Assembly: GCA_036446455.1 (NCBI GenBank)
Contig: JAZFSZ010000093.1
Coordinates: 1 to 59,968 of the forward strand
DNA length: 59,968 bases
Direction: 5' to 3'
From: Acidiferrobacterales bacterium
Lineage (GTDB): Bacteria > Pseudomonadota > Gammaproteobacteria > Acidiferrobacterales > JAJDNE01
Part shown: positions 1 through 59,968 of the stretch, piece by piece
Numbering within the stretch: position 1 is the first letter of the stretch
How the letters are laid out: each line of letters begins with the position of its first letter
The notes under the pieces: model-generated
Told to the model about the DNA's origin: nothing
Seen by the model: the letters and a program-made list of their open reading frames with translations, nothing else
Database searches by the model: none
Program-made: the position numbers and the translations under genes

Positions 1-266
1 CCGATGTCGTGGTAAGTCAAAACCTGACCAGCCTGACGGTGCTGCTTCTGTATAACAACAGTATTGGCGGCCAGGGGGTGGGCAATGTCAACAGCCTGAC
101 TTCGCTCACTAGCGCGACCGAGATTGGACTTTCCGGCAATATCGGCATGTCCTGCGCCGAACTCGGCACCCTGATCACGGCACTCGGTTCGCCACCGGTG
201 GACACGGACTACAATACCGGCACTACGGATACGGCCACGGATGGGGTCAACTGCACCAACCCCTGA
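1..266 (+). CDS. C-terminal fragment of a leucine-rich-repeat (LRR) protein; 5' end lies outside the window
   Basis: The frame is open from the window edge to TGA at 264-266. The translation shows LRR-like strings (NLTSLTVLLLYNNSIGG, NVNSLTSLTS) followed by a Thr/Asp-rich tail. Confidence 0.45.
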   Translation, partial: DVVVSQNLTSLTVLLLYNNSIGGQGVGNVNSLTSLTSATEIGLSGNIGMSCAELGTLITALGSPPVDTDYNTGTTDTATDGVNCTNP

Positions 267-706
267 TACCAGGGAATCACTTAAAAACATTAAAGCAAAC
301 TTTAAAGGGGTCGAATTCCTTTACAGGCAAATACAACAAACAAAAAATTAAGAAAGAGACAAGACTTTTTTGCGCCATTTGTCGAAAAAATTTACGGCGC
401 AAGATTTGATAGAGATACTCTTACTCATATTGAGAGATCATCAACTTTAAAAGTTACAAATACATCTTTCTTAAAAGAAGATGTTTATTTGCTAATTGAA
501 GGTGTCCGTGTTTAGAAATGGCAAACAAAATGCTGTACACGACGTTAATGGGGGCAGGCACCTCATCATGATGTCGCAGTACGAACCCGTGGGTACCAGA
601 AGATATTGGCGGATATAAAGGTCTAGATACCGGAATAGGGTAACATGGTACTACTCCACATACTTATAGTTAGCATACGCACGCGCATTAAGAAGGAGAA
701 GATATA

Positions 707-1291
707 GTGAATACCCTAATTGATATTCTCAGAGTTACCCACATCATAAATGCCATTCTTCTGGCGTGGCCCTTCTACGCTCTCGTAATCGTCAATCAGC
801 GTGCTCGTCTGGGTCCACCATTAGGTGACCGTACTGACACCTTTATGGAGAATATCATCAAGAATCGTACCATTCCCTGCTTCGTTTTCCAGGCCACGGC
901 TCTGATCACCGGGCTGGCTCTGGTGCTTCTACAAGGGTTTGAGCTAGATGTCTTTGTTACCAACCCGGTGCTGGCGGTAAAGTTCCTGCTGCTCCTGCTC
1001 ATTATTGGGCTTCTGACTTATGTCCACATTAGCCTGCAACCGCGCATTGACGCTCTTTTTGCCCAGGCCGGTAGCCCTGTGCCAGCCGATGTAGCGTCTC
1101 ATATTGGTTCCTTTCGCCTGCGCCGCAAACGCATCGCATCCGTCTGCATGTTCGTAGTGTTGACCGTTTCCATGTTGGGGGTGCAGGTTTGGGCTGCGTT
1201 CCCACTGTGGGTGACGGTCACGCTGGTCTTTGCCATTACTGTCTTCACCTGGCGGGGCTACAAGAGTGTCACGCCGTACGGATGGCTGTAG
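707..1291 (+). CDS. Hypothetical integral membrane protein (about 5 hydrophobic helices)
   Basis: GTG start is preceded by the strong SD AAGGAGAAG. The 194-aa ORF has repeated 20-aa hydrophobic stretches. No family recognised. Confidence 0.6.
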   Translation: MNTLIDILRVTHIINAILLAWPFYALVIVNQRARLGPPLGDRTDTFMENIIKNRTIPCFVFQATALITGLALVLLQGFELDVFVTNPVLAVKFLLLLLIIGLLTYVHISLQPRIDALFAQAGSPVPADVASHIGSFRLRRKRIASVCMFVVLTVSMLGVQVWAAFPLWVTVTLVFAITVFTWRGYKSVTPYGWL

Positions 1292-1373
1292 ATAGAAATT
1301 CCGGCTAACCATTTAATCAAATACGAGTTAAAGAGCCCACAGCCCTTTACAGTTTTCGTGCGGACGTACTTAA

Positions 1374-2663
1374 TTAATTCACTCGGCCTGCTAATACACT
1401 GACTACTGCGGAAGTTAAAATCGCCAAATCTTCATTGTTGATGACGAAGGGTGGCATCAGGTACACAAGTTTGCCGAAGGGTCGGATCCAGACGCGGGCA
1501 TTAAAAAACGCCTCGGTGATGGTTTCAATATCAACGGCCTGTTTCATTTCGACGACACCAATGGCGCCGAGCACACGCACGTCATTGACGTGGTCCATAT
1601 CGCGACAGGGTGCCAGTCCTGTTTCCAGTCCCCGTTCAATGCGTTTGATATTTTCCTGCCACTGAGAGCCAAGTAGTAATTTGATACTCGTATGTGCGGC
1701 AGTGCAGGCAAGGGGATTGGCCATAAAAGTAGGGCCATGCATAAAGACACCGGGATCACCCTGATCAATGGTGTCAGAAATCTCTTTTGTCGTCAGTGTT
1801 GCCGCGAGGGTGAGGTAACCGCCGGTGAGCGCTTTGCCGACACACATGATGTCCGGGGCGATGTCTGCGTGTTCACAGGCAAAGAGTTTTCCGGTGCGAC
1901 CGAAACCGGTGGCGATTTCATCGAGGATGAGTAATACGCCATGTTGATCACAGAGTTCACGTGCACGTTTCAAATATTCCGCTGAATAAAACCACATTCC
2001 GCCGGCACCCTGGACAATGGGTTCCATGATGACGGCGGCGATTTCTTTGGCGTGTTCTTTCAATGCGTTTGCGAGTGGCGCGATGTCTTCATCATTGCAC
2101 GTTTCGCCAAAGCGGCAGGCCGGTTGATCGACAAAAATATTTTTCGGTAAAACGTCACTGAACAGGTTGTGCATACCGGTGACGGGATCGCAGACCGACA
2201 TGGCGCCGAAGGTATCTCCATGATAAGCGCCGCGAAAGCTGATAAATCGTTGCCGATGTGGCTGCCCCTTGGCCTGCCAGTACTGAATCGCCATTTTCAT
2301 TGCCACTTCAACAGCAACCGAACCGGAGTCGGAGTAAAAAACCGATTGCAAGTCGCCTGGCGTGATGCCGATGAGCTGGCGAGTGAGCTCAATCGCAGGG
2401 GCGTGGGTCAGCCCACCAAACATAACGTGGGCCATTTTCCTCAGTTGCCGTTCCAGGGCCACGTTCATGGTCGGGTGGTTGTAGCCGTGAATGACACACC
2501 ACCAGGACGACATACCATCAATTAATTCGCGACCATCCTTTAACTTGAGGCGCACCCCGCTTGCAGAGGCGACTTCATAGACCGGTAGATTGGAATTCAT
2601 GGCACTGTAGGCATGCCAGATATGGTTCTGGTCGATATTATTTGTGAATTGAGAATCGTCCAT
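1374..2663 (-). CDS. bioA: Adenosylmethionine-8-amino-7-oxononanoate aminotransferase (biotin synthesis)
   Basis: 429 aa. BioA-typical N-terminus (IWHAYS..., SSWWCVIHGYNHP) and a class III PLP aminotransferase core (DEIATGFGRTGKLFACEH). Confidence 0.9.
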   Translation of the reverse strand: MDDSQFTNNIDQNHIWHAYSAMNSNLPVYEVASASGVRLKLKDGRELIDGMSSWWCVIHGYNHPTMNVALERQLRKMAHVMFGGLTHAPAIELTRQLIGITPGDLQSVFYSDSGSVAVEVAMKMAIQYWQAKGQPHRQRFISFRGAYHGDTFGAMSVCDPVTGMHNLFSDVLPKNIFVDQPACRFGETCNDEDIAPLANALKEHAKEIAAVIMEPIVQGAGGMWFYSAEYLKRARELCDQHGVLLILDEIATGFGRTGKLFACEHADIAPDIMCVGKALTGGYLTLAATLTTKEISDTIDQGDPGVFMHGPTFMANPLACTAAHTSIKLLLGSQWQENIKRIERGLETGLAPCRDMDHVNDVRVLGAIGVVEMKQAVDIETITEAFFNARVWIRPFGKLVYLMPPFVINNEDLAILTSAVVSVLAGRVN

Positions 2664-2723
2664 TGTCTTTGATTTCCGGAAACCCGATTTCTAATCCGGC
2701 CGGGGAAAGTTTACCGGCGTAGA

Positions 2724-4115
2724 TTAAAGAATATCGCTGGCAAAGTCTGCCAGACGTGAACGCTCACCACGATGTAAAGTAACGTGACCGCTGTGCTGCC
2801 AGGTTTTGAAACGATCGACGACATAGGTGAGTCCGGATGTTGTCTCGGTTAAATAGGGCGTGTCAATTTGCGTCAGATTGCCCAGGCATATGACCTTACT
2901 GCCGGGTCCGGCGCGGGTAATCAGTGTTTTAAGTTGATGCGGTGTCAGGTTCTGCGCTTCATCAATAATAAGGAATTTTCGCAGGAAGGTGCGACCACGC
3001 ATAAAGTTTAGCGATTTAACTCGAATTTTGCTGTAAAGAAAATCCCTGGTAGCGGCCTTTCCCCATTCACCGTGTTCTACGCTGGTTTCATGTAGTACTT
3101 CGAGGTTGTCATCCAGAGCCCCCATCCAGGGATTCATTTTCTCTTCTTCGGTTCCGGGCAGGAAACCGATGTCTTCACCCACGGGCACGGTAATGCGCGT
3201 AAAAATGATTTCACTGTAACGCTGATCATCTAATGTTTGTGTGAGTGCCGCTGCGAGCGTTAGCAGGGTCTTGCCGGTTCCTGCTTGACCCAAAATGGTG
3301 ACAAAATCGATTTCGGGCTCCATCAACAGGTTCAGGGCATAACTTTGCTCGCGGTTGCGCGCCTGAATGCCCCATACGGCCGCGGCCTCGCCGGTGTAAT
3401 CACGAATCGCCTCCAGCACCAGCGAACCATTGTCATACTCGCGCACGATGGCATCGAAGGAGGTATCACCGTCGATATGGATAAACTGGTTGTAATACCA
3501 GCCGTTGGCAGGCACATTTCTGAGCTTGTAACAGGCACGGCCTCTGTCGTTGGTCCACGATTCAAGGTTACTGCTGTCGCCCCAGAAACTGTCATCAAAC
3601 TCGGACAAGCCGGTGTACAGCAGTTGCGTATCGTCCAGTACATGATCGCTGGTGTAGTCTTCGGCATGGATGCCAAGCGCACGCGCCTTGATACGTAAGT
3701 TTATATCCTTGGATACCAGCGCCACATCGCAATCCAGATGCTCCCGACCGAGATCGATTGTGATACCCAGTAATGTGTTATCGGTCGTGTCCAGCGGCAG
3801 ACCGTGGGGCATCGGATGTTTGACGGGGTCGAGATAAAAATAGAGGTGGCCAGCGACCTGTTTCTCGCTGGCAGGTAGCGCAACGCCATTGGCGATATCG
3901 CCCTCGGCCTTTTCGATCAGGTCATCCAGATAGCGGCTGACCTGGCGCACGTTGCGCGCCACTTCGGACATCCCTTTCTTGCCACGATCGAGCTCTTCGA
4001 GCACCACCATGGGAAGGTAAATGTCGTGTTCCTGGAAACGGAAAATTGCTACAGGATCGTGCATCAACACGTTAGTGTCGAGCACAAATATTTTCTTGCG
4101 GCCGGGAGATTTCAA
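2724..4115 (-). CDS. PhoH-family ATPase with N-terminal PIN domain (PhoH2/YlaK type)
   Basis: 463 aa. PIN-like N-terminus (FVLDTNVLMHDP...VVLEELD) and Walker A GQAGTGKT in the C-terminal PhoH module. Confidence 0.85.
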   Translation of the reverse strand: MKSPGRKKIFVLDTNVLMHDPVAIFRFQEHDIYLPMVVLEELDRGKKGMSEVARNVRQVSRYLDDLIEKAEGDIANGVALPASEKQVAGHLYFYLDPVKHPMPHGLPLDTTDNTLLGITIDLGREHLDCDVALVSKDINLRIKARALGIHAEDYTSDHVLDDTQLLYTGLSEFDDSFWGDSSNLESWTNDRGRACYKLRNVPANGWYYNQFIHIDGDTSFDAIVREYDNGSLVLEAIRDYTGEAAAVWGIQARNREQSYALNLLMEPEIDFVTILGQAGTGKTLLTLAAALTQTLDDQRYSEIIFTRITVPVGEDIGFLPGTEEEKMNPWMGALDDNLEVLHETSVEHGEWGKAATRDFLYSKIRVKSLNFMRGRTFLRKFLIIDEAQNLTPHQLKTLITRAGPGSKVICLGNLTQIDTPYLTETTSGLTYVVDRFKTWQHSGHVTLHRGERSRLADFASDIL

Positions 4116-4134
4116 TAAGTCAGACAGATCCGGT

Positions 4135-4620
4135 TCAGAGTTCCCTAACGATATCGATCATGGCGTCGAGTACTTCATCAACGTGTCCAGCGACCTTCAC
4201 TTTGCGGAATTCTCGTCGTAAAACACCATTCGTATCTATTATAAAAGTACTTCGCTCAATGCCAAGCACTTTTTTTCCATACATATTCTTCTCCTTTATA
4301 ACATCAAATACTTTGCACAATTTCTCGTCTTCATCACTGATAAGGTCGAAAGGGAACTTGAATTTAGATTTGAAATTCTCGTGGGATTTCAGCGAGTCGC
4401 GGGAAACACCCAGTATGACTGTATTCTGCTTTTTGAATTTGGTGTTACTGGCCTTGAAATCCAGCCCCTCAGTGGTACAGCCTGACGTGCTATCTTTCGG
4501 GTAAAAATAAATAACCACATTTTGGCCACCCAATTCCGAGAGCTTGAATTGTTTGTCGCCGGTAGTGGTCACGTAAAGGTCAGGGATGACCTTGCCTAAT
4601 ATTACTCTTCTTGCCGCCAC
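4135..4620 (-). CDS. bcp: Thioredoxin-dependent peroxiredoxin Bcp
   Basis: 161 aa. Peroxidatic Cys motif FYPKDSTSGCTTE and the typical Bcp length. Confidence 0.9.
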   Translation of the reverse strand: MAARRVILGKVIPDLYVTTTGDKQFKLSELGGQNVVIYFYPKDSTSGCTTEGLDFKASNTKFKKQNTVILGVSRDSLKSHENFKSKFKFPFDLISDEDEKLCKVFDVIKEKNMYGKKVLGIERSTFIIDTNGVLRREFRKVKVAGHVDEVLDAMIDIVREL

Positions 4621-4721
4621 GATAGTCCTCTTGATAAATCAGATCCTGAAACGAGTTGTAGAGTAGCATTAATCGCAAAAGTGGTAGCTGCCAGATCATA
4701 CAAATTAGACAAGGGATATTG

Positions 4722-6551
4722 CTAGTCAATTTCCCGCTCAATGGTGCAGCAGTGGTGGGCCGGATTTTCCGGCGTTAGTTCGGCTGCGGCAGACAGAACT
4801 TCACCGGTTACCGGGTTGGGGCGAAAGGTGGTGCAACCTTTGAGGCCCATGGAAAAAGCATTCTCATACAGTGACTGGAATCTATTGAACGGATAATCGG
4901 CCGGGATGTTGATGGTCTTGGAAATCGCACTGTCAACATAGGGCTGTATAGCGGCCTGCATTTGCAGGTGGGCCTGGGGGGAGACATCCCAGGCGCGGAC
5001 GAAGGTTTCCGGAAAAGGTTCGGTGTTTTTGCGTTGTCGCCATTGCTGACAGGCATAGTCGACCAAGTGATAACTTGTCTCCTCACCATCCGCCTGTCTA
5101 ATCTTGCGCGAATAAGAAAAGTCATACAATGGTTCAATGCCGCTGGAGACGTTATTGGCCAGCAAGCTAATGGTGCCGGCGGGAGCGATCGCGATAAGGT
5201 GGCTGTTGCGGATTCCCTGTTTTTTGATGGTGGCCCGAATATCATCGGGCAGGGACCGAATAAATTCACCGGCAAGATAGGCGTCAGAATCGAAAACGGA
5301 AAAGTTGCCCCGTTCAATGGCAAGATCAGTGGAGGCGCGATAGGCATGTTGGCAAATCATGCGCATGATGTTTGCTGCCTGCCTGCGGCCGTCGTCTGCG
5401 TCGTAACGCAGTCCCAGCATGATGAGAGCATCAGCGAGTCCTGTCACACCAAGCCCGATGCGACGGGAGTCCTGTGCTTGTTGCTGTTGTTGTGCCAGGG
5501 GGAATCGCGAAGTCGATATAATATTGTCCATTAGTCTGACCGCGAGAGTGACGGTTGCGGCAATGGCGATCGCGTCCACGCTTGCATTGTGAGTAAATGG
5601 TTTGTTGATAAACTGTGTCAAATTGATGGAACCAAGATTGCAGGCACCATAAGGCGGCAGGGGTACCTCGCCGCAGGGATTGGTTGCCGATATTTGCTCG
5701 CGGTAGTAGAGATTATTGGCGCGATTGATGTGATCGACAAACAGCACGCCAGGCTCTGCGTAGTCGTAAGTGGCGCGCATTAGCTTGTTCCAGAGTTGGC
5801 GTGCCGGAATCTGCCGCAATACACGGCAATCCACCACATCGTCATAACCGGGCCAATGTCGAGTTACCTGACCGTCGCCAATGGGCGCCACGTCGGCTGG
5901 AAAGACCAGTGGCCAGTCTGCATTGCCCTTTACGGCTTGCATGAATGCATCGGTGATTAGAACAGAGAGATTGAAATTACGTAGCGCCGAACTGTCCCGC
6001 TTGGCGTCAATGAATTCCTCAATGTCGGGGTGGTCGCAGCGCAGTGTTGCCATCATGGCGCCACGGCGCGCGCCGGTAGAAAGCAGGGTGGCGCACATCG
6101 AATCCCATATCTGCATAAACGATACTGGGCCTGAGGCGACAGAACCCATTCGACGTGCGGGTGTGCCTCGAGGGCGCAAGGTGGAGAAGTCATAACCCAC
6201 CCCGCCTCCCTGCTGCATCGTAATCGCGCCTTCCTTGAGTGCAGTAAAGATGCCGTCCATGGAATCATCAATGCGCCCCATGACAAAGCAGTTGAACAGT
6301 GTGACCTCACGGTCCGTGCCTGCACCAGCCTGAATGCGCCCGGCGGGCAGGAATCGGAATTCCTTGAGGATGCTGTAAAAGGCCTGTTCCCAGAATTCGT
6401 TATTTACTGATTCTACGGATGCCAGCGAATGAGCAATACGTTGCCAGGTATCGTCGATGGTCTGGTCGTGAATGACATCGGCGCCGCGATAGCGATATTT
6501 GGTCTCCCAAATGACCCGAGAGACATCAGTTTGGAAACTGGAATCTTCCAC
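4722..6551 (-). CDS. nrdJ: Class II (adenosylcobalamin-dependent) ribonucleotide reductase
   Basis: 609 aa with a GTG start. Catalytic-site string TNPCGEVPLPPYGACNLGSINL and the conserved NrdJ N-terminal region (ETKYRY...). Confidence 0.9.
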   Translation of the reverse strand: MEDSSFQTDVSRVIWETKYRYRGADVIHDQTIDDTWQRIAHSLASVESVNNEFWEQAFYSILKEFRFLPAGRIQAGAGTDREVTLFNCFVMGRIDDSMDGIFTALKEGAITMQQGGGVGYDFSTLRPRGTPARRMGSVASGPVSFMQIWDSMCATLLSTGARRGAMMATLRCDHPDIEEFIDAKRDSSALRNFNLSVLITDAFMQAVKGNADWPLVFPADVAPIGDGQVTRHWPGYDDVVDCRVLRQIPARQLWNKLMRATYDYAEPGVLFVDHINRANNLYYREQISATNPCGEVPLPPYGACNLGSINLTQFINKPFTHNASVDAIAIAATVTLAVRLMDNIISTSRFPLAQQQQQAQDSRRIGLGVTGLADALIMLGLRYDADDGRRQAANIMRMICQHAYRASTDLAIERGNFSVFDSDAYLAGEFIRSLPDDIRATIKKQGIRNSHLIAIAPAGTISLLANNVSSGIEPLYDFSYSRKIRQADGEETSYHLVDYACQQWRQRKNTEPFPETFVRAWDVSPQAHLQMQAAIQPYVDSAISKTINIPADYPFNRFQSLYENAFSMGLKGCTTFRPNPVTGEVLSAAAELTPENPAHHCCTIEREID

Positions 6552-6635
6552 GCTGTTTTCCCGTCAACCCTGCCCTTAACTATATCTTACTGCACCACCA
6601 TGTTGTGTTGCAGACGCATGCCTGCGCCCTACCCA

Positions 6636-7760
6636 TCACGTTGTGCATTGCGTCTTTGCAGATTCGACGGCAAAGTTTTGCAACCGCACCGCCTGGCGTC
6701 GGGCGCCCCAGTTACCGGGTTTTTCCTCGAACACCCCCGCGACCGGCGTCTGGCAGAACATGCAGTTACCCTCCTTGGTGATGTTCCAGTCGCTTAAGAC
6801 ATACCAGTCCCGGCCAATGAGTTTCTCGCCGCAGTGGTAGCACCAGGTGCTGTCCGCATCCGGATTGTGAACGTTGCCGACATAGGCGTAGCGCACACCG
6901 TTTTTAATGGCAATGTCACGTGCTCGCGTAAGTGTTGACGGGGGTGTATGCGGCACGTCCATCATCTTCCAGTCCGGGTGGAAGGCGGAGAAATGTATAG
7001 GTACTTCGGAACCAAGATTTTCTACCACCCACCGGGTCATGGCATCGAGTTCATCGTCGGAGTCATTGCGACCGGGGATAAGCAACGTGGTGATTTCCAG
7101 CCACACATCGGTTTCGTGCTGAATATATTTAAGTGTATCCAGCACCGGCTGGAGATGGGCGCCGGTGAGCTTGAAATAAAACTCTTCTGTAAATCCTTTG
7201 AGATCAATATTGGCGGCATCCATTTGCGCGTAGAATTCTGCCCGCGGTTTGGGGTCGATGTAACCGGCAGAAACAGCCACCGATTTCACGCCAATGGCAC
7301 GGCAGGCCGCGGCCACGTCAATGGCGTATTCATGAAAAACGACGGGATCATTGTAGGTGTAGGCGACACTGCGGGCGCCGAGCGCCTTTGCTGCACGGGC
7401 GATGGTTTCCGGTGCAGCCTCATCGGCCAGCGTGTCCATTTCACGTGATTTACTGATGTCCCAGTTCTGGCAGAACTTGCAAGCAAGGTTGCAACCGGCG
7501 GTGCCAAAGGACAGTACTGGTGTGCCGGGCAGAAAATGATTGAGTGGTTTTTTCTCGATGGGGTCGATGCAATAACCACTGGAGCGCCCGTAGGTCGTCA
7601 GCACCACGGCGCCACCGCGGTTCTCGCGTACGTAGCAGAGCCCCTGTTGACTCTCGCGCATCTTGCAATGGCGTGGGCACAGGTCACACTGCACACGACC
7701 GTCATCCAGCGCATGCCAGTATTTTGTCGGGACAACAGTTTTCAGATCGGTCTCGGCCAT
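6636..7760 (-). CDS. amrS: AmmeMemoRadiSam system radical SAM enzyme
   Basis: Radical SAM motif CNLACKFCQN plus an upstream CDLCPRHC cysteine cluster. Homologues start near MAETDLKTVVPTKYW, so I take the ATG at 7760. The track ORF extends to a TTG at 7826. Confidence 0.85.
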   Translation of the reverse strand: MAETDLKTVVPTKYWHALDDGRVQCDLCPRHCKMRESQQGLCYVRENRGGAVVLTTYGRSSGYCIDPIEKKPLNHFLPGTPVLSFGTAGCNLACKFCQNWDISKSREMDTLADEAAPETIARAAKALGARSVAYTYNDPVVFHEYAIDVAAACRAIGVKSVAVSAGYIDPKPRAEFYAQMDAANIDLKGFTEEFYFKLTGAHLQPVLDTLKYIQHETDVWLEITTLLIPGRNDSDDELDAMTRWVVENLGSEVPIHFSAFHPDWKMMDVPHTPPSTLTRARDIAIKNGVRYAYVGNVHNPDADSTWCYHCGEKLIGRDWYVLSDWNITKEGNCMFCQTPVAGVFEEKPGNWGARRQAVRLQNFAVESAKTQCTT

Positions 7761-7927
7761 GGTGCCGGGCACATTACGTGCGGTATTGTCTAAGTTGTAA
7801 GTGTGGCCGAAGGGCCGACAATACAATAATCAGAATATTTTATAAGGGCGCCTTTACGGCTTGAAATCGGCATTCCGGCGCAGCATTTATTATAGTAGCG
7901 GCAATCAAAATGCCGAGGATTGGTATT

Positions 7928-8722
7928 ATGTCCCGAGTCAGAGCGCCGGCCGTTGCCGGCATGTTTTATCCCGCCGATGTGGCGGAATTGAGGCAAATGG
8001 TTGAAAAACTGCTGGTCGAGGCGCCAGCACCTGCAAAGGCTGATGACATACCCAAGGCCCTGATTGTGCCCCACGCGGGTTACATCTATTCCGGTCCTAT
8101 TGCCGCCAGTGCCTATGTCCGATTGTCCCCGATTCGCTCGGTAATTCGACGCGTTGTGTTACTTGGCCCAGCCCATCGAGTCCCGGTCCATGGTCTGGCG
8201 CTGCCCGCAGTCGATGAATTTTCCACACCTATTGGCAAGGTTGCACTTGACCATAATGCCATTGAAACTGTGCGTGATCTGTCGCAAGTAAGTGTATTCG
8301 ACGACGCTCACACCGGGGAGCACAGTCTCGAGGTACATCTGCCATTTTTACAACTGGTGCTGGAATCGTTTCAGCTGGTACCGCTGGTGGTAGGTGAAAC
8401 CAGCGCTGAAGAGGTGGCCGAAGTGCTGGAAACACTTTGGGGCGGCGATGAAACGCTGATCGTCATCAGTTCCGACCTCAGCCATTATCACGACTATCAA
8501 ACGGCACAAGAGATGGATCGCGCCACTTCTGATGCCATAGAGAGACTGGCGTTCGAGGATATACAACGTGAGCAGGCCTGTGGTCGCGCGCCGGTGAGTG
8601 GATTGTTGCTGGTCGCGCGACGCAAGGGACTGCAAAGCGAGACTATCGATTTGCGCAACTCGGGAGATACTGCGGGATCGCGGAACCAGGTGGTAGGCTA
8701 CGGGGCCTATGTCATCCACTAG
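7928..8722 (+). CDS. amrB: AmmeMemoRadiSam system protein B (Memo-like)
   Basis: Memo-family N-terminus RAPAVAGMFYP, and HAGYIYSG and HSLEVHLPFL His motifs. The ATG at 7928 has the SD GAGGA 7 nt upstream. An alternative ATG lies at 7910. Confidence 0.85.
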   Translation: MSRVRAPAVAGMFYPADVAELRQMVEKLLVEAPAPAKADDIPKALIVPHAGYIYSGPIAASAYVRLSPIRSVIRRVVLLGPAHRVPVHGLALPAVDEFSTPIGKVALDHNAIETVRDLSQVSVFDDAHTGEHSLEVHLPFLQLVLESFQLVPLVVGETSAEEVAEVLETLWGGDETLIVISSDLSHYHDYQTAQEMDRATSDAIERLAFEDIQREQACGRAPVSGLLLVARRKGLQSETIDLRNSGDTAGSRNQVVGYGAYVIH

Positions 8723-9284
8723 CGTAAATAAATTTGCCGCAGCCGAGCAGGAAACCTTGCTGAGTCTGGCATTGACAGCCGTTGAGCAAGGCCTCGCCGG
8801 AAAAACACACCAGCCCAGTTTAGATGAGTATAGCGGTGTGCTGGCTGAACAGGGCGCCAGCTTTGTAACGTTGAACTGTGATGGGCGGTTGCGAGGGTGT
8901 GTCGGCACACTGGAGGCGCATCAACCGCTGGTTGTCGATGTTGCCAACAATGCCAACTCTGCTGCCTTCCATGATCGGCGATTCTCGCCATTGACCGCCA
9001 GTGAGTTATCCCGGATCGAGATTCATATCTCGGTGCTGACCCCAGCTTTACCCGTCACATTCAAGTCAGAACAGAACCTGATCGAGCAATTGCAACCTGA
9101 TATTGATGGAGTGATTCTTTCGCTGGGGCGCCAGCGTGGCACCTTTCTGCCCTCGGTCTGGAAAACCTTGCCCGACCCGGGCGAATTTTTGCGACATTTA
9201 AAACAAAAGGCCGGATTGCCAGCCGATTTCTGGTCTGACGAAATTCAAATCCAGCGTTACCGTACTATTTCAATATCTCACTGA
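8709..9284 (+). CDS. amrA: AmmeMemoRadiSam system protein A (AMMECR1 domain)
   Basis: 191 aa. AMMECR1-type string GASFVTL...GRLRGCVGTLEA...DPRF-like (HDRRFSPL). Overlaps the amrB stop by 14 nt. Confidence 0.85.
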   Translation: MSSTSVNKFAAAEQETLLSLALTAVEQGLAGKTHQPSLDEYSGVLAEQGASFVTLNCDGRLRGCVGTLEAHQPLVVDVANNANSAAFHDRRFSPLTASELSRIEIHISVLTPALPVTFKSEQNLIEQLQPDIDGVILSLGRQRGTFLPSVWKTLPDPGEFLRHLKQKAGLPADFWSDEIQIQRYRTISISH

Positions 9285-9497
9285 TGTTGCACTTTTGACA
9301 CCGGGGATAGTGGCCCAGTTCCTGGCCGCGGTCCTGGATGGCAGGTACCGGGATATTGCTGTTGCATGAACCACGTTAAATTAACAAGCAAAGAATCTTC
9401 TAACATGCGCTTTCCTGCTCGCTTAGTGCGCAGCGATGCAACAGTTTGATTCATGTAACTTTGGTAGCCGTTCCCGTTAATGGAGTAAGTATTCACC

Positions 9498-10217
9498 ATG
9501 GTATGCCCGGGTACCTCTTGCCCGGCTTGTATCCACCTTGTTTGCATGTTACCCATGCAGACGATGTCCCCGGTCAATACAGTCTCACCTTTGCTATCAT
9601 CTGCCCCGTTTACCTTGTGGGTAACGATACCGTATACAATTTTTCTCGTTATCCTGGTACCCGTTTACTGGGTCTATCTCGGCCCCCAGAATTTTCTCTG
9701 GGCTTGCGATATCGCCTTGTTCATGACCCTGTATGCGCTCTGGCGCCGTTCAGCCCTTGTGGCCAGCATGGCGGTGCTGGTTACCCTGATGCCGGATATC
9801 CTGTGGGTGGCTGATTACGTTGCGCGCGCTGTTAGTGGCAGTGACTTTCTGGGTATCGGTGCCACTGCATATATGTTTGAAAAGTCCGTGCCATTTTTTG
9901 TGCGCGCGTTATCATTTTTTCATTTTTTTCTGGCGCCACTGCTGGTGTGGATGATTTATCACATTGGGTATGATGTACGGGCATTACGCTGGCAAACTGG
10001 TGTTGCCTGGATTGTATTACCGGTAAGTTATTTTTTTACAGATCCTGTGCGCAACATCAACTGGGTTCATGGATTTGCCGGCATCCCGCCAGCGTGGATG
10101 CCACCGGTTGTATTTGTATTGCTTATTATGCTCGCGGTGCCAGTGCTTATATTCTGGCCAACGCATTGGTTGATGCAACGGTTATTTTTTGGAGCGAATA
10201 CATTCAAACGGGCATAG
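9498..10217 (+). CDS. Hypothetical polytopic membrane protein (start uncertain; ATGs at 9555 and 9564 are also possible)
   Basis: 239-aa ORF with 6-7 hydrophobic helices. No family recognised. Confidence 0.5.
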   Translation: MVCPGTSCPACIHLVCMLPMQTMSPVNTVSPLLSSAPFTLWVTIPYTIFLVILVPVYWVYLGPQNFLWACDIALFMTLYALWRRSALVASMAVLVTLMPDILWVADYVARAVSGSDFLGIGATAYMFEKSVPFFVRALSFFHFFLAPLLVWMIYHIGYDVRALRWQTGVAWIVLPVSYFFTDPVRNINWVHGFAGIPPAWMPPVVFVLLIMLAVPVLIFWPTHWLMQRLFFGANTFKRA

Positions 10218-10223
10218 GGAGGC

Positions 10224-10670
10224 CTACTTTGCCCGTAATACAATATCGAACCTGATTTCTTTCAATTTTTTGTTACCAATCCATTGGGTGCCAATGGATT
10301 CAAAGTCTCTGGCACTGACAATGAAGTGTATATGGGGAATTATGGCCGCGGGCCACTCGGTACGGAAACGGTAGCCCCCATTTTTGTCACTAAATAAATA
10401 TGCGCGCAATCGATCCTGGTACTGTCCATTTTCGCCCGCCTGCCAATGAGATATTCTGGCATTGGCAATGGGGCTACAGTCTCTTGCAGAAAGTATGTAA
10501 CCGGATACGATCAGCCCTTGACCAATATCAGTTTTTTGTGTCGTAACGGGCTGGTAGTGAGTGCCTGCGGTTCGGGCAACCGTAGCCGTGCAGTCACGTG
10601 CGAGTGCCGGTTGGCTCGCCAGTATCGCCAGCAATATGGTTGCCGCAGCAAAACGAATAATAGCGGACAT
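10224..10670 (-). CDS. Secreted intradiol-dioxygenase-like protein
   Basis: Signal peptide MSAIIRFAAATILLAILASQPALA. Core resembles the protocatechuate/intradiol dioxygenase fold (ARISHWQAGENGQY...GGYRFRT...PHIHFIV). Confidence 0.55.
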   Translation of the reverse strand: MSAIIRFAAATILLAILASQPALARDCTATVARTAGTHYQPVTTQKTDIGQGLIVSGYILSARDCSPIANARISHWQAGENGQYQDRLRAYLFSDKNGGYRFRTEWPAAIIPHIHFIVSARDFESIGTQWIGNKKLKEIRFDIVLRAK

Positions 10671-10744
10671 TGTGATTTCTTCCTTGGATTAGGGATAACA
10701 TTTTGACAGGTTCGCTACCCCAAGGTTCCCGCAGAAATTATCAA

Positions 10745-11584
10745 TCAGTAATCGGCAACGATATAATTTACCCAGGATTCCTGGTTTTCTTCTTCAGTGG
10801 TCTCGTAATAGTTTCCCGTGCCTTCGAGTTCCTCGTCATCGTCTTCATCTTCGACAAATTCTTCCCAGAAGACCCGTACTTTGCTGAAGCCAGCTTCCTT
10901 CAATAGTTCCGAAATTTCCGGGATGGTCCATAACCGCCAGTCGTAGGTAAAGGCCTTGCGAATTTCAGATCCGTCCGGGAAATTGAAATGAATGTAGCAC
11001 AGCATGTCATGTGTAATTGGATTAAATTTGTCCTGGTCCCAGACGAAGGTAAAGTCCTCGTCATCGACATCACGTTCCTCTTCCAGCTCGTCCATCGTTT
11101 CCGTGCCGCCAAAAATATCGAGAATAAGCATACCGTCTTCTTTCAGACCACGATGTGCGGCTTCAAAATAGGCGCGCAGCTCATCTCGTGCTTTGAAGAT
11201 GTTGTAACTGAAATTGAGGGCACAGGTGATGTCCGCTTTGTCACCAATATTTTCCAGCACGTTGGCGTTGATGAGCCTGACCCGTTCCGGCAGGCTGCCT
11301 CTGGCGGCATCGATATTGTGCCTGCGCCCCCATGCCAGCGTTGGCTCATCGAGATCGATGCCGATTGCAGTGCGGTCGGGATCACTCTCGCACCATTTGA
11401 CCGACAGCAGCGCTGTGCCGCAAAAATCTTCCCGCATAATCAGCGGTTTTTTATGGCGTAACTTGTTGTAGGTTTCGATGAAGAATTCGATATCTGCCTC
11501 AGGCGCCTGTACCGATTCCTGGTAGAGATCGTGAATGTCAGCGAGCTGTGCCTGTGTTCTGTTTTGGTTGTTTTTTGCGTTCAT
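10745..11584 (-). CDS. Class I SAM-dependent methyltransferase
   Basis: SAM-binding motif I (REDFCGTALLS...GIDLD). The internal ATG at 11584 (MNAKNNQ...) is the likely start. The 63-aa upstream extension of the track ORF looks non-coding. Confidence 0.7.
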   Translation of the reverse strand: MNAKNNQNRTQAQLADIHDLYQESVQAPEADIEFFIETYNKLRHKKPLIMREDFCGTALLSVKWCESDPDRTAIGIDLDEPTLAWGRRHNIDAARGSLPERVRLINANVLENIGDKADITCALNFSYNIFKARDELRAYFEAAHRGLKEDGMLILDIFGGTETMDELEEERDVDDEDFTFVWDQDKFNPITHDMLCYIHFNFPDGSEIRKAFTYDWRLWTIPEISELLKEAGFSKVRVFWEEFVEDEDDDEELEGTGNYYETTEEENQESWVNYIVADY

Positions 11585-12193
11585 GTCCTGTTCGATAATG
11601 CTGTTTTTGTTGTCTGAATGCCGGAAAGGCCGCCTATGGTAGACGTTTTCCCCGCTGGTGACCATGTATGACCGCCAGTACCTGCGCACGGCGATCCAGG
11701 CGCATATTGCAACGAATTCACTTTTGAGTATCGGAAATGGCGCCAAATACAGACCCGATTGGCGGGTTCGCAAGGCTAGCGGATTTGTGTCATTGCGCTA
11801 GACTTAAGCGACAGCGAATCGCTAATCACAAGGGTGCGCCCAAGGCGGCTGGACAGGGTAGTTGTTATTGATGCGTGGCCCCGTTTGTTGCCGATGCCGG
11901 TGTTTCTGTCGACGCAGCGTGACATTGGAGATGCTCGACATGGCACCGTTCGCACCCCAAGTACAAAATGACTAAAGTGCAGCGCTGAAGTTTCAATGCC
12001 TGGGCACTGAGCCCATGATTCACCCGCGCAAGATTGTCAATTTTAATATGGGTGATTATGCTAAATTGACCCATGATCTGCAAATTGTCCAGGCAAGTTA
12101 AAGGAAAAGTGAACATTGAATTGTTTGGCATGTTACCGAACGCGCTTCGATTTACCAAGTAACCGTTTATCTTGCCACCAGTTAGCAGCCACC

Positions 12194-14542
12194 GTGAAAC
12201 TCACTCAACTATCCATTAGAACCATACTTGCCGGCGCTATATTTGTGATCGGCAATCTCTCGATTGTGCTCGTATATATCAGCGGTGAAATCTTCGAGAA
12301 AAATGCACTGGCGCATGAAACGGAACTGGTCAAGCAACTGGTGACCAAGGATATTAATTCTCTAAAACGGGAGATTGAAAACGAAGCGCAATATATCTCC
12401 AATGCGCTGGAAGACAATCCGCCTTTCATAAAGGCGTTGACAGAACGAAACCAGAAGGAGGTAGCAAAGCATCTCAGGCAGAGGATGGACTCTTATCGTG
12501 AGTCAAACCGTGATGGTGCCATCAATAAACTTTTTGTTTATAGTCCCACATTTGAATTTATCGCCCAGTCACCTCAATCGGATTATCCCGGCTTAATCAC
12601 CCCGGGTATGTGTCCCCGGTTTCATGCACAGGCGTTGCGGATTGTGAGCGGAGAAAAAAACCCGGTAGTGCATGGTATCTGCCAGTCCGGTAATAAAGAT
12701 TATTTAGTTACCATTGTTCCATTGAACATTGCGGAGAGAAAAGGTTTCGTTGAAATAATCGCACTGCCTGGACAATATTTCTCAGCCCGGGAAAACCAAC
12801 TCGGGATGCCGATACAGGTTACCCTTGAGGACGGCAACACTATTTACGAGTCAGACAACTGGCCGGCTTCGCTTGAGGACGACACGCACCTGTTGGTGAC
12901 GGCCAAGCTCGCGCTCACCTCTGGTGGTAGCCCACTCCAGGTAAAGGTGGCATACAATGTAGAAAAGCTGCAGTCGGACTTGAGTCGTATCAGCTATTAC
13001 ATACTTGTCGCTGCCTCAGTAGTGACGATATTGGTAATCGTTGTAGCCGTTAACGTGGTGCAAAAAACCACCATTGATCCGATCATCGAGCTTAGCTATC
13101 AAGTGGGCAAAATACGCAAAGACCAGACGCAGCTGGGCACACGAATAGACGTGAAAGGCAACGCGGAAGTGTTTGAATTGGCGCAGGGTTTTAATGAAAT
13201 GACCGCCAAACTCAAGGCATCTCATGACAAGCTCAAGGAAATGGCGTTTATGGATCCATTGACAAAGTTGCCCAATCGCACCCTGTTTAGTGATCGTCTT
13301 GAGCAAGTCGTGTTGGCATCCCGGAGATCGGGACGGTCTTTTGCGGTATTCAGTATGGATCTGGATCGATTCAAGGAAATCAATGACACCGTAGGCCACC
13401 ATGTTGGCGATCTATTGCTGCAACAGGTGGGAGTGCGGCTGGTAGAGCAATTGCGCGAAAGCGATACCGTTGCCCGCCTGGGTGGCGATGAGTTTGGGGT
13501 GTTATTACAGAACGTTGACCAGCATTTTGCGTCGCAGACAGCTTTGGCGCTTCTGGAAAGTCTGCGCCAGCCTTTTGAGGTTGGTGGTGACCGACTTTAT
13601 ATCAGCGCCAGTATCGGCATCGCCTTGCATCCCCGGCATGGCGAAGACATGAGCATCCTGATGCAGCGGGCAGATGTTGCCATGTATGCGGCGAAAAGCG
13701 AGAAGAAAGGTTACACGGTCTACAACGCGGATCTGGATCGTGACAGCTCAAGCCGTGTGGCGCTGATGGGTGATTTGCGGGAAGCCGTCGAAAACAAGTC
13801 TTTCGAGTTGTATTATCAGCCGAAAGTAAATCTGAGGACGCAAGAGATCGAGGGTGTTGAAGCACTGGTTCGATGGCGCCACAATGGTCATGATGTGTCC
13901 TCACCTGAGATTTTTATTCCGATTCTGGAACAGACGGGTCAAATACGCAGCCTGACCCAGTGGGTACTTGAAAATGCCCTGCAGCAATACCAGAAGTGGA
14001 AAGAGCACGGCCTCAATACGTCAATCGCGATTAATCTATCGACACGTGATTTGCAAGATCCGGATATCCCCATCCGTATCTCCTCTCTTCTGGCGGACCA
14101 CCAGATAAGCTCAAAACGGCTGGAGCTGGAAATAACCGAAAGCTCCATTATGCACGATCCGATTCGTGCGCTCGACGCGCTGGGACATATCGCTGCCATG
14201 GGAATCAATATTACAATAGATGATTTTGGTACGGGCTACTCATCACTGTCGTACCTGAAGCGTTTGCCGGCCAACGCAGTGAAAATCGACAAGTCATTTG
14301 TTATTGGTATGGTGCAGGATCCCAACGACGCGGCAATTGTACGCGCCAGCGTTGATCTGGCTCACAATCTGGGTCTAAAGGTTGTTGCAGAAGGCGTCGA
14401 GAGTCAGGACGTCATGCAATTGCTGGAGGAGCAGGGGTGCGATGCTGCACAGGGATTTTATATTACCCGACCGCTTTCGGCGGACGATTTCGTGACTTGG
14501 TTGGAGAATAGCCCGTGGCCGTTACAGAAGATTGTTGGTTAA
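12194..14542 (+). CDS. Membrane sensor diguanylate cyclase/phosphodiesterase (periplasmic domain-HAMP-GGDEF-EAL)
   Basis: Canonical RESD...GGDEF (I-site plus A-site). EAL set is EALVRW, ELEITES, DDFGTGYSSLSYL, KIDKSF, AEGVES. Two TM helices flank a domain of about 260 aa. GTG 12194 was chosen as start; the ORF is open from TTG 12116. Confidence 0.85.
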   Translation: MKLTQLSIRTILAGAIFVIGNLSIVLVYISGEIFEKNALAHETELVKQLVTKDINSLKREIENEAQYISNALEDNPPFIKALTERNQKEVAKHLRQRMDSYRESNRDGAINKLFVYSPTFEFIAQSPQSDYPGLITPGMCPRFHAQALRIVSGEKNPVVHGICQSGNKDYLVTIVPLNIAERKGFVEIIALPGQYFSARENQLGMPIQVTLEDGNTIYESDNWPASLEDDTHLLVTAKLALTSGGSPLQVKVAYNVEKLQSDLSRISYYILVAASVVTILVIVVAVNVVQKTTIDPIIELSYQVGKIRKDQTQLGTRIDVKGNAEVFELAQGFNEMTAKLKASHDKLKEMAFMDPLTKLPNRTLFSDRLEQVVLASRRSGRSFAVFSMDLDRFKEINDTVGHHVGDLLLQQVGVRLVEQLRESDTVARLGGDEFGVLLQNVDQHFASQTALALLESLRQPFEVGGDRLYISASIGIALHPRHGEDMSILMQRADVAMYAAKSEKKGYTVYNADLDRDSSSRVALMGDLREAVENKSFELYYQPKVNLRTQEIEGVEALVRWRHNGHDVSSPEIFIPILEQTGQIRSLTQWVLENALQQYQKWKEHGLNTSIAINLSTRDLQDPDIPIRISSLLADHQISSKRLELEITESSIMHDPIRALDALGHIAAMGINITIDDFGTGYSSLSYLKRLPANAVKIDKSFVIGMVQDPNDAAIVRASVDLAHNLGLKVVAEGVESQDVMQLLEEQGCDAAQGFYITRPLSADDFVTWLENSPWPLQKIVG

Positions 14543-14545
14543 ATG

Positions 14546-14560
14546 GTTCCGCCTCCGGCG
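14546..14560. repeat. REP-like GC hairpin, copy 1 (GTTCCGCCTCCGGCG)
   Basis: Exact 15-mer repeated at 14637-14651. An inverted 14/16 copy lies at 15107-15122. Forms a CCGCC/GGCGG stem directly after the stop of the GGDEF-EAL gene. Confidence 0.7.
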
Positions 14561-14636
14561 GGATTGTCCCTTCTTCCTCCGGAGGTTTTGTAGGTTGGGT
14601 TGAAATATGAAGCCCAACGTTTCAGTTTTCTTTAAT

Positions 14637-14651
14637 GTTCCGCCTCCGGCG
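14637..14651. repeat. REP-like GC hairpin, copy 2
   Basis: Identical 15-mer to 14546-14560. Confidence 0.7.
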
Positions 14652-14724
14652 ACTTAACTTCTTCTAATCGGGTTCTCGCACCCGAGGGCATAAAGGCTCG
14701 CGTCGCAGGTTTTTGAGGAAGGGT

Positions 14725-14759
14725 GAGGGAACCCGTTAGGGCAAGTCCCCGGGTGTCCT
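14725..14759. repeat. 35-bp direct repeat, copy 1 (GAGGGAACCCGTTAGGGCAAGTCCCCGGGTGTCCT)
   Basis: Near-identical copy at 14989-15022, differing by one indel and one substitution. Confidence 0.75.
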
Positions 14760-14910
14760 GTACGAGTCAAGAACATAGGTAACACAACAGTACAGATACA
14801 TGGGTTAAGCAAAAAACCGGGACAGATTTATTTTCTCCAATTGCTGTGTGTACTGGTTGGTTTTCAAACCCCGTGGACACAGCCGACACAGGCGAAGAAA
14901 AATTCGGGAA

Positions 14911-14979
14911 GCGAGCCTCCTGCAGAGGCAAATATCACGATAGTGATATTCCGAGTTAGGCTCGCTTTGGGGATTTTTT
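14911..14979 (+). other. Nested stem-loop followed by a T-tract (candidate small RNA 3' end or terminator)
   Basis: Outer stem GCGAGCCT (14911-18) pairs with AGGCTCGC (14958-65). It encloses a perfect 8-bp hairpin, AATATCAC-GATA-GTGATATT (14931-50). TTTGGGGATTTTTT follows. Confidence 0.35.
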
Positions 14980-14988
14980 GAGTCTGGG

Positions 14989-15022
14989 GAGGGAACCCGT
15001 AGGGCCAGTCCCCGGGTGTCCT
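14989..15022. repeat. 35-bp direct repeat, copy 2
   Basis: GAGGGAACCCGTAGGGCCAGTCCCCGGGTGTCCT. It lies 264 bp downstream of copy 1. Confidence 0.75.
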
Positions 15023-15030
15023 TTCTTCTT

Positions 15031-15068
15031 GGTTACTTCTTCTTTAGACAAGTAAAGAAGAAGTAACC
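15031..15068. repeat. Perfect 16-bp inverted repeat (hairpin with a 6-nt loop)
   Basis: GGTTACTTCTTCTTTA-GACAAG-TAAAGAAGAAGTAACC, read directly. No flanking U-tract on either strand. Confidence 0.8.
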
Positions 15069-15106
15069 TGCTGCCGGTCAGCCACCGGCATATTTGCAGT
15101 TAAAAC

Positions 15107-15122
15107 CCGCCGAAGGCGAAAC
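15107..15122. repeat. REP-like GC hairpin, copy 3 (inverted orientation)
   Basis: CCGCCGAAGGCGAAAC matches the reverse complement of copy 1 at 14/16 positions. It lies 9 nt beyond the stop of the minus-strand ABC exporter gene. Confidence 0.6.
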
Positions 15123-15130
15123 ACCCAACA

Positions 15131-16939
15131 TTACGGTGCAGTGACCACCTCACCTATTTCAAATGCTTCTTCCTGCTGCTGCAACGCCCACATTTTTGCG
15201 TAGTGGCCATCCAGATCGAGCAGTTGCTGGTGGCTGCCTTGTTCAACGATGCGACCCTGGTCCATTACCAGTATTTCATCGGCGTCCATTATGGTTGACA
15301 GGCGATGGGCAATGACGAGTGTGGTGTGATCGCGTGCCACGTCCAGTAATTCCCGCTGAATCCGCTTTTCCGTAGCGGAATCCAGCGCCGATGTGGCCTC
15401 ATCAAATACCAGGATGCAGGGATTCTTTAAAATGGTGCGCGCAATGGCCACGCGTTGTTTTTCCCCGCCCGATAATTTCAGACCGCGTTCACCGACCTGG
15501 GTGTCATAGCCCTTCGGCAGGCTCTGCACAAATTCATGGATGTGGGCATGTTTCGCCGCCTGGATAATCTGTTCGTTACTGGCGTCGGGATTGCCGTAGG
15601 CGATGTTGTAGTAAATGCTGTCATTAAACAGCACCGTGTCTTGCGGCACGATGCCAATGGCAGCACGCACGCTAAGTTGCGTAACCTGGCGTATATCCTG
15701 TCCATCGATGAGGATGCGCCCGCGGGAGGCGTCATAGAAACGGAACAGGAGCCGCGACAAAGTCGACTTGCCGGCACCGCTATGGCCAACGACCGCCAGT
15801 TTCTTACCGGCAGGAATCTCGAAATTCATGTCGTATAATATTTGCCGATTTTTATCATATCCAAAGTCCACGTGCTCAAAGCGTACGCATCCTTCTGATA
15901 TTTTCAGGTCGGGTGCACCAGGCACATCCTCCACTTCGGAATTGGTTTCCAGCAGGCCAAACATGCGTTCCATGTCGGCCAGTGAATGCCGTATTTCACG
16001 ATAGACAAAACCAAGGAAATGCAACGGCATATAAAGTTGCAACAGGAAGGCGTTAATCATAACCAGGTCGCCCAGGGTCATGGTGCCATTCACTACACCT
16101 TGGCCAGCCAGTACCATCAATAGCGTCATGCCGATGGCGATAACTGCGCTTTGGCCGCTGTTGAGAAAGGACAACGATGTCTGGTTGCGCACTGCCGCCT
16201 TTTCCCATAACTTCATGCTGCTATCGTAGCGACGGGTTTCGTATTCTTCATTGCCGAAATATTTGACGGTTTCATAGTTCAACAGGCTGTCTATGGCCGA
16301 CGAATTGGCCTTGGAATCCATCTCGTTCATAGTGCGGCGGAACACCATGCGCCATTCCGTTACCATCAACGTAAAGGCAATATAGATGACCAGCGTACCA
16401 AGGATGATGAGGGTGAATATCACCTCATACTTGACTAGCAAGATAGCTGTCACCAGTCCGATTTCGAACAGGGTAGGAAGAATATTAAAAATCATGAAGT
16501 TCAGCAGGAATCGTATGCCTCCCGTGCCCCGTTCAATATCACGCGACAAACCGCCGGTCTGGCGTTCCAGGTGGAACCGTAATGAAAGCGCATGCAAATG
16601 GCGAAATACCTTGATGGCCACACGCCGGATTGATCGTTGCACTACCTTGGCAAATACAGCATCGCGCAGTTCGCTAAATAGTGCGTTGGCCAGCCTTAAA
16701 ACGCCGTAGGCAACCAGAAAGAAAATGGGGAGGGTCAGCAAGGCCTGTGATTTATCGAGGGCATCGATGACATCTTTCAACACCAACGGCACGGCGACAT
16801 TGGCAAGTTTGGCAATTGCCAGTAACGCCAGGGCGAACACCACGCGTCCCTTGAATTCCCATAAATAGGGAAGCAAGGTGCGAATGGTTTTCCAGTCGCT
16901 GCGATTTTCGGGAGCCGCCCCGTAGTGGCGTATACGCAT
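15131..16939 (-). CDS. ABC exporter, fused permease-ATPase, Atm1/HMT1-like
   Basis: 602 aa. Six-helix TMD followed by an NBD with Walker A GHSGAGKST, signature LSGGEKQR and Walker B ILVFDEATSALD. The N-terminal region resembles Atm1-type half transporters. Confidence 0.8.
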   Translation of the reverse strand: MRIRHYGAAPENRSDWKTIRTLLPYLWEFKGRVVFALALLAIAKLANVAVPLVLKDVIDALDKSQALLTLPIFFLVAYGVLRLANALFSELRDAVFAKVVQRSIRRVAIKVFRHLHALSLRFHLERQTGGLSRDIERGTGGIRFLLNFMIFNILPTLFEIGLVTAILLVKYEVIFTLIILGTLVIYIAFTLMVTEWRMVFRRTMNEMDSKANSSAIDSLLNYETVKYFGNEEYETRRYDSSMKLWEKAAVRNQTSLSFLNSGQSAVIAIGMTLLMVLAGQGVVNGTMTLGDLVMINAFLLQLYMPLHFLGFVYREIRHSLADMERMFGLLETNSEVEDVPGAPDLKISEGCVRFEHVDFGYDKNRQILYDMNFEIPAGKKLAVVGHSGAGKSTLSRLLFRFYDASRGRILIDGQDIRQVTQLSVRAAIGIVPQDTVLFNDSIYYNIAYGNPDASNEQIIQAAKHAHIHEFVQSLPKGYDTQVGERGLKLSGGEKQRVAIARTILKNPCILVFDEATSALDSATEKRIQRELLDVARDHTTLVIAHRLSTIMDADEILVMDQGRIVEQGSHQQLLDLDGHYAKMWALQQQEEAFEIGEVVTAP

Positions 16940-17059
16940 GATTGAGTGAATGTAAAAGATTCTCGAGCGCGCAGTTTACACGCGCGCTGTCGCCAACACG
17001 AGATACGATGCAGTTTAGTAGGAAATCCGCGCTGCTTTCAGGGGTTTGTAGACCGGTCG

Positions 17060-19273
17060 CTATTGCGACCAGGAGGGTGCCATTTCGTCCTCTGACAGGG
17101 TTGTTTCGTCTTCTGCCGCAAATTCGTAACTCATGTCTTCATGAGGTTGCTGGAAGTAATGACCTTGAACGAAATCAAATCCCAATGGCCATACCTCGGA
17201 AAGCGCAGTTGCATTCTCGATATGGGTGGCGACGGTACGGATAGCCAGTTGTTTTGCCATATCCATGACCGCGGCGAGAGCGCCGCTGTCTTTTGAGCTG
17301 CCCAGTTCGCTAACGATGTTGCCATCAAACTTGAGATACTTAATGGACTGACGCGGCAATTTCAACAAGGCATCGGTAACCGGTCCTGAATTGTCCAGCG
17401 AGATCTGGCATCCGGATTCACGTATTTGATCAATAAAACATGAAACCTGATCGAGGTTCTCGGCAACACGCGGGTGCGACATTTCGATAACCAGCTGACT
17501 GCCATCAATGCCGGTCTTTTTTATGGTGTTAATAATTAATGGGACCAGGTCGGAGTTGGTGAGATTGTAGGGAGAGATATTGACGAAATAACTAACGCGG
17601 CGTCCCTCTGCTTCTATGGCAGCGATCATCTCCAGAGTGCGCCGTACTACCCAACAATCAATGTCACCGATCTGGCCCGAGGCTTCCGCTTTGGGCATAA
17701 ACTCGCCCGGATTTATCAGTTCACCGTTGCTGCCGACCATGCGTACCAGTACTTCATACATTTCATCCGCATCACCGATCATGCTGACGATAGGCTGATA
17801 TACAAGACGGAAGTTGTCACTAGCCAGTGCAGCGGCGATCTCTGGATCACCGCTACCGAAGACCGCCGGAGTTGTCGTTAATTCTATCTTTGCACCTGAA
17901 ACCGATGGCACATTGGCAGGCGCGGTAATCTGTTCAAAGGCGGCGGGATCGCCAATGATTGCTGGCGCTGCCGGACTGGATTCTGACGGTATTGCATTTA
18001 CCTTGGTCCTGGCCTGCGGGCGCTGCCCTTTGCTCATGGCGACGGCCCTGGAAACGGCTTCATGCACGCTCTTGAGATCTCCGCTAATCAACACGCTGCC
18101 CGTAGCGCAGCCGCAGAGCTGTTTTTTATTACCCACAACAAAACTGCTTTTCGACAGAATGGCCTTCAATTCTTTCACCAGTTTATCCGCGGTTTCTGTG
18201 TCTGCACCTTCAAGCAGTATGGTAAGTTCTTCATCCCCAAATCGGGCCAGTATGACATCGGGTCCCAGGTGGTCGCGAAATAACCTGGTGATCTTGAGCA
18301 GGATGGCATCGCTAACGGTGTAACCCTGGGAATTGCTAATGTCCTCCAGCTCGAACAGATCAAAATAGATCAGCGAACTGATCGCACCATTCTTTTTAGC
18401 GTTGTTGTATGCCTGGGTCAGCGACTTGGTAAAGAAGTGTCGATTGTAGAGCCCCGTAAGGGCATCGCGCTGCGTGAGATATTGTAATCGATCTTCTGTC
18501 GCCTTGCGTGCAGAAATATCGGTAAACGTTATCTGAATGGTGTCTTCGCCCTTCAGTTTTACCGGCGCAAAAGCCGCTTCAATGTGGATCGTTTCGCCAT
18601 CCTGTCTGATTGCTTTCAGCGCCAGCGTTCCATTGAGCGATTTTCCCTTAGAAATTTTGCGCAGTGCGTCTTTGAATTTTTTCTGGTCCGTTGCGTCAAT
18701 CAGGTTCAGCACCGGTATGACTTCCAGGTCCTCCAGACTGTCGTAGCTAAACATTGACAAATAGGCGTTGTTAGCCTCGATGTGCATGCCTTCGTGGCAG
18801 TAACAAACGGCTTCTTGTGTTCCGGAGACCATGGCTTTGTGCTGGACTTCCATGTCGCCCACTTTTGACCGTGCCATTGTTAATTCACGTTTCATGTCGG
18901 CAACGGCGAGTTCTCGCCTTACAGCAGGTAACAGTCGCCCAACCTCGTTCTTGCGTACAACATCGCGTGCACCACTAGCCATAATGGAAGCAACGTCCTT
19001 ATCGCTGATGGAGCGGGTTACCACGATTAGAGGTGTACCTATTTTTTTGCGCTTCAGGGTGTCGAGAGCCATTTGTGCACTGAATTGCAGCAGGCTATAT
19101 TCGGATAAAACCAGATCCCAGGAGTCCTTCTGCAGCGCCGTTTCCATCCCGGTCAGGTTATATATCCGCTGGGTTTTTAGACGGAATCCTGCGGCGCGCA
19201 ACTGCCCCACCGGCAATTCAGAATCATCCGGCGAATCATCAATAATGAGCACGTTTAGAGCAGTGTTTTTCAT
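17060..19273 (-). CDS. Response-regulator receiver-PAS-GGDEF-EAL protein with degenerate catalytic motifs
   Basis: REC domain (VLIIDDSPDD...) and PAS. The GGDEF position reads RFGDEE. EAL positions read EVL, IEMSH, DNSGPV, HIEN. The ATG at 19273 (MKNTALNVLIIDD) is the likely start. Confidence 0.8.
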   Translation of the reverse strand: MKNTALNVLIIDDSPDDSELPVGQLRAAGFRLKTQRIYNLTGMETALQKDSWDLVLSEYSLLQFSAQMALDTLKRKKIGTPLIVVTRSISDKDVASIMASGARDVVRKNEVGRLLPAVRRELAVADMKRELTMARSKVGDMEVQHKAMVSGTQEAVCYCHEGMHIEANNAYLSMFSYDSLEDLEVIPVLNLIDATDQKKFKDALRKISKGKSLNGTLALKAIRQDGETIHIEAAFAPVKLKGEDTIQITFTDISARKATEDRLQYLTQRDALTGLYNRHFFTKSLTQAYNNAKKNGAISSLIYFDLFELEDISNSQGYTVSDAILLKITRLFRDHLGPDVILARFGDEELTILLEGADTETADKLVKELKAILSKSSFVVGNKKQLCGCATGSVLISGDLKSVHEAVSRAVAMSKGQRPQARTKVNAIPSESSPAAPAIIGDPAAFEQITAPANVPSVSGAKIELTTTPAVFGSGDPEIAAALASDNFRLVYQPIVSMIGDADEMYEVLVRMVGSNGELINPGEFMPKAEASGQIGDIDCWVVRRTLEMIAAIEAEGRRVSYFVNISPYNLTNSDLVPLIINTIKKTGIDGSQLVIEMSHPRVAENLDQVSCFIDQIRESGCQISLDNSGPVTDALLKLPRQSIKYLKFDGNIVSELGSSKDSGALAAVMDMAKQLAIRTVATHIENATALSEVWPLGFDFVQGHYFQQPHEDMSYEFAAEDETTLSEDEMAPSWSQ

Positions 19274-19398
19274 TAACGAGTTCAGCAATGCATCCCTGTA
19301 TAGACTACTATAGCGCGAAAAAGCTGGTGCAGCGCCCCAACTTATAAAATTAATATAGACCAAATACCGTGAGCTTAAACCCGGTAAAGTTTGGTGCC

Positions 19399-20445
19399 TC
19401 AGTTTTTGGGAAAGGCGACCAGATGGTCCGCCTCGATACGGATACCCACTTTTTCACCAATGCGGTGGTCGGCGTGACTGGGGAACAGGGATAGTAGTCG
19501 ACCGCCATCGGGCAACTGCAAGGTGTACATGATTTCTGCCCCTTTGAAGGCCTTTTGCAGGATTTCCACCCTTAAATCACTCTCGGGATCCGGAACGACA
19601 TCATCAGGCCGCAGCAGCATTTCTATCGATGTACCAACGCTCCAGTCGTAAGCACGATTGCCTTCATAGGTGCCGAGATTCGTTTCGATGCGGTCAGGTG
19701 CCACCAGTGTGCCATCGATAAACACACCCTGACCGATGAAATCGGCAACGAAACGGCAATTGGGCTCGTGATATAGATTATAGGGGGTGTCCCACTGCAG
19801 CAGTTTACCCTCGTGCATGACACCCACCTGGTCACCAAGGGCGAATGCCTCGTGCTGGTCGTGGGTGACCAGCACCAGGGTTATACCCTGTTTTTTCAGT
19901 ATTTGCCGGACTTCCTCGCTCAAGCGTTCACGCAAATCAATGTCAAGATTTGAGAAGGGCTCATCCATCAGGATCAGGTCCGGTTGCGGCGCTAGTGCCC
20001 GTGCCAGCGCCACGCGCTGTTGCTGGCCGCCGGATAATTCATGGGGATAACGATTTCCCATGCCCTCCAGTCCGACGATCTCGAGCATCGCCTGCACGAT
20101 CTGGGTCTGGTGCGCGTTTGGCAACGGCCCCAGTCCAAATGCAATATTTCGCGCCACATTGAGGTGGGGAAAAAGCGCATAGTCCTGAAACACCATGCCA
20201 AGTCGTCTTTTCTCCGGTGGCAAGGTGAAACCGGGGGACGAAACCGGTCTCTCGTTCAGTCGGATTTCGCCGGCATCCAGAGAATGAAATCCCGCGATCG
20301 CGCGTAATACTGTGGTTTTGCCACAGCCGCTAGGGCCCAGCAGGCATACCAGACTGCCACGATTGACGTGCATGGACAGACCGCGCACGATCACGTGGTC
20401 GTCGTAACTGCACTCGACGTCCTTAAGGGAGAGCATCTCGTTCAA
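19399..20445 (-). CDS. ABC importer-type ATPase (FbpC/PotA-like with C-terminal TOBE-like domain), orphan
   Basis: Walker A GPSGCGKTT, signature LSGGQQQR, Walker B LILMDEPFSNLD. No permease or binding-protein gene is adjacent. Confidence 0.8.
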   Translation of the reverse strand: MNEMLSLKDVECSYDDHVIVRGLSMHVNRGSLVCLLGPSGCGKTTVLRAIAGFHSLDAGEIRLNERPVSSPGFTLPPEKRRLGMVFQDYALFPHLNVARNIAFGLGPLPNAHQTQIVQAMLEIVGLEGMGNRYPHELSGGQQQRVALARALAPQPDLILMDEPFSNLDIDLRERLSEEVRQILKKQGITLVLVTHDQHEAFALGDQVGVMHEGKLLQWDTPYNLYHEPNCRFVADFIGQGVFIDGTLVAPDRIETNLGTYEGNRAYDWSVGTSIEMLLRPDDVVPDPESDLRVEILQKAFKGAEIMYTLQLPDGGRLLSLFPSHADHRIGEKVGIRIEADHLVAFPKN

Positions 20446-20541
20446 TGAAATGAGTTTCTGCCAGATTTGACCATCGCCTGGATGATAACAAATCTCATTG
20501 AGCCATGTTGACCTGACAGCCTCAGTGGCAAGATTGTGGAC

Positions 20542-21450
20542 TCATTTCGGCGCCAGCAGAAATTCCAGCAACGCCTTTTGCGCGTGCAGCCGGTTTTCAG
20601 CCTCGTCCCAGACCACACTTTGCGGTCCATCGATAACGTCGGCGTCCACCTCGAATCCTCGATAGGCGGGCAGGCAGTGCATGAACAGGGCATCTTTATT
20701 TGCTTGTGCCATAATTTGTGCCGTCACTTTATGCAGGTGAAAGGCCTTGTTGCGATCAGATTTTTCATCTTCCTGGCCCATGCTGGCCCAAGTGTCAGTG
20801 ACCACCACATCGGCGCCTTCAGCGGCAGCCATGGGGTCGCGCTCCAGGCTGACGTGTTCTTTGCATTCGGCCATTAATTCCGCCTCAGGGTCGTAACCCT
20901 CCGGAGTCGAAATCACCAGCTTGAATTCCAGCAAGCGCGCGGCATTCATCCAGGAGTGACAGACATTATTGCCATCCCCCAGCCAGGCGACGGTTTTGCC
21001 AGCGATATCGCCACGGTGTTCAATATAGGTCTGCATGTCGGCCAGCAACTGGCACGGGTGGTACATGTCGGTCAGCGCATTAATTATCGGAACCTTTGAG
21101 TGCGCCGCGAAGTTCTCCACCTTGGCGTGTTCACTGGTGCGCATGACGATAACGTCCACCATGCGTGACATAACCCGTGCGGTGTCCTCAATGGGTTCAC
21201 CGCGACCGATTTGCAGGTCACTTGGTGACAGGAACATGGCGCTGCCACCCAGTTGCGCCATGCCTGCCTCGAACGACACCCGCGTGCGGGTGCTGGACTT
21301 GTCGAACACCATCGCCAGTGTTTTGCCACTCAATGGCGCAATCATTTTACCGGCCTTGTGGACAGTCTTGAGTTCTGCCGCGCGTGCGAGCAACTGCCGA
21401 AACTCGTTGGCACTGATATCCATTAACGACAGGAAGTGGCGTAGCTTCAT
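20542..21450 (-). CDS. argF: Ornithine carbamoyltransferase
   Basis: 302 aa. Motifs STRTRVSFE, HPCQLLAD and HCLPA. Confidence 0.9.
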   Translation of the reverse strand: MKLRHFLSLMDISANEFRQLLARAAELKTVHKAGKMIAPLSGKTLAMVFDKSSTRTRVSFEAGMAQLGGSAMFLSPSDLQIGRGEPIEDTARVMSRMVDVIVMRTSEHAKVENFAAHSKVPIINALTDMYHPCQLLADMQTYIEHRGDIAGKTVAWLGDGNNVCHSWMNAARLLEFKLVISTPEGYDPEAELMAECKEHVSLERDPMAAAEGADVVVTDTWASMGQEDEKSDRNKAFHLHKVTAQIMAQANKDALFMHCLPAYRGFEVDADVIDGPQSVVWDEAENRLHAQKALLEFLLAPK

Positions 21451-22631
21451 GACTTAGCCGGAAAATCTTCGAGTAACTCTGTTATGCCGGTCGCAAGCTG
21501 GTCGCATTGGTCTTCTGAGAGAATCAGCGGTGGCAGCAGGCGTACCACGTTGCCGGTGGTGACGTTGATTAACAGACCTTTTTTCAGTGCCGTCGTCATC
21601 ACCTCGCCGCAATCGCGGTCAAGCTCGATAGCCAGCATCAAACCTTTGCCGCGAACCTCGCGCACACCAGGCAGACCCGCGAGCGCGCTTTGTAGTTTTT
21701 GCAATAAGGTCTGGCCCAACGTGTTGGCGGCCTGGTCCAGTTTCTCATTCTCCATGGTGGTAAGCACCGCCAGTGCAGCAGCGCAGGCCAGCGGATTGCC
21801 GCCATAGGTGCTACCGTGTTTGCCGGTCACCAGTGTTTCCGCGGCAACACCGCGTGCCAGGCAGGCACCGATGGGCATGCCGTTACCCAGCGCCTTGGCC
21901 AATGTCATCACATCGGGGACTACATTTTCGTATTGCGCAGCGAACCACTTGCCGGTCCGGCACAGACCGGTTTGAATTTCATCGAGGATCAACAGCCAGT
22001 CATTGTCGTCGCAGATCTCGCGCAGGCCTGCCAGATAACCGGCAGCCGGTATAACCACACCCCCTTCACCGAGTATCGGTTCCACCAAGACCGCGACCAC
22101 ATTGCTGTTGTTACTGGCGACCTGGCGTATGGCATCGAGGTCGTTATAGGGGACGCGGGCAAAACCCTGAACCAGTGGTTCAAAGCCGGCCTGTACCTTG
22201 CGGCTACCGGTAGCCGTGAGCGTTGCCATGGTACGACCATGAAAACTCTGGTCGGTGACAATAATGGTCGGGACATCGATGCCCTTGTTGTGACCATAGA
22301 GCCTTGCCAGTTTGATCGCGGTCTCATTGGCCTCGGCGCCAGAATTGCTGAAAAACACGCGCTCCATATTCGACAGCGCGCACAGGCGCTCGGCCAGTGC
22401 TTCCTGTATCGGAATCCGGTACCAATTAGAAGTGTGCAGCAGTGTTCCGGCCTGATCGCAAATGGCCTTGGTGACAGCGGGGTGGGCATGACCCAGCGAA
22501 CACACGCCGATGCCGGTGAGTGCATCCAGGTATTTGTTGCCATCGGTATCCCACAGCCAGGCACCTTGCCCGCGTGCGAACGCCACTGGCAATCGACCAT
22601 AGGTCTGCATGAGAAAAGACGCTTTAGCCAT
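21447..22631 (-). CDS. argD: Acetylornithine aminotransferase (class III PLP aminotransferase)
   Basis: 394 aa. Motifs SNSGAEANE and DEIQTGLCRTGKWFA. Its stop overlaps the argF start by 4 nt. Confidence 0.85.
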   Translation of the reverse strand: MAKASFLMQTYGRLPVAFARGQGAWLWDTDGNKYLDALTGIGVCSLGHAHPAVTKAICDQAGTLLHTSNWYRIPIQEALAERLCALSNMERVFFSNSGAEANETAIKLARLYGHNKGIDVPTIIVTDQSFHGRTMATLTATGSRKVQAGFEPLVQGFARVPYNDLDAIRQVASNNSNVVAVLVEPILGEGGVVIPAAGYLAGLREICDDNDWLLILDEIQTGLCRTGKWFAAQYENVVPDVMTLAKALGNGMPIGACLARGVAAETLVTGKHGSTYGGNPLACAAALAVLTTMENEKLDQAANTLGQTLLQKLQSALAGLPGVREVRGKGLMLAIELDRDCGEVMTTALKKGLLINVTTGNVVRLLPPLILSEDQCDQLATGITELLEDFPAKS

Positions 22632-22725
22632 AAAAACAGAAAGCGCCCTGCAAGCAGGGCGCTACCTTTAATCAATATAAGATGAAATTCTAGTCCCTAA
22701 TTCCGGGTCTGCCAAGCCCAAAATG

Positions 22726-22755
22726 AAACAGGCCCGGTAAATACCGGGCCTGTTT
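22726..22755 (-). terminator. Stem-loop terminator candidate after the PuuD-like membrane gene
   Basis: 12-bp perfect stem AAACAGGCCCGG-TAAATA-CCGGGCCTGTTT, followed on the minus strand by CATTTTGGG. Confidence 0.5.
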
Positions 22756-22776
22756 TGGTGACCATGTCGCCTGAAT

Positions 22777-23268
22777 TTACATGGGCAAGCCATGGGGACC
22801 CACCACCATGAAAAACACCATCGGAATCGACAGCAAGGTATTGGTGCGGGAGGCGAGCAGAGCAATACGGGCGGCGCTGGCTTTTTCCTCGGCGCTGGCT
22901 TTCTTCAGCCCCAAAACTTTCTGCTGGTTCGGCCAGATCAGCACCCAGACATTGAAGAACATGATGGTGCCCAGCCAGGCGCCGATACCAATGAGAGCGC
23001 TGGCGCCCTTCAACATAAAAGCGTCGGCAAAGCTCAGGTGCGGCGCGGCCATCAGGTAGTAGGCACCAGTCACCCACGTTGCCAGGGCCGCGTACCGGAA
23101 CCAGAACAGGGCCTTGGGTGCTATGAGCTTGGGTACGATATCGGCAGCAATGCCGTCGGCCTTGGCCTTGCCCATGGCAGGCACTTGAACAAAATTGAAA
23201 TAATACAGCAGGCCGATCCAGGTGATGCCAGCCAGAATATGTAACCAACGATCCAGAATAAGATCCAT
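22777..23268 (-). CDS. Integral membrane protein resembling the N-terminal membrane domain of PuuD-type urate hydroxylase
   Basis: 163 aa with four helices. The N-terminal string WLHILAGITWIGLLYYFNFVQ recalls proteins annotated as PuuD-like. Assigned from memory only. Confidence 0.5.
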   Translation of the reverse strand: MDLILDRWLHILAGITWIGLLYYFNFVQVPAMGKAKADGIAADIVPKLIAPKALFWFRYAALATWVTGAYYLMAAPHLSFADAFMLKGASALIGIGAWLGTIMFFNVWVLIWPNQQKVLGLKKASAEEKASAARIALLASRTNTLLSIPMVFFMVVGPHGLPM

Positions 23269-23300
23269 AGTGAGTAACCTTTTATTTTTTACTTAATGGC

Positions 23301-23405
23301 TTAACCGGCCACAACCAGGAATTTGGTTGCGATCAGGTAGAGTATGACTGTCAAAACGAATCCGGAAACGATCGTTCCGGTAACGGAATCCAGAGGATTC
23401 TTCAT
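23301..23405 (-). CDS. 34-aa single-helix membrane peptide (not in the ORF track)
   Basis: The ATG at 23405 is preceded by the SD AAGAGG at -12 to -7. Sequence MKNPLDSVTGTIVSGFVLTVILYLIATKFLVVAG, with TAA at 23301-03. It lies 32 nt upstream of, and co-oriented with, the PuuD-like gene. Confidence 0.4.
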   Translation of the reverse strand: MKNPLDSVTGTIVSGFVLTVILYLIATKFLVVAG

Positions 23406-23512
23406 GAATTTGCCTCTTTATTAGTGAGTTAGTGTGACTTACTTTGAATGACTTAAATTAAGTAGTTGACCATTTTGGTCGGGCGCTAATCTATGCCACT
23501 CTTGCCGATATT

Positions 23513-23926
23513 TCAAGCACTACCGGCGTCTACTGATATGCCGTCGTGGGCGGCTTCGTCTTCCGGCAAGATGCGCTCCTGCAGCACACGCCACTTTCCG
23601 TCATCCTCTTTCTGGATAATGATCTCGATACCATTGCAGTTACGGGTGCCATCATTGGCCTCAACGGTTTCCAGGGTTTTAAACATAACCCGGCCGGGCG
23701 ATTGGGCCACCACCTTCATTGGTCCGTAAGAGACACTCTTAAGTATATTGTTGTCGAATTCATGCCGGCATTGGCGGGCCCAGTCGTCATAACCGATCAC
23801 CTCAAAACCGGGAATGCCGAATACACTCACTTCCTGCGAGATCAAGTCCATGTGGGCAGCGTAGTCTTTGTCGCAGGCGGACCGCGCCATCTCTTGCAAC
23901 AGTTTTTCGGCTGCCTGAACGCTCAT
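23513..23926 (-). CDS. NTF2/SnoaL-like fold protein (hypothetical)
   Basis: The ATG at 23926 has the SD GAGGA. The product of about 137 aa has size and pattern typical of SnoaL/DUF4440-type proteins. This is a weak call. Confidence 0.4.
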   Translation of the reverse strand: MSVQAAEKLLQEMARSACDKDYAAHMDLISQEVSVFGIPGFEVIGYDDWARQCRHEFDNNILKSVSYGPMKVVAQSPGRVMFKTLETVEANDGTRNCNGIEIIIQKEDDGKWRVLQERILPEDEAAHDGISVDAGSA

Positions 23927-24385
23927 TGTTTCGATCCTCATCCTGGTAAAGTCTGCAGTTTCCTCCGGCCTGGTTGCCAAGAGTGCACTGTCTATTTGTT
24001 ATGGGGCGCACATGCTACCGCAAAAACATTTTAATCGTGAACCCTATTTCCGCTCGATCTCCGGGTTTATCCGCGATTATTGAACCGACGTGCGAACTAA
24101 CAACAAACTGTTTTTACCAGTTAAACTAATTTCTGTTACGTGGGGTAACGTGCTGCTAATTGCATCGATTTGTCGCGATCTGCTGGTCTCTACGGGAATT
24201 CCCGGTGGCGTGATCGCCATACAAAAGTGGCAAAAACAGTTGTCTTGACCTCTATAGGCAAAAAAACGATTATACCGCCCTCGTTGCGGCTGGTAGAAAT
24301 TATCGGCCGTCAATAGTGACCGCAATTATTGCTTGGTGACGATTCGTTATCCCACCAACTACCGTACTGCACATTAGGGAGACCT

Positions 24386-25393
24386 ATGAAGCCCGAAGAC
24401 CAGAAACGCCTTTTGCGTGAAATGATTTTCTATCGCCGTTTTGAGGACCGCGCCTTCGAAGCCTATATGGAGCGCAAGGTCGGCGGATTCCTGCATTTAT
24501 ATTCCGGCCAGGAGGCGGTGGCTACGGGTGTGCTGGAGATGGCCCAGACCGGGCATGACTACGTGATTACCGGTTATCGCGACCACATTCATGCCATCAA
24601 GTCCGGCGCCCCGGCGCGTGAAGTGATGGCCGAACTCTACGGTAAGGAAACCGGTTCCAGCCGCGGCCGTGGGGGTTCCATGCATATTTTTGATCCCACC
24701 GTGAATTTCATGGGCGGTTACGCGTTGGTCGGCCAACCGTTCCCGTTGGCGGCAGGGTTCGCGCTCGGCGCCAAACACCGCGGCGAAGGCCAGATATCCA
24801 TTTGTTTTCTCGGTGACGGCGCCAACAACCAGGGCACTTTTCACGAGACCATGAATATGGCCTCGGTGTGGGAGTTGCCCGTTTTATTTGTTTGCGAGAA
24901 CAACGGCTACGCCATTGGCACCCATATCGATCGATCCACGGCGGTGACCGATCAGTACAAACGTGTGGCCGCCTATAACATGAAGGCCAGCCAGCACGAC
25001 GGCATGGACATCGATATTGTGATGGAAGCAGCCGTCGACGCGATCAAGTTTGTGCGCGAAGAACAGAAACCCTATTTCATCGAATTTATGACCTATCGCT
25101 ATCGCGGCCACTCCATGTCCGATGCCAAGGGTTATCGCACCCGCGAGGAAGAAGCGGAATGGGAAAAGCGCGATCCCATCAAGATTTATACCGAACGTCT
25201 CAAGAAAGCCGGATTGATTACCGATGCCGATATCAAAACATGGGAAAAGGAAATCGATCACGAGATGGAAAACGACATTATCAAGTTTGCCGAAGAAAGC
25301 CCCGAGCCATCAGTGGAAGAGCTGACGCGCTACGTGCTTGATGACAACCCGGATCCGCGCTGGATCGGGCCACTGGTTAACGAAGGAGAATAG
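24386..25393 (+). CDS. pdhA: 2-oxoacid (pyruvate/acetoin) dehydrogenase E1 alpha subunit, ThDP-binding
   Basis: ThDP motif GDGANNQG...ENNGYA. The ATG at 24386 has the SD AGGGAGA. Confidence 0.85.
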   Translation: MKPEDQKRLLREMIFYRRFEDRAFEAYMERKVGGFLHLYSGQEAVATGVLEMAQTGHDYVITGYRDHIHAIKSGAPAREVMAELYGKETGSSRGRGGSMHIFDPTVNFMGGYALVGQPFPLAAGFALGAKHRGEGQISICFLGDGANNQGTFHETMNMASVWELPVLFVCENNGYAIGTHIDRSTAVTDQYKRVAAYNMKASQHDGMDIDIVMEAAVDAIKFVREEQKPYFIEFMTYRYRGHSMSDAKGYRTREEEAEWEKRDPIKIYTERLKKAGLITDADIKTWEKEIDHEMENDIIKFAEESPEPSVEELTRYVLDDNPDPRWIGPLVNEGE

Positions 25394-25395
25394 GC

Positions 25396-26376
25396 GTGGC
25401 CGAGATTGCATACTGGGAAGCCATTCTGCGCGCCCACGACGAAGAACTTGCCAACGACAAAATGGTTATCGCCATGGGCGAGGATATTGGTGTTGTTGGT
25501 GGAACCTATAAAGCGACAATGGGGCTCTACGAAAAGTACGGCTCGGAGCGCATTATTGATACGCCGATCTCGGAGAACTCCTACACCGGTATCGGCATTG
25601 GCGCTTCCATGGTCGGCATGCGACCCATCGTCGAGATCATGTCTATTAACTTCGCCTTGCTGGCGCTGGATACCATTATTAATGCCGCTGCCAAGATCCG
25701 TTACATGTCTGGCGGCCGTGTGAGCTGCCCGCTGGTGATTCGCACCCCGGGTGGCACTGCGCACCAGCTGGCGGCGCAGCATTCTGCACGACTGGCACGT
25801 GTGTTTATGTCGACCGCGGGGCTACGTGTGGTGACTCCCCGCGGACCACTGGATGCCTACGGTATGTTGAAATCGGCGGTTCGCTGCAATGACCCCGTGA
25901 TCATTATCGAACACGAACGCATGTACAACATGAAGGAAGAGATACCCGACGAGGAATTCTTCCGTCCACTGGAAGGCGCCGAGATCGTGCGCCACGGCAG
26001 CGATATTACGCTCATTGGTTACAACTACAGTGTACACCTGTGCCTGGGTGCGGCAGACAAGCTGGCCAAAGACGGCATCAGCGTCGAGGTGATTGATCTG
26101 CGCTCGTTGAAACCGCTGGACCGTGAGACCATTCGTCGTTCGGTGGAAAAAACCCATCGCGTCGTCATTGCCGAAGAGGATGAGGCGCCGGTCGGAGTGG
26201 GTGCGGAGATCATGGCGGGTATTAACGAGGACTGTTTCTTCGCACTGGACGCCCAACCCATTCGCATTCACGCAGCCGATGTGCCGGTGCCCTATAACAA
26301 ACGTATGGAAAAGGCGGCGATCCCGGATGTGGAAGATGTCTACCAGGGCGCACTCAAGGCACTGGGCAAGATTTAA
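25396..26376 (+). CDS. pdhB: 2-oxoacid dehydrogenase E1 beta subunit
   Basis: 326 aa. GTG start after the SD AGGAGA. Transketolase-like pyrimidine-binding and C-terminal domains (IDTPISENSYTGIGIGA, IDLRSLKPLD). Confidence 0.85.
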   Translation: MAEIAYWEAILRAHDEELANDKMVIAMGEDIGVVGGTYKATMGLYEKYGSERIIDTPISENSYTGIGIGASMVGMRPIVEIMSINFALLALDTIINAAAKIRYMSGGRVSCPLVIRTPGGTAHQLAAQHSARLARVFMSTAGLRVVTPRGPLDAYGMLKSAVRCNDPVIIIEHERMYNMKEEIPDEEFFRPLEGAEIVRHGSDITLIGYNYSVHLCLGAADKLAKDGISVEVIDLRSLKPLDRETIRRSVEKTHRVVIAEEDEAPVGVGAEIMAGINEDCFFALDAQPIRIHAADVPVPYNKRMEKAAIPDVEDVYQGALKALGKI

Positions 26377-26457
26377 CCTGCAGTTTTCCATGTTAAATTT
26401 TCAATGTTTAAATAATGACACTGGTGTATCAATACGCCAGCGCTAAATCGCTTTGAT

Positions 26458-29400
26458 ATGAGTGCTCCTTACATAATAAAAATGCCACAGTTGTCGGATA
26501 CCATGACCGAAGGTACGGTCGTGTCCTGGGAAAAGAATGTTGGAGATTTTATCGAGCGTGGCACGGTAGTCGCCACAGTAGAGACCGACAAGGCCATCAT
26601 GGATGTTGAAGTCTTTCACGAAGGTTACCTGTCTGGCCCCGTGTCCGCCATTGATAGTGTCATTCCCGTGGGCAATGCCATGGCGATATTGGTAGCTGAC
26701 AAGAAGGACGTGGTTGAAGGCGAGGGTGTTCCTGTCATTACTGGCAGCTTGGCAAGTGGGACAGAATCTCCAGGCGACGATGCCGCACCCGCCATAGTGG
26801 TTGAAACACCCGAAGGCGCTCATGCTATCAAGATGCCGCAACTGTCCGATACCATGACGGAAGGCACCATGGTGGCCTGGGAAAAAGAACTGGGTGAGCA
26901 CATCTCGCGTGGCACTATTGTAGCGACAGTGGAAACTGACAAGGCCATCATGGATGTCGAAGTGTTTCGTGAAGGTTATCTTTCCGGTCCCATCGCAACC
27001 GTCGACAGTGTAGTGCCAGTGGGTGAGGCCATTGCCTTTCTGGTTGACGACAAGAGCCAGGTGCTTAGCAGTGAACGCACTGCTGGCGGCGGCGGCGTTG
27101 CCATGCCGGTCGCCGTGCCGAAGTCTGAACCAGCGGGCACAGCCAAGCCGAAAACCCATATTCCGGCGATGCCCCATGGCGCGACACCGGTGCCGCGTCC
27201 AGGCAATGCCAAAGCAACGCCCTATGCACGCCAGCTCGCTGGCGCCCACGGTATCGACCTTAATCACATTAAAGGTACCGGTGCCGATGGCGTTATTGTT
27301 GCTGCGGATGTATTGAATGCGGACGTTCAAAAGACTTCGATAAAGCGCATCTTCCAGGTGGCGGGCGTAGGTCGCGCCATGAACAGCATGGAAAAAGCGG
27401 TGGCGCACAACATGGAATACTCGCTTTCCATGCCGCTTTTTCGCGTCACAGTAAATATACAACCGACAGCACTGAAAGCAGCTGCAAAAAAAGCAAGCGC
27501 CTCGTTTACCGTCGCCATCGCCAAGGCAGCGGCCCTGGCTATATTAAAACACCCGTCAATCAATTCGGTTTACCAGCACGAAGATCGCATAATCGAGCGT
27601 GAACAAGTTGATATTGGTCTTGCTGTCGAAACCGAAGGTATGGGTCTGGTGGTGCCGGTATTACGTGAAGCTGCGCACCGTTCGCTGCCGGAGCTAACGG
27701 CGGACTGGGCCGACCTGGTGGCACGTGCGCGCAAGCGCCGCTTGAAACCGGAAGAATATTCTAACCCGACGTTTACGATTTCCAACATGGGCATGATAGG
27801 CGTAGCTCAATTTGATGCCATTCCCACGCCAGGTACTTCGGCTATCTTTGCTATTTCAACCGCCGGACCAGACGGCATGCCGGTGACGATCACAGCAGAT
27901 CACCGCATTGTTAATGGTGCCGATGCCGCCAAGTTCCTTAACACGTTTAAAGGATTGGTGGAAAATCCAATATGGCTAGGCGGTGGTGTTGCGACACCGG
28001 TTGCCGCGTCCAGGGGCGAGTCGGCGATACCGCAGGGCGACTGGGATTATGACGTGGTGGTGATAGGTGGTGGGCCGGGTGGTGAGGATTGTGCCCGCGA
28101 TCTGGTGCAATACGGTCTCAAGGTGGCAATGATCAATGATTCCCCATTTCCGGGTGGCGAGTGTTTGTGGCGTGGCTGTATTCCTTCCAAGGCCTGGCGG
28201 GCCAGCGCCGATCGTATGCGTGACCGTGCCCATGATGCCCGGCTGGGGGTGAAAGGCACAAATAAGCCGGAGCACAACTGGAAGATGCTGGAAGAGACCC
28301 GTCGCGGCATACTTGAAACACGCGGCAGCATGGCGCTGAAGACTGATAAGGGTGTAAAAATAGATGTGATTCAGGGTTTCGCACGTTTCGCGTCGGACCA
28401 TAGCGTTGAGATTGACAGCGGCGGTAATAGCAAAGATCCGCATGCGCGGGCCGTACCGGGTGATGCGACAAAAACTAAAAAGGTGTCTTTTGGCGTGGCG
28501 GTTATTGCCACCGGTGCGCCGCCGTTTGTGCCGCCCATTGAGGGGGCAGACAGCAACGGTGTGCTTACTTCCGATACCGTCTGGAATTTGAAGGCGGCAC
28601 CCAAACGTCTTGGAGTAATCGGTGCCGGTGCCATCGGACTGGAGATGGCGCAGATCTTTGCCGATTTTGGTGCCAAGGTCACCGTGATCGAGGCCCTGGA
28701 TCGATTGCTGCAGGAAGTGGAGCCGGAAATTGCCAAGACACTTACGACGCTACTGGAAAAGGAAAAAAACTTAACGCTTGTCACCTCGGCCAAGGCCAAA
28801 AAGATTTCAGGCAAGCCCGGTGAAATGACACTTGCCTATGAAGATGCCGAGGGTAAGAAGAAATCATTCAAGTGTGATTATGTAGTGATGGCGACGGGTA
28901 AGCGCCCGGTGCTGGAACCATTGGCACTGGACAAGGCTGGAGTGGCTGTTGATAAAAATATTATCCAGATCGATAAAACGGGACGCACCAGCGTGCCGCA
29001 CATCTTTGCTGTCGGCGATGTTGTCGGCGGTCTGATGTTGGCGCACACCGCCGGGCGACAGGGTCGTGTAGCGGCCATGACTATCATGGGTGAAGCAGCG
29101 TTCTACGATCAGTCCAAGGATTGCGGCGTTATTTTTACACGTCCGCAGGCGGCATTTGTCGGTGTCTCAATGGACCAGGCTAAAGAGACCGGCATGGATG
29201 CAGTGGAAGTTAAAGTGCCCATGAGTATTGATGCCAAGGCAATGATTAATGGTGAAACAGATGGCCTGATAAAAATAGTGGTCGATAAAAACAACCATCG
29301 CATCGTCGGCGTGCATTTCCTGGCTGATCACGCTGACACCCTGATTGGTGAAGCGGTGATGATGGTATCGGGCGAGATGACACTGGAGCAAGTGGCCATG

Positions 29401-29496
29401 GCAATCCATCCACACCCCACCCAGACTGAGCTCTTTGGTGACATGGCGCGTCGTTTGTTATCTCGATTCCGTCGCAGCGAAGCCCGCAAGAACTAG
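26458..29496 (+). CDS. Fused E2-E3: dihydrolipoamide acyltransferase (2 lipoyl domains, E3/E1-binding domain, catalytic core) joined in frame to dihydrolipoyl dehydrogenase
   Basis: Two lipoyl domains carry ETDKA (Lys45 and Lys162). PSBD is PYARQLAGAHGIDLNHIKGTGADG. E2 active site is DHRIVNG (residue 481). From residue 528 a complete flavoprotein disulfide reductase follows: VVIGGGPGG, redox CLWRGC, C-terminal HPHPTQTE. There is no stop or frame change between the modules. Confidence 0.85.
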   Translation: MSAPYIIKMPQLSDTMTEGTVVSWEKNVGDFIERGTVVATVETDKAIMDVEVFHEGYLSGPVSAIDSVIPVGNAMAILVADKKDVVEGEGVPVITGSLASGTESPGDDAAPAIVVETPEGAHAIKMPQLSDTMTEGTMVAWEKELGEHISRGTIVATVETDKAIMDVEVFREGYLSGPIATVDSVVPVGEAIAFLVDDKSQVLSSERTAGGGGVAMPVAVPKSEPAGTAKPKTHIPAMPHGATPVPRPGNAKATPYARQLAGAHGIDLNHIKGTGADGVIVAADVLNADVQKTSIKRIFQVAGVGRAMNSMEKAVAHNMEYSLSMPLFRVTVNIQPTALKAAAKKASASFTVAIAKAAALAILKHPSINSVYQHEDRIIEREQVDIGLAVETEGMGLVVPVLREAAHRSLPELTADWADLVARARKRRLKPEEYSNPTFTISNMGMIGVAQFDAIPTPGTSAIFAISTAGPDGMPVTITADHRIVNGADAAKFLNTFKGLVENPIWLGGGVATPVAASRGESAIPQGDWDYDVVVIGGGPGGEDCARDLVQYGLKVAMINDSPFPGGECLWRGCIPSKAWRASADRMRDRAHDARLGVKGTNKPEHNWKMLEETRRGILETRGSMALKTDKGVKIDVIQGFARFASDHSVEIDSGGNSKDPHARAVPGDATKTKKVSFGVAVIATGAPPFVPPIEGADSNGVLTSDTVWNLKAAPKRLGVIGAGAIGLEMAQIFADFGAKVTVIEALDRLLQEVEPEIAKTLTTLLEKEKNLTLVTSAKAKKISGKPGEMTLAYEDAEGKKKSFKCDYVVMATGKRPVLEPLALDKAGVAVDKNIIQIDKTGRTSVPHIFAVGDVVGGLMLAHTAGRQGRVAAMTIMGEAAFYDQSKDCGVIFTRPQAAFVGVSMDQAKETGMDAVEVKVPMSIDAKAMINGETDGLIKIVVDKNNHRIVGVHFLADHADTLIGEAVMMVSGEMTLEQVAMAIHPHPTQTELFGDMARRLLSRFRRSEARKN

Positions 29497-29669
29497 CCCA
29501 TCCTCCCCTGTAAGCCCGGCGAGTGCTGTACTTACCGCCGGGAATACCTCGTCTACTGCATTGTGTTGTGTATAATTCCTGCCTTGGCAATTCGTTAACT
29601 GCCTGGTCTGCCGTTTTCGTACGGCAGCCCAGGCAAGTTTTAACTCACTATTGGAGATTGCGCAGAGTC

Positions 29670-30884
29670 ATGTCGCAAGTAAAAAAAGTGGTACTCGCCT
29701 ATTCGGGTGGACTGGATACCTCGGTCATTCTCAAGTGGCTGCATGAAGTCTATGACTGTGAAGTGGTGACGTTTACCGCGGATATTGGGCAGGGCGAAGA
29801 AGTTGAGCCGGCACGGGCCAAGGCCAAAGCGCTGGGCATCAAGGAAATCCATGTCGAGAACTTACGCGAGGAGTTTGCGCGCGACTACGTGTACCCCATG
29901 TTTCGCGCCAATACCATTTACGAAGGCGAATACTTGCTCGGTACCTCCATCGCCCGGCCGTTAATCGCCAAGCGCCTGGTAGAAATTGCCGCTGACACCG
30001 GCGCCGATACGATCTCCCATGGTGCCACTGGCAAGGGAAACGACCAGGTCCGGTTTGAACTTGGTGCTTATGCATTGGCACCTGACATCAAGATTATTGC
30101 ACCGTGGCGTGAGTGGGATCTTAATTCAAGAGAGAAACTGCTGGCCTATGCCGACAAGCATGGTATTGCAGTAGACAAAAAACCGGGTGAAAAATCACCA
30201 TACTCCATGGATGCCAACCTGCTGCATATTTCTTATGAAGGTGGCATCCTGGAAGATCCCTGGGCGGAACCGGAAGCGGGCATGTGGCGCTGGACGGTTT
30301 CCCCCGAGGACGCACCGGATGAAGCCACCTATATCGAGCTGAGTTTCGAGAAAGGAGACATCGTTGCCATTGACGGTGTGGCCATGTCACCAGCGGTGCT
30401 GATGGAGACACTGAACAAGCTTGGCGGTGCCAACGGTATCGGCCGTGATGATATAGTCGAGAATCGCTATGTTGGTATGAAGTCCCGTGGTTGTTATGAA
30501 ACGCCAGCCGGCACTATTATGCTCAAGGCGCACCGGGCGATGGAATCGCTGACGCTGGATCGCGAAGTGGCACATTTGAAAGATGAGCTGATGCCGCGCT
30601 ATGCCAGCCTGATTTACAACGGCTACTGGTGGAGTCCGGAGCGTGAAATGCTGCAACAGATGATTGATGCCTCGCAACAGACAGTTTATGGCAAGGTGAA
30701 GCTGAAACTCTACAAGGGAAATGTCACTATAATAGGTAGGGCTTCTGTAACCAATAGCCTGTTTGATCCAGCCATTGCCACCTTTGAAGACGATGCCGGT
30801 GCCTACGATCAGGCCGATGCCGGCGGGTTTATCAAGCTCAACGCACTACGGCTGCGTATCGCTGCGCGCCTTAAAAAGTCCTGA
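29670..30884 (+). CDS. argG: Argininosuccinate synthase
   Basis: N-terminus [19 protein letters not shown] (ATP pyrophosphatase motif) with the SD GGAG. The track ORF's 49-aa upstream extension is rejected. Confidence 0.9.
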
Positions 30885-30987
30885 TTTCCAACCGATTGTG
30901 CCTCGGAATTAACTATACTTATCTGGATAGATTACGATGGCGCTGCGCCATACATTCTCCTGTACACCTAAATTAGGTTAAGCCGGT

Positions 30988-33900
30988 TTGGAATACGATT
31001 CGATATCTGCGCATGCCTTTAAACGTAAATTTGGCCAGCTGATTTTAATCACCTGGCTGGTCCCGCCGGTATTCAGTCTGTCGTTCCTGTTGTTTATCCG
31101 CCTGCTTACGCCTGAACAGATTGGCATCATTCTGCTGACGCCAATCGAACCCGTTTTTATTATTGCATCGCTTCTGTTTGCATACTGGTACCTCAATCGC
31201 TGTATAAAACCGGTGGTGCAATTTCTTGGTGAAGGTGGAATTTTGCTGAGTGAGACTGCGCTGAACAGCATGCGGCGATTTCCTCTTCACTACTGGGGTC
31301 TCTTTATAGCGTACCTGCTACTGGCACCGGCCTCGGTAATTATCGCCGCAGAGATCTACACCGATTTTGTTGCACGTCCAGTGGACTGGTTCCGTATTCA
31401 CCTGGTAGCACTTATCGTCTCCATCATTGTTGGTCTGCCAATCTTTTTCAGAATACTCGATCTTTTTGGTCGGGCCGTCAGCAAAGCGGTGCTTACCAGG
31501 CCTCATGTCACCCTGAAGACAAAAGTTTTTCTAATCGGTGCGTTGGTGCCGCTACTGATCAGTACCACACTGGTGCAGTATTACTGGACGCGAACCGGCT
31601 ATTTCGGTGTCGATACCTTCGCTATGTGGTTAATCCTCGAGTTGCTGGCCATTGTCGGCAGTTTGTTGTTTATGCGAAGTATGGGGCAGTCGCTTCAACC
31701 GCTGCAGGAGTTAATTGAATCGCAGGCGCAAGTGGGTGCGATGGATGTGACGCAAATCCGGGCACTGTCTACCGATGAACTGGGTGTTATTGCTTCAGAT
31801 ATCCGCGTTCTTGCAGAACAGCTGAAACTGCAAAACGAGATTCTGGAAATTCGCAACCAGATACTCGCCGGTTCTTCGTCAGAAATGAAGGAAGAGGCAA
31901 TCATTTCCATTCTTGATATCTGTGATGCCGCGTTTGGAGCGGACAAGTCGTTCATTCTCATGTATGACGCCAGCACCAACGAAATGGTAAATGTGGCCTT
32001 TACCGGCAAAGAATATAATGCCAACGGATATTACCGACTGCCGCTGACCTCGGGTGCATCGTTGGCAGTATTATCTTTCAAGGCTAACCAGACGATTTCG
32101 ATTGCCGATGTCACGCAGGACAAACGTGTGAATCCGTTGGTCATGGAACAGCAGGGCATTCTTTCCTGTATTGCCACACCGCTGCGTTATGGCGACGCTA
32201 TTATTGGCACATTAATCGCGACTTCCAGCACACAACATCGTGAATTTAATGAACGCGATGTTCGGTTGATTGAAGCATTGGCGCAGGAAACGGCGCTGGT
32301 CATACATACGCTGACACTGCACCAGGAGCAACGAAAGGTGGAGCAACGTTATCGCGAGCTCAATGAACTCGCGCCAGACGCGATCTTGTTACTTGACAGC
32401 GACGCCAATATTGTGGAACTCAATCGTACTGCCGAAGTGTTACTGGGGGGCAGGGAAGAAGATCTTGTAGGTAGATCCGTTACAAAGTTTATAAAAAATT
32501 GCGAACCGGAGGATCTTGAAAGCGTAATGTTACGCGCTACTGTCGGTGACAAACGGCTGTTCCAGGCGGAGTTGATTGCCGGCAACAGTGAGGATGTTTT
32601 CGTCGAGATCCATGCCGCGAGGCTTGAATTGGATGGCAAAGTGATGACGCAGGCATTTGTGCGCGATGTAACGCGGCAAAAGGAAGCAGAGAGGGCGCTT
32701 CTGCTTTCCCAGGAAAAGCTTGCCTTACATGTCGAGCAAACTCCTTTGGGTGTGATCGAGTGGAATACGGACTTTGAAGTTGTTGAATGGAATCCGTCTG
32801 CAGAGAAGATATTTGGTTATACAAAAAAAGAAGCATTGTCACGTCACGCGCGCGATTTGATTATACCTGAATCGACTCTGGCGCATGTAGACGAGATCTG
32901 GGCCGCGTTAGTTAACCAAAGTGGAGGATTGCGCAGCACAAACGAGAACATTACTCGCGACAACAACATAATAATCTGTGAATGGTACAACACCCCTTTG
33001 GTTAATGATTCAGGTGATGTGGTTGGAGTGGCATCCCTCGTGCGCGATGTTACCGATAGCAAATTTGCAGAGGACAGCATCCGGCGCTCGGAAAAGGAGC
33101 TAAGCAGCATCCTCAACAGCCTGCAGGATACCTTTTATCGGACCGACGTCGTGGGACGGATTGTAAGAGTCTCACCATCGGTTGAGAATTTGTTGGGGTA
33201 TAAACCCGAAGAACTCCTGGGTACGAAGCTTTCCGATTTGTACGTGGACGAAACAGGACAGAAAGCGCTTATTAGGGAACTGGAAAAACAGAATGGTGTT
33301 ATCAAGGGATACCAGGTGGCACTGTGGCGCAAGGATAAAACTGCAATCTGGGCTTCGACCAATGCCCAGTATTATTTTAGTGACGACGGTAGTATTGCCG
33401 GAGTTGAGGGTACGGCACGTGATATCACCAAGATCCGGCGTACGCAAGAAGAGTTATTCAAGGAAAAAGAACGTGCACAGGTGACACTGGAGTCCATCGG
33501 TGACGGTGTGGTGACGACAGACGTCAGTGGCGGTATTGAGTACATCAATCCAGTGGCAGAACAGATATGTGGCTGGAACCTTGATGCTGCGGAAGGGCAT
33601 AGCTTTGAGGAAGTATTCTGTTTCCTGGAGGAGGTCACGCGCCAGCCAGTTGAAAGTCCCGTCATGCAGTGTCTCGAGAAACGTCATCCTATTTCCTCTG
33701 ACGTCAACATTGTATTGGTCGGGAAACAGGGTCGGGAGTTCGCCATCGAGTTTTCTGCCTCACCGATACGTGATCGTTTCGGCGGGTTGGCGGGCGTGGT
33801 GGTCGGACTGCATGACGTCACCGAGATGCGCGAATTGGCACAGCAACTCACACACCAGGCCACACACGATGCTCTCACCGGGCTGATAAACAGAAGAGAA

Positions 33901-35172
33901 TTCGAGCTACGCCTCAAAGAGGCGTTGCGTAGTGCCAGCTCGGAAGGCATGGAACATGCGCTGTGCTATCTGGATCTCGATCAGTTCAAAGTTGTCAATG
34001 ATACCTGTGGGCACATCGCCGGGGATGAACTGCTCAAGCAGGTAACAGCACGCTTGCGTGAGAAGGTGCGTAAGGCGGATACGCTGGCACGACTGGGTGG
34101 TGATGAGTTTGGCGTGCTATTGCGTGACTGTGGTTTGCCCACGGCAGAAAAAGTGAGCGATGAATTACGCAAGGTGGTGAAGGAGTTTCGTTTTTCCTGG
34201 AAAGATCGCATATTTGAAATCGGTGTCAGTATTGGTCTCGTGCCCATTGATGCCAATAGTGGCACCCTGACTGATATCCTGTCTGCGGCAGACAGCGCCT
34301 GTTATGCCGCCAAGGAACAGGGTCGAAACCGGGTCCACCTGTACCAGCCCGATGACAAGGTACTGGCACAACGTCATGGCGAAATGCAATGGGTTTCCCG
34401 AATCACTACCGCATTGGAAGAGGATCGCCTGGTAATATTCGGTCAGCGAATTCAGTCCCTGAAAAACAGTGCCGGTGATCATTGGGAGATTCTGGTACGT
34501 ATGCATGCTGACCATGGCGGCATCATACCCCCCATGGCGTTCATTCCGGCCGCCGAGCGCTATCATGTTATGCCCGCGATTGATCGCTGGGTGCTTGGGC
34601 GCTCATTCGAACTGATCGCGGAATACACGAAAGAACTGGGAAATCGTGCGCCAATTTTTAATTTTAATCTTTCCGGGCAATCGCTGTCGGATGATACATT
34701 CTGGAAGTTTGTTATTGACCTGATTGATCAACTTGCCATTAATCCGGAGAAAATCTGTTTCGAGATTACTGAAACGGCTGCCATTGCCAACCTCACTCAC
34801 GCGACCCGCTTCATTGCAGTAATGACGGGCATGGGTTGCCGATTTGCACTCGACGATTTCGGAAGTGGATTGAGTTCATTCGCGTACCTCAAAAATCTGA
34901 ACGTTACCTATTTGAAGATTGATGGTGGTTTCGTGCGGGATATGGTTGACGATCCTATTGACTACGCCATGGTGGAATCTATTAATCATGTTGGCCATAC
35001 TTTGGGTATCAAGACCATCGCTGAATTTGTCGAATCAGAAAAGATATTGAATGCGGTAAAAAATCTGGGTATTGACTATGCGCAGGGTTATCAAATTGGC
35101 AAGCCGGTCCCTATAGACGATGACTTCTTTGCAAACCATCTACAAGCCTTCGCAAATAAAGAGGAGTATTAG
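30988..35172 (+). CDS. Large membrane-anchored signalling protein: multi-TM N-terminal domain, GAF, about 4 PAS, GGDEF, EAL
   Basis: 1394 aa. RKAD..GGDEF is canonical. EAL set is EILVRM, FEITET, DDFGSGLSS, KIDGGF, AEFVES. TTG start, so the start is uncertain. Confidence 0.8.
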   Translation: MEYDSISAHAFKRKFGQLILITWLVPPVFSLSFLLFIRLLTPEQIGIILLTPIEPVFIIASLLFAYWYLNRCIKPVVQFLGEGGILLSETALNSMRRFPLHYWGLFIAYLLLAPASVIIAAEIYTDFVARPVDWFRIHLVALIVSIIVGLPIFFRILDLFGRAVSKAVLTRPHVTLKTKVFLIGALVPLLISTTLVQYYWTRTGYFGVDTFAMWLILELLAIVGSLLFMRSMGQSLQPLQELIESQAQVGAMDVTQIRALSTDELGVIASDIRVLAEQLKLQNEILEIRNQILAGSSSEMKEEAIISILDICDAAFGADKSFILMYDASTNEMVNVAFTGKEYNANGYYRLPLTSGASLAVLSFKANQTISIADVTQDKRVNPLVMEQQGILSCIATPLRYGDAIIGTLIATSSTQHREFNERDVRLIEALAQETALVIHTLTLHQEQRKVEQRYRELNELAPDAILLLDSDANIVELNRTAEVLLGGREEDLVGRSVTKFIKNCEPEDLESVMLRATVGDKRLFQAELIAGNSEDVFVEIHAARLELDGKVMTQAFVRDVTRQKEAERALLLSQEKLALHVEQTPLGVIEWNTDFEVVEWNPSAEKIFGYTKKEALSRHARDLIIPESTLAHVDEIWAALVNQSGGLRSTNENITRDNNIIICEWYNTPLVNDSGDVVGVASLVRDVTDSKFAEDSIRRSEKELSSILNSLQDTFYRTDVVGRIVRVSPSVENLLGYKPEELLGTKLSDLYVDETGQKALIRELEKQNGVIKGYQVALWRKDKTAIWASTNAQYYFSDDGSIAGVEGTARDITKIRRTQEELFKEKERAQVTLESIGDGVVTTDVSGGIEYINPVAEQICGWNLDAAEGHSFEEVFCFLEEVTRQPVESPVMQCLEKRHPISSDVNIVLVGKQGREFAIEFSASPIRDRFGGLAGVVVGLHDVTEMRELAQQLTHQATHDALTGLINRREFELRLKEALRSASSEGMEHALCYLDLDQFKVVNDTCGHIAGDELLKQVTARLREKVRKADTLARLGGDEFGVLLRDCGLPTAEKVSDELRKVVKEFRFSWKDRIFEIGVSIGLVPIDANSGTLTDILSAADSACYAAKEQGRNRVHLYQPDDKVLAQRHGEMQWVSRITTALEEDRLVIFGQRIQSLKNSAGDHWEILVRMHADHGGIIPPMAFIPAAERYHVMPAIDRWVLGRSFELIAEYTKELGNRAPIFNFNLSGQSLSDDTFWKFVIDLIDQLAINPEKICFEITETAAIANLTHATRFIAVMTGMGCRFALDDFGSGLSSFAYLKNLNVTYLKIDGGFVRDMVDDPIDYAMVESINHVGHTLGIKTIAEFVESEKILNAVKNLGIDYAQGYQIGKPVPIDDDFFANHLQAFANKEEY

Positions 35173-35239
35173 AAACTATTCGTTGTAGCCCGACCTGGAA
35201 AAGCTGGAAATAACCAATAAAATATTTTGTGGAGTTAAC

Positions 35240-35623
35240 ATGAGGATATTGCACACCATGATCAGGGTGGGTGAGCTGGACCGTTCTATTGAATTTTATT
35301 CTGACGTGCTGGGCATGCAGTTGTTGCGAAAGAAAGATTACCCGGACGGAAAATTTACACTGGCTTTTATAGGTTACGGGCCGGAGTCAGAAGGGGCGGT
35401 CATCGAACTTACCCATAACTGGGAGACCAAAGAATACAGACTTGGAAACGGATTTGGCCACATCGCCATTCAGGTTGATGATGCCTATGCCGCATGCGAG
35501 GCAATAAAAAAGCGTGGCGGTAATGTAGTCCGCGAGGCGGGGCCAATGAAACATGGATCTACCGTCATCGCCTTCATTGAAGATCCAGACGGCTATAAAA
35601 TAGAACTTATCCAGCGGAAATAG
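35240..35623 (+). CDS. gloA: Lactoylglutathione lyase (glyoxalase I)
   Basis: 127 aa. [20 protein letters not shown]...GFGHIA...[12 protein letters not shown] is typical of GloA. Confidence 0.9.
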
Positions 35624-35851
35624 TTTGGGGCGCCGGCAGCGGTATTTGCTGCTATTTTGCCGCAATCGGTCCTGGCAGCCCGATGGATTTGTTTGCGTGC
35701 TGAAGGCTTGGTAGGAGCCCTCTACCAACGAGGCACAAATCCAGAGGGCGATTTTTTACCTTTGATTAGAAAATGGTTTTGCTCCGCCTGCACTTCAGAA
35801 TTCCTACGGGCTTCACCAAGCACGACGTGCAGGATGCACTAGTGCCGTGAA

Positions 35852-36023
35852 GTGCATGGACGCACGAGAGCGGCCTTCTTCACTGTGCTCAGGTCGCATC
35901 AAGTGCTTCCTTCGCTGTCGCTCGGGTCGCGTCGGGCTTTAACAGCTATTAATCGGGGCTTGCTACCCCAGGCGCATGATGTACAGGAATAAAAATGTCG
36001 CGGGTGCATGGACGCACAAGAAC
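35852..36023. repeat. Two copies of the dispersed 17-nt motif GTRCATGGACGYACRAG plus a 28-nt extended match
   Basis: Copies at 35852-35868 and 36004-36020. A third lies at 55568-55584. The stretch 35996-36023 resembles 55585-55611. Confidence 0.6.
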
Positions 36024-36340
36024 CACCTTTGTCACTTCGTTCGGGGAGCGCCGCAGGGATGCTATGGAGCGGCTGTAGAGCAGCCGTTCTCACACGCCCA
36101 TGGGCATCGCGGCATTTATGCCCGCTTTTCGGGTGCTTGGGCTTCCGCCCATCGCGCAGGGAACAGTTGCCGAGGAAGCCGATAGCGACCCCACGCGAGG
36201 ATAAACATTAATGAACCTGTAGCAAGTAGGGTTAATCGGCGATTGACCCTCGTGGATGTGTGTTCCCTCTTAACACTTCACGCCGATCATCGGCAGCTTA
36301 TGTGAATATTTCTCCGGTTGTGTAAATGCTGAGGTAAAGG

Positions 36341-36368
36341 TTGACAGTGGTTCCGCAAGGCGTAAGCT
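36341..36368 (+). promoter_or_regulatory. Candidate sigma70 promoter for the cox operon
   Basis: TTGACA-N16-TAAGCT, about 95 nt upstream of the coxM ATG. Pattern match only. Confidence 0.25.
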
Positions 36369-36461
36369 TATTTACGTTGGCGTGTTATGAGTTGCCTTGC
36401 GTTGCCGTAGTGTTGTTCCATTAATAGTGTTTATCACATTGGAAAAAAATGGAGGAACTTT

Positions 36462-37331
36462 ATGATACCAGGTACCTTCGAATATCATGCACCGACCAGT
36501 TTGGCTGATGCCGTGTCGTTGCTTGCGCAATACGGTGAAGATGCGAAAATTCTAGCAGGCGGGCATAGTATTTTGCCCATGATGAAACTCCGTTTTGCAG
36601 AGCCTGCGCATCTAATAGATATTAACGGTATTAATGAGTTACGCGGTGTGCGCGAGGAGGGCGGCCAGATTTACATCGGTGCCATGACCACCGAAACCCA
36701 ACTAATTGCATCGCAGTTATTGTGGGATAAATGCCCGCTGATTCCTGAAGCGGCAAAACAGATTGCCGATCCACAAGTAAGAAACAAGGGCACCATTGGT
36801 GGCGATATTGTCCATGGTGATCCCGGTAATGATCATCCTGCCATCATGATGGCCGTCGGTGCCTCGTTTGTGCTAGCCGGTGCCAAGGGTGAGCGCACTG
36901 TCGCTGCCGATGGCTTCTTCCTCGGTACCTATAGCACCCAGCTCGATGAAGGCGAAATCCTGACAGAGATCCAGGTGCCTGTTCCCCCCGCTGGTAGCGG
37001 TTACAGTTTTAGCAAACTGAAACGCAAAACCGGTGACTTCGCTACCGCAGCAGCAGCTGTTCAATTGCAAATGAGCGGCGATACCTGCAGCCAGATCAAT
37101 ATCACCATGATCAATGTTGGCCCAATGGCACTCAAGGCCAGTGATGCCGAGCAACATTTGACTGGCAAAGTGATCGACGAAACCTTAATCATCGAAGCCG
37201 CAGAAAAGGCGATGGCGATTTGTGATCCGGTCGAAGATCTGCGCGGTGACGTTGAATATAAAACCCACATGGCGGGTGAGATGGTGCGTCGCGCCATTCG
37301 TCAGGCCGTGTCTCGGGCGAAAGGGGAATAA
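36462..37331 (+). CDS. coxM: Aerobic CO dehydrogenase medium (FAD-binding) subunit
   Basis: 289 aa. FAD-binding PCMH-type domain (KILAGGHSILPMMKLR), SD GGAGGA, and first gene of an M-S-L triplet. Confidence 0.85.
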   Translation: MIPGTFEYHAPTSLADAVSLLAQYGEDAKILAGGHSILPMMKLRFAEPAHLIDINGINELRGVREEGGQIYIGAMTTETQLIASQLLWDKCPLIPEAAKQIADPQVRNKGTIGGDIVHGDPGNDHPAIMMAVGASFVLAGAKGERTVAADGFFLGTYSTQLDEGEILTEIQVPVPPAGSGYSFSKLKRKTGDFATAAAAVQLQMSGDTCSQINITMINVGPMALKASDAEQHLTGKVIDETLIIEAAEKAMAICDPVEDLRGDVEYKTHMAGEMVRRAIRQAVSRAKGE

Positions 37332-37334
37332 AAG

Positions 37335-37811
37335 ATGGCGAAGACACATATTCAATTCAAGCTGAATGGCCAGGAAGTCGAGGCGCTGGTAGAACCACGT
37401 GAGTTGCTGATACACGTGATCCGTGAACAACTTGGGCAGACCGGTAGTCACATTGGTTGCGAAACCAGCCACTGTGGTGCCTGTACCGTTGACCTGAACG
37501 GCGAGTCGATCAAGTCATGTACTGTGCTGGCCGTACAGGCCAATGGCTGTGAAGTGATGACCATTGAAGGGCTGGCCCTGAATGGTGAACTGCACCCTAT
37601 TCAAGAGGCCTTTATGCAGGAACATGGTCTGCAATGCGGTTTCTGTACTCCGGGCATGATAATACGGGCTTATCGCTTCTTGCAGGAAAACCCTAACCCG
37701 ACTGAAGAAGAGATTCGTTACGGCATGTCGGGCAACCTGTGTCGTTGCACTGGTTACCAAAATATCATCAAGGCAGTTCAAGTGGCTGCCCAGAAAATGC
37801 AATCAGAATAA
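37335..37811 (+). CDS. coxS: CO dehydrogenase small subunit, two [2Fe-2S] clusters
   Basis: 158 aa. Cys motifs [11 protein letters not shown] and CGFCTPGM...CRCTGY. Confidence 0.9.
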
Positions 37812-37822
37812 GGAAGCGTATC

Positions 37823-40219
37823 ATGTCTACAGACACACAAGAGCGCGAACAGGAATTGCAGGGCGTTGGTAGTTCGAGAAAGCGCAAGGAAGACCCGCGC
37901 TTTATTCAGGGCAAGGGTAACTTCGTCGATGACATCAAACTGCCTGGCATGTTGGTCGGCAAACTGGTGCGTAGTCCGTTTGCCCACGCCAAGATTATTT
38001 CGATCAATAAAGACGCTGCCCTGGCCTTGCCCGGAGTGGTTGCGGTGCTCACAGCCGATGATCTGAAGCCGCTCGAGCTGCACTGGATGCCAACCCTGGC
38101 AGGTGACGTACAGGCGGTACTGGCCGATAAAAAGGTCAGCTTCCAGTATCAGGAAGTGGCTATGGTCATTGCTGATAACCGCTACATTGCCGCTGATGCC
38201 TGTGACCTGGTGGAAGTGGAATACGAAGAACTGCCGGTGTTGGTTGACCCGCACAAGGCCATGGATGACGATGCGCCGATCATTCGTGAAGACCTGGTAG
38301 GCAAAGACGAAGCCGGTCAAGGGCCGCGCAAGCACAACAATCACATCTTTAGCTGGGATGCGGGCGATAAAGAGGCCACTGATCGTGCCTTTGAAGCGGC
38401 CGATGTGACGGTGAAGCAGGAGATGCTTAACCAACGTGTTCATCCCATTCCGTTGGAGACCTGTGGCTGTGTCGCTTCATTCGACAAGGTCAGGGGTGAC
38501 CTGACTGTTTACATTACCTCGCAAGCGCCGCACATTGTGCGGACCGTGCTTACCCTGTTGTCCGCTATTCCGGAAAGCAAAGTGCGGGTTATCTCGCCCG
38601 ATATTGGTGGTGGCTTTGGTAACAAGGTGGGTATCTACCCTGGCTATGTCTGTGCCATTGTCGGCTCTATTGTGCTGGGCCGTCCGGTGAAATGGATCGA
38701 GGACAGAATCGAAAACCTGTCCACCACCGCTTTTGCCCGTGACTATCATATGACAGGCGAGCTGGCGGCGGACAAGAAAGGTAAAATTAAAGCGATGCGC
38801 GTCAACGTGCTGGCCGATCACGGTGCCTTCAACTCACATGCGCAGCCGACCAAGTGGCCAGCTGGTTTGTTCAGCATTTGTACCGGGTCTTACGACATTC
38901 CTGTCGCCTACGCTAATGTTGTTGGTGTTTACACCAACAAGGCACCGGGTGGTGTGGCTTACCGTTGTTCCTTTCGCGTCGCCGAAGCGGTCTATGTCAT
39001 CGAGCGGATGATGGATGTGCTGGCAAAGAAACTGGACATGGACCCGGCCGAACTGCGGATGAAGAATTTCATCAAACCGGAACAGTTCCCCTACAGCTCT
39101 GCCCTGGGTTGGGAATACGACAGTGGTAATTATCCGACAGCCTTAAAGAAGGTGTTGGAGGCTGTGGATTATGATGGTTTGCGCAAGGAGCAGGCTGAGA
39201 AGAAAGCCCGTGGCGAGATTATGGGTATTGGTATTTGTACTTTTACCGAGATCGTCGGCGCCGGTCCGAGCAAGGCCTGTGACATCCTTGGTGTCGGTAT
39301 GTTCGACAGTGCCGAGATTCGTGTCCACCCTACCGGCAGTGCCATCGGCCGCATGGGAACGATGAGCCAGGGCCAGGGTCACGAAACCACTTATGCCCAG
39401 ATCATTGCCACTGAACTGGGGATTTCGTCGGAAGATATTCGGATCGAGGAGGGTGATACCAGCACAGTTCCGTATGGTCTTGGCACCTATGGTTCACGCA
39501 GCACGCCAGTGGGTGGTGCAGCAACGGTGATGGCAGCTCGCAAGATTCGCGAAAAGGCGCGCAAGATTGCAGCCCATCTGCTAGAGGTCAGTGAAAATGA
39601 TCTTGAGTGGGAGGTGGATCGTTTCAAGGTGGTTGGTTCGCCTGATCAGGTCAAGACCATGAAAGAGATTGCCTGGGCCGCCTATAACAATGTGCCTGAA
39701 GGCATGGAGATGGGTCTGGAGGCGGTGGATTATTATGATCCACCCAACTTTACCTATCCCTTCGGCGCCTATGTCTGTGTTGTCGATATCGACAACTATA
39801 CTGGCGAAACCACGATCAGACGTTTCTATGCTCTGGATGATTGTGGCACCCGCATTAATCCAATGATCATCGAGGGGCAGATCCACGGCGGTTTGAATGA
39901 AGGTTTTGCTGTCGCTATGGCGCAAGAGATGCCGTTTGATGAGGCGGGTAATTTGCTTGCCAATACGTTCATGGATTACTACTGGCCAACCATGGTGGAG
40001 ACACCGAAATGGGAGCTGGACTACACCGTTACCCCGTCACCGCATCATCCGATGGGAGCCAAGGGTGTGGCTGAGTCAGCTCATGTGGGCAGTATTCCAT
40101 GCTTCTCGAATGCGATAAATGACGCACTCGGGCAGTTTGGCGCCAGCCATGTGAATATGCCGCACAATTCTTATCACGTGTGGCAGACCCTGAAAGAACT
40201 AGGCCTTAACAAGGTCTAG
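37823..40219 (+). CDS. coxL: CO dehydrogenase large (molybdopterin) subunit, form I
   Basis: 798 aa from the ATG at 37823 (SD AAGGAAG). The active-site loop VAYRCSFR (nt 38957-38977) is the form-I signature carrying the Cu-ligand Cys. Confidence 0.85.
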   Translation: MSTDTQEREQELQGVGSSRKRKEDPRFIQGKGNFVDDIKLPGMLVGKLVRSPFAHAKIISINKDAALALPGVVAVLTADDLKPLELHWMPTLAGDVQAVLADKKVSFQYQEVAMVIADNRYIAADACDLVEVEYEELPVLVDPHKAMDDDAPIIREDLVGKDEAGQGPRKHNNHIFSWDAGDKEATDRAFEAADVTVKQEMLNQRVHPIPLETCGCVASFDKVRGDLTVYITSQAPHIVRTVLTLLSAIPESKVRVISPDIGGGFGNKVGIYPGYVCAIVGSIVLGRPVKWIEDRIENLSTTAFARDYHMTGELAADKKGKIKAMRVNVLADHGAFNSHAQPTKWPAGLFSICTGSYDIPVAYANVVGVYTNKAPGGVAYRCSFRVAEAVYVIERMMDVLAKKLDMDPAELRMKNFIKPEQFPYSSALGWEYDSGNYPTALKKVLEAVDYDGLRKEQAEKKARGEIMGIGICTFTEIVGAGPSKACDILGVGMFDSAEIRVHPTGSAIGRMGTMSQGQGHETTYAQIIATELGISSEDIRIEEGDTSTVPYGLGTYGSRSTPVGGAATVMAARKIREKARKIAAHLLEVSENDLEWEVDRFKVVGSPDQVKTMKEIAWAAYNNVPEGMEMGLEAVDYYDPPNFTYPFGAYVCVVDIDNYTGETTIRRFYALDDCGTRINPMIIEGQIHGGLNEGFAVAMAQEMPFDEAGNLLANTFMDYYWPTMVETPKWELDYTVTPSPHHPMGAKGVAESAHVGSIPCFSNAINDALGQFGASHVNMPHNSYHVWQTLKELGLNKV

Positions 40220-40343
40220 CCTCGAAAGAGATAGCACCTGGAGTAAAGTGATTTCAGGTGCATCGGGCAGGGCGAACTTGCAGTCACCAACACTGCAAGT
40301 GCTCACATCTGTTTGACGTTGATATCTCCAAGAGTAAGACGCC

Positions 40344-40928
40344 ATGAAAGTGGAAATAGATAAAGTTTTTGCAATGGATGCACCTTCCAGTAACGCCTGG
40401 AAGTTTCTGCAGGACATTCATAATGTGGCTAGCTGTATGCCGGGTGCCAGGATTACCGAGCAAGTGGATGACGCGAATTACAAGGGCGCTGTCAAGGTCA
40501 AGGTTGGCCCGGCGACCATGGCCTTCAAGGGCACTATTTCGGTGTTGGGCGTCGATGCCAACAAGCGCGAACTGAAGATGCGCGGCAAAGGTACGGATGT
40601 TAAAGGTACCTCGTCTGCCACCATGGATCTGACCGCCAGCGTACGTGAAACCGGAGACGGTAAATGCGAAGTGATCGGCGTTGCCGAAGTAACTGTCACC
40701 GGCAAGATAGCCAGTCTCGGTGGTCGCATGATGCAGCAGGTGTCGGATCAGATTCTGAACCAATTTGGTGCCAATCTTGTGAATAACGTCGTCGCCATGG
40801 GTGAGGGTGCTGCTGCTGAGGAGGCTGCGACGAAAGTGGCAGACCAGCCGAAGGAACTTAACGGCCTGGCCTTTGCCTGGGGTTTGTTTATCGCGTTTCT
40901 CAAGAACCTGTTTAGGGGCAAGTCATAG
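40344..40928 (+). CDS. coxG: CoxG-like SRPBCC protein with C-terminal hydrophobic anchor
   Basis: 194 aa. CoxG-type N-terminal domain (FLQDIHNVASCMPGA) and C-terminal LNGLAFAWGLFIAFLKNLF. Confidence 0.7.
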   Translation: MKVEIDKVFAMDAPSSNAWKFLQDIHNVASCMPGARITEQVDDANYKGAVKVKVGPATMAFKGTISVLGVDANKRELKMRGKGTDVKGTSSATMDLTASVRETGDGKCEVIGVAEVTVTGKIASLGGRMMQQVSDQILNQFGANLVNNVVAMGEGAAAEEAATKVADQPKELNGLAFAWGLFIAFLKNLFRGKS

Positions 40929-41035
40929 ACTGGCATTGTATGAGCGACTGGCTGAGACAAGGAACAAATCCTGGCTGCCATAGTCCAATTGATAATTATC
41001 CCTTGTGTATGGCCGCATAGGCCAATGATTGCAGC

Positions 41036-41914
41036 ATGACAGACATCTCACAGTTTCAAACCCGCCTGGCCGAGGCCGGTTATGTGACCGAGAACAATCT
41101 CGCCGCTACCCTGTTATTGCAGACCAGATTACAACGCCCATTGTTGCTTGAGGGGGATGCCGGTGTCGGCAAGACCGAGATCGCCAAGACCCTGGCCAAA
41201 GTATTTAATTGTCCACTGATCCGGCTGCAGTGTTATGAAGGTCTGGATATAAATTCAGCCGTGTATGAATGGAACTATCAGCATCAATTGTTGACTATCA
41301 AGATGCAGGAAACAGAGGGCGGTTCGCAGGCCAGTAAAGAGCAGCATATCTTTAGTGAGAAATATCTGCTCAAGCGGCCTTTGCTTCAGGCCATTACCAT
41401 GGACAAGCCGCCGGTATTGTTGGTAGATGAAATTGACAGGGCCGACGAAGAGTTCGAGGCCTACCTTCTTGAAGTGTTGTCTGATTTTCAGATCAGTATT
41501 CCCGAATTGGGCACAATCAAGGCGAGCTCCAAGCCCTATGTGGTTTTGACGTCCAACGGCACTCGCGAGTTGAGTGATGCCTTGCGTCGTCGTTGCCTCT
41601 ATCACTATGTCGATTATCCAAGTTTCGATAAAGAACTGCGCATCGTTCATATACATTTGCCCGAGATCAGCCAACGCCTGGCAGGTCAGGTAGTGGAATA
41701 CGTGCAGGCGCTGCGCAAAATGGAGCTGCGCAAGATCCCTGGTATTGCCGAGACTCTGGATTGGGCGGCAGCGCTGTTGAAAATGAATATCTTGTCACTG
41801 GATAAAGATCCAGAGCTGATCATGAACACCCTGGTCTGCCTGTTAAAGACCAGGGAAGATCATGATGCGATTACCAAAGATGTTTCCGATCGTTTAATCG
41901 CAAGGGCGGGGTAA
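41036..41914 (+). CDS. coxD: MoxR-type AAA+ ATPase (CoxD-like CODH maturation factor)
   Basis: Walker A GDAGVGKTE and Walker B LLVDEIDRA. Length of 292 aa and its position after coxG fit. Confidence 0.8.
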   Translation: MTDISQFQTRLAEAGYVTENNLAATLLLQTRLQRPLLLEGDAGVGKTEIAKTLAKVFNCPLIRLQCYEGLDINSAVYEWNYQHQLLTIKMQETEGGSQASKEQHIFSEKYLLKRPLLQAITMDKPPVLLVDEIDRADEEFEAYLLEVLSDFQISIPELGTIKASSKPYVVLTSNGTRELSDALRRRCLYHYVDYPSFDKELRIVHIHLPEISQRLAGQVVEYVQALRKMELRKIPGIAETLDWAAALLKMNILSLDKDPELIMNTLVCLLKTREDHDAITKDVSDRLIARAG

Positions 41915-41916
41915 CG

Positions 41917-43095
41917 ATGAGTGCGAGCCAGCAAAAAGAGTTTGCAGAGCTGACGGAGTCACTGCTCGGGCATCTGGTTGGTTTTCTGCGTTTCATGCGC
42001 GGCAATGGCTATCACCTCGGCATCCAGGAAGAGCTGGATGTAATGAAGATGGCAGAGTTCAGTGGCCTGCTGGAACCACAGCGGATGCGGTGGGGTTTAC
42101 GTGCCCTGCTATGTTCCAGCAGCGATGATTGGCAGCGTTTTAACAAGCTGTTTGATTCCTACTGGAATCCGGACACTCGAACTCGAGAACAGCGTCACAA
42201 TTATTCAAACAAAATGGATAGCAGGAATGGCCCGGGTGGCCAGCACGGTGGTGGCAGCCAGGTGGCTGAGGCCGACAATGCTGAGCAGGGCGATGCCAGC
42301 GATGCCGGTGACGGTGGCAGCAAAGGCGGTGCCAGCGCCCAGGAAGCCCTGGCCCGCAAAGACTTTCGCCTGCTGGCGGATGCGTCACAGATGCGTGAGA
42401 TGGAGTTCCTGGTGGAACGTCTGGCGAAACGGATGCGCCGTCGTCTGATGCGCAGATACCGGCTGCAACAGCATGGTCATCGTATCCATTTTCGCCGCAC
42501 CATTCGCAACAGTCTGCGTTATGGTGGCACGCCCCTGGACCTGGCCTTTAGACAACGCAACAAACAGTTACCGCGTCTGATCCTGTTACTCGATGTCAGC
42601 CGCTCCATGAGCCTGTACAGTTTTCTGTTTTTGCGTTTTGCCCGCGGCATCGTAGAGGCGTTTAAAGATGCCGATGTCTTTGTCTATCACACCCGGCTAG
42701 TGCATGTCACAGATGCCCTGCGAGAACGTGACATGATCAAGGTCAAAGAGAAGCTAGTGTTGATGTCGGCCGGTTGGTCCGGTGGTACCCGCATCGGCGA
42801 ATGTTTGCAGCTGTTTAATCTCGACTATGGTCGCCGTATTGTTAATTCACGCTCAGTGGTAATAATCGTCAGTGATGGTTATGACACCGGTGAGCCGCAA
42901 CTACTGGCGCAACAGCTGCAACAGTTGAAGCAACGGACCCGAAAAATCGTCTGGCTGAATCCGTTGCTGGGACGTGATGGTTATGAACCGATTGCTGGTG
43001 GAATGCGGGCGGCGATGCCGTTTCTCGATCTGTTTGCCCCGGCCCATAATTTGGAGAGCCTGTTGAAACTGGAATCTGATTTGATAAAGCTCTAG
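41917..43095 (+). CDS. coxE: VWA-domain protein (CoxE-like)
   Basis: 392 aa. C-terminal VWA with MIDAS-like LLLDVSRSMS. Gly/Asp/Ala-rich linker. Starts 3 nt after the coxD stop. Confidence 0.75.
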   Translation: MSASQQKEFAELTESLLGHLVGFLRFMRGNGYHLGIQEELDVMKMAEFSGLLEPQRMRWGLRALLCSSSDDWQRFNKLFDSYWNPDTRTREQRHNYSNKMDSRNGPGGQHGGGSQVAEADNAEQGDASDAGDGGSKGGASAQEALARKDFRLLADASQMREMEFLVERLAKRMRRRLMRRYRLQQHGHRIHFRRTIRNSLRYGGTPLDLAFRQRNKQLPRLILLLDVSRSMSLYSFLFLRFARGIVEAFKDADVFVYHTRLVHVTDALRERDMIKVKEKLVLMSAGWSGGTRIGECLQLFNLDYGRRIVNSRSVVIIVSDGYDTGEPQLLAQQLQQLKQRTRKIVWLNPLLGRDGYEPIAGGMRAAMPFLDLFAPAHNLESLLKLESDLIKL

Positions 43096-43107
43096 GGACT
43101 CGAAACG

Positions 43108-44124
43108 ATGAGACTGGAAAGTGATGCAATATTGGATAAAGCTGCCCGCCTCAAGGCCGAGGGTAAACCCTTTGCCCTGGTGACCGTGGTGCGGGTTGTT
43201 TCGCCCACCTCGGCCAAGCCGGGAGCCAAGGCAGTGGTCGAACCGGATGGCGTGATCCAGGGTTGGATCGGTGGTGGCTGCGCCCAGCCGGCGGTGATCA
43301 AGACAGCGAAAAAGGTTTTGCAGGAAGGTCTGGCGCGTTTGATTCGCATCAGTCCGACCAGGGATGGATATGTGGAGGAGGGAATCACTGATTTTGGAAT
43401 GACCTGTCATAGTGGAGGTACCTTGGATATTTTTATCGACCCCGTTATCCCGCGTCCCGTTTTGTTGGTAATCGGCGCTTCACCGGCGGCTCAGGCTCTG
43501 GTGGGGCTGGCCCAGCGCGTTGGTTTCTCTGTCACCGCTGCATTTACCGGAGCGGATGCCGAGATGTTTCCTGACGCAGATAGAATCATCGACGGTTTTG
43601 ATGTGGCTGATGTCTCGCCCAGTTTTGTTGTGGTTGCGACACAGGGTAAGCGCGATGAGCAAGGCCTGGAAGCGGCAATCAGTATTGGTGCAGTCTATAT
43701 TGCTTTTATTGCCAGTGAACGCAAGGCGACAAAGTTGAAAACCTATTTAAAAGAGAATGGGTGTGATGCTGATCGAGTCGACGCCATCATTTCACCTGCG
43801 GGTGTCGAGATAGAGGCGGTGACGCCGGAAGAGATTGCCCTGTCGGTGCTGGCCGGAGTAGTGAAGGCGCGTCGTGAGGGTGTGGCTGTGCCACAGCCTG
43901 CAGTAGCAAGTAGTGAAATTGGTTCCAGCTACAGTGATTCGACAAAGGCAGAAGTAAAACCTGAACCAAAACCAGCCACCGCAATCGATCCCATTTGCGG
44001 AATGTCGGTAGAAACGAAAGACGCCGAGTATCAAAGCGAATACAAGGGAAAAACCTATTATTTTTGCTGTGGCGGGTGTGAGCACCGCTTTGAAAATGAG
44101 CCGGAAAAATACTTGAGAGCATGA
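43108..44124 (+). CDS. XdhC/CoxI-family maturation protein fused to a C-terminal YHS/TRASH-type metal-binding domain
   Basis: XdhC N-domain (ALVTVVRVVSPTSAKPGAKAVV...GWIGGGC) and Rossmann-like XdhC_C (LLVIGASPAAQAL). The last roughly 45 aa, DPICGMSVETKDAEYQSEYKGKTYYFCCGGCEHRFENEPEKY (nt 43987-44121), match the YHS pattern. Confidence 0.75.
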   Translation: MRLESDAILDKAARLKAEGKPFALVTVVRVVSPTSAKPGAKAVVEPDGVIQGWIGGGCAQPAVIKTAKKVLQEGLARLIRISPTRDGYVEEGITDFGMTCHSGGTLDIFIDPVIPRPVLLVIGASPAAQALVGLAQRVGFSVTAAFTGADAEMFPDADRIIDGFDVADVSPSFVVVATQGKRDEQGLEAAISIGAVYIAFIASERKATKLKTYLKENGCDADRVDAIISPAGVEIEAVTPEEIALSVLAGVVKARREGVAVPQPAVASSEIGSSYSDSTKAEVKPEPKPATAIDPICGMSVETKDAEYQSEYKGKTYYFCCGGCEHRFENEPEKYLRA

Positions 44125-44747
44125 CAACAGTATCAGCAGTGTTATTGGCGGCAGGCGTATCGCGCCGCATGGGTGAGGTCAACAAGCTTGAATTGCTGGT
44201 TGATGGCGTTCCCTTGCTGCGCCGTGCGGCAGAAACCCTGCTTGCCTCAAGGTTGCAAGAGATCGTTGTCGTGTTGGGCCATCAGGCAGAAAAGGCTGGC
44301 TCTATGCTGGAGGGTTTGCCGCTTCATACTATATATAACGAAGCCTATCGTGATGGTCAGATGACTTCGGTTTATCAGGGGTTGTCGTCTCTGTCGCAAA
44401 CTTGCGATGGGGTAATGATCTGTCTGGCAGACCAGCCCTTGTTGCAAACAGATGATGTAAACGTTTTGATCGAGGCATTTGGCAAGTGCAATCACGGGCG
44501 TGGTCATGGTTCTATACTGGTGCCTACTTTCCAGGGCAAGCGCGGTAATCCCATCGTCCTCGACTATCAGCACCGACTGGAGATTTTGAACGGTGAGCGT
44601 AATCTCGGTTGTAAAAAACTAATCGATAAAAATCCCGGGCAGGTCAGCAGTTTTGAAATGAGCAATAACCATGTGGTGGTTGATCTCGATACACCGGAAC
44701 AATACGCGGCCTTAACGGCAGGACAGAGTGAGACTATGACCTCATAA
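44121..44747 (+). CDS. mocA: Molybdenum cofactor cytidylyltransferase (MobA/MocA-like nucleotidyltransferase)
   Basis: N-terminal AVLLAAGVSRRMG. 208 aa. Its start overlaps the preceding stop (ATGA). Confidence 0.7.
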   Translation: MTTVSAVLLAAGVSRRMGEVNKLELLVDGVPLLRRAAETLLASRLQEIVVVLGHQAEKAGSMLEGLPLHTIYNEAYRDGQMTSVYQGLSSLSQTCDGVMICLADQPLLQTDDVNVLIEAFGKCNHGRGHGSILVPTFQGKRGNPIVLDYQHRLEILNGERNLGCKKLIDKNPGQVSSFEMSNNHVVVDLDTPEQYAALTAGQSETMTS

Positions 44748-44764
44748 AATAGCGGCATATTGCG

Positions 44765-45586
44765 ATGGCTAAAGAGATTATCGATGTACTAGTGGAGATG
44801 CGTGAAAAGGGTAAACCTTATGCGGTGGCCACTGTGATCGAAACCATCGGTTCTGTCTCGGCTAAAACTGGTTCCAAGGCTGTCATCGATCATGAGGGCA
44901 GGATTGTGGCCGGTTGGGTTGGCGGTGGCTGCGCCGAGTCGACCACTTGTGATGAAGCACTGCAATGCATGCGCAATGACAAAAGCTCGGTGATAGATAT
45001 CGATCTGGATGATGAAGTATTAGGTGCAAGCATGCCCTGCGGTGGGAGTATGCGTGTGTATGTTGAACCGGTATTACCACGCCCAAGCCTGTGGTTGATG
45101 GGCCATGGTCGTGTTGCGGAATGTCTGTGTCAGATGGCTGATCTGATGGGGTTGAATGTGATTGTTAACGATCCAGTCATCAACCGGGAAAAATATCCGG
45201 CTGCTAAAAAACTGATCACTGATGATCTCGACTATGAACAACTGCAACCTGAAGACGGTGACTATGTGGTGATAGCGACTCAGCACAAGGGTGATCATGA
45301 ATCCATGAAGCGGGCGCTGGCCTCCAAGGCGAAATACATTGCCCTGATCGCCAGCCGCAAGCGCTCACGCCTGGTGCTGGACTATCTGCATCGTGAAGGT
45401 TTTGGTGAGAATGATTTGCAGCGCGTCATGGCACCTTCCGGACTGGATCTCGGGGCGCGGACGCCAGAAGAGATTGCCCTCTGTGTTATTAGTGAAATTG
45501 TGCTGGTGCGTCGTCAGGGGAGCGGCATGCGCATGCGCGACAAGCTAATGCAGGAAGCGCAACAGGCTAAGCGGGTAAAGGCTTAA
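44765..45586 (+). CDS. Second XdhC/CoxI-family maturation protein
   Basis: 273 aa. AVATVIETIGSVSAKTGSKAVI...GWVGGGC and a Rossmann-like C-domain. Confidence 0.75.
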   Translation: MAKEIIDVLVEMREKGKPYAVATVIETIGSVSAKTGSKAVIDHEGRIVAGWVGGGCAESTTCDEALQCMRNDKSSVIDIDLDDEVLGASMPCGGSMRVYVEPVLPRPSLWLMGHGRVAECLCQMADLMGLNVIVNDPVINREKYPAAKKLITDDLDYEQLQPEDGDYVVIATQHKGDHESMKRALASKAKYIALIASRKRSRLVLDYLHREGFGENDLQRVMAPSGLDLGARTPEEIALCVISEIVLVRRQGSGMRMRDKLMQEAQQAKRVKA

Positions 45587-45590
45587 GTCG

Positions 45591-46841
45591 ATGCTGGATA
45601 CCGTAATTAAATTCAGCCCGCTCGATGTGTTGGATGTAGCAACCATCCGAGCTGGCTTTCCTTTGTTGGCCAGGGCGGGTGAGTCACTGCATTATCTTGA
45701 CAATGCCGCTACCACCCAGAAACCCCATGCGGTGATTGATGCCATCGGCGACTGTTATCGCCGTCACTATGCGCCGGTACATCGGGGTCTGTATCCGTTG
45801 GCAGAAGAGGCCAGTCATCGTTATGAAATTGCGCGCAGCACGGTAGCGAAATTTATCGGTGCACCTGGCGATCAGTTGATCTTCACTCGTTCTGCGACGG
45901 AGTCCATTAACCTGGTGGCGCAAGGTTGGGTGCGCCCACGTCTGCACCAGGGGGATCAGGTATGGGTAACGCGGATGGAGCATCACTCCAATTATTTGCC
46001 CTGGCAGGTCTTGTGTCGTGAAACCGGGGCGCAGCTACGCATTATTGATCTTAAGGCAGATGGCTCACTGGATTTTGACAGCTGTTCCAGCCTGTATGGC
46101 TCACGTACCAGACTGATTGCCGTGACTCATGCTTCCAATGTGTTGGGTGTGATCAATCCGGTTAAAGAGATATGTGCACGGGCAGCGGAACAGGGCATTG
46201 CGGTGATGGTTGATGCTGCCCAGTCAGTGGGGCATATGCCTGTTGACGTCGCTGAGCTGGGTTGTGATTTTCTCGCCTTTTCCGCTCATAAGATGTTTGG
46301 CCCAACCGGCATTGGTGCGCTGTATGGCAAGGCTGAGCGACTGTCCGGGATGGAGCCGCTATTGTTGGGTGGCGGCATGGTGGATAGTGTTGGTGAGCGC
46401 GACAGCAGCTGGGCGCCGTACCCGGCAAAGTTCGAAGCCGGTTCGCAGAATCTTGCCGATGCTCTGGGTTTTGCTGCAGCGGTGAATTGGCTGGGGAACA
46501 TCGGCATGGCTGCAATGCATAGCCATACAACACGGTTGACCCGGTATGCGCTGGATACCTTGTCGAAGATGAGTGGCGTGGAGATCTATGGTCCGCGCGA
46601 TGTGCATGAACGCGTTGGCATAGTTTCTTTCAATCTGGCAGATGTGCATCCCCATGACGTTGCCCAGGTCGCCGCCGAGCGTGGCGTCGCCATCCGTGCC
46701 GGTCACCACTGTTGCCAGCTGCTAATGCAGCATCTGGGCGTGGCCGCCACCGCACGGGCCAGTTTCGCACCCTATAACGACCGGAACGATGTCGATGCCC
46801 TGGCCGATGCCATCCGTGCCGCACAGGCCGTGTTTGAATAA
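45591..46841 (+). CDS. sufS: SufS-type (group II) cysteine desulfurase
   Basis: 416 aa. PLP Lys in FSAHKMFGPTGIG. Catalytic Cys loop RAGHHCCQLLM. Confidence 0.8.
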   Translation: MLDTVIKFSPLDVLDVATIRAGFPLLARAGESLHYLDNAATTQKPHAVIDAIGDCYRRHYAPVHRGLYPLAEEASHRYEIARSTVAKFIGAPGDQLIFTRSATESINLVAQGWVRPRLHQGDQVWVTRMEHHSNYLPWQVLCRETGAQLRIIDLKADGSLDFDSCSSLYGSRTRLIAVTHASNVLGVINPVKEICARAAEQGIAVMVDAAQSVGHMPVDVAELGCDFLAFSAHKMFGPTGIGALYGKAERLSGMEPLLLGGGMVDSVGERDSSWAPYPAKFEAGSQNLADALGFAAAVNWLGNIGMAAMHSHTTRLTRYALDTLSKMSGVEIYGPRDVHERVGIVSFNLADVHPHDVAQVAAERGVAIRAGHHCCQLLMQHLGVAATARASFAPYNDRNDVDALADAIRAAQAVFE

Positions 46842-46847
46842 GGCTTT

Positions 46848-47261
46848 ATGAGTGATATCAGCATTTACAAAGAGGTGTTGATGGATCACTACCGCAATCC
46901 ACGCAATCGTGGTGACCTGACCGATGCCGACGTGGTGCGCCGCGGCAGTAATCCTCGTTGTGGTGATGATATTGAAGTGGGTGTGAATTTTGAAGATGGC
47001 ATGCTTGGCAAGGTAATGTTCCGTGGTCGCGGTTGTTCAATCTGTCTGGCTTCAGCCTCGATGATGACCGTGGCAGTGAGCGGCAAGAGTAAACGGGATG
47101 CCCATCAACTGGCAGAAGGCATGAAGACCTGGTTCAGCGCTGATGGTGGAGAACCTGCCAGGAGCTTGCAAGCACTGCAGGCGGTGCGCGGCTACTCCGC
47201 TCGCAAGCGTTGTGTATTACTGGCCTGGGAGGCACTGGATGATGCGCTTGCAGCTGAGTGA
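46848..47261 (+). CDS. sufU: SufU/IscU-like sulfur acceptor/scaffold protein
   Basis: 137 aa. YRNPRNRG...NPRCGDDI...GRGCSICLASASMM is typical of SufU (three Cys ligands). Confidence 0.8.
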   Translation: MSDISIYKEVLMDHYRNPRNRGDLTDADVVRRGSNPRCGDDIEVGVNFEDGMLGKVMFRGRGCSICLASASMMTVAVSGKSKRDAHQLAEGMKTWFSADGGEPARSLQALQAVRGYSARKRCVLLAWEALDDALAAE

Positions 47262-47415
47262 GGACATTTCATTCAGACCACTCACCCGTGAGCTGGTCAG
47301 TGGTCTGATCATGGCCTATTACCCGACACCAGACAGCAGGACTGCATTGTCGTTTACTGCCCTGTGTGGCATTCCTGTTGCGCTGCTATTTAATCTGTTG
47401 CTCAGACGAGGTTAA
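47239..47415 (+). CDS. Possible 58-aa protein with C-terminal hydrophobic helix (speculative)
   Basis: The ATG at 47239 has the SD GGGAGG 6 nt upstream. It overlaps the sufU 3' end by 23 nt. C-terminus is ALSFTALCGIPVALLFNLLL. No family recognised. Confidence 0.25.
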   Translation: MMRLQLSEDISFRPLTRELVSGLIMAYYPTPDSRTALSFTALCGIPVALLFNLLLRRG

Positions 47416-47555
47416 GCCCGTCACCATACATAAATAGCAGTCGTCATGTTTGCCGTTGGATGATGGGGCTGATATTAATGGACATGACCCTGGGGATGGA
47501 TGCTATGTCGGCCATTGCGAGTGCTGAATTCAGAGTATATTCGTAAAGGAACCTT

Positions 47556-48254
47556 ATGAATCCTGGAAATAAGAACGAAAACATTCACCTGCTGTGGCCG
47601 ACGCCAATCCTGCGCAAGAAGTTTGATCAGCATGAGTCTGTGAATCCAAAGTTGGCCAAACTGTTTTACAAACATCGTAGCAATGACAACAAGGCCGATG
47701 CACCAGTCTATTCCAGCGGCGATGATCTATTGATACGTTATGATGACCCAGCCCTGAATCAGCTGTTCAGCTTTATCTCTGAGAGTGTGTATGAAATCTC
47801 CAGCGCCATGAACAGCGAGATATGGAAACACAGTCGCTCGAAAAAGATGAATATGAACGTGGTCGGAGCATGGTTTCAGATCCAGAACGGACACGGTTAT
47901 CACGAAACCCATACCCACGGTAATTGTGCCTGGTCTGGGGTCTATTACATCCAGGTCGATAACGACGAAAAACGCGAAAGCAACAAAGAGCTGGGCGCCA
48001 TGAATGGCATTACCCGTTTCCACGGTCATTACATGGACATTATCGGCGGTGGCTACATGGATTCCGGCAATCTCTACCTGCAACACACCGGTTTTGATTC
48101 TAAGCCGGAAGAAGGCGTGCTGTGTGTCTTTCCCTCCCATGTCAAGCACATGGCCATGCCATATGTTGGCGACAAAGACCGCATCATTGTTTCATTTAAC
48201 GCCCAGGTTCACGGTGACCAGAGTGATGAGGTGTTTGATTACAGTTTTTATTGA
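47556..48254 (+). CDS. TIGR02466-like putative 2OG-Fe(II) oxygenase
   Basis: 232 aa. N-terminus LWPTPIL. His-rich facial-triad candidates YHETHTH and PSHVKH. SD AAAGGA. Confidence 0.6.
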   Translation: MNPGNKNENIHLLWPTPILRKKFDQHESVNPKLAKLFYKHRSNDNKADAPVYSSGDDLLIRYDDPALNQLFSFISESVYEISSAMNSEIWKHSRSKKMNMNVVGAWFQIQNGHGYHETHTHGNCAWSGVYYIQVDNDEKRESNKELGAMNGITRFHGHYMDIIGGGYMDSGNLYLQHTGFDSKPEEGVLCVFPSHVKHMAMPYVGDKDRIIVSFNAQVHGDQSDEVFDYSFY

Positions 48255-48880
48255 GTTGGGGAGCGTAGCCGAAGATGGAGTCGAGTCTGATTCTCGAAGT
48301 AGTTGGCGATCCAGTAGTCCACGCTGACGTAGCGGCCGCTGCCGATGAAAAACAGTGCCATCAGCATGATGAAGTAGGTGGCGGCGAACTCGATACCGTT
48401 GTTGAGCATAACGAAGCTGCCATTCTCGGTAAGCCAATCGTAATTGCCATGTTGTTTTAGTAAATCTTTGGCGGCAGCGAGACGCTCAAGACCCCCCGAA
48501 ACACGTTCAGAGCCAAACAGCCATAAACTACCATCAGCTATGGCGAGCCAGCCATTTTTTATGTGTACAGAGAATGCAGCGACCAGCATGATGATCATAA
48601 GCGGAACGGATATCCAACGAACGGCAAAACCAAAAATCAAAAATACCGCGCCAGCAAGTTCAGTGGAAATGGCGAGAAAGGCCAGTATTTCAGGAAAGGG
48701 TAGTCCAAGACCCCAATCCGGATTGCCAAACCACGAAACCGTGTTATCAAAGTGGCCGAACTTATTCATTCCTGCCATCAGGAAAATAGGTGCGAGATAT
48801 AAGCGAAGTGCGAGCGGCGCGAGAAAATCGGCCTGTCGGGTTTTATTGAGCAGTTCCTGGACCTTGAGTAGCATGTCCAT
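48248..48880 (-). CDS. DoxX-family membrane protein (fourth gene of the MNIO RiPP cluster; HvfX/bufferin DoxX-like)
   Basis: The ATG at 48880 has the SD AGGAGAAACAG. Four TM helices with a DoxX-type N-terminus (LALRLYLAPIFLMAGMNKF). Confidence 0.75.
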   Translation of the reverse strand: MDMLLKVQELLNKTRQADFLAPLALRLYLAPIFLMAGMNKFGHFDNTVSWFGNPDWGLGLPFPEILAFLAISTELAGAVFLIFGFAVRWISVPLMIIMLVAAFSVHIKNGWLAIADGSLWLFGSERVSGGLERLAAAKDLLKQHGNYDWLTENGSFVMLNNGIEFAATYFIMLMALFFIGSGRYVSVDYWIANYFENQTRLHLRLRSPTQ

Positions 48881-48959
48881 CTGTTTCTCCTGGAATCTTT
48901 TTGTATTTGCAACTGATGGAATCAGACACTTAAGTGGCAATGAAGTTCATCGCCCGTAA

Positions 48960-49754
48960 TTAAAAGTTTTTGGTGACGCCCAATACAATATCGTGTGATT
49001 TGAGATTGTTCAGAATCTCCATGCCGCCGTCAATCACCACCGCCGGATCGGCGTGCTGCATCTCGCTGGCCAGCTCCTGAAGCACGTGCTCACTTGTTAA
49101 TTGTCCATCCTGCTGGAGACGGTTTAATAACACCGTTGTCATTGGATTGATTTCTATAAATCCTACTTCGTCTTTCAAGTCACGATAAACGATGATATTG
49201 GTGGGCTGTTCACCCGGCTTCTTTGGTTGAAAATCTTTACTGATTTGGTGCACTGGGTATTCATAGCTCAATATCCATGCAAGTGGTGAAATAACGGGGT
49301 GACCTGACAGCAATTCACCGTCTTTGTCGATGCAGTCCCAGTCAATTTGTTCATTTGATTGTAATGCCGCCAGCTCCATCCATTCGTAGTGCGCCAGCTC
49401 CACCATGAAGTTTGGGTCACTAGCTTGCGGGCGCCTGACATGGTTTAAATATTTCAGGAACTCGGCCGGTAGCTGCGGGAACAACGGTGTTTCAGCACGA
49501 TGATTGGCAAAATAGTCCTGCAGCAACTTTTGCCAGCGATCTTCGCCGAGGATTTCCTTCAGCACCGGGAAACTGGATGTCATGAAGTCTTCTATATTAT
49601 TGAAGAAAAGCTCGCGATATATTGCCATGCGGCGATCTTCGATTTCCGGTGGACGTGGGTTGTTCTGCGGATCCCTTATATAGGCCGCAAATTCATATTG
49701 CTTTTTCGTGAAATTGTTTCGCTCAGACGGACTGTGCGACTTGCTGGTGTTCAT
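48960..49754 (-). CDS. hvfC: DUF2063-family partner protein of the MNIO enzyme (HvfC/BufC-like)
   Basis: About 264 aa from the ATG at 49754, which overlaps the HvfB stop by 32 nt. N-terminal FAAYIRDP motif and overall DUF2063 pattern. Confidence 0.75.
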   Translation of the reverse strand: MNTSKSHSPSERNNFTKKQYEFAAYIRDPQNNPRPPEIEDRRMAIYRELFFNNIEDFMTSSFPVLKEILGEDRWQKLLQDYFANHRAETPLFPQLPAEFLKYLNHVRRPQASDPNFMVELAHYEWMELAALQSNEQIDWDCIDKDGELLSGHPVISPLAWILSYEYPVHQISKDFQPKKPGEQPTNIIVYRDLKDEVGFIEINPMTTVLLNRLQQDGQLTSEHVLQELASEMQHADPAVVIDGGMEILNNLKSHDIVLGVTKNF

Positions 49755-50583
49755 TTCTCGCACTCCACTGTTTTTGTAATGCCACAATCCGGTCAATTTC
49801 TGTAAGGAGTTCAGACAGTGGCGGAATGTTGAAATCGCGTTCAACCATTGTTGGCATCACGCCGAAAAATTCGTAGGCCTTGTCCAGCAGTCTCCACACC
49901 GGATCGATAATATCGGCACCGTGGGTGTCGACAAGCAGGTCTTCTGCTTCATTGTAATGGCCGGCAATGTGGACGTAGGCTATGCGGTCGCCCGGTAACT
50001 GCTTGAGGAATTCCTCTGCATCGTAACGGTGATTAACGCTATTGACGTAAATATTGTTTACATCGAGCAGGAAATCGCAATCGGCTTCTCCCAGCACCGC
50101 GTTTATGAAATCAATTTCTTCCATTTCCTGACCCGGTGCGGCGTAATAGGAAACATTTTCCATAGCAATACGCTGGCCAAGGAAGTCCTGAACTTGCCGG
50201 ATGCGGTCGGCGACGTAGTGCACGGCCTCTTCAGTAAAGGGAATGGGCATGAGGTCGTAGAGATGACCATCATCACTGCAGTAACTCAAATGCTCACTGT
50301 AGTAGAGAATGTTGTGCTGCTTCAGAAAGTCTTTGACTTGCTGTAGAAAATTAAAATCAAGTGGTGACGGGCTGCCAATGGAAAGCGACAGGCCGTGGGT
50401 AATAAAGGGATAACGTTCAGTGAACGCACTGAATTTTTTGCCGTAGCGGCCGCCGAGATTGATCCAGTTCTCCGGGGCAACTTCAAAAAAATCGATCTGG
50501 GCAGGAGCCTGATCCTCAAGCGGGCCCATGAGGGCCCGTTTGAGTCCAAGTCCGGCACCATGAACGGGATAATCTTTGATCAT
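49723..50583 (-). CDS. hvfB: DUF692 / MbnB-like multinuclear non-heme iron oxidase (MNIO) RiPP maturase (HvfB-like)
   Basis: 286 aa. N-terminus GAGLGLKR...IDFFEVAPENW and the HGLSLSIGS, SEHLSY, ENVSYY and DVNNIYVNS strings typical of the DUF692 TIM barrel. Confidence 0.85.
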   Translation of the reverse strand: MIKDYPVHGAGLGLKRALMGPLEDQAPAQIDFFEVAPENWINLGGRYGKKFSAFTERYPFITHGLSLSIGSPSPLDFNFLQQVKDFLKQHNILYYSEHLSYCSDDGHLYDLMPIPFTEEAVHYVADRIRQVQDFLGQRIAMENVSYYAAPGQEMEEIDFINAVLGEADCDFLLDVNNIYVNSVNHRYDAEEFLKQLPGDRIAYVHIAGHYNEAEDLLVDTHGADIIDPVWRLLDKAYEFFGVMPTMVERDFNIPPLSELLTEIDRIVALQKQWSARNEHQQVAQSV

Positions 50584-50602
50584 GGATTAAGTGCACGCGA
50601 AC

Positions 50603-50935
50603 TTATTTCTTGCCGCCGCACTTACCTTCGCCACATTGGCCTTCTTTCTTGCCTTTGTTCATATCTTTTTTCTTGGCGCCACAATGTGATTCACCATTTT
50701 TCTTGGCGCCGCAATGAGCTTCCTTACCCTTCATGCCACCACAACTGCCGGTTTTACTGCCTTTCTTCATGCCACCACAGCTACCGTCCTTAGCAGCGAC
50801 CTGGTAACCACTGGAAAGTGGGCTCATCGCAAAAGGGTTCTGGCCAGCGCTGACAACCGGGCTGGCAGCCATGGAAGTGATAAAGGTAGCGCCAATCGCT
50901 ACCGCCAACGCCTTGGGGGTATGTTTCTTAACCAT
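50603..50935 (-). CDS. hvfA: HvfA-like secreted RiPP precursor with six Cys-Gly motifs
   Basis: The ATG at 50935 has the SD GGAGA 8 nt upstream. Sec signal peptide ends ...PVVSA. Conserved NPFAMSPLSSGY leader element. Lys/Gly-rich core is GSCGGMK x2, HCGAKK x2, GQCGEGKCGG. Confidence 0.8.
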   Translation of the reverse strand: MVKKHTPKALAVAIGATFITSMAASPVVSAGQNPFAMSPLSSGYQVAAKDGSCGGMKKGSKTGSCGGMKGKEAHCGAKKNGESHCGAKKKDMNKGKKEGQCGEGKCGGKK

Positions 50936-50980
50936 ATTATTTCTCTCCATCAAATGTTGATATTGCTGTCTTTTAGTGAA

Positions 50981-50997
50981 AAAGTTTGAAAAACTTT
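50981..50997. promoter_or_regulatory. Palindrome AAAGTTT-GAA-AAACTTT upstream of the precursor gene (candidate operator)
   Basis: Perfect 7-bp inverted repeat 46-62 nt upstream of the hvfA ATG. It overlaps a possible -35-like TTCAAA on the minus strand. Confidence 0.25.
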
Positions 50998-51133
50998 AAA
51001 TTTGAGACACTTCAATACTGTCAGTCGGGTTGCCAGACAGATTATGGCCCCCTTGATCTGCACTCTCCGTAGCGCTCGAATGAGTCTGACTCTCAGGTAT
51101 CAGGAAAGTTTCAAAAAGACTAGTTAATGTGGA

Positions 51134-51577
51134 TTATCTGGCGGAAGTGCCAGGATTTATGTCAATGCAGGACAGATAACTATCTTCGTCGGGCGCGCTT
51201 CCCTGGCGCTGTGCTTGCCATAACATCTCAGCGAGGCATTCCATAATAATGTGTTGCGCTTCATGGGCGTCACCCCGTTTTTTTGCGAGTGCCTCAAATC
51301 TGGATTTGATGCCCAAGGGTCGGTCCATGCCCAGCTGTTCTTCAATGGTGACGTGCATGCCCATGTGCAAAAACGGGTTGGTTGCGCCGTGCTCGGGCAG
51401 GTAGTCCTTGTCTGCAAACTGATCCGGTTGTTCCAGCAGGTTGTGATATTCCGGATGCTGCAGTGCCACTTGCACAATGACGCCCTCAACTCCTTCGAGC
51501 TGTTTTTTATCGAGGTATTTTCGCCAGGCAGAGAAGAATATCTGGCGTGATTCCTGACGCGATCCGGCAAAAAGCAT
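51134..51577 (-). CDS. DUF1841-family protein
   Basis: 147 aa. FFSAWRKY...NPFLHMGMHVTIEEQL...EAQHIIMECLAEMLW matches my memory of DUF1841. Confidence 0.65.
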   Translation of the reverse strand: MLFAGSRQESRQIFFSAWRKYLDKKQLEGVEGVIVQVALQHPEYHNLLEQPDQFADKDYLPEHGATNPFLHMGMHVTIEEQLGMDRPLGIKSRFEALAKKRGDAHEAQHIIMECLAEMLWQAQRQGSAPDEDSYLSCIDINPGTSAR

Positions 51578-51580
51578 AAG

Positions 51581-52678
51581 TTAATTATCGATCTTATAAA
51601 GACCCAATATGGTTGAGTACTGGTAGAGATGGTTTTCTGCATCCAGCGGGCCGATTTCGCCATTGCCGTAAAAACCAATAGTCGGCAGGCCAGGACAGGC
51701 GGCCTGCAGGATCTCCAGATCACGATCGCGGTTGCCATAGAAATTGGGACCGCGACCCATGCATGGAAACAGAAACGCGAAATCCGGCGAATCGCCCAGT
51801 TGTTGCTGCGCGCGTTTGACTGTTTGCTTCATCTCGCGTTCGGCTGCCAGCGTATCGCGCATGGCCCAGAAGAGAGACTCGCCAGGGCTCAATCGATCGG
51901 AAAGTGTGATCGACTGCTTGCTGAGGTTGGCCGAGATAATATGGTTCAGTCGATAGCGTCCCGCACTGATGGCCGTGGCCGGGTCCCCAAAAGTGACACC
52001 CCCGATCAAAAGGTGTAGCGGTATATGCTTCTGCTGCCGCACCGCTTCCGGTAGTGAGCGTACCAGCACATTAAGTGCCGGGTAATTACCGAGACGTATC
52101 AGGTCGTGTCCCTCCACTTCGGCGACCTTGATTGGTGCGGTAAGCGCACGCACGCCCTGCGACACCGTCACGGCACTGCGTGTTTGACGGATACGGACCT
52201 CCACCCGACCGCTTTCGTTATCGCGGCTGCCACTCCAGACTTTGAATGGCCCTTTTCCAAAGGGATCACCGGAAATGGCGCCAATTCGTGTTGCCGGAAT
52301 GTCTAACCAATTGCTATCCAGTCCAGCGGGTGTGCACAAGCTGATGATGCTGTCGGAATCGTCATTGTAATCGTGGACGGGATCGAGTTGCAGATCGCCG
52401 CCAAACACCATGGCTGCGGCGCCCGGGCTATCCAGTAGCCACTCATCTTCAGTAAGTATGCCGGTGCCGGTACAGCCAATCACTTGCATGCTGCCGGCAG
52501 TGCGCGCTGCAGCGCGCAGGGCCGGTTCGGGATCAGCAGCATATTCGTGGGTAAGAAACACAAACGCGCCGTTAGCGCGTGTTAGTTTTGCGCGTTCAAG
52601 CGCAATCCGCACCGCCTCAGCGGCATGCCCAGAATCGGGTTTGCCTCCGTGACTCAAGCCTGTAGCGACGGCAGTCAT
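51581..52678 (-). CDS. FIST-domain (FIST_N plus FIST_C) sensory protein
   Basis: 365 aa. The pattern resembles FIST proteins (...FLFPCMGRG...FYGNGEIGP at the C-terminus). Its start overlaps the nth stop by 4 nt. Confidence 0.65.
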   Translation of the reverse strand: MTAVATGLSHGGKPDSGHAAEAVRIALERAKLTRANGAFVFLTHEYAADPEPALRAAARTAGSMQVIGCTGTGILTEDEWLLDSPGAAAMVFGGDLQLDPVHDYNDDSDSIISLCTPAGLDSNWLDIPATRIGAISGDPFGKGPFKVWSGSRDNESGRVEVRIRQTRSAVTVSQGVRALTAPIKVAEVEGHDLIRLGNYPALNVLVRSLPEAVRQQKHIPLHLLIGGVTFGDPATAISAGRYRLNHIISANLSKQSITLSDRLSPGESLFWAMRDTLAAEREMKQTVKRAQQQLGDSPDFAFLFPCMGRGPNFYGNRDRDLEILQAACPGLPTIGFYGNGEIGPLDAENHLYQYSTILGLYKIDN

Positions 52679-53310
52679 TCCTCTACTTTATCGCCATACT
52701 CACATAAATCATAGATGACACAGCTGCCGCACCGGGGCTTGCGCGCTATACAAGTGTATCGTCCGTGCAGAATCAGCCAGTGGTGGGCATCGTGTTTAAA
52801 TTCATCTTTCACCACTTTCATCAATTTATCTTCTACTGCACGTACGGTTTTTCCGGGGGCAATGCCGATGCGGTTGGAGACGCGGAAGATGTGTGTGTCT
52901 ACTGCAATAACCGCTTCGCCGAAGGCGGTGTTGAGCATGACATTGGCGGTTTTGCGGCCCACACCCGGCAGTGCTTGCAGTTGTTCACGTGTGCTCGGTA
53001 CCTTGCCATTGTGTTCATCCACCAGAATCCGGCAGGTTTTGATGATGTTGGCGGCTTTGGTGTTATAGAGCCCAATGGTTTTGACATGGGATTTCAATTT
53101 GCGCAGCCCCAGGTCGAGAATGCCCTGGGCGGTCTTTGCATTTTTGAACAGATTTTTAGTGGCAAGGTTGACACCCTTGTCTGTCGCCTGGGCCGACAGG
53201 ATAACGGCAACGAGTAACTGAAAAGTGTTGCCGTGCCTGAGCTCTGTTGTCGGGCGCGGATTGGCCTTACGCAGGCGCTCGAATATTTTTCGCCGCTTGG
53301 CCGTATTCAT
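52675..53310 (-). CDS. nth: Endonuclease III
   Basis: 211 aa. HhH-GPD (LPGVGRKTANV) and C-terminal 4Fe-4S cluster loop CIARKPRCGSCVIYDLC. Confidence 0.92.
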   Translation of the reverse strand: MNTAKRRKIFERLRKANPRPTTELRHGNTFQLLVAVILSAQATDKGVNLATKNLFKNAKTAQGILDLGLRKLKSHVKTIGLYNTKAANIIKTCRILVDEHNGKVPSTREQLQALPGVGRKTANVMLNTAFGEAVIAVDTHIFRVSNRIGIAPGKTVRAVEDKLMKVVKDEFKHDAHHWLILHGRYTCIARKPRCGSCVIYDLCEYGDKVEE

Positions 53311-53960
53311 TTTGCCTCTCGCCTATGTTTGTCACGTTCTACTGCAGCACGAATTTCGGCGCGAATGCGTTCACGTTGGGAAACAGCCTTGGCCTTTCTT
53401 TTTTGGGCTCGCTGTCGGGCGATGGATTGCAGGCGACGCAATCTGAGTACGGTATTCTTATGGGCTTGTCTCACATCGTTTTGGGCATACTCGGGCCAGG
53501 GTGCAGTGGAAGTGGTTTGGTGAATAGAGTCGCCCACCAGATAAATGCAGTCTACCGGGCAGACTGGCAGGCACAACTCACAGCCGGTACATAGATCTGG
53601 CAGAACGGTATGCATTCGCTTGGCGCGGCCAATAATGGCGTCCACCGGACAGACCTGGATACACAGTTTGCATCCGATGCATTGTGACTCAATGATGACC
53701 GCAAGCACACGCGGTTCGTGTACCCCGCATTCCGGATCCAGTGGCTCCACTTGCTGTTCCAGAAGATTTGCCAGGCCATTAATGGTGGTATTGCCACCGG
53801 GAGGGCAGCGATTAATCCCGGTTTCGCCGCGATAAATCGCTTTTGCATAATCACGGCAGCGAGGATAACCGCAACGCGTACACTGGGTCTGGGGAAGCCA
53901 CGTGTCTATGGCGTGGATGGAGCGCTTGAGGTCGCCGGCAAAATCTGGGCTGTCTGACAT
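53307..53960 (-). CDS. RnfB/RsxB-like soluble ferredoxin (no membrane anchor)
   Basis: The ATG at 53960 gives MSDSPDF.... N-terminal Cys cluster CTRCGYPRCRDY...CPPGG. Two 4Fe-4S motifs, CIGCKLCIQVCP and CTGCELCLPVCP. Basic C-terminal tail. Overlaps the nth start by 4 nt. Confidence 0.75.
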   Translation of the reverse strand: MSDSPDFAGDLKRSIHAIDTWLPQTQCTRCGYPRCRDYAKAIYRGETGINRCPPGGNTTINGLANLLEQQVEPLDPECGVHEPRVLAVIIESQCIGCKLCIQVCPVDAIIGRAKRMHTVLPDLCTGCELCLPVCPVDCIYLVGDSIHQTTSTAPWPEYAQNDVRQAHKNTVLRLRRLQSIARQRAQKRKAKAVSQRERIRAEIRAAVERDKHRREAK

Positions 53961-54065
53961 GGCGCGAGTATGGCCACAGGTCGGGGCGAATGCAATGCTG
54001 TTAAAAGAAGCATGGGCGCCCACATCCCAAGGCGCTACACTAGCCTTTCGGGGTGTAATTAACGG

Positions 54066-55379
54066 ATGAAAAAGAAGACGATAAAAAAGGACCACGGCGG
54101 GGGTTTTCTGAAAGGCGTTATTCGCCAGATAAAACATTCGCGCAAGGCAGTCACTATTCTGTTTACCGATGTTGAGGGGTCAACAAGCTACTGGGATCGA
54201 CACGGTGATGTCAAAGGACGGCTGATGATTGATCAGCACAACCGTGTTGTGTTTCCCATCATACGTCAGTTCAAGGGAAAGATAGTTAAAACTATCGGTG
54301 ATGCAGTGATGGCTTCATTCCACGATCCGGAGCAGGCTGTGAAGGCGGCGATTGCCGTTCAGCAGGGTCTGGAAAAGAAACGCAAGGATGATCGATCCTT
54401 CCGTATGCATGTACGTGTCGGGGTTCATACAGGGCAGGCGATAGTCGAGAACCAGGACGTGTTCGGTGACGTTGTAAACGTGGCCGCCCGCATCGAGAGT
54501 CGCGGCAAGGGCGATGAGATACTGGTATCCGGTGCGACGGCGAGAGCGCTGAATAAAGACGCGTACCATTTGAAAAAGAAAGGTAGCTATGTTTTCAAGG
54601 GCAAACGGAATCCAGTAACGCTCTATCGCTGCAAGTGGCAAGATTCTGCCAAGTATATTGATACAGTCGAATTTCGCAGCTTGTTACCTTACGTCGCCCG
54701 GCAAAAGGTGGAGCTACTTGTGCACACAATCGCCACCATCAGTGTACTTTACTTTCTATATATTAAATATGTGCGTTATCTCATTGTTGATTCGGAGCGG
54801 CTTGCCGCATGGGCGCTGGATCCCGGTGCAATCCTCAATGTACATCCGGTGATTCCGGTTTCAGTTGTGATTGTACTGGCGATCGGTGTGCAGCTGTTCG
54901 GCAGCATTCACACCATTCCCCATACGGTGTTGCGCTTCGTCAAAGGTGGCTTCGGTTATGCGGTCGGATTCGCGATCGTTATCCTTGTCGCGGCAACCCT
55001 GACTGGCCAGACAGAGCGGGAGATTAGAAAAGTCATGATGCGTTCTAATCATTTATTTGTTGAGGTGCTGAACAATAATACCGAGCTGCGTTCGCGGGCA
55101 AGCCTGGACGGGAAAGTAATCCAACGCGTTCAAAAGGGAGATTTGATGTTGCTTGCCGACGTGAAAAAATACAAGGGGGTGACCTGGAACAAGGTGTTTC
55201 TGGGCAATAACCAGTACGGTTGGGTGCAACGCGTTGTGCCGCCACGAATCGGTGTGCCAGAAAAACGGCTTACTGTCGCCTACAAATTTTACTTCAGACG
55301 ACTTGATGTATTTGCCCTGGTTGGAGGGCTAATGGGTTTTGTCTGGGGGTTCCTCAATTTTCGCATTCGGCCGGTTTAA
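54066..55379 (+). CDS. Class III adenylate/guanylate cyclase with C-terminal TM bundle, SH3b-like domain and terminal TM helix
   Basis: Cyclase motifs ILFTDVEGST and TIGDAVMASF. About 4 hydrophobic helices at residues ~215-325. SH3b-like RSRASLDGKVIQRVQKGDLMLL...WNKVFLGNNQYGWV. Final helix is FALVGGLMGFVWGFL. Confidence 0.75.
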   Translation: MKKKTIKKDHGGGFLKGVIRQIKHSRKAVTILFTDVEGSTSYWDRHGDVKGRLMIDQHNRVVFPIIRQFKGKIVKTIGDAVMASFHDPEQAVKAAIAVQQGLEKKRKDDRSFRMHVRVGVHTGQAIVENQDVFGDVVNVAARIESRGKGDEILVSGATARALNKDAYHLKKKGSYVFKGKRNPVTLYRCKWQDSAKYIDTVEFRSLLPYVARQKVELLVHTIATISVLYFLYIKYVRYLIVDSERLAAWALDPGAILNVHPVIPVSVVIVLAIGVQLFGSIHTIPHTVLRFVKGGFGYAVGFAIVILVAATLTGQTEREIRKVMMRSNHLFVEVLNNNTELRSRASLDGKVIQRVQKGDLMLLADVKKYKGVTWNKVFLGNNQYGWVQRVVPPRIGVPEKRLTVAYKFYFRRLDVFALVGGLMGFVWGFLNFRIRPV

Positions 55380-55482
55380 CCTTGTGCAAGACCATAGCGT
55401 CTGCCACTCCGTTTACCAAGTCTGGTTATTGAAAAGTCGTTTGCCGCAGAGACGCTGAGGTGCAGAGCAAACTAATAAAAAT

Positions 55483-55501
55483 GGCCGGCTAATAGCCGGC
55501 C
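55483..55501. terminator. Bidirectional stem-loop between the convergent cyclase and metG genes
   Basis: GGCCGGCT-AAT-AGCCGGCC, flanked by AAAAAT on the left and TTAAATTT on the right. Confidence 0.6.
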
Positions 55502-55567
55502 TTAAATTTGGAAATAATTCCCTGTACAGCGATCTTTAGATCGCCCTTAATATTTTCTCTGCGCGAT

Positions 55568-55611
55568 GTACATGGACGTACAAGTGTCGCGGGCGCAGGA
55601 TGCGCAAGAGC
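55568..55611. repeat. Third copy of the dispersed GTRCATGGACGYACRAG motif with its extended partner
   Basis: GTACATGGACGTACAAG at 55568-84. 55585-55611 resembles 35996-36023. Confidence 0.55.
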
Positions 55612-55637
55612 GACCCTCCGCGTCTCTGCGGCAAATA

Positions 55638-57683
55638 TTATTTTATGCGCATTCCCGGCTTTGCACCGTCATCGGGCGACAGAATCCACAGGTCTTTGCC
55701 GCCGGGGCCGGCAGCCAGCACCATACCCTCGGAAATACCGAAACGCATTTTACGAGGTGCGAGATTGGCAACCATGACCGTAAGCTTTCCTTCCAGGTCT
55801 TCCGGGTTGTAGGCCGATTTTATACCGGCGAACACATTGCGCGTCTCGCCGCCGAGATCCAGCGTCAGCCGCAGTAATTTATCTGCCCCTTCTACATATT
55901 CTGCCTTGGTGATTAACGCGACACGCAAGTCCACTTTGGCAAAATCATCGAATTCAATGATATCCCGAATGGGGTCGTCTGCCAGTGAGGCAGAGTCAGT
56001 TCTAGTTTCACTCAAAGGTGCTAGCTCCTCTTTTGCCTGATCCAGCATGGCATCAATTTGTGTTTGTTCAACACGGGTCATAATGTGTTTGAACTTGTTG
56101 ATCGTGTGTTTCAGTAGCGGCGACGCGGCGCTGTCCCAGCTCATGGGAGATACGCCGAGAAAGGCCTCGGCTTTTTCTGCCGTGACCGGGATGATGGGTT
56201 TGAGATATCCCATCAAGACGTAAAACAGATTCAGACCCTGTGTACAGATGGCTTGCAGGTCGTTATCGCGGCCTTCCTGTTTCGCCACTACCCAGGGTTC
56301 TTTGTCATTTATATACTGATTGGCCTGATCCGCCAGCGCCATGATCTCACGTACTGCACGCGAGAATTCACGATTTTCAAAATAGCCAGCGATGGCAGTA
56401 CCGGCTGAGACAAATTTTGCATACAGCGCCGGTTCCGGCAGGATATCGGCCAGCTTGCCGTCAAAACGCTTAGTGATAAAGCCGGCGCAACGGCTGGCAA
56501 TGTTGACCACCTTGCCGACGAGATCGGAGTTCACTCGCAACAGGAAGTCTTCCAGATTGAGGTCAATATCCTCAACCGTATTGCTGAGCTTGGCGGCATA
56601 GTAATAACGCAGGTATTCCGGGTTCAGGTGGTCGAGATAAGTGCGGGCATTGATAAAAGTGCCACGCGATTTCGACATCTTGTTGCCATTCACAGTAAGA
56701 AAGCCATGGGTAAAGATCGCGGTTGGCTGTCGGTAGCCGGAGCCGTTCAACACCGCCGGCCAGAAAAGGGCGTGAAAGTAGAGAATGTCCTTGCCGATAA
56801 AGTGATAAACCTCGGCATCGCTTCCCGGCTTCCACCAGGCATCGAAGTCCAAACCTTCGCGATCGCATAATTGTTTGAAGCTGGCCATGTAACCTATGGG
56901 CGCATCTAGCCAGACATAGAAATATTTTCCCGGTGCGTCCGGAATCTCGAAACCGAAGTAGGGCGCGTCGCGGGAGATGTCCCAGTCCCTGAGCCCGCCT
57001 TCAAACCACTCGGTGAGTTTATTGGCCACTTCTTCCTGCACATGGCGCACGTCGGTATCGTCGGCGTGCACCCATTCGCGCAACATGGTTTCAAAATCGG
57101 CCAGCTTGAAGAAGTGGTGTTCGGATTCCTTGTCAATTGGCACCGCACCCGAAACTACGGAGCGCGGATTCTTTAACTCGCTGGCATCGTAGGAGGAGCC
57201 GCAGACCTCACAGTTATCGCCGTACTGGTCCTCGGCGCCGCAACGGGGGCAGGTGCCTTTGATGAAACGGTCCGGAAGGAACATCTCTTTCTCCGGATCG
57301 TAGGCCTGCTTGATGGTGCGTATGTCGATATGACCATTTTCTTTCAGGCGTTTGTAAATAGTCTCCGTAAATTCGCGATTCTCATCCGAATGGGTGGTAT
57401 AGAAATTATCGAACGAGATGGCGAAATCACGGAAGTCGCGCTGGTGCTCTTCGTGGATACGTTCGATCAGTTGTTCCGCTGTAATGCCCTCGCTCTGGGC
57501 TCGCAGCATGATAGGGGTGCCGTGGGCGTCGTCGGCGCAGACATAATAAATCTCATGGCCACGCATGCGCTGAAACCGGGTCCACACATCGGTCTGCACG
57601 TATTCCACCAAATGCCCGATATGGATGCTGCCGTTGGCATACGGCAGGGCGCTGGTGGCGAGTATTTTTCGTTGTTGGTTCAT
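55638..57683 (-). CDS. metG: Methionine--tRNA ligase (with C-terminal tRNA-binding domain)
   Basis: HIGH motif (ANGSIHIGH), KMSKS, zinc knuckle CPRCG...CEVCG, and the C-terminal EMAP/Trbp111-like domain. The ATG at 57683 is the likely start. Confidence 0.93.
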
Positions 57684-57948
57684 AGATCCGTGCCGGGGCA
57701 ATGAAAAAGCCGCACCATAGAATAATAGGGTACGGCCACGTTACTGGCCGGCAAAATAGCAGTTTTACCGCGATCAGGCTAGAAAAATCGGGGTTCAGCC
57801 GCAACCGAATAAAACCCCTCAACCATGTGGGGACTTTGTTATTATCCCGTCTCCAATGATGATATCCGGGCAATGACATTTAGGGGTTGGCAGTGTAGGA
57901 TGCGCCCCCACTTAGATAATTCCTGACTAAATTACTGGAGTATTACCC

Positions 57949-59040
57949 ATGGCGGATGTTAACCGGACGTTGATCGAAGGCGCCTTAAAAGAGATGGTCG
58001 ATCCCTATCTGGGCAAGGATCTCGTAAGTGCTAAATCCATCAAGAATATTGCCATTGATGGCGGCAAGGTCACCATCGATGTGGAGCTGGGTTTCCCGGC
58101 AAAGGGATACCACGAGACCCTGACCAGCGCACTTAAAGACAAGGTCAGTGCCATTGATAGTATCGATGACGTCACCGTTAATATTACTACCAATATTATA
58201 GGCCGCTCGGTACAGGCCGGTGTCAAACCCATCGAAGGAGTGAAGAATATCATTGCCATCGCGTCGGGTAAGGGCGGTGTCGGCAAATCGACAGTAGCGG
58301 TAAATATGGCCCTGGCACTGTCGGCCGAAGGCGCCAATGTCGGTATTCTGGATGCCGATATCTATGGCCCCAGTCAGCCCCGTATGTTGGGTGTGAGCGC
58401 CAAACCAGAGTCGGAAGACGGCAAGTCGCTGAAACCGATTACCAGTTACCACCTGCAGGCCATGTCCATCGGTTTTCTGATTGACGAAGAGACGCCAATG
58501 ATCTGGCGTGGCCCCATGGTGACGCAGGCGCTGGAGCAACTTTTACGCGATACCGCCTGGGATAATCTGGATTACATGATTATCGATCTGCCGCCGGGTA
58601 CCGGCGATATCCAGTTGACCCTGGCGCAGAAGGTACCGGTCAGTGGCGCCGTTATTGTCACCACACCGCAGGACATTGCTCTACTGGATGCTCGCAGGGC
58701 ACTGAAGATGTTCGAGAAGGTAGAAGTACCTGTGTTGGGTATTGTTGAGAACATGAGCACCCATATCTGTTCCGAGTGCGGTCACGAAGAACATATCTTT
58801 GGCGAGGGTGGTGGCGTTCGCATGGCCGATGACTACGATATCGACTTCCTCGGTTCTTTGCCGCTGGATATCCGCATTCGCCAGGAAACCGATGGCGGCA
58901 AACCGACCGTGGTAGCCGAACCCGACTGCCAGATTTCACGAATCTTTCGTGATATCGCCCGTCGTACGGCGGCGAAACTGGCATTGATGAAAAAGGACTA
59001 TGCTTCCAAGTTCCCGAATATTGTTATTCAGAACAGCTAA
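57949..59040 (+). CDS. apbC: Fe-S cluster carrier ATPase ApbC/Mrp
   Basis: 363 aa. Deviant Walker A SGKGGVGKST, the CSECGH CxxC motif, and an N-terminal DUF59-like domain. Divergent from metG, as in enterobacteria. Confidence 0.9.
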   Translation: MADVNRTLIEGALKEMVDPYLGKDLVSAKSIKNIAIDGGKVTIDVELGFPAKGYHETLTSALKDKVSAIDSIDDVTVNITTNIIGRSVQAGVKPIEGVKNIIAIASGKGGVGKSTVAVNMALALSAEGANVGILDADIYGPSQPRMLGVSAKPESEDGKSLKPITSYHLQAMSIGFLIDEETPMIWRGPMVTQALEQLLRDTAWDNLDYMIIDLPPGTGDIQLTLAQKVPVSGAVIVTTPQDIALLDARRALKMFEKVEVPVLGIVENMSTHICSECGHEEHIFGEGGGVRMADDYDIDFLGSLPLDIRIRQETDGGKPTVVAEPDCQISRIFRDIARRTAAKLALMKKDYASKFPNIVIQNS

Positions 59041-59061
59041 GGGAATATCGGGAAGCAAAAA

Positions 59062-59087
59062 AGCCGGGCAATGCCCGGCTTTTTTTA
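59062..59087. terminator. Rho-independent terminator (bidirectional) between apbC and the PilZ gene
   Basis: AGCCGGGC-AAT-GCCCGGCT, preceded by an A-run and followed by TTTTTTT. Confidence 0.8.
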
Positions 59088-59102
59088 TGATCATCGTATT
59101 GT

Positions 59103-59396
59103 TTAAACAACTGGACCAAGCAATTCCACACCCATGCCCTTGCTCGTTTTGTGTACCACCCGCGCCCGCATGGCCGCGGCCTCCGAACTCAGCAGAAACG
59201 CCTCCAGCGTCAGCACCACTTCGGAACCAATTTCCGGTAGTGGTCTGTTTCCTGCCAGCAGGTAAACACCTTTTTCGGTTATATTCCCCGTTTGCAGTGT
59301 CATCAATGGCCTGTTGGGCACCGCGACCAGCACGTCGAGTGACTTCTCCCGGCGTACTTGCGACCGTGCTCCCTGTGTATGGTTTCCCGTTCCCAT
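59103..59396 (-). CDS. Stand-alone PilZ-domain protein
   Basis: 97 aa from the ATG at 59396. RxxxR (RSQVR) and (D/N)x(S/T)xxG (NITEKG) c-di-GMP-binding motifs. The upstream part of the 158-aa track ORF is rejected. Confidence 0.6.
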   Translation of the reverse strand: MGTGNHTQGARSQVRREKSLDVLVAVPNRPLMTLQTGNITEKGVYLLAGNRPLPEIGSEVVLTLEAFLLSSEAAAMRARVVHKTSKGMGVELLGPVV

Positions 59397-59578
59397 CGCG
59401 GTTTCTTCCCTGCCTGGATGTGCTGGTATGCAAAATTGTACCGCGGAATTGGGCAGACAGTTGTGGAATATTTCACATTTTATCGGAATAACGATATCGG
59501 GCTCGACGATCCAGACAGGTTTGCTATGATTGCCGCGCCCGATTGGGGCAACATCACAACTGAAGATATTGACTGGCA

Positions 59579-59968
59579 ATGAGCATTAAACCGGATAAGT
59601 GGATTCGCCAAATGGCGGCAGCACACGGCATGATTGAACCGTTTGAACCCGGGCAGGTCCGGGAAGGAAAATCGGGCCGGCTGATTTCTTATGGCACATC
59701 AAGTTACGGTTACGATGTTCGTTGCTCGGATGAATTCAAGATATTCACCAATATCAATTCCGCCATCGTCGATCCCAAGGATTTTGATAATACCAGTTTT
59801 GTCGATTTCAAAGGTGATGTGTGTATCATTCCACCCAACTCGTTCGCACTCGCGCGCACCGTAGAGTACTTCCGTATTCCGCGAAATGTGTTAACGATCT
59901 GTCTGGGCAAATCGACCTACGCGCGGTGCGGCATCATCGTCAATGTGACACCGCTGGAACCGGAATGG
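59579..59968 (+). CDS. dcd: dCTP deaminase, N-terminal 130 codons (runs off the window; absent from the ORF track)
   Basis: The ATG at 59579 opens [22 protein letters not shown]...SSYGYDVRC...[48 protein letters not shown], the Pseudomonas-type Dcd sequence. Confidence 0.9.

Follow-up and report, generated by a model that had tools for sequence, protein, structure and literature searches.

In the canonical pyruvate dehydrogenase (PDH) complexes built with an alpha/beta-type E1, such as those of Geobacillus stearothermophilus and mitochondria, E2 forms a 60-mer core and free E3 dimers bind to the peripheral subunit-binding domain (PSBD). For the PDH complex of Thiobacillus (Acidithiobacillus) ferrooxidans, Powles and Rawlings reportedly described, in Microbiology in 1997, a PdhC subunit that is an E2-E3 fusion. 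Our full-text literature search, whose coverage of subscription journals is slight, returned no paper, structure or biochemical study of a PDH E2-E3 fusion.

The C-terminus of E2 is where the canonical core is built. As described in PMC12995895, the C-terminal turn of human E2p (residues 642-647) plugs into a neighbouring trimer, and this turn normally links E2 trimers across the two-fold axes. According to PMC12995895 and PMC10415282, the C-terminal helix decides whether E2 trimers build a 24-mer or a 60-mer, and actinobacteria have non-canonical cores, namely the trimeric E2p of C. glutamicum and the hexameric DlaT of M. tuberculosis. Modules have also been added to this end by design: engineered E2p 60-mers with a dimeric 'locking domain' (8eqn, E2p-L4P) carry a dimer module on the C-terminus of the E2 core, and in engineered Geobacillus E2p the module on the core's C-terminus is reported to sit inside the cage, each dimer being intended as an internal brace for the interface that forms the particle (bioRxiv 10.1101/2020.08.22.262634).

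Natural fusions of components have other precedents. Actinobacterial OdhA is an E1o-E2o fusion, but it joins E1 to E2 and not E2 to E3. Lipoyl-E3 fusions (Neisseria P64k, 1ojt/1bhy; 5u25) do tie E3 covalently to one piece of the E2 machinery, but only to a lipoyl domain; since they have neither a PSBD nor an acyltransferase core, they do not face the symmetry problem of joining a trimer to a dimer.

We analysed a stretch of 59,968 nucleotides from an Acidiferrobacterales bacterium (GCA_036446455.1 JAZFSZ010000093.1:1-59968; hereafter the window) and found a single ATG-started open reading frame at 26458..29496 (+ strand, as are all features below) that translates without internal stop into 1012 aa plus stop. 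An earlier note on this DNA had claimed that the frame joins the E2 core and E3 in one covalent polypeptide and so fixes one E3 per E2 chain. The uninterrupted frame, which recurs across many independent assemblies, bears out the covalent joining and with it the stoichiometry. By Pfam search, the domain order is lipoyl, lipoyl, PSBD, acyltransferase and complete dihydrolipoyl dehydrogenase, with Biotin_lipoyl found twice, followed by E3_binding (252-286), 2-oxoacid_dh (307-505), Pyr_redox_2 (531-869) and Pyr_redox_dim (890-996).

The first lipoyl domain lies at 26470..26694 (residues ~5-79, lipoyl-Lys45) and the second at 26821..27045 (residues ~122-196, lipoyl-Lys162; best Biotin_lipoyl stretch 123-193), followed by the PSBD at 27211..27315 (residues 252-286), the acyltransferase catalytic domain at 27376..27978 (residues 307-507), an Ala/Pro/Gly-rich linker at 27979..28017 (residues ~508-520) and the E3 module at 28018..29493 (residues 521-1012). 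The motifs that had been named beforehand are all in the translation: ETDKA at Lys45 and Lys162, DHRIVNG at 481-487, the Gly/Ala/Pro linker at ~507-520, GGGPGG at 537-542, CLWRGC at 569-574 and HPHPTQTE at 984-991. Across the 65 sequences of a family alignment, K45, K162, S442, H482, N486, C569, C574, H986 and E991 are all invariant.

The E2 half has the parts that define a PDH E2. Each of the two Biotin_lipoyl stretches carries its lipoyl-lysine within a DKA motif (D44, K45, A46 and D161, K162, A163, all invariant in the same alignment), and the first is predicted as strands over residues 5-79 with pLDDT 72-87 in the full-length fold. The PSBD follows the lipoyl domains and precedes the core, as in a PDH E2; it scores 47.3 bits against a cut-off of 23.7 (PF02817) and aligns with PSBDs of known structure, for example 1w4i, and with residues 351-389 of human E2p. 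The core is a CAT-like domain (PF00198, 166.1 bits) with the catalytic residues H482 and S442. Its best E2 model is that for PDH E2 (TIGR01349), at 294.3 bits against a cut-off of 445; a score below the cut-off is expected for a divergent, shortened core. Human E2p is its closest solved relative, and its PDB matches include OdhA chains 8p5t and the locking-domain particle 8eqn. The core was poorly modelled in the full-length fold (pLDDT <50 at 270-326 and 435-460) and reached pLDDT 65-93 in a core-plus-E3 fold of the Acidithiobacillus orthologue.

Two features set this core apart. Alignment to human E2p, and a MAFFT alignment with unfused E2s and distant fusions, place a 13-residue deletion in the hairpin before the catalytic strand. 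The Asn that the earlier note remarked on in DHRIVNG, where Asp is usual, proved to be a family-wide trait, being present in 121/122 homologues and 76/80 loci; the remaining four loci carry Tyr. The core ends in a conserved Pro-x-Trp-Leu turn (P504 and W506 invariant across the 65 sequences) that matches, in alignment, the hydrophobic residues at the end of unfused E2s, and the fused chain runs on past it. Whereas the actinobacterial cores are rearranged, this canonical-looking end is kept without such rearrangement.

The E3 half is likewise complete. An ordered N-terminal extension (IPxGDWDYD) precedes the FAD and NAD Rossmann motifs, GGGPGG and GAGAIG (722-727, with E745), and the module has the C569/C574 pair and H986/E991, with matches to PF07992, PF00070 and PF02852. 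Its best NCBIfam match is TIGR01350 (382.9 bits, or 385.4 in the genome search, below the cut-off of 408.8), and the next family is MerA, at 307.9 bits. The closest solved relative is G. stearothermophilus E3 (1ebd_A, 250.8 bits, aligned end to end), and the lipoyl-E3 fusions 1ojt, 1bhy and 5u25 are also among the closest. Most of the module is predicted at pLDDT 80-95 in the full-length fold. CLWRGCIPSK is present in 122/122 homologues and HPHPT in 121/122. In a FastTree of 125 E3 domains, the seven fusion-family rows, including Acidithiobacillus and the window's E3 module, form one clade with SH-like support of 98, and more distant E2-E3 fusions are scattered over the tree. Many E3 representatives of ~560-600 aa with an N-terminal extension occur among the homologues and in this tree.

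Compared with the canonical alpha/beta-E1 complexes, the locus shares heterotetramer-type E1 genes, the lipoyl-PSBD-core modules of E2 and the catalytic His/Ser. It differs in that E3 is attached covalently to the C-terminal turn of the core, the hairpin is 13 residues shorter, Asn replaces Asp in DHRxxDG, and CLWRGC stands in place of CLNVGC of 1ebd. On sequence comparison, the Asn in DHRxxNG, CLWRGC and the hairpin deletion are family signatures, which the present analysis adds.

Because the window comes from a metagenome bin (161 contigs, 88.7% complete, 3% estimated contamination) that can carry consensus errors, a lost stop or an indel might have joined adjacent E2 and lpdA genes, and the earlier note had asked for the junction to be checked accordingly. 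Logan contigs of two runs cross it without indel: one 4368-bp contig of one run covers 27400-28600 with 8 substitutions and 0 gaps, and two overlapping contigs of a second run cover the same interval with no insertion or deletion listed. The two runs are not fully independent, since they may derive from the same sample the window was assembled from, and it is the comparison among species that lends the junction independent support. A junction-spanning query yielded 575 tblastn-confirmed loci in species genomes, of which 80 were kept for study; all 80 span the junction with a frame that is open from DHR to the E3 GxGxxG. The same single frame without stops is found in 37/61 sampled genomes of the same order and, as a 983-aa frame, in the complete genome of the cultured Acidithiobacillus ferruginosus CF3 and two other Acidithiobacillus genomes. 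A search of 5.8 billion proteins gave at least 120 matches of 828-1043 aa and 66-100% identity, from many contigs, and the 120 matches listed all carry PF00198 and PF07992. The junction peptide itself is conserved, with W506 invariant, as are D530 and Y531 of IPxGDWDYD. We therefore regard an artefact of assembly or sequencing as hardly credible. A single frame could nevertheless yield two proteins, through proteolysis of the linker or internal initiation before E3, and the working complex would then be conventional. Linker length varies in the family, with 42-71 residues separating DHR from the first E3 strand across homologues. The linker in the window's clade is Ala/Pro-rich and predicted to be disordered (pLDDT <50 at 509-519), and it would be accessible to proteases. 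However, 33/80 loci have a junction of just a few residues, with a fixed length and a conserved sequence, and the fold of the Acidithiobacillus orthologue (core plus E3) predicts an ordered junction (pLDDT ~75-86). A junction that is short, conserved and ordered is unlike a cleavage spacer or an intergenic remnant. The fusion has also been kept over deep divergence, down to 58-60% identity, which suggests selection for the joined state as such, and we consider the production of two separate proteins very improbable.

The identity of the complex was weighed from the genes around the fusion. Directly upstream of it lie pdhA, encoding the E1 alpha subunit (24329..25393; longest ORF, TTG start; E1_dh, 279.5 bits), and pdhB, encoding the E1 beta subunit (25396..26376; Transket_pyr and Transketolase_C), which is the arrangement of the PdhC-type family. 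The E1alpha and E1beta genes precede the fusion in 62/62 evaluable loci of the 80, with the E1alpha homologue on the same strand. Some relatives are named 'acetoin dehydrogenase E2', and two bear the source name 'E2 of acetoin dehydrogenase complex / dihydrolipoamide dehydrogenase', so substrate specificity is read here from the E1 model scores. Together with the E2 half scoring under the PDH E2 cut-off, these names could point to an acetoin or other 2-oxoacid dehydrogenase with the same fused subunit. However, PdhA passes the PDH-specific equivalog TIGR03182 (PDH_E1_alph_y, 406.6 bits against 393.85) and PdhB passes NF006667 (PDH E1 beta, 376.9 bits against 321), the best E2 model is that of the mitochondrial-type PDH acetyltransferase, among solved structures the core is closest to PDH E2p chains, and the 88.7%-complete bin yielded no aceE-type E1, the other kind of PDH E1. 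We consider an acetoin or other non-pyruvate substrate very improbable.

A promoter-like site lies at 24245-24273, upstream of pdhA. A scan of 23400-31100 gave 9 promoter-like and 11 terminator-like sites, compared to 6.6 and 7.8 in shuffled sequence, and is uninformative. The bin also contains a second E2-E3 contig with ~83% nucleotide identity, collinear and with the same open junction. We rejected a paralogue as its explanation: the whole 10.5-kb contig is collinear with 18657-28945 of the window at 78-83% nucleotide identity, and the second copy is more likely a co-binned relative.

The spread of full-length fusions, about which the earlier note had asked, is wide: they are common in sulfur-oxidising bacteria, and cultured carriers include Acidithiobacillus and Thiohalophilus thiocyanatoxydans DSM 16326. 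The Acidithiobacillus PdhC follows the order pdhA-pdhB-pdhC and has two lipoyl domains, PSBD, core and E3 in one chain, and the A. ferruginosus protein has the same Pfam order as the window protein. The Acidithiobacillus protein also shares DHRxxNG, CLWRGC, HPHPTQTE, the hairpin deletion, the W...IPxGD junction and the E3 clade; these derived characters, together with the FastTree clade, support common descent with the window protein. It differs in overall sequence (~58-60% identity to the window protein) and in its junction of a few residues, to which the window's clade adds an Ala/Pro-rich insert of ~9-10 residues. Hence, the E2-E3 fusion architecture is not new, as it is widespread, present in cultured Acidithiobacillus and reportedly described in 1997.

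Taken with its operon, the fusion is very probably the PdhC-type subunit of an alpha/beta-E1 pyruvate dehydrogenase complex, with two lipoyl arms, a PSBD, an acetyltransferase core and an NAD-dependent E3. From established knowledge of these families we infer catalysis, dimerisation of E3 and docking of E1 on the PSBD. PdhA and PdhB would decarboxylate pyruvate and reductively acetylate Lys45 or Lys162. The core would pass the acetyl group to CoA through His482 and Ser442; the Asp found in most E2s is Asn486 here. Reoxidation of the reduced lipoyl arm would fall to an E3 module in that particle, which would use Cys569/Cys574, FAD and, from the partner chain of the E3 dimer, His986/Glu991. With E2:E3 held at 1:1, the fused E3 would be dedicated to PDH, and the 2-oxoglutarate complex would be served by a separate LpdA. 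When we checked for such a gene, as had been suggested, an lpdA of canonical type, which clears the TIGR01350 cut-off with 511 bits, was found on another contig, in a sucA-sucB-lpdA-sucC cluster.

With E3 attached covalently, the PSBD kept in the chain might plausibly bind E1 only, as the earlier note proposed. The family PSBD has Gln where five aligned PSBDs carry Arg/Lys after a conserved Arg. Of two acidic E3 residues that we take to be the PSBD contacts in G. stearothermophilus, mapped through the 1ebd alignment on presumed numbering and an assumed offset, one appears to be kept as Asp and the other replaced by Ser/Ala; we attach no weight to this residue-level comparison. A predicted complex of two E3 modules (528-1003) with the PSBD (247-290), made with the family alignment, scored 0.00 against a mark of 0.32, which speaks neither for nor against binding.

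The earlier note had also asked how E3 dimers could fit on a 24- or 60-mer core. This geometric question is real, and we found no answer to it. The cavity of a 60-mer E2 cage would be too small for sixty E3 modules of ~52 kDa; the engineered dimers that lie inside the cage have at most 100 residues, whereas the natural E3 module has ~490 residues per chain. Since E3 directly follows the trimer-linking turn, the junction is short in 33/80 loci and predicted to be ordered in Acidithiobacillus, and sixty E3s would be too big for the cage, the E3 dimer is a possible connector of trimers. We therefore put forward, tentatively and as the less probable outcome, that the fused E3 alters the architecture of the complex beyond its stoichiometry, with the E3 dimer acting as the two-fold connector of E2 trimers in a non-canonical particle. 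Candidate particles would then be a D3 hexamer built of two trimers and three E3 dimers, a 12-mer with tetrahedral symmetry or a lattice that stays open, and the family-specific loss of 13 hairpin residues from the trimer might reflect adaptation to E3-bridged packing. The core-plus-E3 fold of the Acidithiobacillus orthologue (pTM 0.71) fixes no orientation of the core relative to E3, because E3 alone makes up two thirds of the chain.

As a gene find, the fusion is ordinary, being widespread and already in public databases, and what interest it retains lies in its structure. Textbooks present E2 cores as more uniform than they are, as the trimeric and hexameric actinobacterial cores described in PMC12995895 illustrate. 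The E2-E3 fusion amounts to an experiment by nature: a module that must dimerise has been joined to the C-terminus of one that must trimerise, at the very element that normally builds the 24- or 60-mer core, and a structure of the fusion might give a natural template for self-assembling two-component cages.

Window positions 26458..29496 (+) hold a single ATG-started open reading frame of 1012 aa in the ORF listing of the window, and its translation contains no internal stops. Pfam orders the protein as two Biotin_lipoyl stretches N-terminal to E3_binding (residues 252-286), 2-oxoacid_dh (residues 307-505), Pyr_redox_2 (residues 531-869, with Pyr_redox at residues 717-788 inside its span) and Pyr_redox_dim (residues 890-996); hence, frame, translation and domain order agree on an uninterrupted E2-E3 fusion. 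Every motif named in the earlier note is present in the translation, i.e. the ETDKA lipoyl motifs (K45 and K162), DHRIVNG (residues 481-487), the Gly/Ala/Pro linker, GGGPGG (residues 537-542), CLWRGC (residues 569-574) and HPHPTQTE (residues 984-991). The fusion gene is real, and its earlier reading as a covalent E2 core-E3 fusion of a 2-oxoacid dehydrogenase complex is supported.

To check for an assembly indel across the junction, we used contigs of two sequencing runs that are possibly the source sample of the window. We found one 4368-bp Logan contig across 27400-28600 in the first run, with 8 substitutions and zero gaps, and two overlapping Logan contigs covering the same region in the second, with no indels or joints. 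A full-length search of 5.8 billion proteins showed that fused homologues are abundant: PF00198 and PF07992 both occur on each of the 120 best matches listed (828-1043 aa, identity 66-100%), so there are at least 120 across many contigs and sources. With residues 430-640 (211 aa) as a junction query, we obtained 575 tblastn-confirmed places in species genomes and kept 80 loci, all of which span the E2-E3 junction and have DHR and the GxGxxG of E3 together in one stop-free frame (71 under a strict pattern, 9 more under a looser one). Of 61 genomes sampled from the window's order, 40 match the junction query at E ≤ 1e-40 and 37 of those 40 have a junction-spanning stop-free frame; examples of the share per family are 13/13, 6/6, 10/13, 5/13 and 0/9. 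Of the 80 loci, 62 were evaluable (N-terminus found and at least 2.2 kb upstream), and in 62/62 E1alpha and E1beta precede the fusion gene on its own strand. The E2-E3 fusion is no artefact. One locus in another genome of the order (G020:C14:35751-35984) matches the query in its E2 part only (query residues 1-78), within an open frame of 516 aa, and is possibly an unfused relative or one that split secondarily.

In the window, the genes directly upstream encode E1alpha (24329-25393, +; TIGR03182, 406.6 bits vs a cut-off of 393.85) and E1beta (25396-26376, +; NF006667, 376.9 bits vs 321). The product of 26458..29496 is the PdhC-type fused E2-E3 subunit of an alpha/beta-E1 pyruvate dehydrogenase (PDH) complex. 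In an alignment of 65 sequences, the lipoyl lysines, S442, H482, C569, C574, H986 and E991 are invariant, as are most glycines of the FAD and NAD motifs; the top-ranking solved relative of the core is human E2p, and that of the flavoprotein is Geobacillus stearothermophilus E3 (1ebd_A). Hence, going by established knowledge of these families, the fused subunit should follow the standard catalytic cycle. Both halves score below their respective NCBIfam equivalog cut-offs, consistent with a divergent lineage.

The bin that contains the window (2.2 Mb, 161 contigs, completeness 88.7%, contamination 3%) was also checked for a separate lpdA, and a canonical LpdA (511 bits on TIGR01350) was found on another contig (C111) in a sucA-sucB-lpdA-sucC cluster. 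No aceE-type E1 was found in this 88.7% complete bin, where the window operon is the only PDH found. Since the canonical LpdA belongs to the sucAB cluster and the bin search gave no aceE-type E1, the fused E3 is an additional E3 dedicated to PDH. A further flavoprotein, on contig C128, barely exceeds the TIGR01350 cut-off (416 bits), scores 507 bits on NF004991 'FAD-containing oxidoreductase', under that subfamily model's cut-off of 620, and adjoins an arsenosugar radical-SAM gene. A second E2-E3 gene, with its own E1alpha and E1beta, runs off the end of contig C136 (L010, 1-10536) after 828 aa; it shares 88% amino-acid identity with the window's, and its junction is likewise open. We rejected a paralogue or duplication and read C136 as more probably a co-binned related population, because it aligns collinearly along its whole 10.5 kb with window 18657-28945 (78-83% nucleotide identity). 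Around the operon, argG (argininosuccinate synthase, 29523-30884) is directly downstream of the fusion gene and has a homologue in 41/80 related loci; it is followed by a signalling protein of 1394 aa (30988-35172, +; GAF, four PAS, GGDEF and EAL domains by Pfam), which has no relation to the fusion. A class-III aminotransferase (Pfam) is encoded at 21447-22631 on the minus strand.

Powles and Rawlings, writing in Microbiology in 1997, reportedly described an 'unusual E2-E3 subunit fusion' in the PDH complex of Thiobacillus ferrooxidans. The full-text literature searched for a PDH E2-E3 fusion yielded no such report. The 80 loci include complete genomes of the cultured strains Acidithiobacillus ferruginosus CF3, A. 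montserratensis GG1-14 and Acidithiobacillus sp. M4-SHS-6. Like the window, CF3 has E1alpha, E1beta and then the fused frame, with identical Pfam order and motifs; its protein has 983 aa vs 1012 aa, at 58-60% identity. Since cultured Acidithiobacillus carry the fusion and the source names of some relatives already read E2 / dihydrolipoamide dehydrogenase, the architecture is already known, and it is widespread. The window is one further member of the family, Acidiferrobacterales-like going by its nearest named relatives.

The Asn in place of the usual Asp in DHRIVNG, pointed out in the earlier note, is confirmed and family-wide (DHRxxNG in 121/122 homologues and 76/80 loci). The remaining four loci (L046, L055, L060 and L066) have Tyr (DHRVVYG), and these have the family's shortest junctions. 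CLWRGC is found in 122/122 homologues (CLNVGC in 1ebd), the E2 core has a 13-residue deletion of the hairpin immediately before its catalytic strand, and the E3 module has an insertion of about 13 residues relative to 1ebd. By sequence comparison, we regard these four features as derived characters of the lineage.

Searching representatives of 50%-identity clusters, we found the family as one representative and, further off, E2-E3 fusions with a single lipoyl domain (838-916 aa, 29-35% identity; P0131, P0132, P0133, P0136, P0138, P0139, P0147 and P0248), which have canonical DHRxxDG, the full hairpin and CLNxGC-type motifs. A FastTree phylogeny covered 125 E3 domains, taken from the top 150 representatives and 7 selected members of the family and filtered for an E3 match of 400 residues or more. 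The 7 family rows group in a single clade (SH-like support 98), and 10 distant fusion rows are dispersed among free E3s. The fusion label requires 8 changes on this tree, at least 5 of them forced by well-supported branches. The phylogeny suggests that fusion was gained or lost repeatedly and that the distant single-lipoyl proteins are independent fusion events. Outside the family, the fused E3 clade is closest to a free 487-aa E3 (P0125), followed by a 797-aa fusion of lipoyl domain, E3 and carboxymuconolactone decarboxylase (AhpD-like) (P0128), which might work as a self-contained NADH-lipoyl-AhpD chain for peroxide reduction.

At the connector, a conserved Pro-x-Trp-(Leu/Met/Ile) turn closes the E2 core (P504 and W506 invariant in the 65-sequence alignment); in a MAFFT comparison, its Trp-Leu falls on the hydrophobic residues at the end of unfused E2s. 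The E3 module begins with an extension, (Ile/Leu)-Pro-x-Gly-x-Trp-Asp-Tyr-Asp, that is likewise conserved. Measured from DHR to the opening strand of E3, the distance spans 42 to 71 residues across homologues and loci. It is short in 33/80 loci, Acidithiobacillus among them, and equals 43 residues in 29 of these 33 listed under the strict pattern; there, about five residues, commonly Gly-Pro-x-Gly-Pro, separate the two conserved blocks. The window's clade has an Ala/Pro-rich insert and a distance of 52. In the AlphaFold2 model of the full-length window protein (mean pLDDT 72.8), residues 509-519 are below 50 and residues 521-530 average 84; the core-plus-E3 model of an Acidithiobacillus orthologue (mean pLDDT 86.0, pTM 0.71) shows no drop to low confidence across the junction, the flanking blocks averaging 75 and 86. 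Hence, junction lengths and model confidence indicate a connector that is short and probably ordered across a large part of the family and loosened in the window's clade.

In human E2p, the C-terminal helix (642-647) plugs a neighbouring trimer's pocket and so builds up the icosahedral core, whereas C. glutamicum E2p is a trimer only and M. tuberculosis DlaT is a hexamer (PMC12995895). A trimer-forming core joined to a dimer-forming E3 would close only on point groups with both three-fold and two-fold axes, i.e. D3 (6 chains), T (12), O (24) or I (60), and in O and I particles the E3 dimers would share their two-fold axes with the C-terminal plugs. The question raised earlier, how obligate E3 dimers fit on a 24- or 60-mer core, is answerable in principle through these shared axes, but the space problem persists. 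The cavity of a 60-mer cage is about 12 nm across, and sixty E3 modules of about 52 kDa each would exceed its room. For a Geobacillus E2p 60-mer with small dimeric domains fused to its C-terminus, these domains are described as stabilising the particle-forming interface 'from inside' (bioRxiv 10.1101/2020.08.22.262634); therefore, the E2p C-terminus would face the cage interior. The cage has twelve 5-nm openings (PMC7091667). A few-residue junction would hardly let the E3 module thread out. Since the E3 modules appear too large for the cavity and the junction too short, either the chain would exit the plug region sideways, with E3 outside a canonical cage, or the cage would give way to a smaller or open E3-bridged assembly, a replacement that we consider rather unlikely. 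The value of the finding is the quaternary structure of the fused complex, rather than the gene itself.

Follow-up and report, generated by a model that had tools for sequence, protein, structure and literature searches.

A C-terminal YHS domain on the CoxF-type XdhC chaperone of form-I carbon monoxide dehydrogenase clusters, a candidate copper-delivery module

Aerobic Mo-Cu CO dehydrogenase (CODH) takes up a large share of atmospheric CO, and its maturation has been studied in a sole model organism, Afipia (Oligotropha) carboxidovorans. In this bacterium, coxE and coxF mutants produce a CODH that is sulfurated but free of copper, sulfuration requires CoxD and still proceeds without CoxE or CoxF, and CoxF has been proposed to be the copper carrier (PMC4240915). 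The resulting model of copper insertion is built on short, weak motifs of a CoxF protein that has no obvious metal site. In a different setting, a C-terminal YHS domain confers copper-specific activation on the adenylyl cyclase of M. phlei, for which an Asp and three Cys residues have been proposed as the copper ligands (PMC4626032).

Here, we analyzed a 59,968-nucleotide stretch of DNA from an Acidiferrobacterales bacterium (hereafter, the window), in which an XdhC-type chaperone encoded within a cox operon bears a YHS domain at its C terminus. A search of the open-access literature retrieved no paper that connects either XdhC or CoxF to YHS or TRASH domains. We describe the architecture of this protein, its occurrence across genomes, and the phylogeny of its core, and we weigh what its C-terminal module may do.

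The cox operon and its seventh gene

The window holds a tightly packed plus-strand operon with the gene order coxM-coxS-coxL-coxG-coxD-coxE-(XdhC-YHS)-mocA-xdhC2-sufS-sufU, and the XdhC-YHS gene is the seventh (Table 1). From coxD to sufU, the intergenic gaps span only -4 to 17 nt; more specifically, 12 nt lie between the coxE stop and the XdhC-YHS start, and the XdhC-YHS gene overlaps the start of mocA by 4 nt. The TIGR02416 score of CoxL, together with its AYRCSFR loop, identifies the cluster as form I.

Table 1. Genes of the cox operon in the window and parts of the XdhC-YHS protein
Feature	Coordinates	Strand	Evidence
coxM, FAD subunit	36462..37331	+	FAD_binding_5, CO_deh_flav_C
coxS, [2Fe-2S] subunit	37335..37811	+	Fer2_2, Fer2
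coxL, form-I large subunit, AYRCSFR loop	37820..40219	+	TIGR02416, 1424 bits (cut-off 991)
coxG	40344..40928	+	Pfam COXG
coxD, MoxR-type AAA+ ATPase	41036..41914	+	AAA_5, AAA
coxE, VWA protein	41917..43095	+	VWA_CoxE, 202.5 bits
CoxF-type XdhC chaperone with C-terminal YHS (P0001)	43108..44124	+	ORF, translation, Pfam
XdhC_CoxI, N-terminal, aa 16-81	43153..43350	+	Pfam PF02625, 72.5 bits (cut-off 24.3)
XdhC_C, Rossmann-like, aa 119-250	43462..43857	+	Pfam PF13478, 86.5 bits (cut-off 29.7)
Flexible linker, aa about 259-291	43882..43980	+	AlphaFold2 pLDDT 40-49
YHS, aa 293-337	43984..44118	+	Pfam PF04945, 64.5 bits, E 8.7e-18 (cut-off 30.3)
mocA-like Moco cytidylyltransferase	44121..44747	+	NTP_transf_3; TIGR03310, 140.5 bits, below cut-off 186
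Second XdhC paralog, without YHS	44765..45586	+	Pfam XdhC_CoxI and XdhC_C
sufS-type cysteine desulfurase	45591..46841	+	TIGR01979, 516 bits (cut-off 475)
sufU-type sulfur acceptor	46848..47261	+	TIGR01994, 125 bits (cut-off 92.5)

The ORF gives a stop-free translation of 338 aa. A preliminary description had read it as an XdhC chaperone fused to a YHS/TRASH-type domain through an acidic/Lys-rich linker, and the Pfam analysis bears out the fusion, with all three domains scoring above their cut-offs. The YHS peptide quoted there (DPICGMSVE...EPEKY) matches residues 294-335 exactly, and the domain reached 68.7 bits in a whole-genome profile scan. Since the TRASH models PF24273 and PF08394 scored 22.2 and 16.9 bits, under the cut-off of 27, the domain is a YHS proper, and only that half of the double label stands. 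A Pfam search of the 338-aa protein gave no match to an HMA (M-x-C-x-x-C) domain. As for the linker, Glu and Lys are indeed abundant, but so are Ser, Pro, and Ala, which makes the acidic/Lys-rich label only partly apt; it contains no Cys and is predicted by AlphaFold2 to be disordered.

AlphaFold2 modeling of the full protein, based on a 45-sequence alignment, gave a mean pLDDT of 90.3, with a confident core and YHS domain and the lowest confidence in the linker stretch at about residues 260-280 (pLDDT 40-49). The YHS domain modeled alone reached a pLDDT of 88.9. A fold search revealed that the predicted core resembles the XdhC structures 3on5 and 2we8 (probability 1.00, E 1e-17 to 1e-19). Within the XdhC_CoxI domain, a GGxC motif carries C58, which is invariant across the 134 XdhC rows that we aligned.

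The host genome (2.2 Mb in 161 contigs, 89% complete) has three XdhC_C genes. The second XdhC of the operon has XdhC_CoxI and XdhC_C only, as the preliminary description had stated, and the third, likewise devoid of YHS, adjoins a distant Mo hydroxylase that is 26% identical to CoxL and has neither loop motif. The profile scan located one further YHS domain in this genome, as a stand-alone ORF of 66 aa.

Occurrence of the fusion and phylogeny of the XdhC core

In the sets that we sampled, CoxF most often bears YHS, and the fusion is not rare. Nearly all of the best 120 clusters at 90% identity (61-84% identical) have the three-domain architecture, and their database names are only "XdhC family protein" or "xanthine dehydrogenase accessory factor", the latter of which is a misleading annotation for CoxF-YHS genes. 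Among the best 150 representatives at 50% identity, 104 end in a C-terminal YHS domain; tandem YHS domains (n = 2) and MocA-XdhC-YHS triple fusions (n = 4) were also found in this group.

Loci were annotated in three sets, using the window's own proteins as queries, an HMM for YHS, and the loop motif of CoxL. Set (a) comprised the best 80 genome loci, one genome per species, collected by similarity with an 11-sequence alignment; set (b) comprised 400 evenly drawn Gammaproteobacteria as an unbiased control; and set (c) comprised 80 metagenome loci, again collected by similarity. Because sets (a) and (c) were collected by similarity to CoxF, they are enriched for CoxF orthologs, and the fair controls are set (b) and the host genome's own XdhC paralogs only.

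Across the three sets, all 87 YHS-XdhC genes with a readable CoxL loop adjoin a form-I CoxL. More than 12 phyla are represented in set (a), with Halobacteria and Thermoplasmata among them in addition to Pseudomonadota, Chloroflexota, Acidobacteriota, Actinomycetota, Bacteroidota, Myxococcota, Gemmatimonadota, Deinococcota, Methylomirabilota, Rokubacteria, and Dormibacterota. The form-I loop AY[RSA]CSFR was present in the locus for 47 of its YHS-XdhC genes, and 16 others lie on contigs too short for this assignment. One locus of this set (L045) is ambiguous; a divergent form-II cluster lies upstream of the gene, and downstream the contig ends after coxG-coxM-coxS. Cultured carriers include Thermomicrobium roseum, where the XdhC-YHS gene directly follows coxMSL, Saccharospirillum impatiens, Caballeronia, Paraburkholderia aromaticivorans, Natronorubrum bangense, and a Deinococcus.

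In the unbiased set (b), the fusion occurred in 10 of the 400 genomes, the host included. Eight of the nine other loci lie in form-I clusters (one with the loop variant AYRCSLR), and the ninth (G153) is decayed; four genomes with weak partial matches only (G079, G180, G334, and G346) enter the tally alone. The XdhC proteins of two form-II clusters and of five non-cox loci in this set carry no YHS domain. In set (c), 32 YHS genes and 3 HMA genes adjoin a form-I CoxL, and the remainder sit on short contigs. Two loci were considered as exceptions and set aside: G153 is a decayed cox cluster with an in-frame fusion to an upstream coxS fragment, and its genome (84% complete) yielded no CoxL, while G038, from the same order as the host, has a truncated XdhC_C-YHS gene beside coxG and a coxL fragment, that is, a cox remnant. 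These data show that, within the sampled sets, XdhC-YHS is confined to form-I (Cu-type) cox clusters and to what decay has left of such clusters. The survey of the fusion's context called for in the preliminary description thus never placed it beside form-II enzymes or other Mo hydroxylases.

The trees were built on the XdhC core with the YHS columns excluded, using FastTree (134 rows) and a quick IQ-TREE run (LG+C20 PMSF, 66 rows); they carry no bootstraps and were rooted on the paralog clades, so that the root is an assumption. The two topologies are concordant. Every YHS row falls within a single CoxF clade (FastTree 99*; IQ-TREE SH-aLRT 94), and the YHS-less CoxF rows, which occupy the CoxF position in alpha-, beta-, and a few gammaproteobacteria, are nested within a single proteobacterial subclade (99*/98*) that also contains YHS-bearing gammaproteobacterial proteins. 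On a paralog-rooted tree, the most parsimonious reading would be that CoxF gained YHS once, at its base, and that at least two losses followed within Pseudomonadota. The second XdhC of the operon groups in a separate clade with form-II and non-cox XdhCs (IQ-TREE 99*, FastTree 93), and the XdhC-YHS protein in the form-I-specific CoxF clade; this placement supports the earlier suggestion that the two paralogs divide their labor.

Conserved residues, substitute modules, and a possible route for copper

The YHS domain of the 338-aa protein shows the ligand pattern D-x2-C ... C-x3-C, formed by D294, C297, C320, and C324; it also has M299 and a fourth Cys, C321. Across 77 fusions, C297, C320, C324, and F319 are conserved in 100%, D294, P295, and V301 in 99%, and M299 in 97%, and the linker measures 6-80 aa (median 19) and is rich in Ala, Pro, and Glu. 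Residues ~290-337 share 40-64% identity with YHS domains at the N termini of long reading frames, and both of the two such frames that were scanned score as CopA-type copper ATPases.

We propose that XdhC-YHS is probably the CoxF of form-I CODH, in which the tethered YHS domain would bind Cu(I) and present it to the sulfurated Mo site together with CoxD and CoxE. More specifically, the XdhC-type core of CoxF would perform the chaperone work at the Moco/apo-enzyme, and the YHS domain, hanging on a disordered tether of ~33 residues, would hold a single ion of a soft metal, with Cu(I) as the most likely identity, via Cys297, Cys320, and Cys324 and possibly Asp294 or Met299. It might draw on cytosolic Cu(I) or be loaded by CopZ-like chaperones; the host genome encodes P1B-ATPases and CopZ-like HMA ORFs, and the latter are possible copper donors. 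The second XdhC, MocA, and SufS/SufU would make, sulfurate, and insert the MCD cofactor. In line with the model organism, CoxD (AAA+), CoxE (VWA), and the CoxF core would work on an apo-enzyme that is already folded and sulfurated, and the YHS domain would pass Cu(I) to the sulfido ligand on Mo and to the cysteine within the AYRCSFR loop.

The metal could also be a different one. Fold searches with the YHS model returned weak matches only (Foldseek E >= 0.06; VIA Z <= 5.3) to a fold that is zinc-ribbon/TRASH-like and silent on metal specificity. The nearest solved YHS-type domains, found in the alpha subunits of phenol hydroxylase (PHN), ToMO (ToMOH), and sMMO (MMOH) and in the L24e-type zinc ribbon, have no copper site, and since these relatives, like the FCS/MYND/HIT zinc fingers, are non-copper, there is room for a structural zinc site. 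It is conceivable, although we consider it unlikely, that YHS is a structural zinc ribbon that docks CoxF on CoxL, CoxE, or CoxD and holds no transferable metal. The four Cys of the 338-aa protein (297, 320, 321, and 324) would suit such a site, but the fourth, C321, is kept in just 66% of the 77 fusions, in contrast to the near-invariant Asp294 and Met299. A docking surface also fits poorly with so variable a linker length.

The modules found at the same position in other CoxF proteins bear on this choice as well. Four relatives that are 78-88% identical over the matched region have no YHS and end in an SSCCG...SSCCGGG or similar tail; the position of the SSCCG motif reads SSYSDS in the linker of the 338-aa protein. 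Betaproteobacterial CoxF proteins from form-I clusters have a long Ala/Pro-rich linker ending in one or two CCGG-like motifs, and alphaproteobacterial ones, including that of the model organism, have short Cys-free ends. Of the 50% representatives, 43 have a complete core but no YHS, and CC-containing tails occur in 26 of these; the clade of the second paralog has no CC tail. In another lineage (P0167 and L151-L153), an HMA domain (40.9 bits, cut-off 24.8) sits where YHS would be, within the form-I cluster coxMSLGDE-(XdhC-HMA)-mocA, and the closest relatives of this lineage bear YHS. The form-I cluster of G166, with an otherwise identical gene order, encodes a CoxF without any tail.

As YHS, the CCGG tail, and HMA share one position on the chaperone, and only beside the copper enzyme, they point to soft-metal handling rather than to a fixed docking surface, for which an unstructured CCGG tail or an HMA domain would make poor stand-ins. 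Judged from these sequences, the module swap makes a soft metal bound by thiolates, with Cu(I) the most likely one, a better reading than a zinc ribbon whose role is structural only. At the same time, YHS is not essential to copper insertion, as CoxF lacks it in form-I clusters of alpha-, beta-, and some gammaproteobacteria. The module is dispensable or replaceable, since form-I clusters work with neither YHS nor a Cys tail in Alphaproteobacteria, the model organism included, and in some Gammaproteobacteria.

That the alphaproteobacterial CoxF works without YHS would also suit a regulatory role, in which the domain is a copper sensor that turns the chaperone on when copper is available and is not itself the donor. 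The Cu-dependent activation of the M. phlei adenylyl cyclase by its C-terminal YHS offers a precedent (PMC4626032). The XdhC core, however, shows no sign of a switchable enzymatic or allosteric activity, and replacement by HMA domains and Cys tails is typical of metallochaperones, so that we find a sensor quite improbable; it overlaps with copper delivery to the extent that both require the domain to bind copper.

We give very little credence to the idea that the Cys-rich C terminus is a persulfide relay from SufS/SufU to the bridging sulfido ligand. Although sufS and sufU lie within the same operon and CC tails could bear persulfides, the majority of YHS-bearing clusters have no nearby sufS, and the XdhC proteins of the two form-II clusters examined lack the module even though one of these clusters (L135) has sufS-sufU. 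In addition, HMA and YHS are metal-binding folds that are also present on copper pumps, and sulfuration in the model organism depends on CoxD and still takes place without CoxE and CoxF (PMC4240915).

Copper delivery by CoxF can be taken one step further: the tethered module would be the direct Cu(I) donor, with YHS as its ancestral form, CCGG and HMA as interchangeable substitutes, and the model organism having lost it. We regard this extended proposal as evenly poised between right and wrong. If true, loss of the module in the sole studied model would account for why the copper donor of aerobic CODH has stayed unidentified, and CoxF would be the first XdhC-type chaperone that delivers a second metal to a molybdenum cofactor already in place. 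Most sampled CoxF orthologs bear a predicted soft-metal module that is specific to the Cu-type enzyme and swapped in some lineages, and the YHS form provides a concrete element for mutagenesis, of ~45 residues with three invariant cysteines.

Comparison with known systems

Among solved structures, the best match to the domain is the YHS-like C-terminal domain of PHN (2inp/2inn; sequence E 1e-4, fold TM 0.65), which is an integral part of a non-copper di-iron hydroxylase and which we take to hold a Cys4 zinc. The N-terminal YHS of CopA-type copper P1B-ATPases and the YHS of the M. phlei cyclase belong to the same Pfam family as that of the 338-aa protein and share the D-x-x-C...C-x3-C pattern, but there the domain is mounted on a pump or a cyclase, whereas here it sits on a cofactor chaperone.

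Metallochaperones are known for their metal-binding elements, such as the His-rich tails of UreE, HypB, and CooJ and the HMA domains of CopZ/Atx1. By analogy, the module of CoxF may be likened to the UreE/HypB/CooJ-type tails, which are likewise flexible, dispensable, and variable appendages on maturation factors; these proteins and CopZ differ in having other folds and metals and no homology to the XdhC core. Closer in fold, the XdhC of Rhodobacter capsulatus and generic XdhC/PaoD Moco chaperones have the same two-domain fold and share both invariant cysteines. Unlike CoxF-YHS, they serve Cu-free enzymes and have no metal-binding tail, and it is the second paralog of the operon, not XdhC-YHS, that groups with them.

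The nearest described counterpart is the CoxF of A. carboxidovorans OM5 (280 aa, encoded on pHCG3), which also has the XdhC_CoxI and XdhC_C core and also follows coxD-coxE in a form-I cluster. This protein itself is absent from both trees and was compared by tblastn, which gave 43% identity over residues 8-258 of the 338-aa protein; at E <= 1e-10, the sole match on pHCG3 was coxF (34840-35682), not coxI. In addition, the starred clade that contains the 338-aa protein also includes other alphaproteobacterial proteins encoded at the CoxF position. A two-residue insert, C-x-S, with an invariant Ser, follows the invariant Cys and is private to the CoxF clade; both proteins have it, as MCPSH in A. 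carboxidovorans and MTCHS in the 338-aa protein. Taken together, the comparisons indicate that the 338-aa protein is probably an ortholog of the model CoxF rather than of CoxI or a generic XdhC.

We also considered the core motif MCPSHGTM of the model CoxF as a copper site. Every one of the 134 XdhCs examined, non-cox proteins included, has its Cys, which is therefore not copper-specific.

The two orthologs differ at their C termini: A. carboxidovorans CoxF ends ~20 residues past the core, with neither YHS nor Cys, whereas the 338-aa protein adds the tether and the YHS domain. The latter protein thus offers a testable candidate route for copper into CODH, in a design that is common to most of the CO oxidizers sampled and absent from the studied model.

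Core insert and basic tail of CoxF

Our comparison of XdhC chaperones showed that 94/94 CoxF-clade proteins have two extra residues behind the Cys shared by the whole family, giving C-x-S-G-G with an invariant Ser; the non-CoxF XdhCs (n = 40) have C-G-G at the same site. The C-x-S-G-G insert is a possible marker for recognizing CoxF by sequence. At the other end of the protein, RHGQRQS, the proposed "histidine acid phytase motif" of the model CoxF from A. carboxidovorans, opens a short basic tail (RR.GQR) that is common to several alphaproteobacterial CoxFs (loci L031, L035, L038, and L058) and was not found at the CoxF C-termini inspected from other groups.

Features and their coordinates
Feature	Position	Strand	Remark
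C-x-S-G-G insert region	window 43399-43419		aa 98-104; sequence comparison
Linker stretch	window 43930-43950
SufS-SufU pair	window 45591-47261		last genes of cox operon
Sole other YHS of the window's genome (G000)	G000:C84:10194-10340, locus L150	-	stand-alone ORF, ~66 aa, at contig end
Second molybdenum hydroxylase cluster	G000:C59:21198-30160 (L238:1198-10160)		coxM-like, coxS-like, large-subunit genes
Decayed cox cluster of genome G153	L122:8776-10509
Variant CoxL locus of genome G171	L129:5171-7759
XdhC-HMA	L151:9785-11035
Model CoxF	L148:6983-7825

C-terminal modules and linker

The YHS is not the only module found at the C-terminus. Four database proteins (P0018, P0025, P0027, and P0101; 78-88% identity to the window protein over the matched region) lack it and end in SSCCG...SSCCGGG tails; in the linker they read SSCCGS, versus SSYSDS in the window protein, and a linker CC motif is also present in roughly half of the close homologues that do carry the YHS. 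In addition, an HMA domain (M-x-C-x-x-C) replaces the C-terminal YHS on XdhCs at the CoxF position (P0167 and metagenome contigs L151, L152, and L153), and the XdhC-HMA gene sits inside a complete form-I cluster.

Other YHS, XdhC, and cox loci

In the window's own genome, an ICMT/PEMT-like membrane methyltransferase gene lies directly downstream of the stand-alone YHS ORF. The large subunit of the second molybdenum hydroxylase cluster shares 26% identity with CoxL and carries neither the form-I nor the form-II loop, and the XdhC belonging to this cluster is without YHS.

Two further cox loci come from gammaproteobacterial genomes. The decayed cluster of G153 retains an intact XdhC-YHS, with a coxS fragment (CGFCTPG...CRCTG) upstream and in frame, and no CoxL was detected in this genome (84% complete). 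In G171, a CoxL 73% identical to that of the window has Leu in place of Phe in its loop (AYRCSLR), and the core of the CoxF-YHS contains an insertion.

SufS-SufU and MocA partners

SufS-SufU also follows XdhC in one form-II cluster (L135) and in a further gammaproteobacterial genome (G166, locus L132); the pair therefore accompanies the second-paralogue type of XdhC, not the YHS. Among database relatives, we found triple MocA-XdhC-YHS fusions (P0149, P0170, P0204, and P0263) as well as XdhC-MocA fusions (P0153 and P0237), which echo the 4-nt overlap between the XdhC-YHS gene and mocA in the window.

Follow-up and report, generated by a model that had tools for sequence, protein, structure and literature searches.

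A probable HvfABCX/FonABC-type captophorin operon with a slightly unusual peptide core

Four closely packed genes in the window (the whole stretch of DNA analysed here, 59,968 nt) raise the question of which peptide product they make and what purpose it may serve. The earlier note on this DNA had read them as an MNIO/DUF692-dependent RiPP metallophore cluster of the HvfABC plus DoxX type, an assignment now backed by three of the four proteins, which exceed curated HMM cut-offs, and by the homology of the precursor to characterised precursors. We consider it about 85% probable that these genes form an HvfABCX/FonABC-type operon for captophorin biosynthesis; most likely, a secreted Cys-rich peptide is converted by an iron enzyme into a copper-binding captophorin. 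The features concerned are:

51085..51112, minus strand: ECF-sigma-type promoter-like motif upstream of hvfA, GAAACTT-16-nt spacer-TCAGA
50603..50935, minus strand: hvfA-like precursor gene, 110 aa, stop codon (50603–50605) included
50846..50935, minus strand: predicted Sec signal peptide, aa 1–30, cleavage after VSA, by inspection
50804..50839, minus strand: leader element NPFAMSPLSSGY, aa 33–44, N33-P-F-x4-L40-x2-G43-Y44
50606..50785, minus strand: core with six x-Cys-Gly sites, aa 51–110
49723..50583, minus strand: hvfB, MNIO (DUF692) iron-dependent oxidase, 286 aa
48960..49754, minus strand: hvfC, partner protein (PME1), DUF2063, 264 aa
48922..48948, minus strand: second ECF-type promoter-like motif, GAACTT-N16-TCTGA, in the hvfC–hvfX gap
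48248..48880, minus strand: hvfX, DoxX-family membrane protein, 210 aa

The four open reading frames, checked at these coordinates, follow one another in the order hvfA-hvfB-hvfC-hvfX. The precursor stop lies 19 nt from the hvfB start, the hvfC ATG lies inside hvfB (32-nt overlap) and 79 nt separate hvfC from hvfX, so that the packed, co-oriented arrangement at 48248–50935 described earlier is confirmed in every detail. The spacing is identical in L081, a related contig with independent gene calls, and comparison with the L081 homologues indicates purifying selection on all genes (dN/dS 0.19 for hvfA, 0.06 for hvfB and 0.17 for hvfC). A convergent gene for a 2OG-Fe(II) oxygenase overlaps the 3′ end of hvfX by 7 nt.

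HvfB had been described as a DUF692/MbnB-like iron oxidase, and this identification is secure: the protein scores 450.9 bits with the HvfB model NF003818 (cut-off 360), matches Pfam MbnB_TglH_ChrH (PF05114) over its full length at 1.2e-105 and matches PDB 3BWW at 3.6e-74. It is 65% identical to FonB, 48% to NgoB and 46% to H. influenzae HvfB, and falls below the BufB cut-off (267.7 versus 310). Ten residues that we take, from MNIO patterns, to be candidate metal ligands (H63, H98, E142, D174, N177, H205, H209, D219, H221 and E248) are invariant across 81 sequences, as is D250, which aligns with the catalytic Asp249 of FonB. R16 and F251 likewise correspond to Arg16 and Phe250 of FonB; a residue of the latter type is typical of x-Cys-Gly/Lys-Cys enzymes, whereas Cys-Lys enzymes have Asp there (PMC13097082). 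At a known substrate-gating position, the enzymes of the window's clade carry Lys15 in place of the Arg of their relatives (the gatekeeper Arg15 of FonB).

The partner protein HvfC consists of an N-terminal DUF2063 domain (PF09836, 9e-27), as had been proposed, followed by an RRE-like C-terminal domain (NGO1945_C, PF22106, 1.7e-30). It reaches 309.9 bits with the HvfC model NF050145 (cut-off 142), is 41% identical to FonC, 25% to NgoC and 24% to H. influenzae HvfC, and matches PDB 3DEE at 1.9e-9; 3BWW and 3DEE are the two solved structures from such clusters. HvfX, which starts with an ATG preceded by AGGAGA, is the DoxX protein that the earlier note had placed fourth (PF07681, 6.9e-21; 233.7 bits with the HvfX family model NF050144, cut-off 80), and its hydropathy profile displays four transmembrane-like segments. 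Since NCBI annotation models name HvfB, HvfC and HvfX, the expectation that generic pipelines would call three of the genes DUF or hypothetical no longer applies.

The precursor is the least conventional of the four. The models for DUF692, DUF2063, DoxX, HvfB, HvfC and HvfX all matched, whereas the precursor remained under the cut-off of both NCBIfam HvfA models (15.1 versus 19.5 bits; 9.8 versus 95 bits); nor was a DUF2282 match found in it. Yet it is clearly homologous to the class, as judged from its Sec-type N-terminus, its NPFxxxxLxxGY element and its six Cys-Gly sites: 180 precursor homologues were found, and it is 41% identical to FonA over the full length, with a pairwise E-value of 6e-14 (compositional adjustment). 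The label ‘HvfA-like’ given previously is thus right as to homology and loose as to fit, the peptide being closer to FonA than to HvfA.

All the parts of this 110-aa precursor that had been listed earlier, namely Sec signal, leader and Lys/Gly-rich Cys-containing core, are present. GGAGAG precedes the ATG start codon by 7 nt, and the N-terminus, judged by eye, comprises a basic n-region (MVKKHTPK), a hydrophobic core of ~20 aa and an AXA-type site, VSA30|GQ; signal cleavage has been demonstrated by experiment for HvfA and BufA1 (PMC11252979, PMC11626156). Of 120 precursor homologues, 111 have the form [NS]PFxxxx[LIMV]xxGY. In the window precursor the element aligns with VFQASDLGAGY of FonA, which shares it; in neither HvfA nor NgoA is it evident. 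It is probably the contact for the RRE-like domain of HvfC. The predicted mature part of 80 aa contains 19 Gly, 17 Lys and 6 Cys, the latter in the sites GSCGG (C53), GSCGG (C65), AHCGA (C75), SHCGA (C85), GQCGE (C101) and GKCGG (C106). Lys precedes Cys only at the last of these, the other residues being Ser, Ser, His, His and Gln, and the core is slightly unusual for a captophorin; the five Cys without a preceding Lys were counted against our best explanation. Cys-Gly itself is retained at 97–100% of sites in every rank group of precursor homologues, and at 476 of 482 sites in precursors adjoining related HvfB genes.

The order of steps and the chemistry that we propose are carried over from the experiments on FonABC, HvfABC, NgoABC and BufABC. 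The precursor would be made in the cytoplasm, where its NPF...L..GY leader would be held by the RRE-like domain of HvfC, itself forming a heterodimer with the iron enzyme HvfB. With O2, HvfB would carry out a four-electron oxidation at every x-Cys-Gly site, in which the Cys β-carbon is joined to the carbonyl oxygen of the residue before it, giving a 5-thiooxazole; since 4 H would be lost per site, up to 24 Da would be lost for six sites. The modified peptide would then be exported via Sec and cut after VSA30, yielding an 80-aa Lys/Gly-rich periplasmic peptide whose thiolate/oxazole groups may bind and buffer copper, perhaps aided by its four Met and two His. HvfX would be a four-helix DoxX accessory, probably dispensable for modification.

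The earlier note had assumed a different product, with Cys converted to oxazolone/thioamide. Such pairs were the first assignment for HvfA, in 2024 (PMC11252979), and the group is made by MbnB, a distant relative of HvfB. The HvfA product was, however, revised to 5-thiooxazole in 2026 by two groups, one independent and one being the original authors (PMC13097082; bioRxiv 10.64898/2026.06.05.730506), on the grounds of alkylation-assisted HMBC and comparison with methanobactin (see also 10.64898/2026.07.17.739211). As the window enzyme scores only 53 bits with the MbnB model (cut-off 325), we regard oxazolone/thioamide pairs as extremely improbable here.

How many of the six sites are converted is a separate matter. 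HvfB might convert the terminal GQCGEGKCG pair, perhaps Ser-Cys-Gly as well, and leave His-Cys-Gly as plain thiols in a mixed thiol/thiooxazole peptide. FonB puts seven 5-thiooxazoles on FonA in vitro, and FonBC requires a small residue after Cys (PMC13097082). It accepts Ala, Arg or Thr before Cys; non-cognate 5-mers, NVCGG and LVHCY among them, were modified by it one time only. Partial modification would also fit with the two Cys outside the repeats of HvfA that are left unmodified (PMC11252979), and with the CGE[GAS]KCG pair being the most conserved core element (110 of 120 homologues). It is nevertheless unlikely, if worth keeping in mind: the His/Asn/Ser/Gln-Cys-Gly sites are kept in number and context over about 45 homologue clusters, the cognate enzyme has its clade-specific Lys15 at the gating position, and the cognate enzyme of NgoA modifies all seven of its Cys, including the three in S-C-G sites (SI Fig. 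S18 of PMC13097082).

The genomic setting suggested another role. A form I CO dehydrogenase (CODH) island lies directly beside hvfX, at 0–12 kb, with a CoxL of 1424 bits (TIGR02416) bearing the active-site loop VAYRCSFR, accessory genes coxG, coxD and coxE, and a CoxF-like XdhC fused to a metal-binding YHS domain. The peptide could then supply or store copper for the adjoining Mo-Cu CODH, in the manner of methanobactin rather than of a detoxifier, and the adjacency recurs in L081 and L082, two independent assemblies of close relatives. The next relatives, however, lack the island here: no cox sequence occupies this position in L001, L002 has, about 2.5 kb downstream of hvfX, sequence homologous to window 33.6–35.6 kb, and other clade members have a sigma-54 activator instead, while the conserved neighbours, rnfB-nth-FIST-DUF1841, lie on the opposite side. 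The hvf and cox genes are moreover convergent and not co-transcribed, and the precursor has an export signal, whereas CODH maturation takes place in the cytoplasm. Service to the CODH is hence very unlikely; the island is no conserved partner of the hvf cluster, and the CO-oxidising setting loses the novelty once attached to it.

Upstream sequences bear on regulation. The GAAACTT/TCAGA motif begins 177 nt upstream of the hvfA ATG, both elements being invariant when the window is aligned with L081, L001 and L002. It is present in 36 of 61 hvfA upstream regions, with an equal spacer in 34 of the 36, and in all nine loci of the window's precursor clade; a strict form was counted in 23 of the 61 regions, where shuffled sequences gave 0.17 on average, and the opposite strand never carries it. 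We infer that it acts as an ECF-type promoter, in which case transcription would probably start about 140–175 nt upstream of hvfA. The 3′ end of the second motif is 41 nt upstream of the hvfX ATG. This motif is kept, with a variable spacer, in all seven clade loci with an adjacent hvfX (window, L001, L002, L081, L084, L086 and L087) and is clade-specific, because among the 44 gaps scanned only three clade loci (window, L001 and L002) carry it; it may function as a promoter, probably giving the clade's hvfX one of its own directly ahead. Scans for sigma-70 promoters and terminators returned nothing useful. ECF control has precedents in RpoE2 of H. influenzae, SigE of Neisseria and SigF of Caulobacter (PMC7907618, PMC2893595, PMC11626156).

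In the 60-kb window neither a regulator nor a pump for copper turned up, nor a gene for an ECF sigma factor, and this was counted against our best explanation. An ECF-type motif with no copper genes nearby could point to the same biosynthesis serving mainly to defend the envelope against oxidants, be they hypochlorite, peroxide or reactive sulfur species, and copper binding would then be a side property. The homologous H. influenzae operon is indeed HOCl-induced in an RpoE2-dependent manner (PMC7907618), the Neisseria cluster is co-regulated with msrAB (PMC2893595) and a connection with thiol and oxidative stress has been drawn for DoxX proteins (PMC11252979, PMC12452194). Against this stands the fact that scavenging activity is reported for no member. 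The Met-rich spacers (CGGMK) of the precursor, moreover, presumably suit periplasmic Cu(I) ligands. Copper binding is common to all characterised products, and bufferin mutants are sensitive to copper (PMC11626156, PMC13097082); binding has been shown for fontiphorin, gonophorin, oxazolin and the bufferins, and periplasmic copper protection for the bufferins (PMC13097082, PMC11252979, PMC11626156). We therefore consider oxidant defence a doubtful main function and retain the copper-binding captophorin.

Among characterised systems, the fontiphorin cluster FonABC of Fontimonas thermophila comes closest (PMC13097082). FonA and the window precursor have in common a Sec-type N-terminus, an F-x4-L-x2-GY-x-VA leader and a C-terminal CGEGKCG pair; FonA, however, carries its seven Cys in A/G-K-C-G repeats, whereas the window precursor has no repeated 5-mer, and the fon cluster has no DoxX gene. 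Oxazolin HvfXABC of nontypeable Haemophilus influenzae (PMC11252979; revised in bioRxiv 10.64898/2026.06.05.730506) comprises the same four protein families, with a Sec-dependent precursor and ECF-sigma control, in the order doxX-A-B-C (PMC7907618) instead of A-B-C-doxX; HvfA differs in its three AEGKCGEGKCG repeats and disulfide-bonded N-terminal region. Gonophorin NgoXABC of Neisseria gonorrhoeae (PMC13097082; PMC2893595), whose partner protein is the 3DEE structure, mixes three G-S-C-G-A sites with K-C-G and so offers the sole experimental precedent for the Ser-Cys-Gly sites of the window precursor. Unlike the latter, NgoA has no His-Cys or Gln-Cys sites, and the ECF-controlled ngo cluster is fused into an rpoE/anti-sigma operon. 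For bufferins Buf1/Buf2 of Caulobacter vibrioides, an MNIO and a DUF2063 partner put 5-thiooxazoles on a Sec-exported precursor, which binds copper in the periplasm (PMC11626156), the logic proposed here; buf1 also has the order A-B-C-DoxX, with DoxX dispensable, but bufferin precursors are folding DUF2282 or 6/12-Cys proteins. In methanobactin MbnABC, a distantly related MNIO likewise turns Cys of a ribosomal peptide into a copper ligand, with a different partner (MbnC), an oxazolone/thioamide product and secretion for copper acquisition; no MbnA, MbnC or uptake genes are present at the window locus.

The captophorin class was said to be only recently recognised, with very few members characterised. 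By now it has been described well and proves very widespread: the catalogued loci exceed 24,000, among them eight from Acidiferrobacterales, the order to which the nearest relatives belong. Specific to this locus are the single Lys-preceded Cys in six, Lys15 in the clade's enzyme and the two ECF-type motifs.

The cluster proposed in the earlier note, an MNIO/DUF2063-type metallophore locus, is real and was correctly named, and its four minus-strand genes were all found in the window where that note had placed them:

50935 to 50603, minus strand: hvfA-like precursor gene, from ATG to stop (110 aa), with GGAGAG 7 nt 5′ of the ATG
50583 to 49723, minus strand: MNIO gene (hvfB), starting 19 nt past the precursor stop
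49754 to 48960, minus strand: DUF2063 partner gene (hvfC), from its ATG, overlapping the MNIO gene by 32 nt
48880 to 48248, minus strand: DoxX gene (hvfX), from the most plausible ATG, with AGGAGA 5 nt 5′ of it

A longer, TTG-initiated form of the precursor (116 aa) is without ribosome-site support of the GGAGAG kind. Independent gene calls on the related contig L081 give lengths and spacings equal to those of the window, and dN/dS against L081 is 0.19 in the precursor gene, 0.06 in the enzyme gene and 0.17 in the partner gene, which indicates that all three are kept by selection. At the other end of the cluster, HvfX of the window carries a 13-aa C-terminal extension (48248-48290, minus strand) as compared with its L081 homologue (10199-10792). 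The 3′ end of hvfX shares 7 nt with the convergent gene for a 2OG-Fe(II) oxygenase, which leaves no space for a terminator between both genes; L081 has a gap of ~330 nt at this place.

Profile searches with the enzyme, the partner and the membrane protein.
Enzyme; Pfam MbnB_TglH_ChrH (PF05114); 1.2e-105, profile positions 1-262 of 263
Enzyme; NCBIfam HvfB (NF003818); 450.9 bits, above the cut-off of 360, profile positions 1-264 of 264
Enzyme; NCBIfam BufB (NF050167); 267.7 bits, below the cut-off of 310
Enzyme; NCBIfam MbnB (TIGR04159); 53.2 bits, below the cut-off of 325
Enzyme; ApyH and ChrH models; failed
Partner; Pfam DUF2063 (PF09836); 9e-27, residues 19-103
Partner; Pfam NGO1945_C (PF22106); 1.7e-30, residues 156-251
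Partner; NCBIfam HvfC (NF050145); 309.9 bits, above the cut-off of 142
Membrane protein; Pfam DoxX; 6.9e-21
Membrane protein; NCBIfam HvfX (NF050144); 233.7 bits, above the cut-off of 80

The DUF692, DUF2063 and DoxX assignments made at first reading agree with the Pfam searches, and the curated HvfB, HvfC and HvfX cut-offs were all passed. Among solved structures, 3BWW from Histophilus somni matches the enzyme (3.6e-74) and 3DEE, of NGO1945, the partner (1.9e-9). Residues H63, H98, E142, D174, N177, H205, H209, D219, H221 and E248, which we take from knowledge of the MNIO family to be metal ligands, are invariant in an alignment of the enzyme with 80 genomic relatives (81 sequences), as is Asp250. 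The latter aligns with the catalytic Asp249 of FonB, the enzyme of Fontimonas thermophila, while Phe251 aligns with Phe250 and K15/R16 with R15/R16. HvfB is an MNIO enzyme with intact putative metal residues and catalytic Asp, and its gene adjoins that of a PME1 partner composed of an N-terminal DUF2063 domain and an RRE-like C-terminal domain.

Two other identities were considered for the cluster and rejected. Bufferin precursors are DUF2282 or 6/12-Cys proteins; if the cluster encoded a bufferin of the Buf1 type, the precursor should carry DUF2282 and the enzyme reach the BufB cut-off; the precursor has no such domain and the enzyme scored 267.7 bits against 310. A methanobactin cluster is likewise at odds with the MbnB score (53.2 bits against 325) and with the presence of a DUF2063 partner, not MbnC; an MbnA-like ORF was not found.

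The precursor itself had no family match in Pfam even at E ≤ 10, DUF2282 thus being absent, and remained below the NCBIfam cut-offs for NF050137 (KCGExKCG_twice; 15.1 bits, cut-off 19.5) and NF050188 (HvfA; 9.8 bits, cut-off 95). It is nevertheless homologous to FonA, NgoA and HvfA, with 41% identity to FonA over the full length (pairwise E 6e-14, with compositional adjustment). Of the earlier description of the precursor as HvfA-like, the homology to the HvfA family holds; the protein, which has only one KCG, is not recognized by the NCBIfam HvfA models. Despite these sub-cut-off scores, the protein clearly belongs among the captophorin-type precursors, captophorins being the thiooxazole peptide class. 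A search of a large protein collection gave 180 homologues, almost all unnamed or called 'low-complexity protein', and the leader element [NS]PFxxxx[LIMV]xxGY is found in 111 of the 120 homologues listed. This element is common to the window precursor and FonA (VFQASDLGAGYMVA), whereas it is not visible in HvfA and NgoA.

As judged by inspection, the N-terminal region resembles a Sec signal peptide, with cleavage likely after VSA30, and the predicted mature peptide of 80 aa (pI 9.6) contains 19 Gly, 17 Lys and 6 Cys. The 110-aa ORF provides the Cys-rich precursor expected next to the enzyme gene, which in this class usually has a Sec signal. No further plausible small precursor ORF was found in the intergenic gaps. 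In L087, a locus of the same clade, a single hvfB is preceded by a tandem pair of precursor genes, for 96 and 103 aa (4001-4599).

All six Cys are followed by Gly, as are 97-100% of Cys per rank group among homologues and 476 of 482 sites in precursors beside related enzymes. The residues that precede them are Ser, Ser, His, His, Gln and Lys, the sites being GSCGG (twice), AHCGA, SHCGA, one EGQCG and one EGKCG (aa 103-107). The window precursor accordingly falls outside the class defined by a repeated Lys-Cys 5-mer (EGKCG). Precursors beside the 80 nearest genomic HvfB genes have Lys before 91% of Cys; in the ~45 nearest homologue clusters of the precursor, Lys precedes only 20-26%, with His, Asn, Ser and Gln instead.

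The class to which the cluster belongs, which the earlier note took to be barely known, is by now well characterized and routinely annotated. Gadgil et al. catalogued >24,000 loci pairing an MNIO with a DUF2063 partner, eight of them in Acidiferrobacterales according to their taxonomic table, and proposed 'captophorins' as the class name (PMC13097082). Antoine et al. collected ~2,000 EGKCG-type precursors as well as hundreds more small, signal-bearing, Cys-containing ORFs ahead of MNIO genes (PMC12452194). The oxazolone/thioamide chemistry formerly ascribed to HvfA, and repeated at first reading, has been superseded: reconstitution of FonABC yielded seven 5-thiooxazoles, the peptides of H. influenzae and N. 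gonorrhoeae likewise carry 5-thiooxazoles instead of oxazolone/thioamide pairs (PMC13097082), and the original HvfA authors have since reached the same reassignment (bioRxiv 10.64898/2026.06.05.730506). With respect to the membrane protein, the Caulobacter DoxX is dispensable both for modification and for copper protection (PMC11626156).

Among the characterized systems, FonABC is the closest to the window cluster in sequence. The enzyme shares 65% identity with that of Fontimonas, 48% with that of N. gonorrhoeae and 46% with that of H. influenzae, the corresponding values for the partner being 41%, 25% and 24%; the reference sequences were machine-read from the supplement PDF of PMC13097082, so that small errors are possible. 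The captophorin pathway is the most likely mechanism at the locus, every step of it being predicted from homology to the characterized systems, including conversion of Cys to 5-thiooxazole and copper binding by the product. In the position before Cys, FonBC accepts Ala, Arg and Thr and rejects Phe and Glu, and it introduces one modification only into a non-cognate NVCGG substrate; mutagenesis showed that Arg15 of FonB gates substrate acceptance (PMC13097082). In NgoA, three sites read G-S-C-G-A and all seven Cys are modified (PMC13097082), which gives the Ser-Cys-Gly sites of the window an experimental precedent; unlike these, its His-Cys-Gly and Gln-Cys-Gly sites are without one.

Position 15 is also where the window enzyme differs from most of its relatives. 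Six extra loci of the non-Lys precursor clade were included, and the resulting nine clade enzymes, window included, were compared with 78 others. Lys occupies this position in all nine and Arg in 77 of the 78, and no other column separates the clade from the rest. This pattern might reflect covariation of the enzyme with its substrate. However, the nine enzymes are closely related, such that covariation is inseparable from shared ancestry, and Lys15 is also paired with all-Lys or mostly-Lys precursors (loci L011 and L088); it is therefore a lead, not a demonstrated covariation. That the clade forms a distinct captophorin subclass, in which a Lys15 enzyme acts on a peptide whose modified Cys mostly follow His, Asn, Ser or Gln, is an unlikely proposition, to which we would give about one chance in eight.

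In an alignment of the hvfA upstream region with those of three relatives, the blocks TGAAACTTTCC and AGTCAGA are invariant, while the sequence around them has diverged. These and the gap ahead of hvfX contain the following candidate elements:

51085-51112, minus strand: ECF-type promoter-like motif GAAACTT-N16-TCAGA, upstream of hvfA
48922-48948, minus strand: second motif, GAACTT-N16-TCTGA, in the 79-nt gap ahead of hvfX

The first resembles an ECF promoter of the RpoE/AlgU type. A motif of the form [GTA]AAC[TC]T-N15-17-TCnnA occurs in 36 of 61 hvfA-like upstream regions from diverse Gammaproteobacteria, 84-182 nt from the ATG and with an identical spacer in 34 of the 36. The strict motif is found in 23 of the 61 regions, as compared with a mean of 0.17 and a maximum of 2 in 200 shuffles, and is absent from their opposite strand. 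Both strands of the entire window together give just four matches, one of them the motif ahead of hvfX. All nine clade loci possess the hvfA-upstream motif, and all seven with an adjoining hvfX keep the second one with a variable spacer, while among 44 hvfC-hvfX gaps scanned the latter was found only in the three clade loci of that set. The E. coli RpoE consensus is GGAACTT/TCAAA (quoted in PMC2893595), and ECF control is known elsewhere, through RpoE2 with HOCl in H. influenzae (PMC7907618), SigE in Neisseria (PMC2893595) and SigF in Caulobacter (PMC11626156); neither motif was found described in the cited literature. The occurrence of the first motif in many Gammaproteobacteria suggests that the stress-sigma control of Haemophilus and Neisseria may be general, and the second hints that the DoxX gene can be expressed independently. 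A search of the window for ECF sigma and copper-homeostasis genes found none, and a search for transcript evidence of the predicted start sites gave no RNA run covering the region; both promoters are putative.

Other signals were sought around the cluster. Consensus scans for sigma-70 promoters and intrinsic terminators gave nothing above shuffled background or well placed, and no short inverted repeats of note were seen in the flanks. A sigma-54 reading of TGGCAACCCGACTG was rejected by eye because the GG-N10-GC spacing does not fit. The putative hvfA 5′ UTR (50936-51078, minus strand) contains the conserved blocks CGAGCGCTACGGA and TGGCAACC-G-CTG, which have neither a predicted structure nor an Rfam match. 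A riboswitch-like element was considered and dropped: the consensus fold of the hvfA upstream region reaches only -6.95 kcal/mol and the single-sequence fold of the putative 5′ UTR has a z-score of 0.38; the ~140 nt show no significant RNA structure, and an Rfam scan of the whole window returned zero matches.

Immediately before hvfA, on the same strand (51134-54137, minus), lie an rnfB-like gene, nth (endonuclease III), a FIST-domain protein gene and a DUF1841 gene. In 80 related loci, nth adjoins the cluster in 38 and DUF1841 in 20, and members of the clade retain all four genes (L001, L002, L081, L084-L088). On the other side is a different neighbourhood:

~35700-48250, plus strand: form I Mo-Cu CO dehydrogenase (CODH) island, between hvfX and a PAS-GGDEF-EAL gene

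The first gene downstream of hvfX, convergent with it, encodes the TIGR02466 2OG-Fe(II) oxygenase; it is followed by SufU-like and SufS-like genes, two XdhC-type maturation factors and a MocA-type cytidylyltransferase, then coxE, coxD, coxG and the coxMSL operon, with VAYRCSFR, the form I loop, in the large subunit. The cox genes make it plausible that the host oxidizes CO, as the earlier note had assumed. One XdhC factor, CoxF-like (43108-44124, plus strand), bears a C-terminal YHS metal-binding domain (PF04945, 8.7e-18), and this fusion could plausibly serve copper handling in CODH maturation. A functional link between the cluster and the island might be read from their adjacency, which is shared by the related loci L081 and L082. 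It is not conserved beyond these closest relatives, however: the island is absent from the same position in L001 and in L002, sequence homologous to window 33.6-35.6 kb lying ~2.5 kb past hvfX in the latter, and other clade members have a sigma-54 activator in its place. The adjacency thus seems to result from insertion within a single sublineage and not from a functional pairing. That in the window lineage the peptide would be tied to copper supply for the adjoining CODH is a weaker variant of the subclass proposal.

The window, which derives from marine sediment (DNA runs) and from a gammaproteobacterium related to Acidiferrobacterales, has other features of its own. After the E1 alpha and beta genes, a single 1012-aa ORF (26458-29496, plus strand) joins E2 and E3 parts, an unusual fusion comprising lipoyl (two Biotin_lipoyl stretches), E3-binding and 2-oxoacid dehydrogenase acyltransferase domains and a full dihydrolipoamide dehydrogenase. 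Signalling genes are dense (12116-14542, plus; 17060-19363, minus; 30988-35172, plus; 54066-55379, plus) and encode a membrane adenylate/guanylate cyclase as well as three GGDEF-EAL proteins, of which one, 1394 aa long, also has GAF and multiple PAS domains. PADLOC defence models had no match in the window.

Taken alone, the window cluster is one more environmental example of a class numbering tens of thousands, and its originality, residing in core sites other than Lys-Cys, the Lys15 variant of the enzyme and the conserved ECF-type promoter motifs, is modest. In the thiooxazole ring, C2 bears the residue that had preceded Cys. Should the subclass exist, a His at this position would bring an imidazole next to the ring nitrogen and the thiolate; the resulting ligand set, and perhaps also the preference for metals or the redox behaviour, could be unlike those of fontiphorin, oxazolin and gonophorin. 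The His-, Asn-, Ser- and Gln-Cys-Gly sites, together with the Lys15 enzyme, constitute a natural substrate series with which to study how the pre-Cys and gatekeeper residues determine selectivity.
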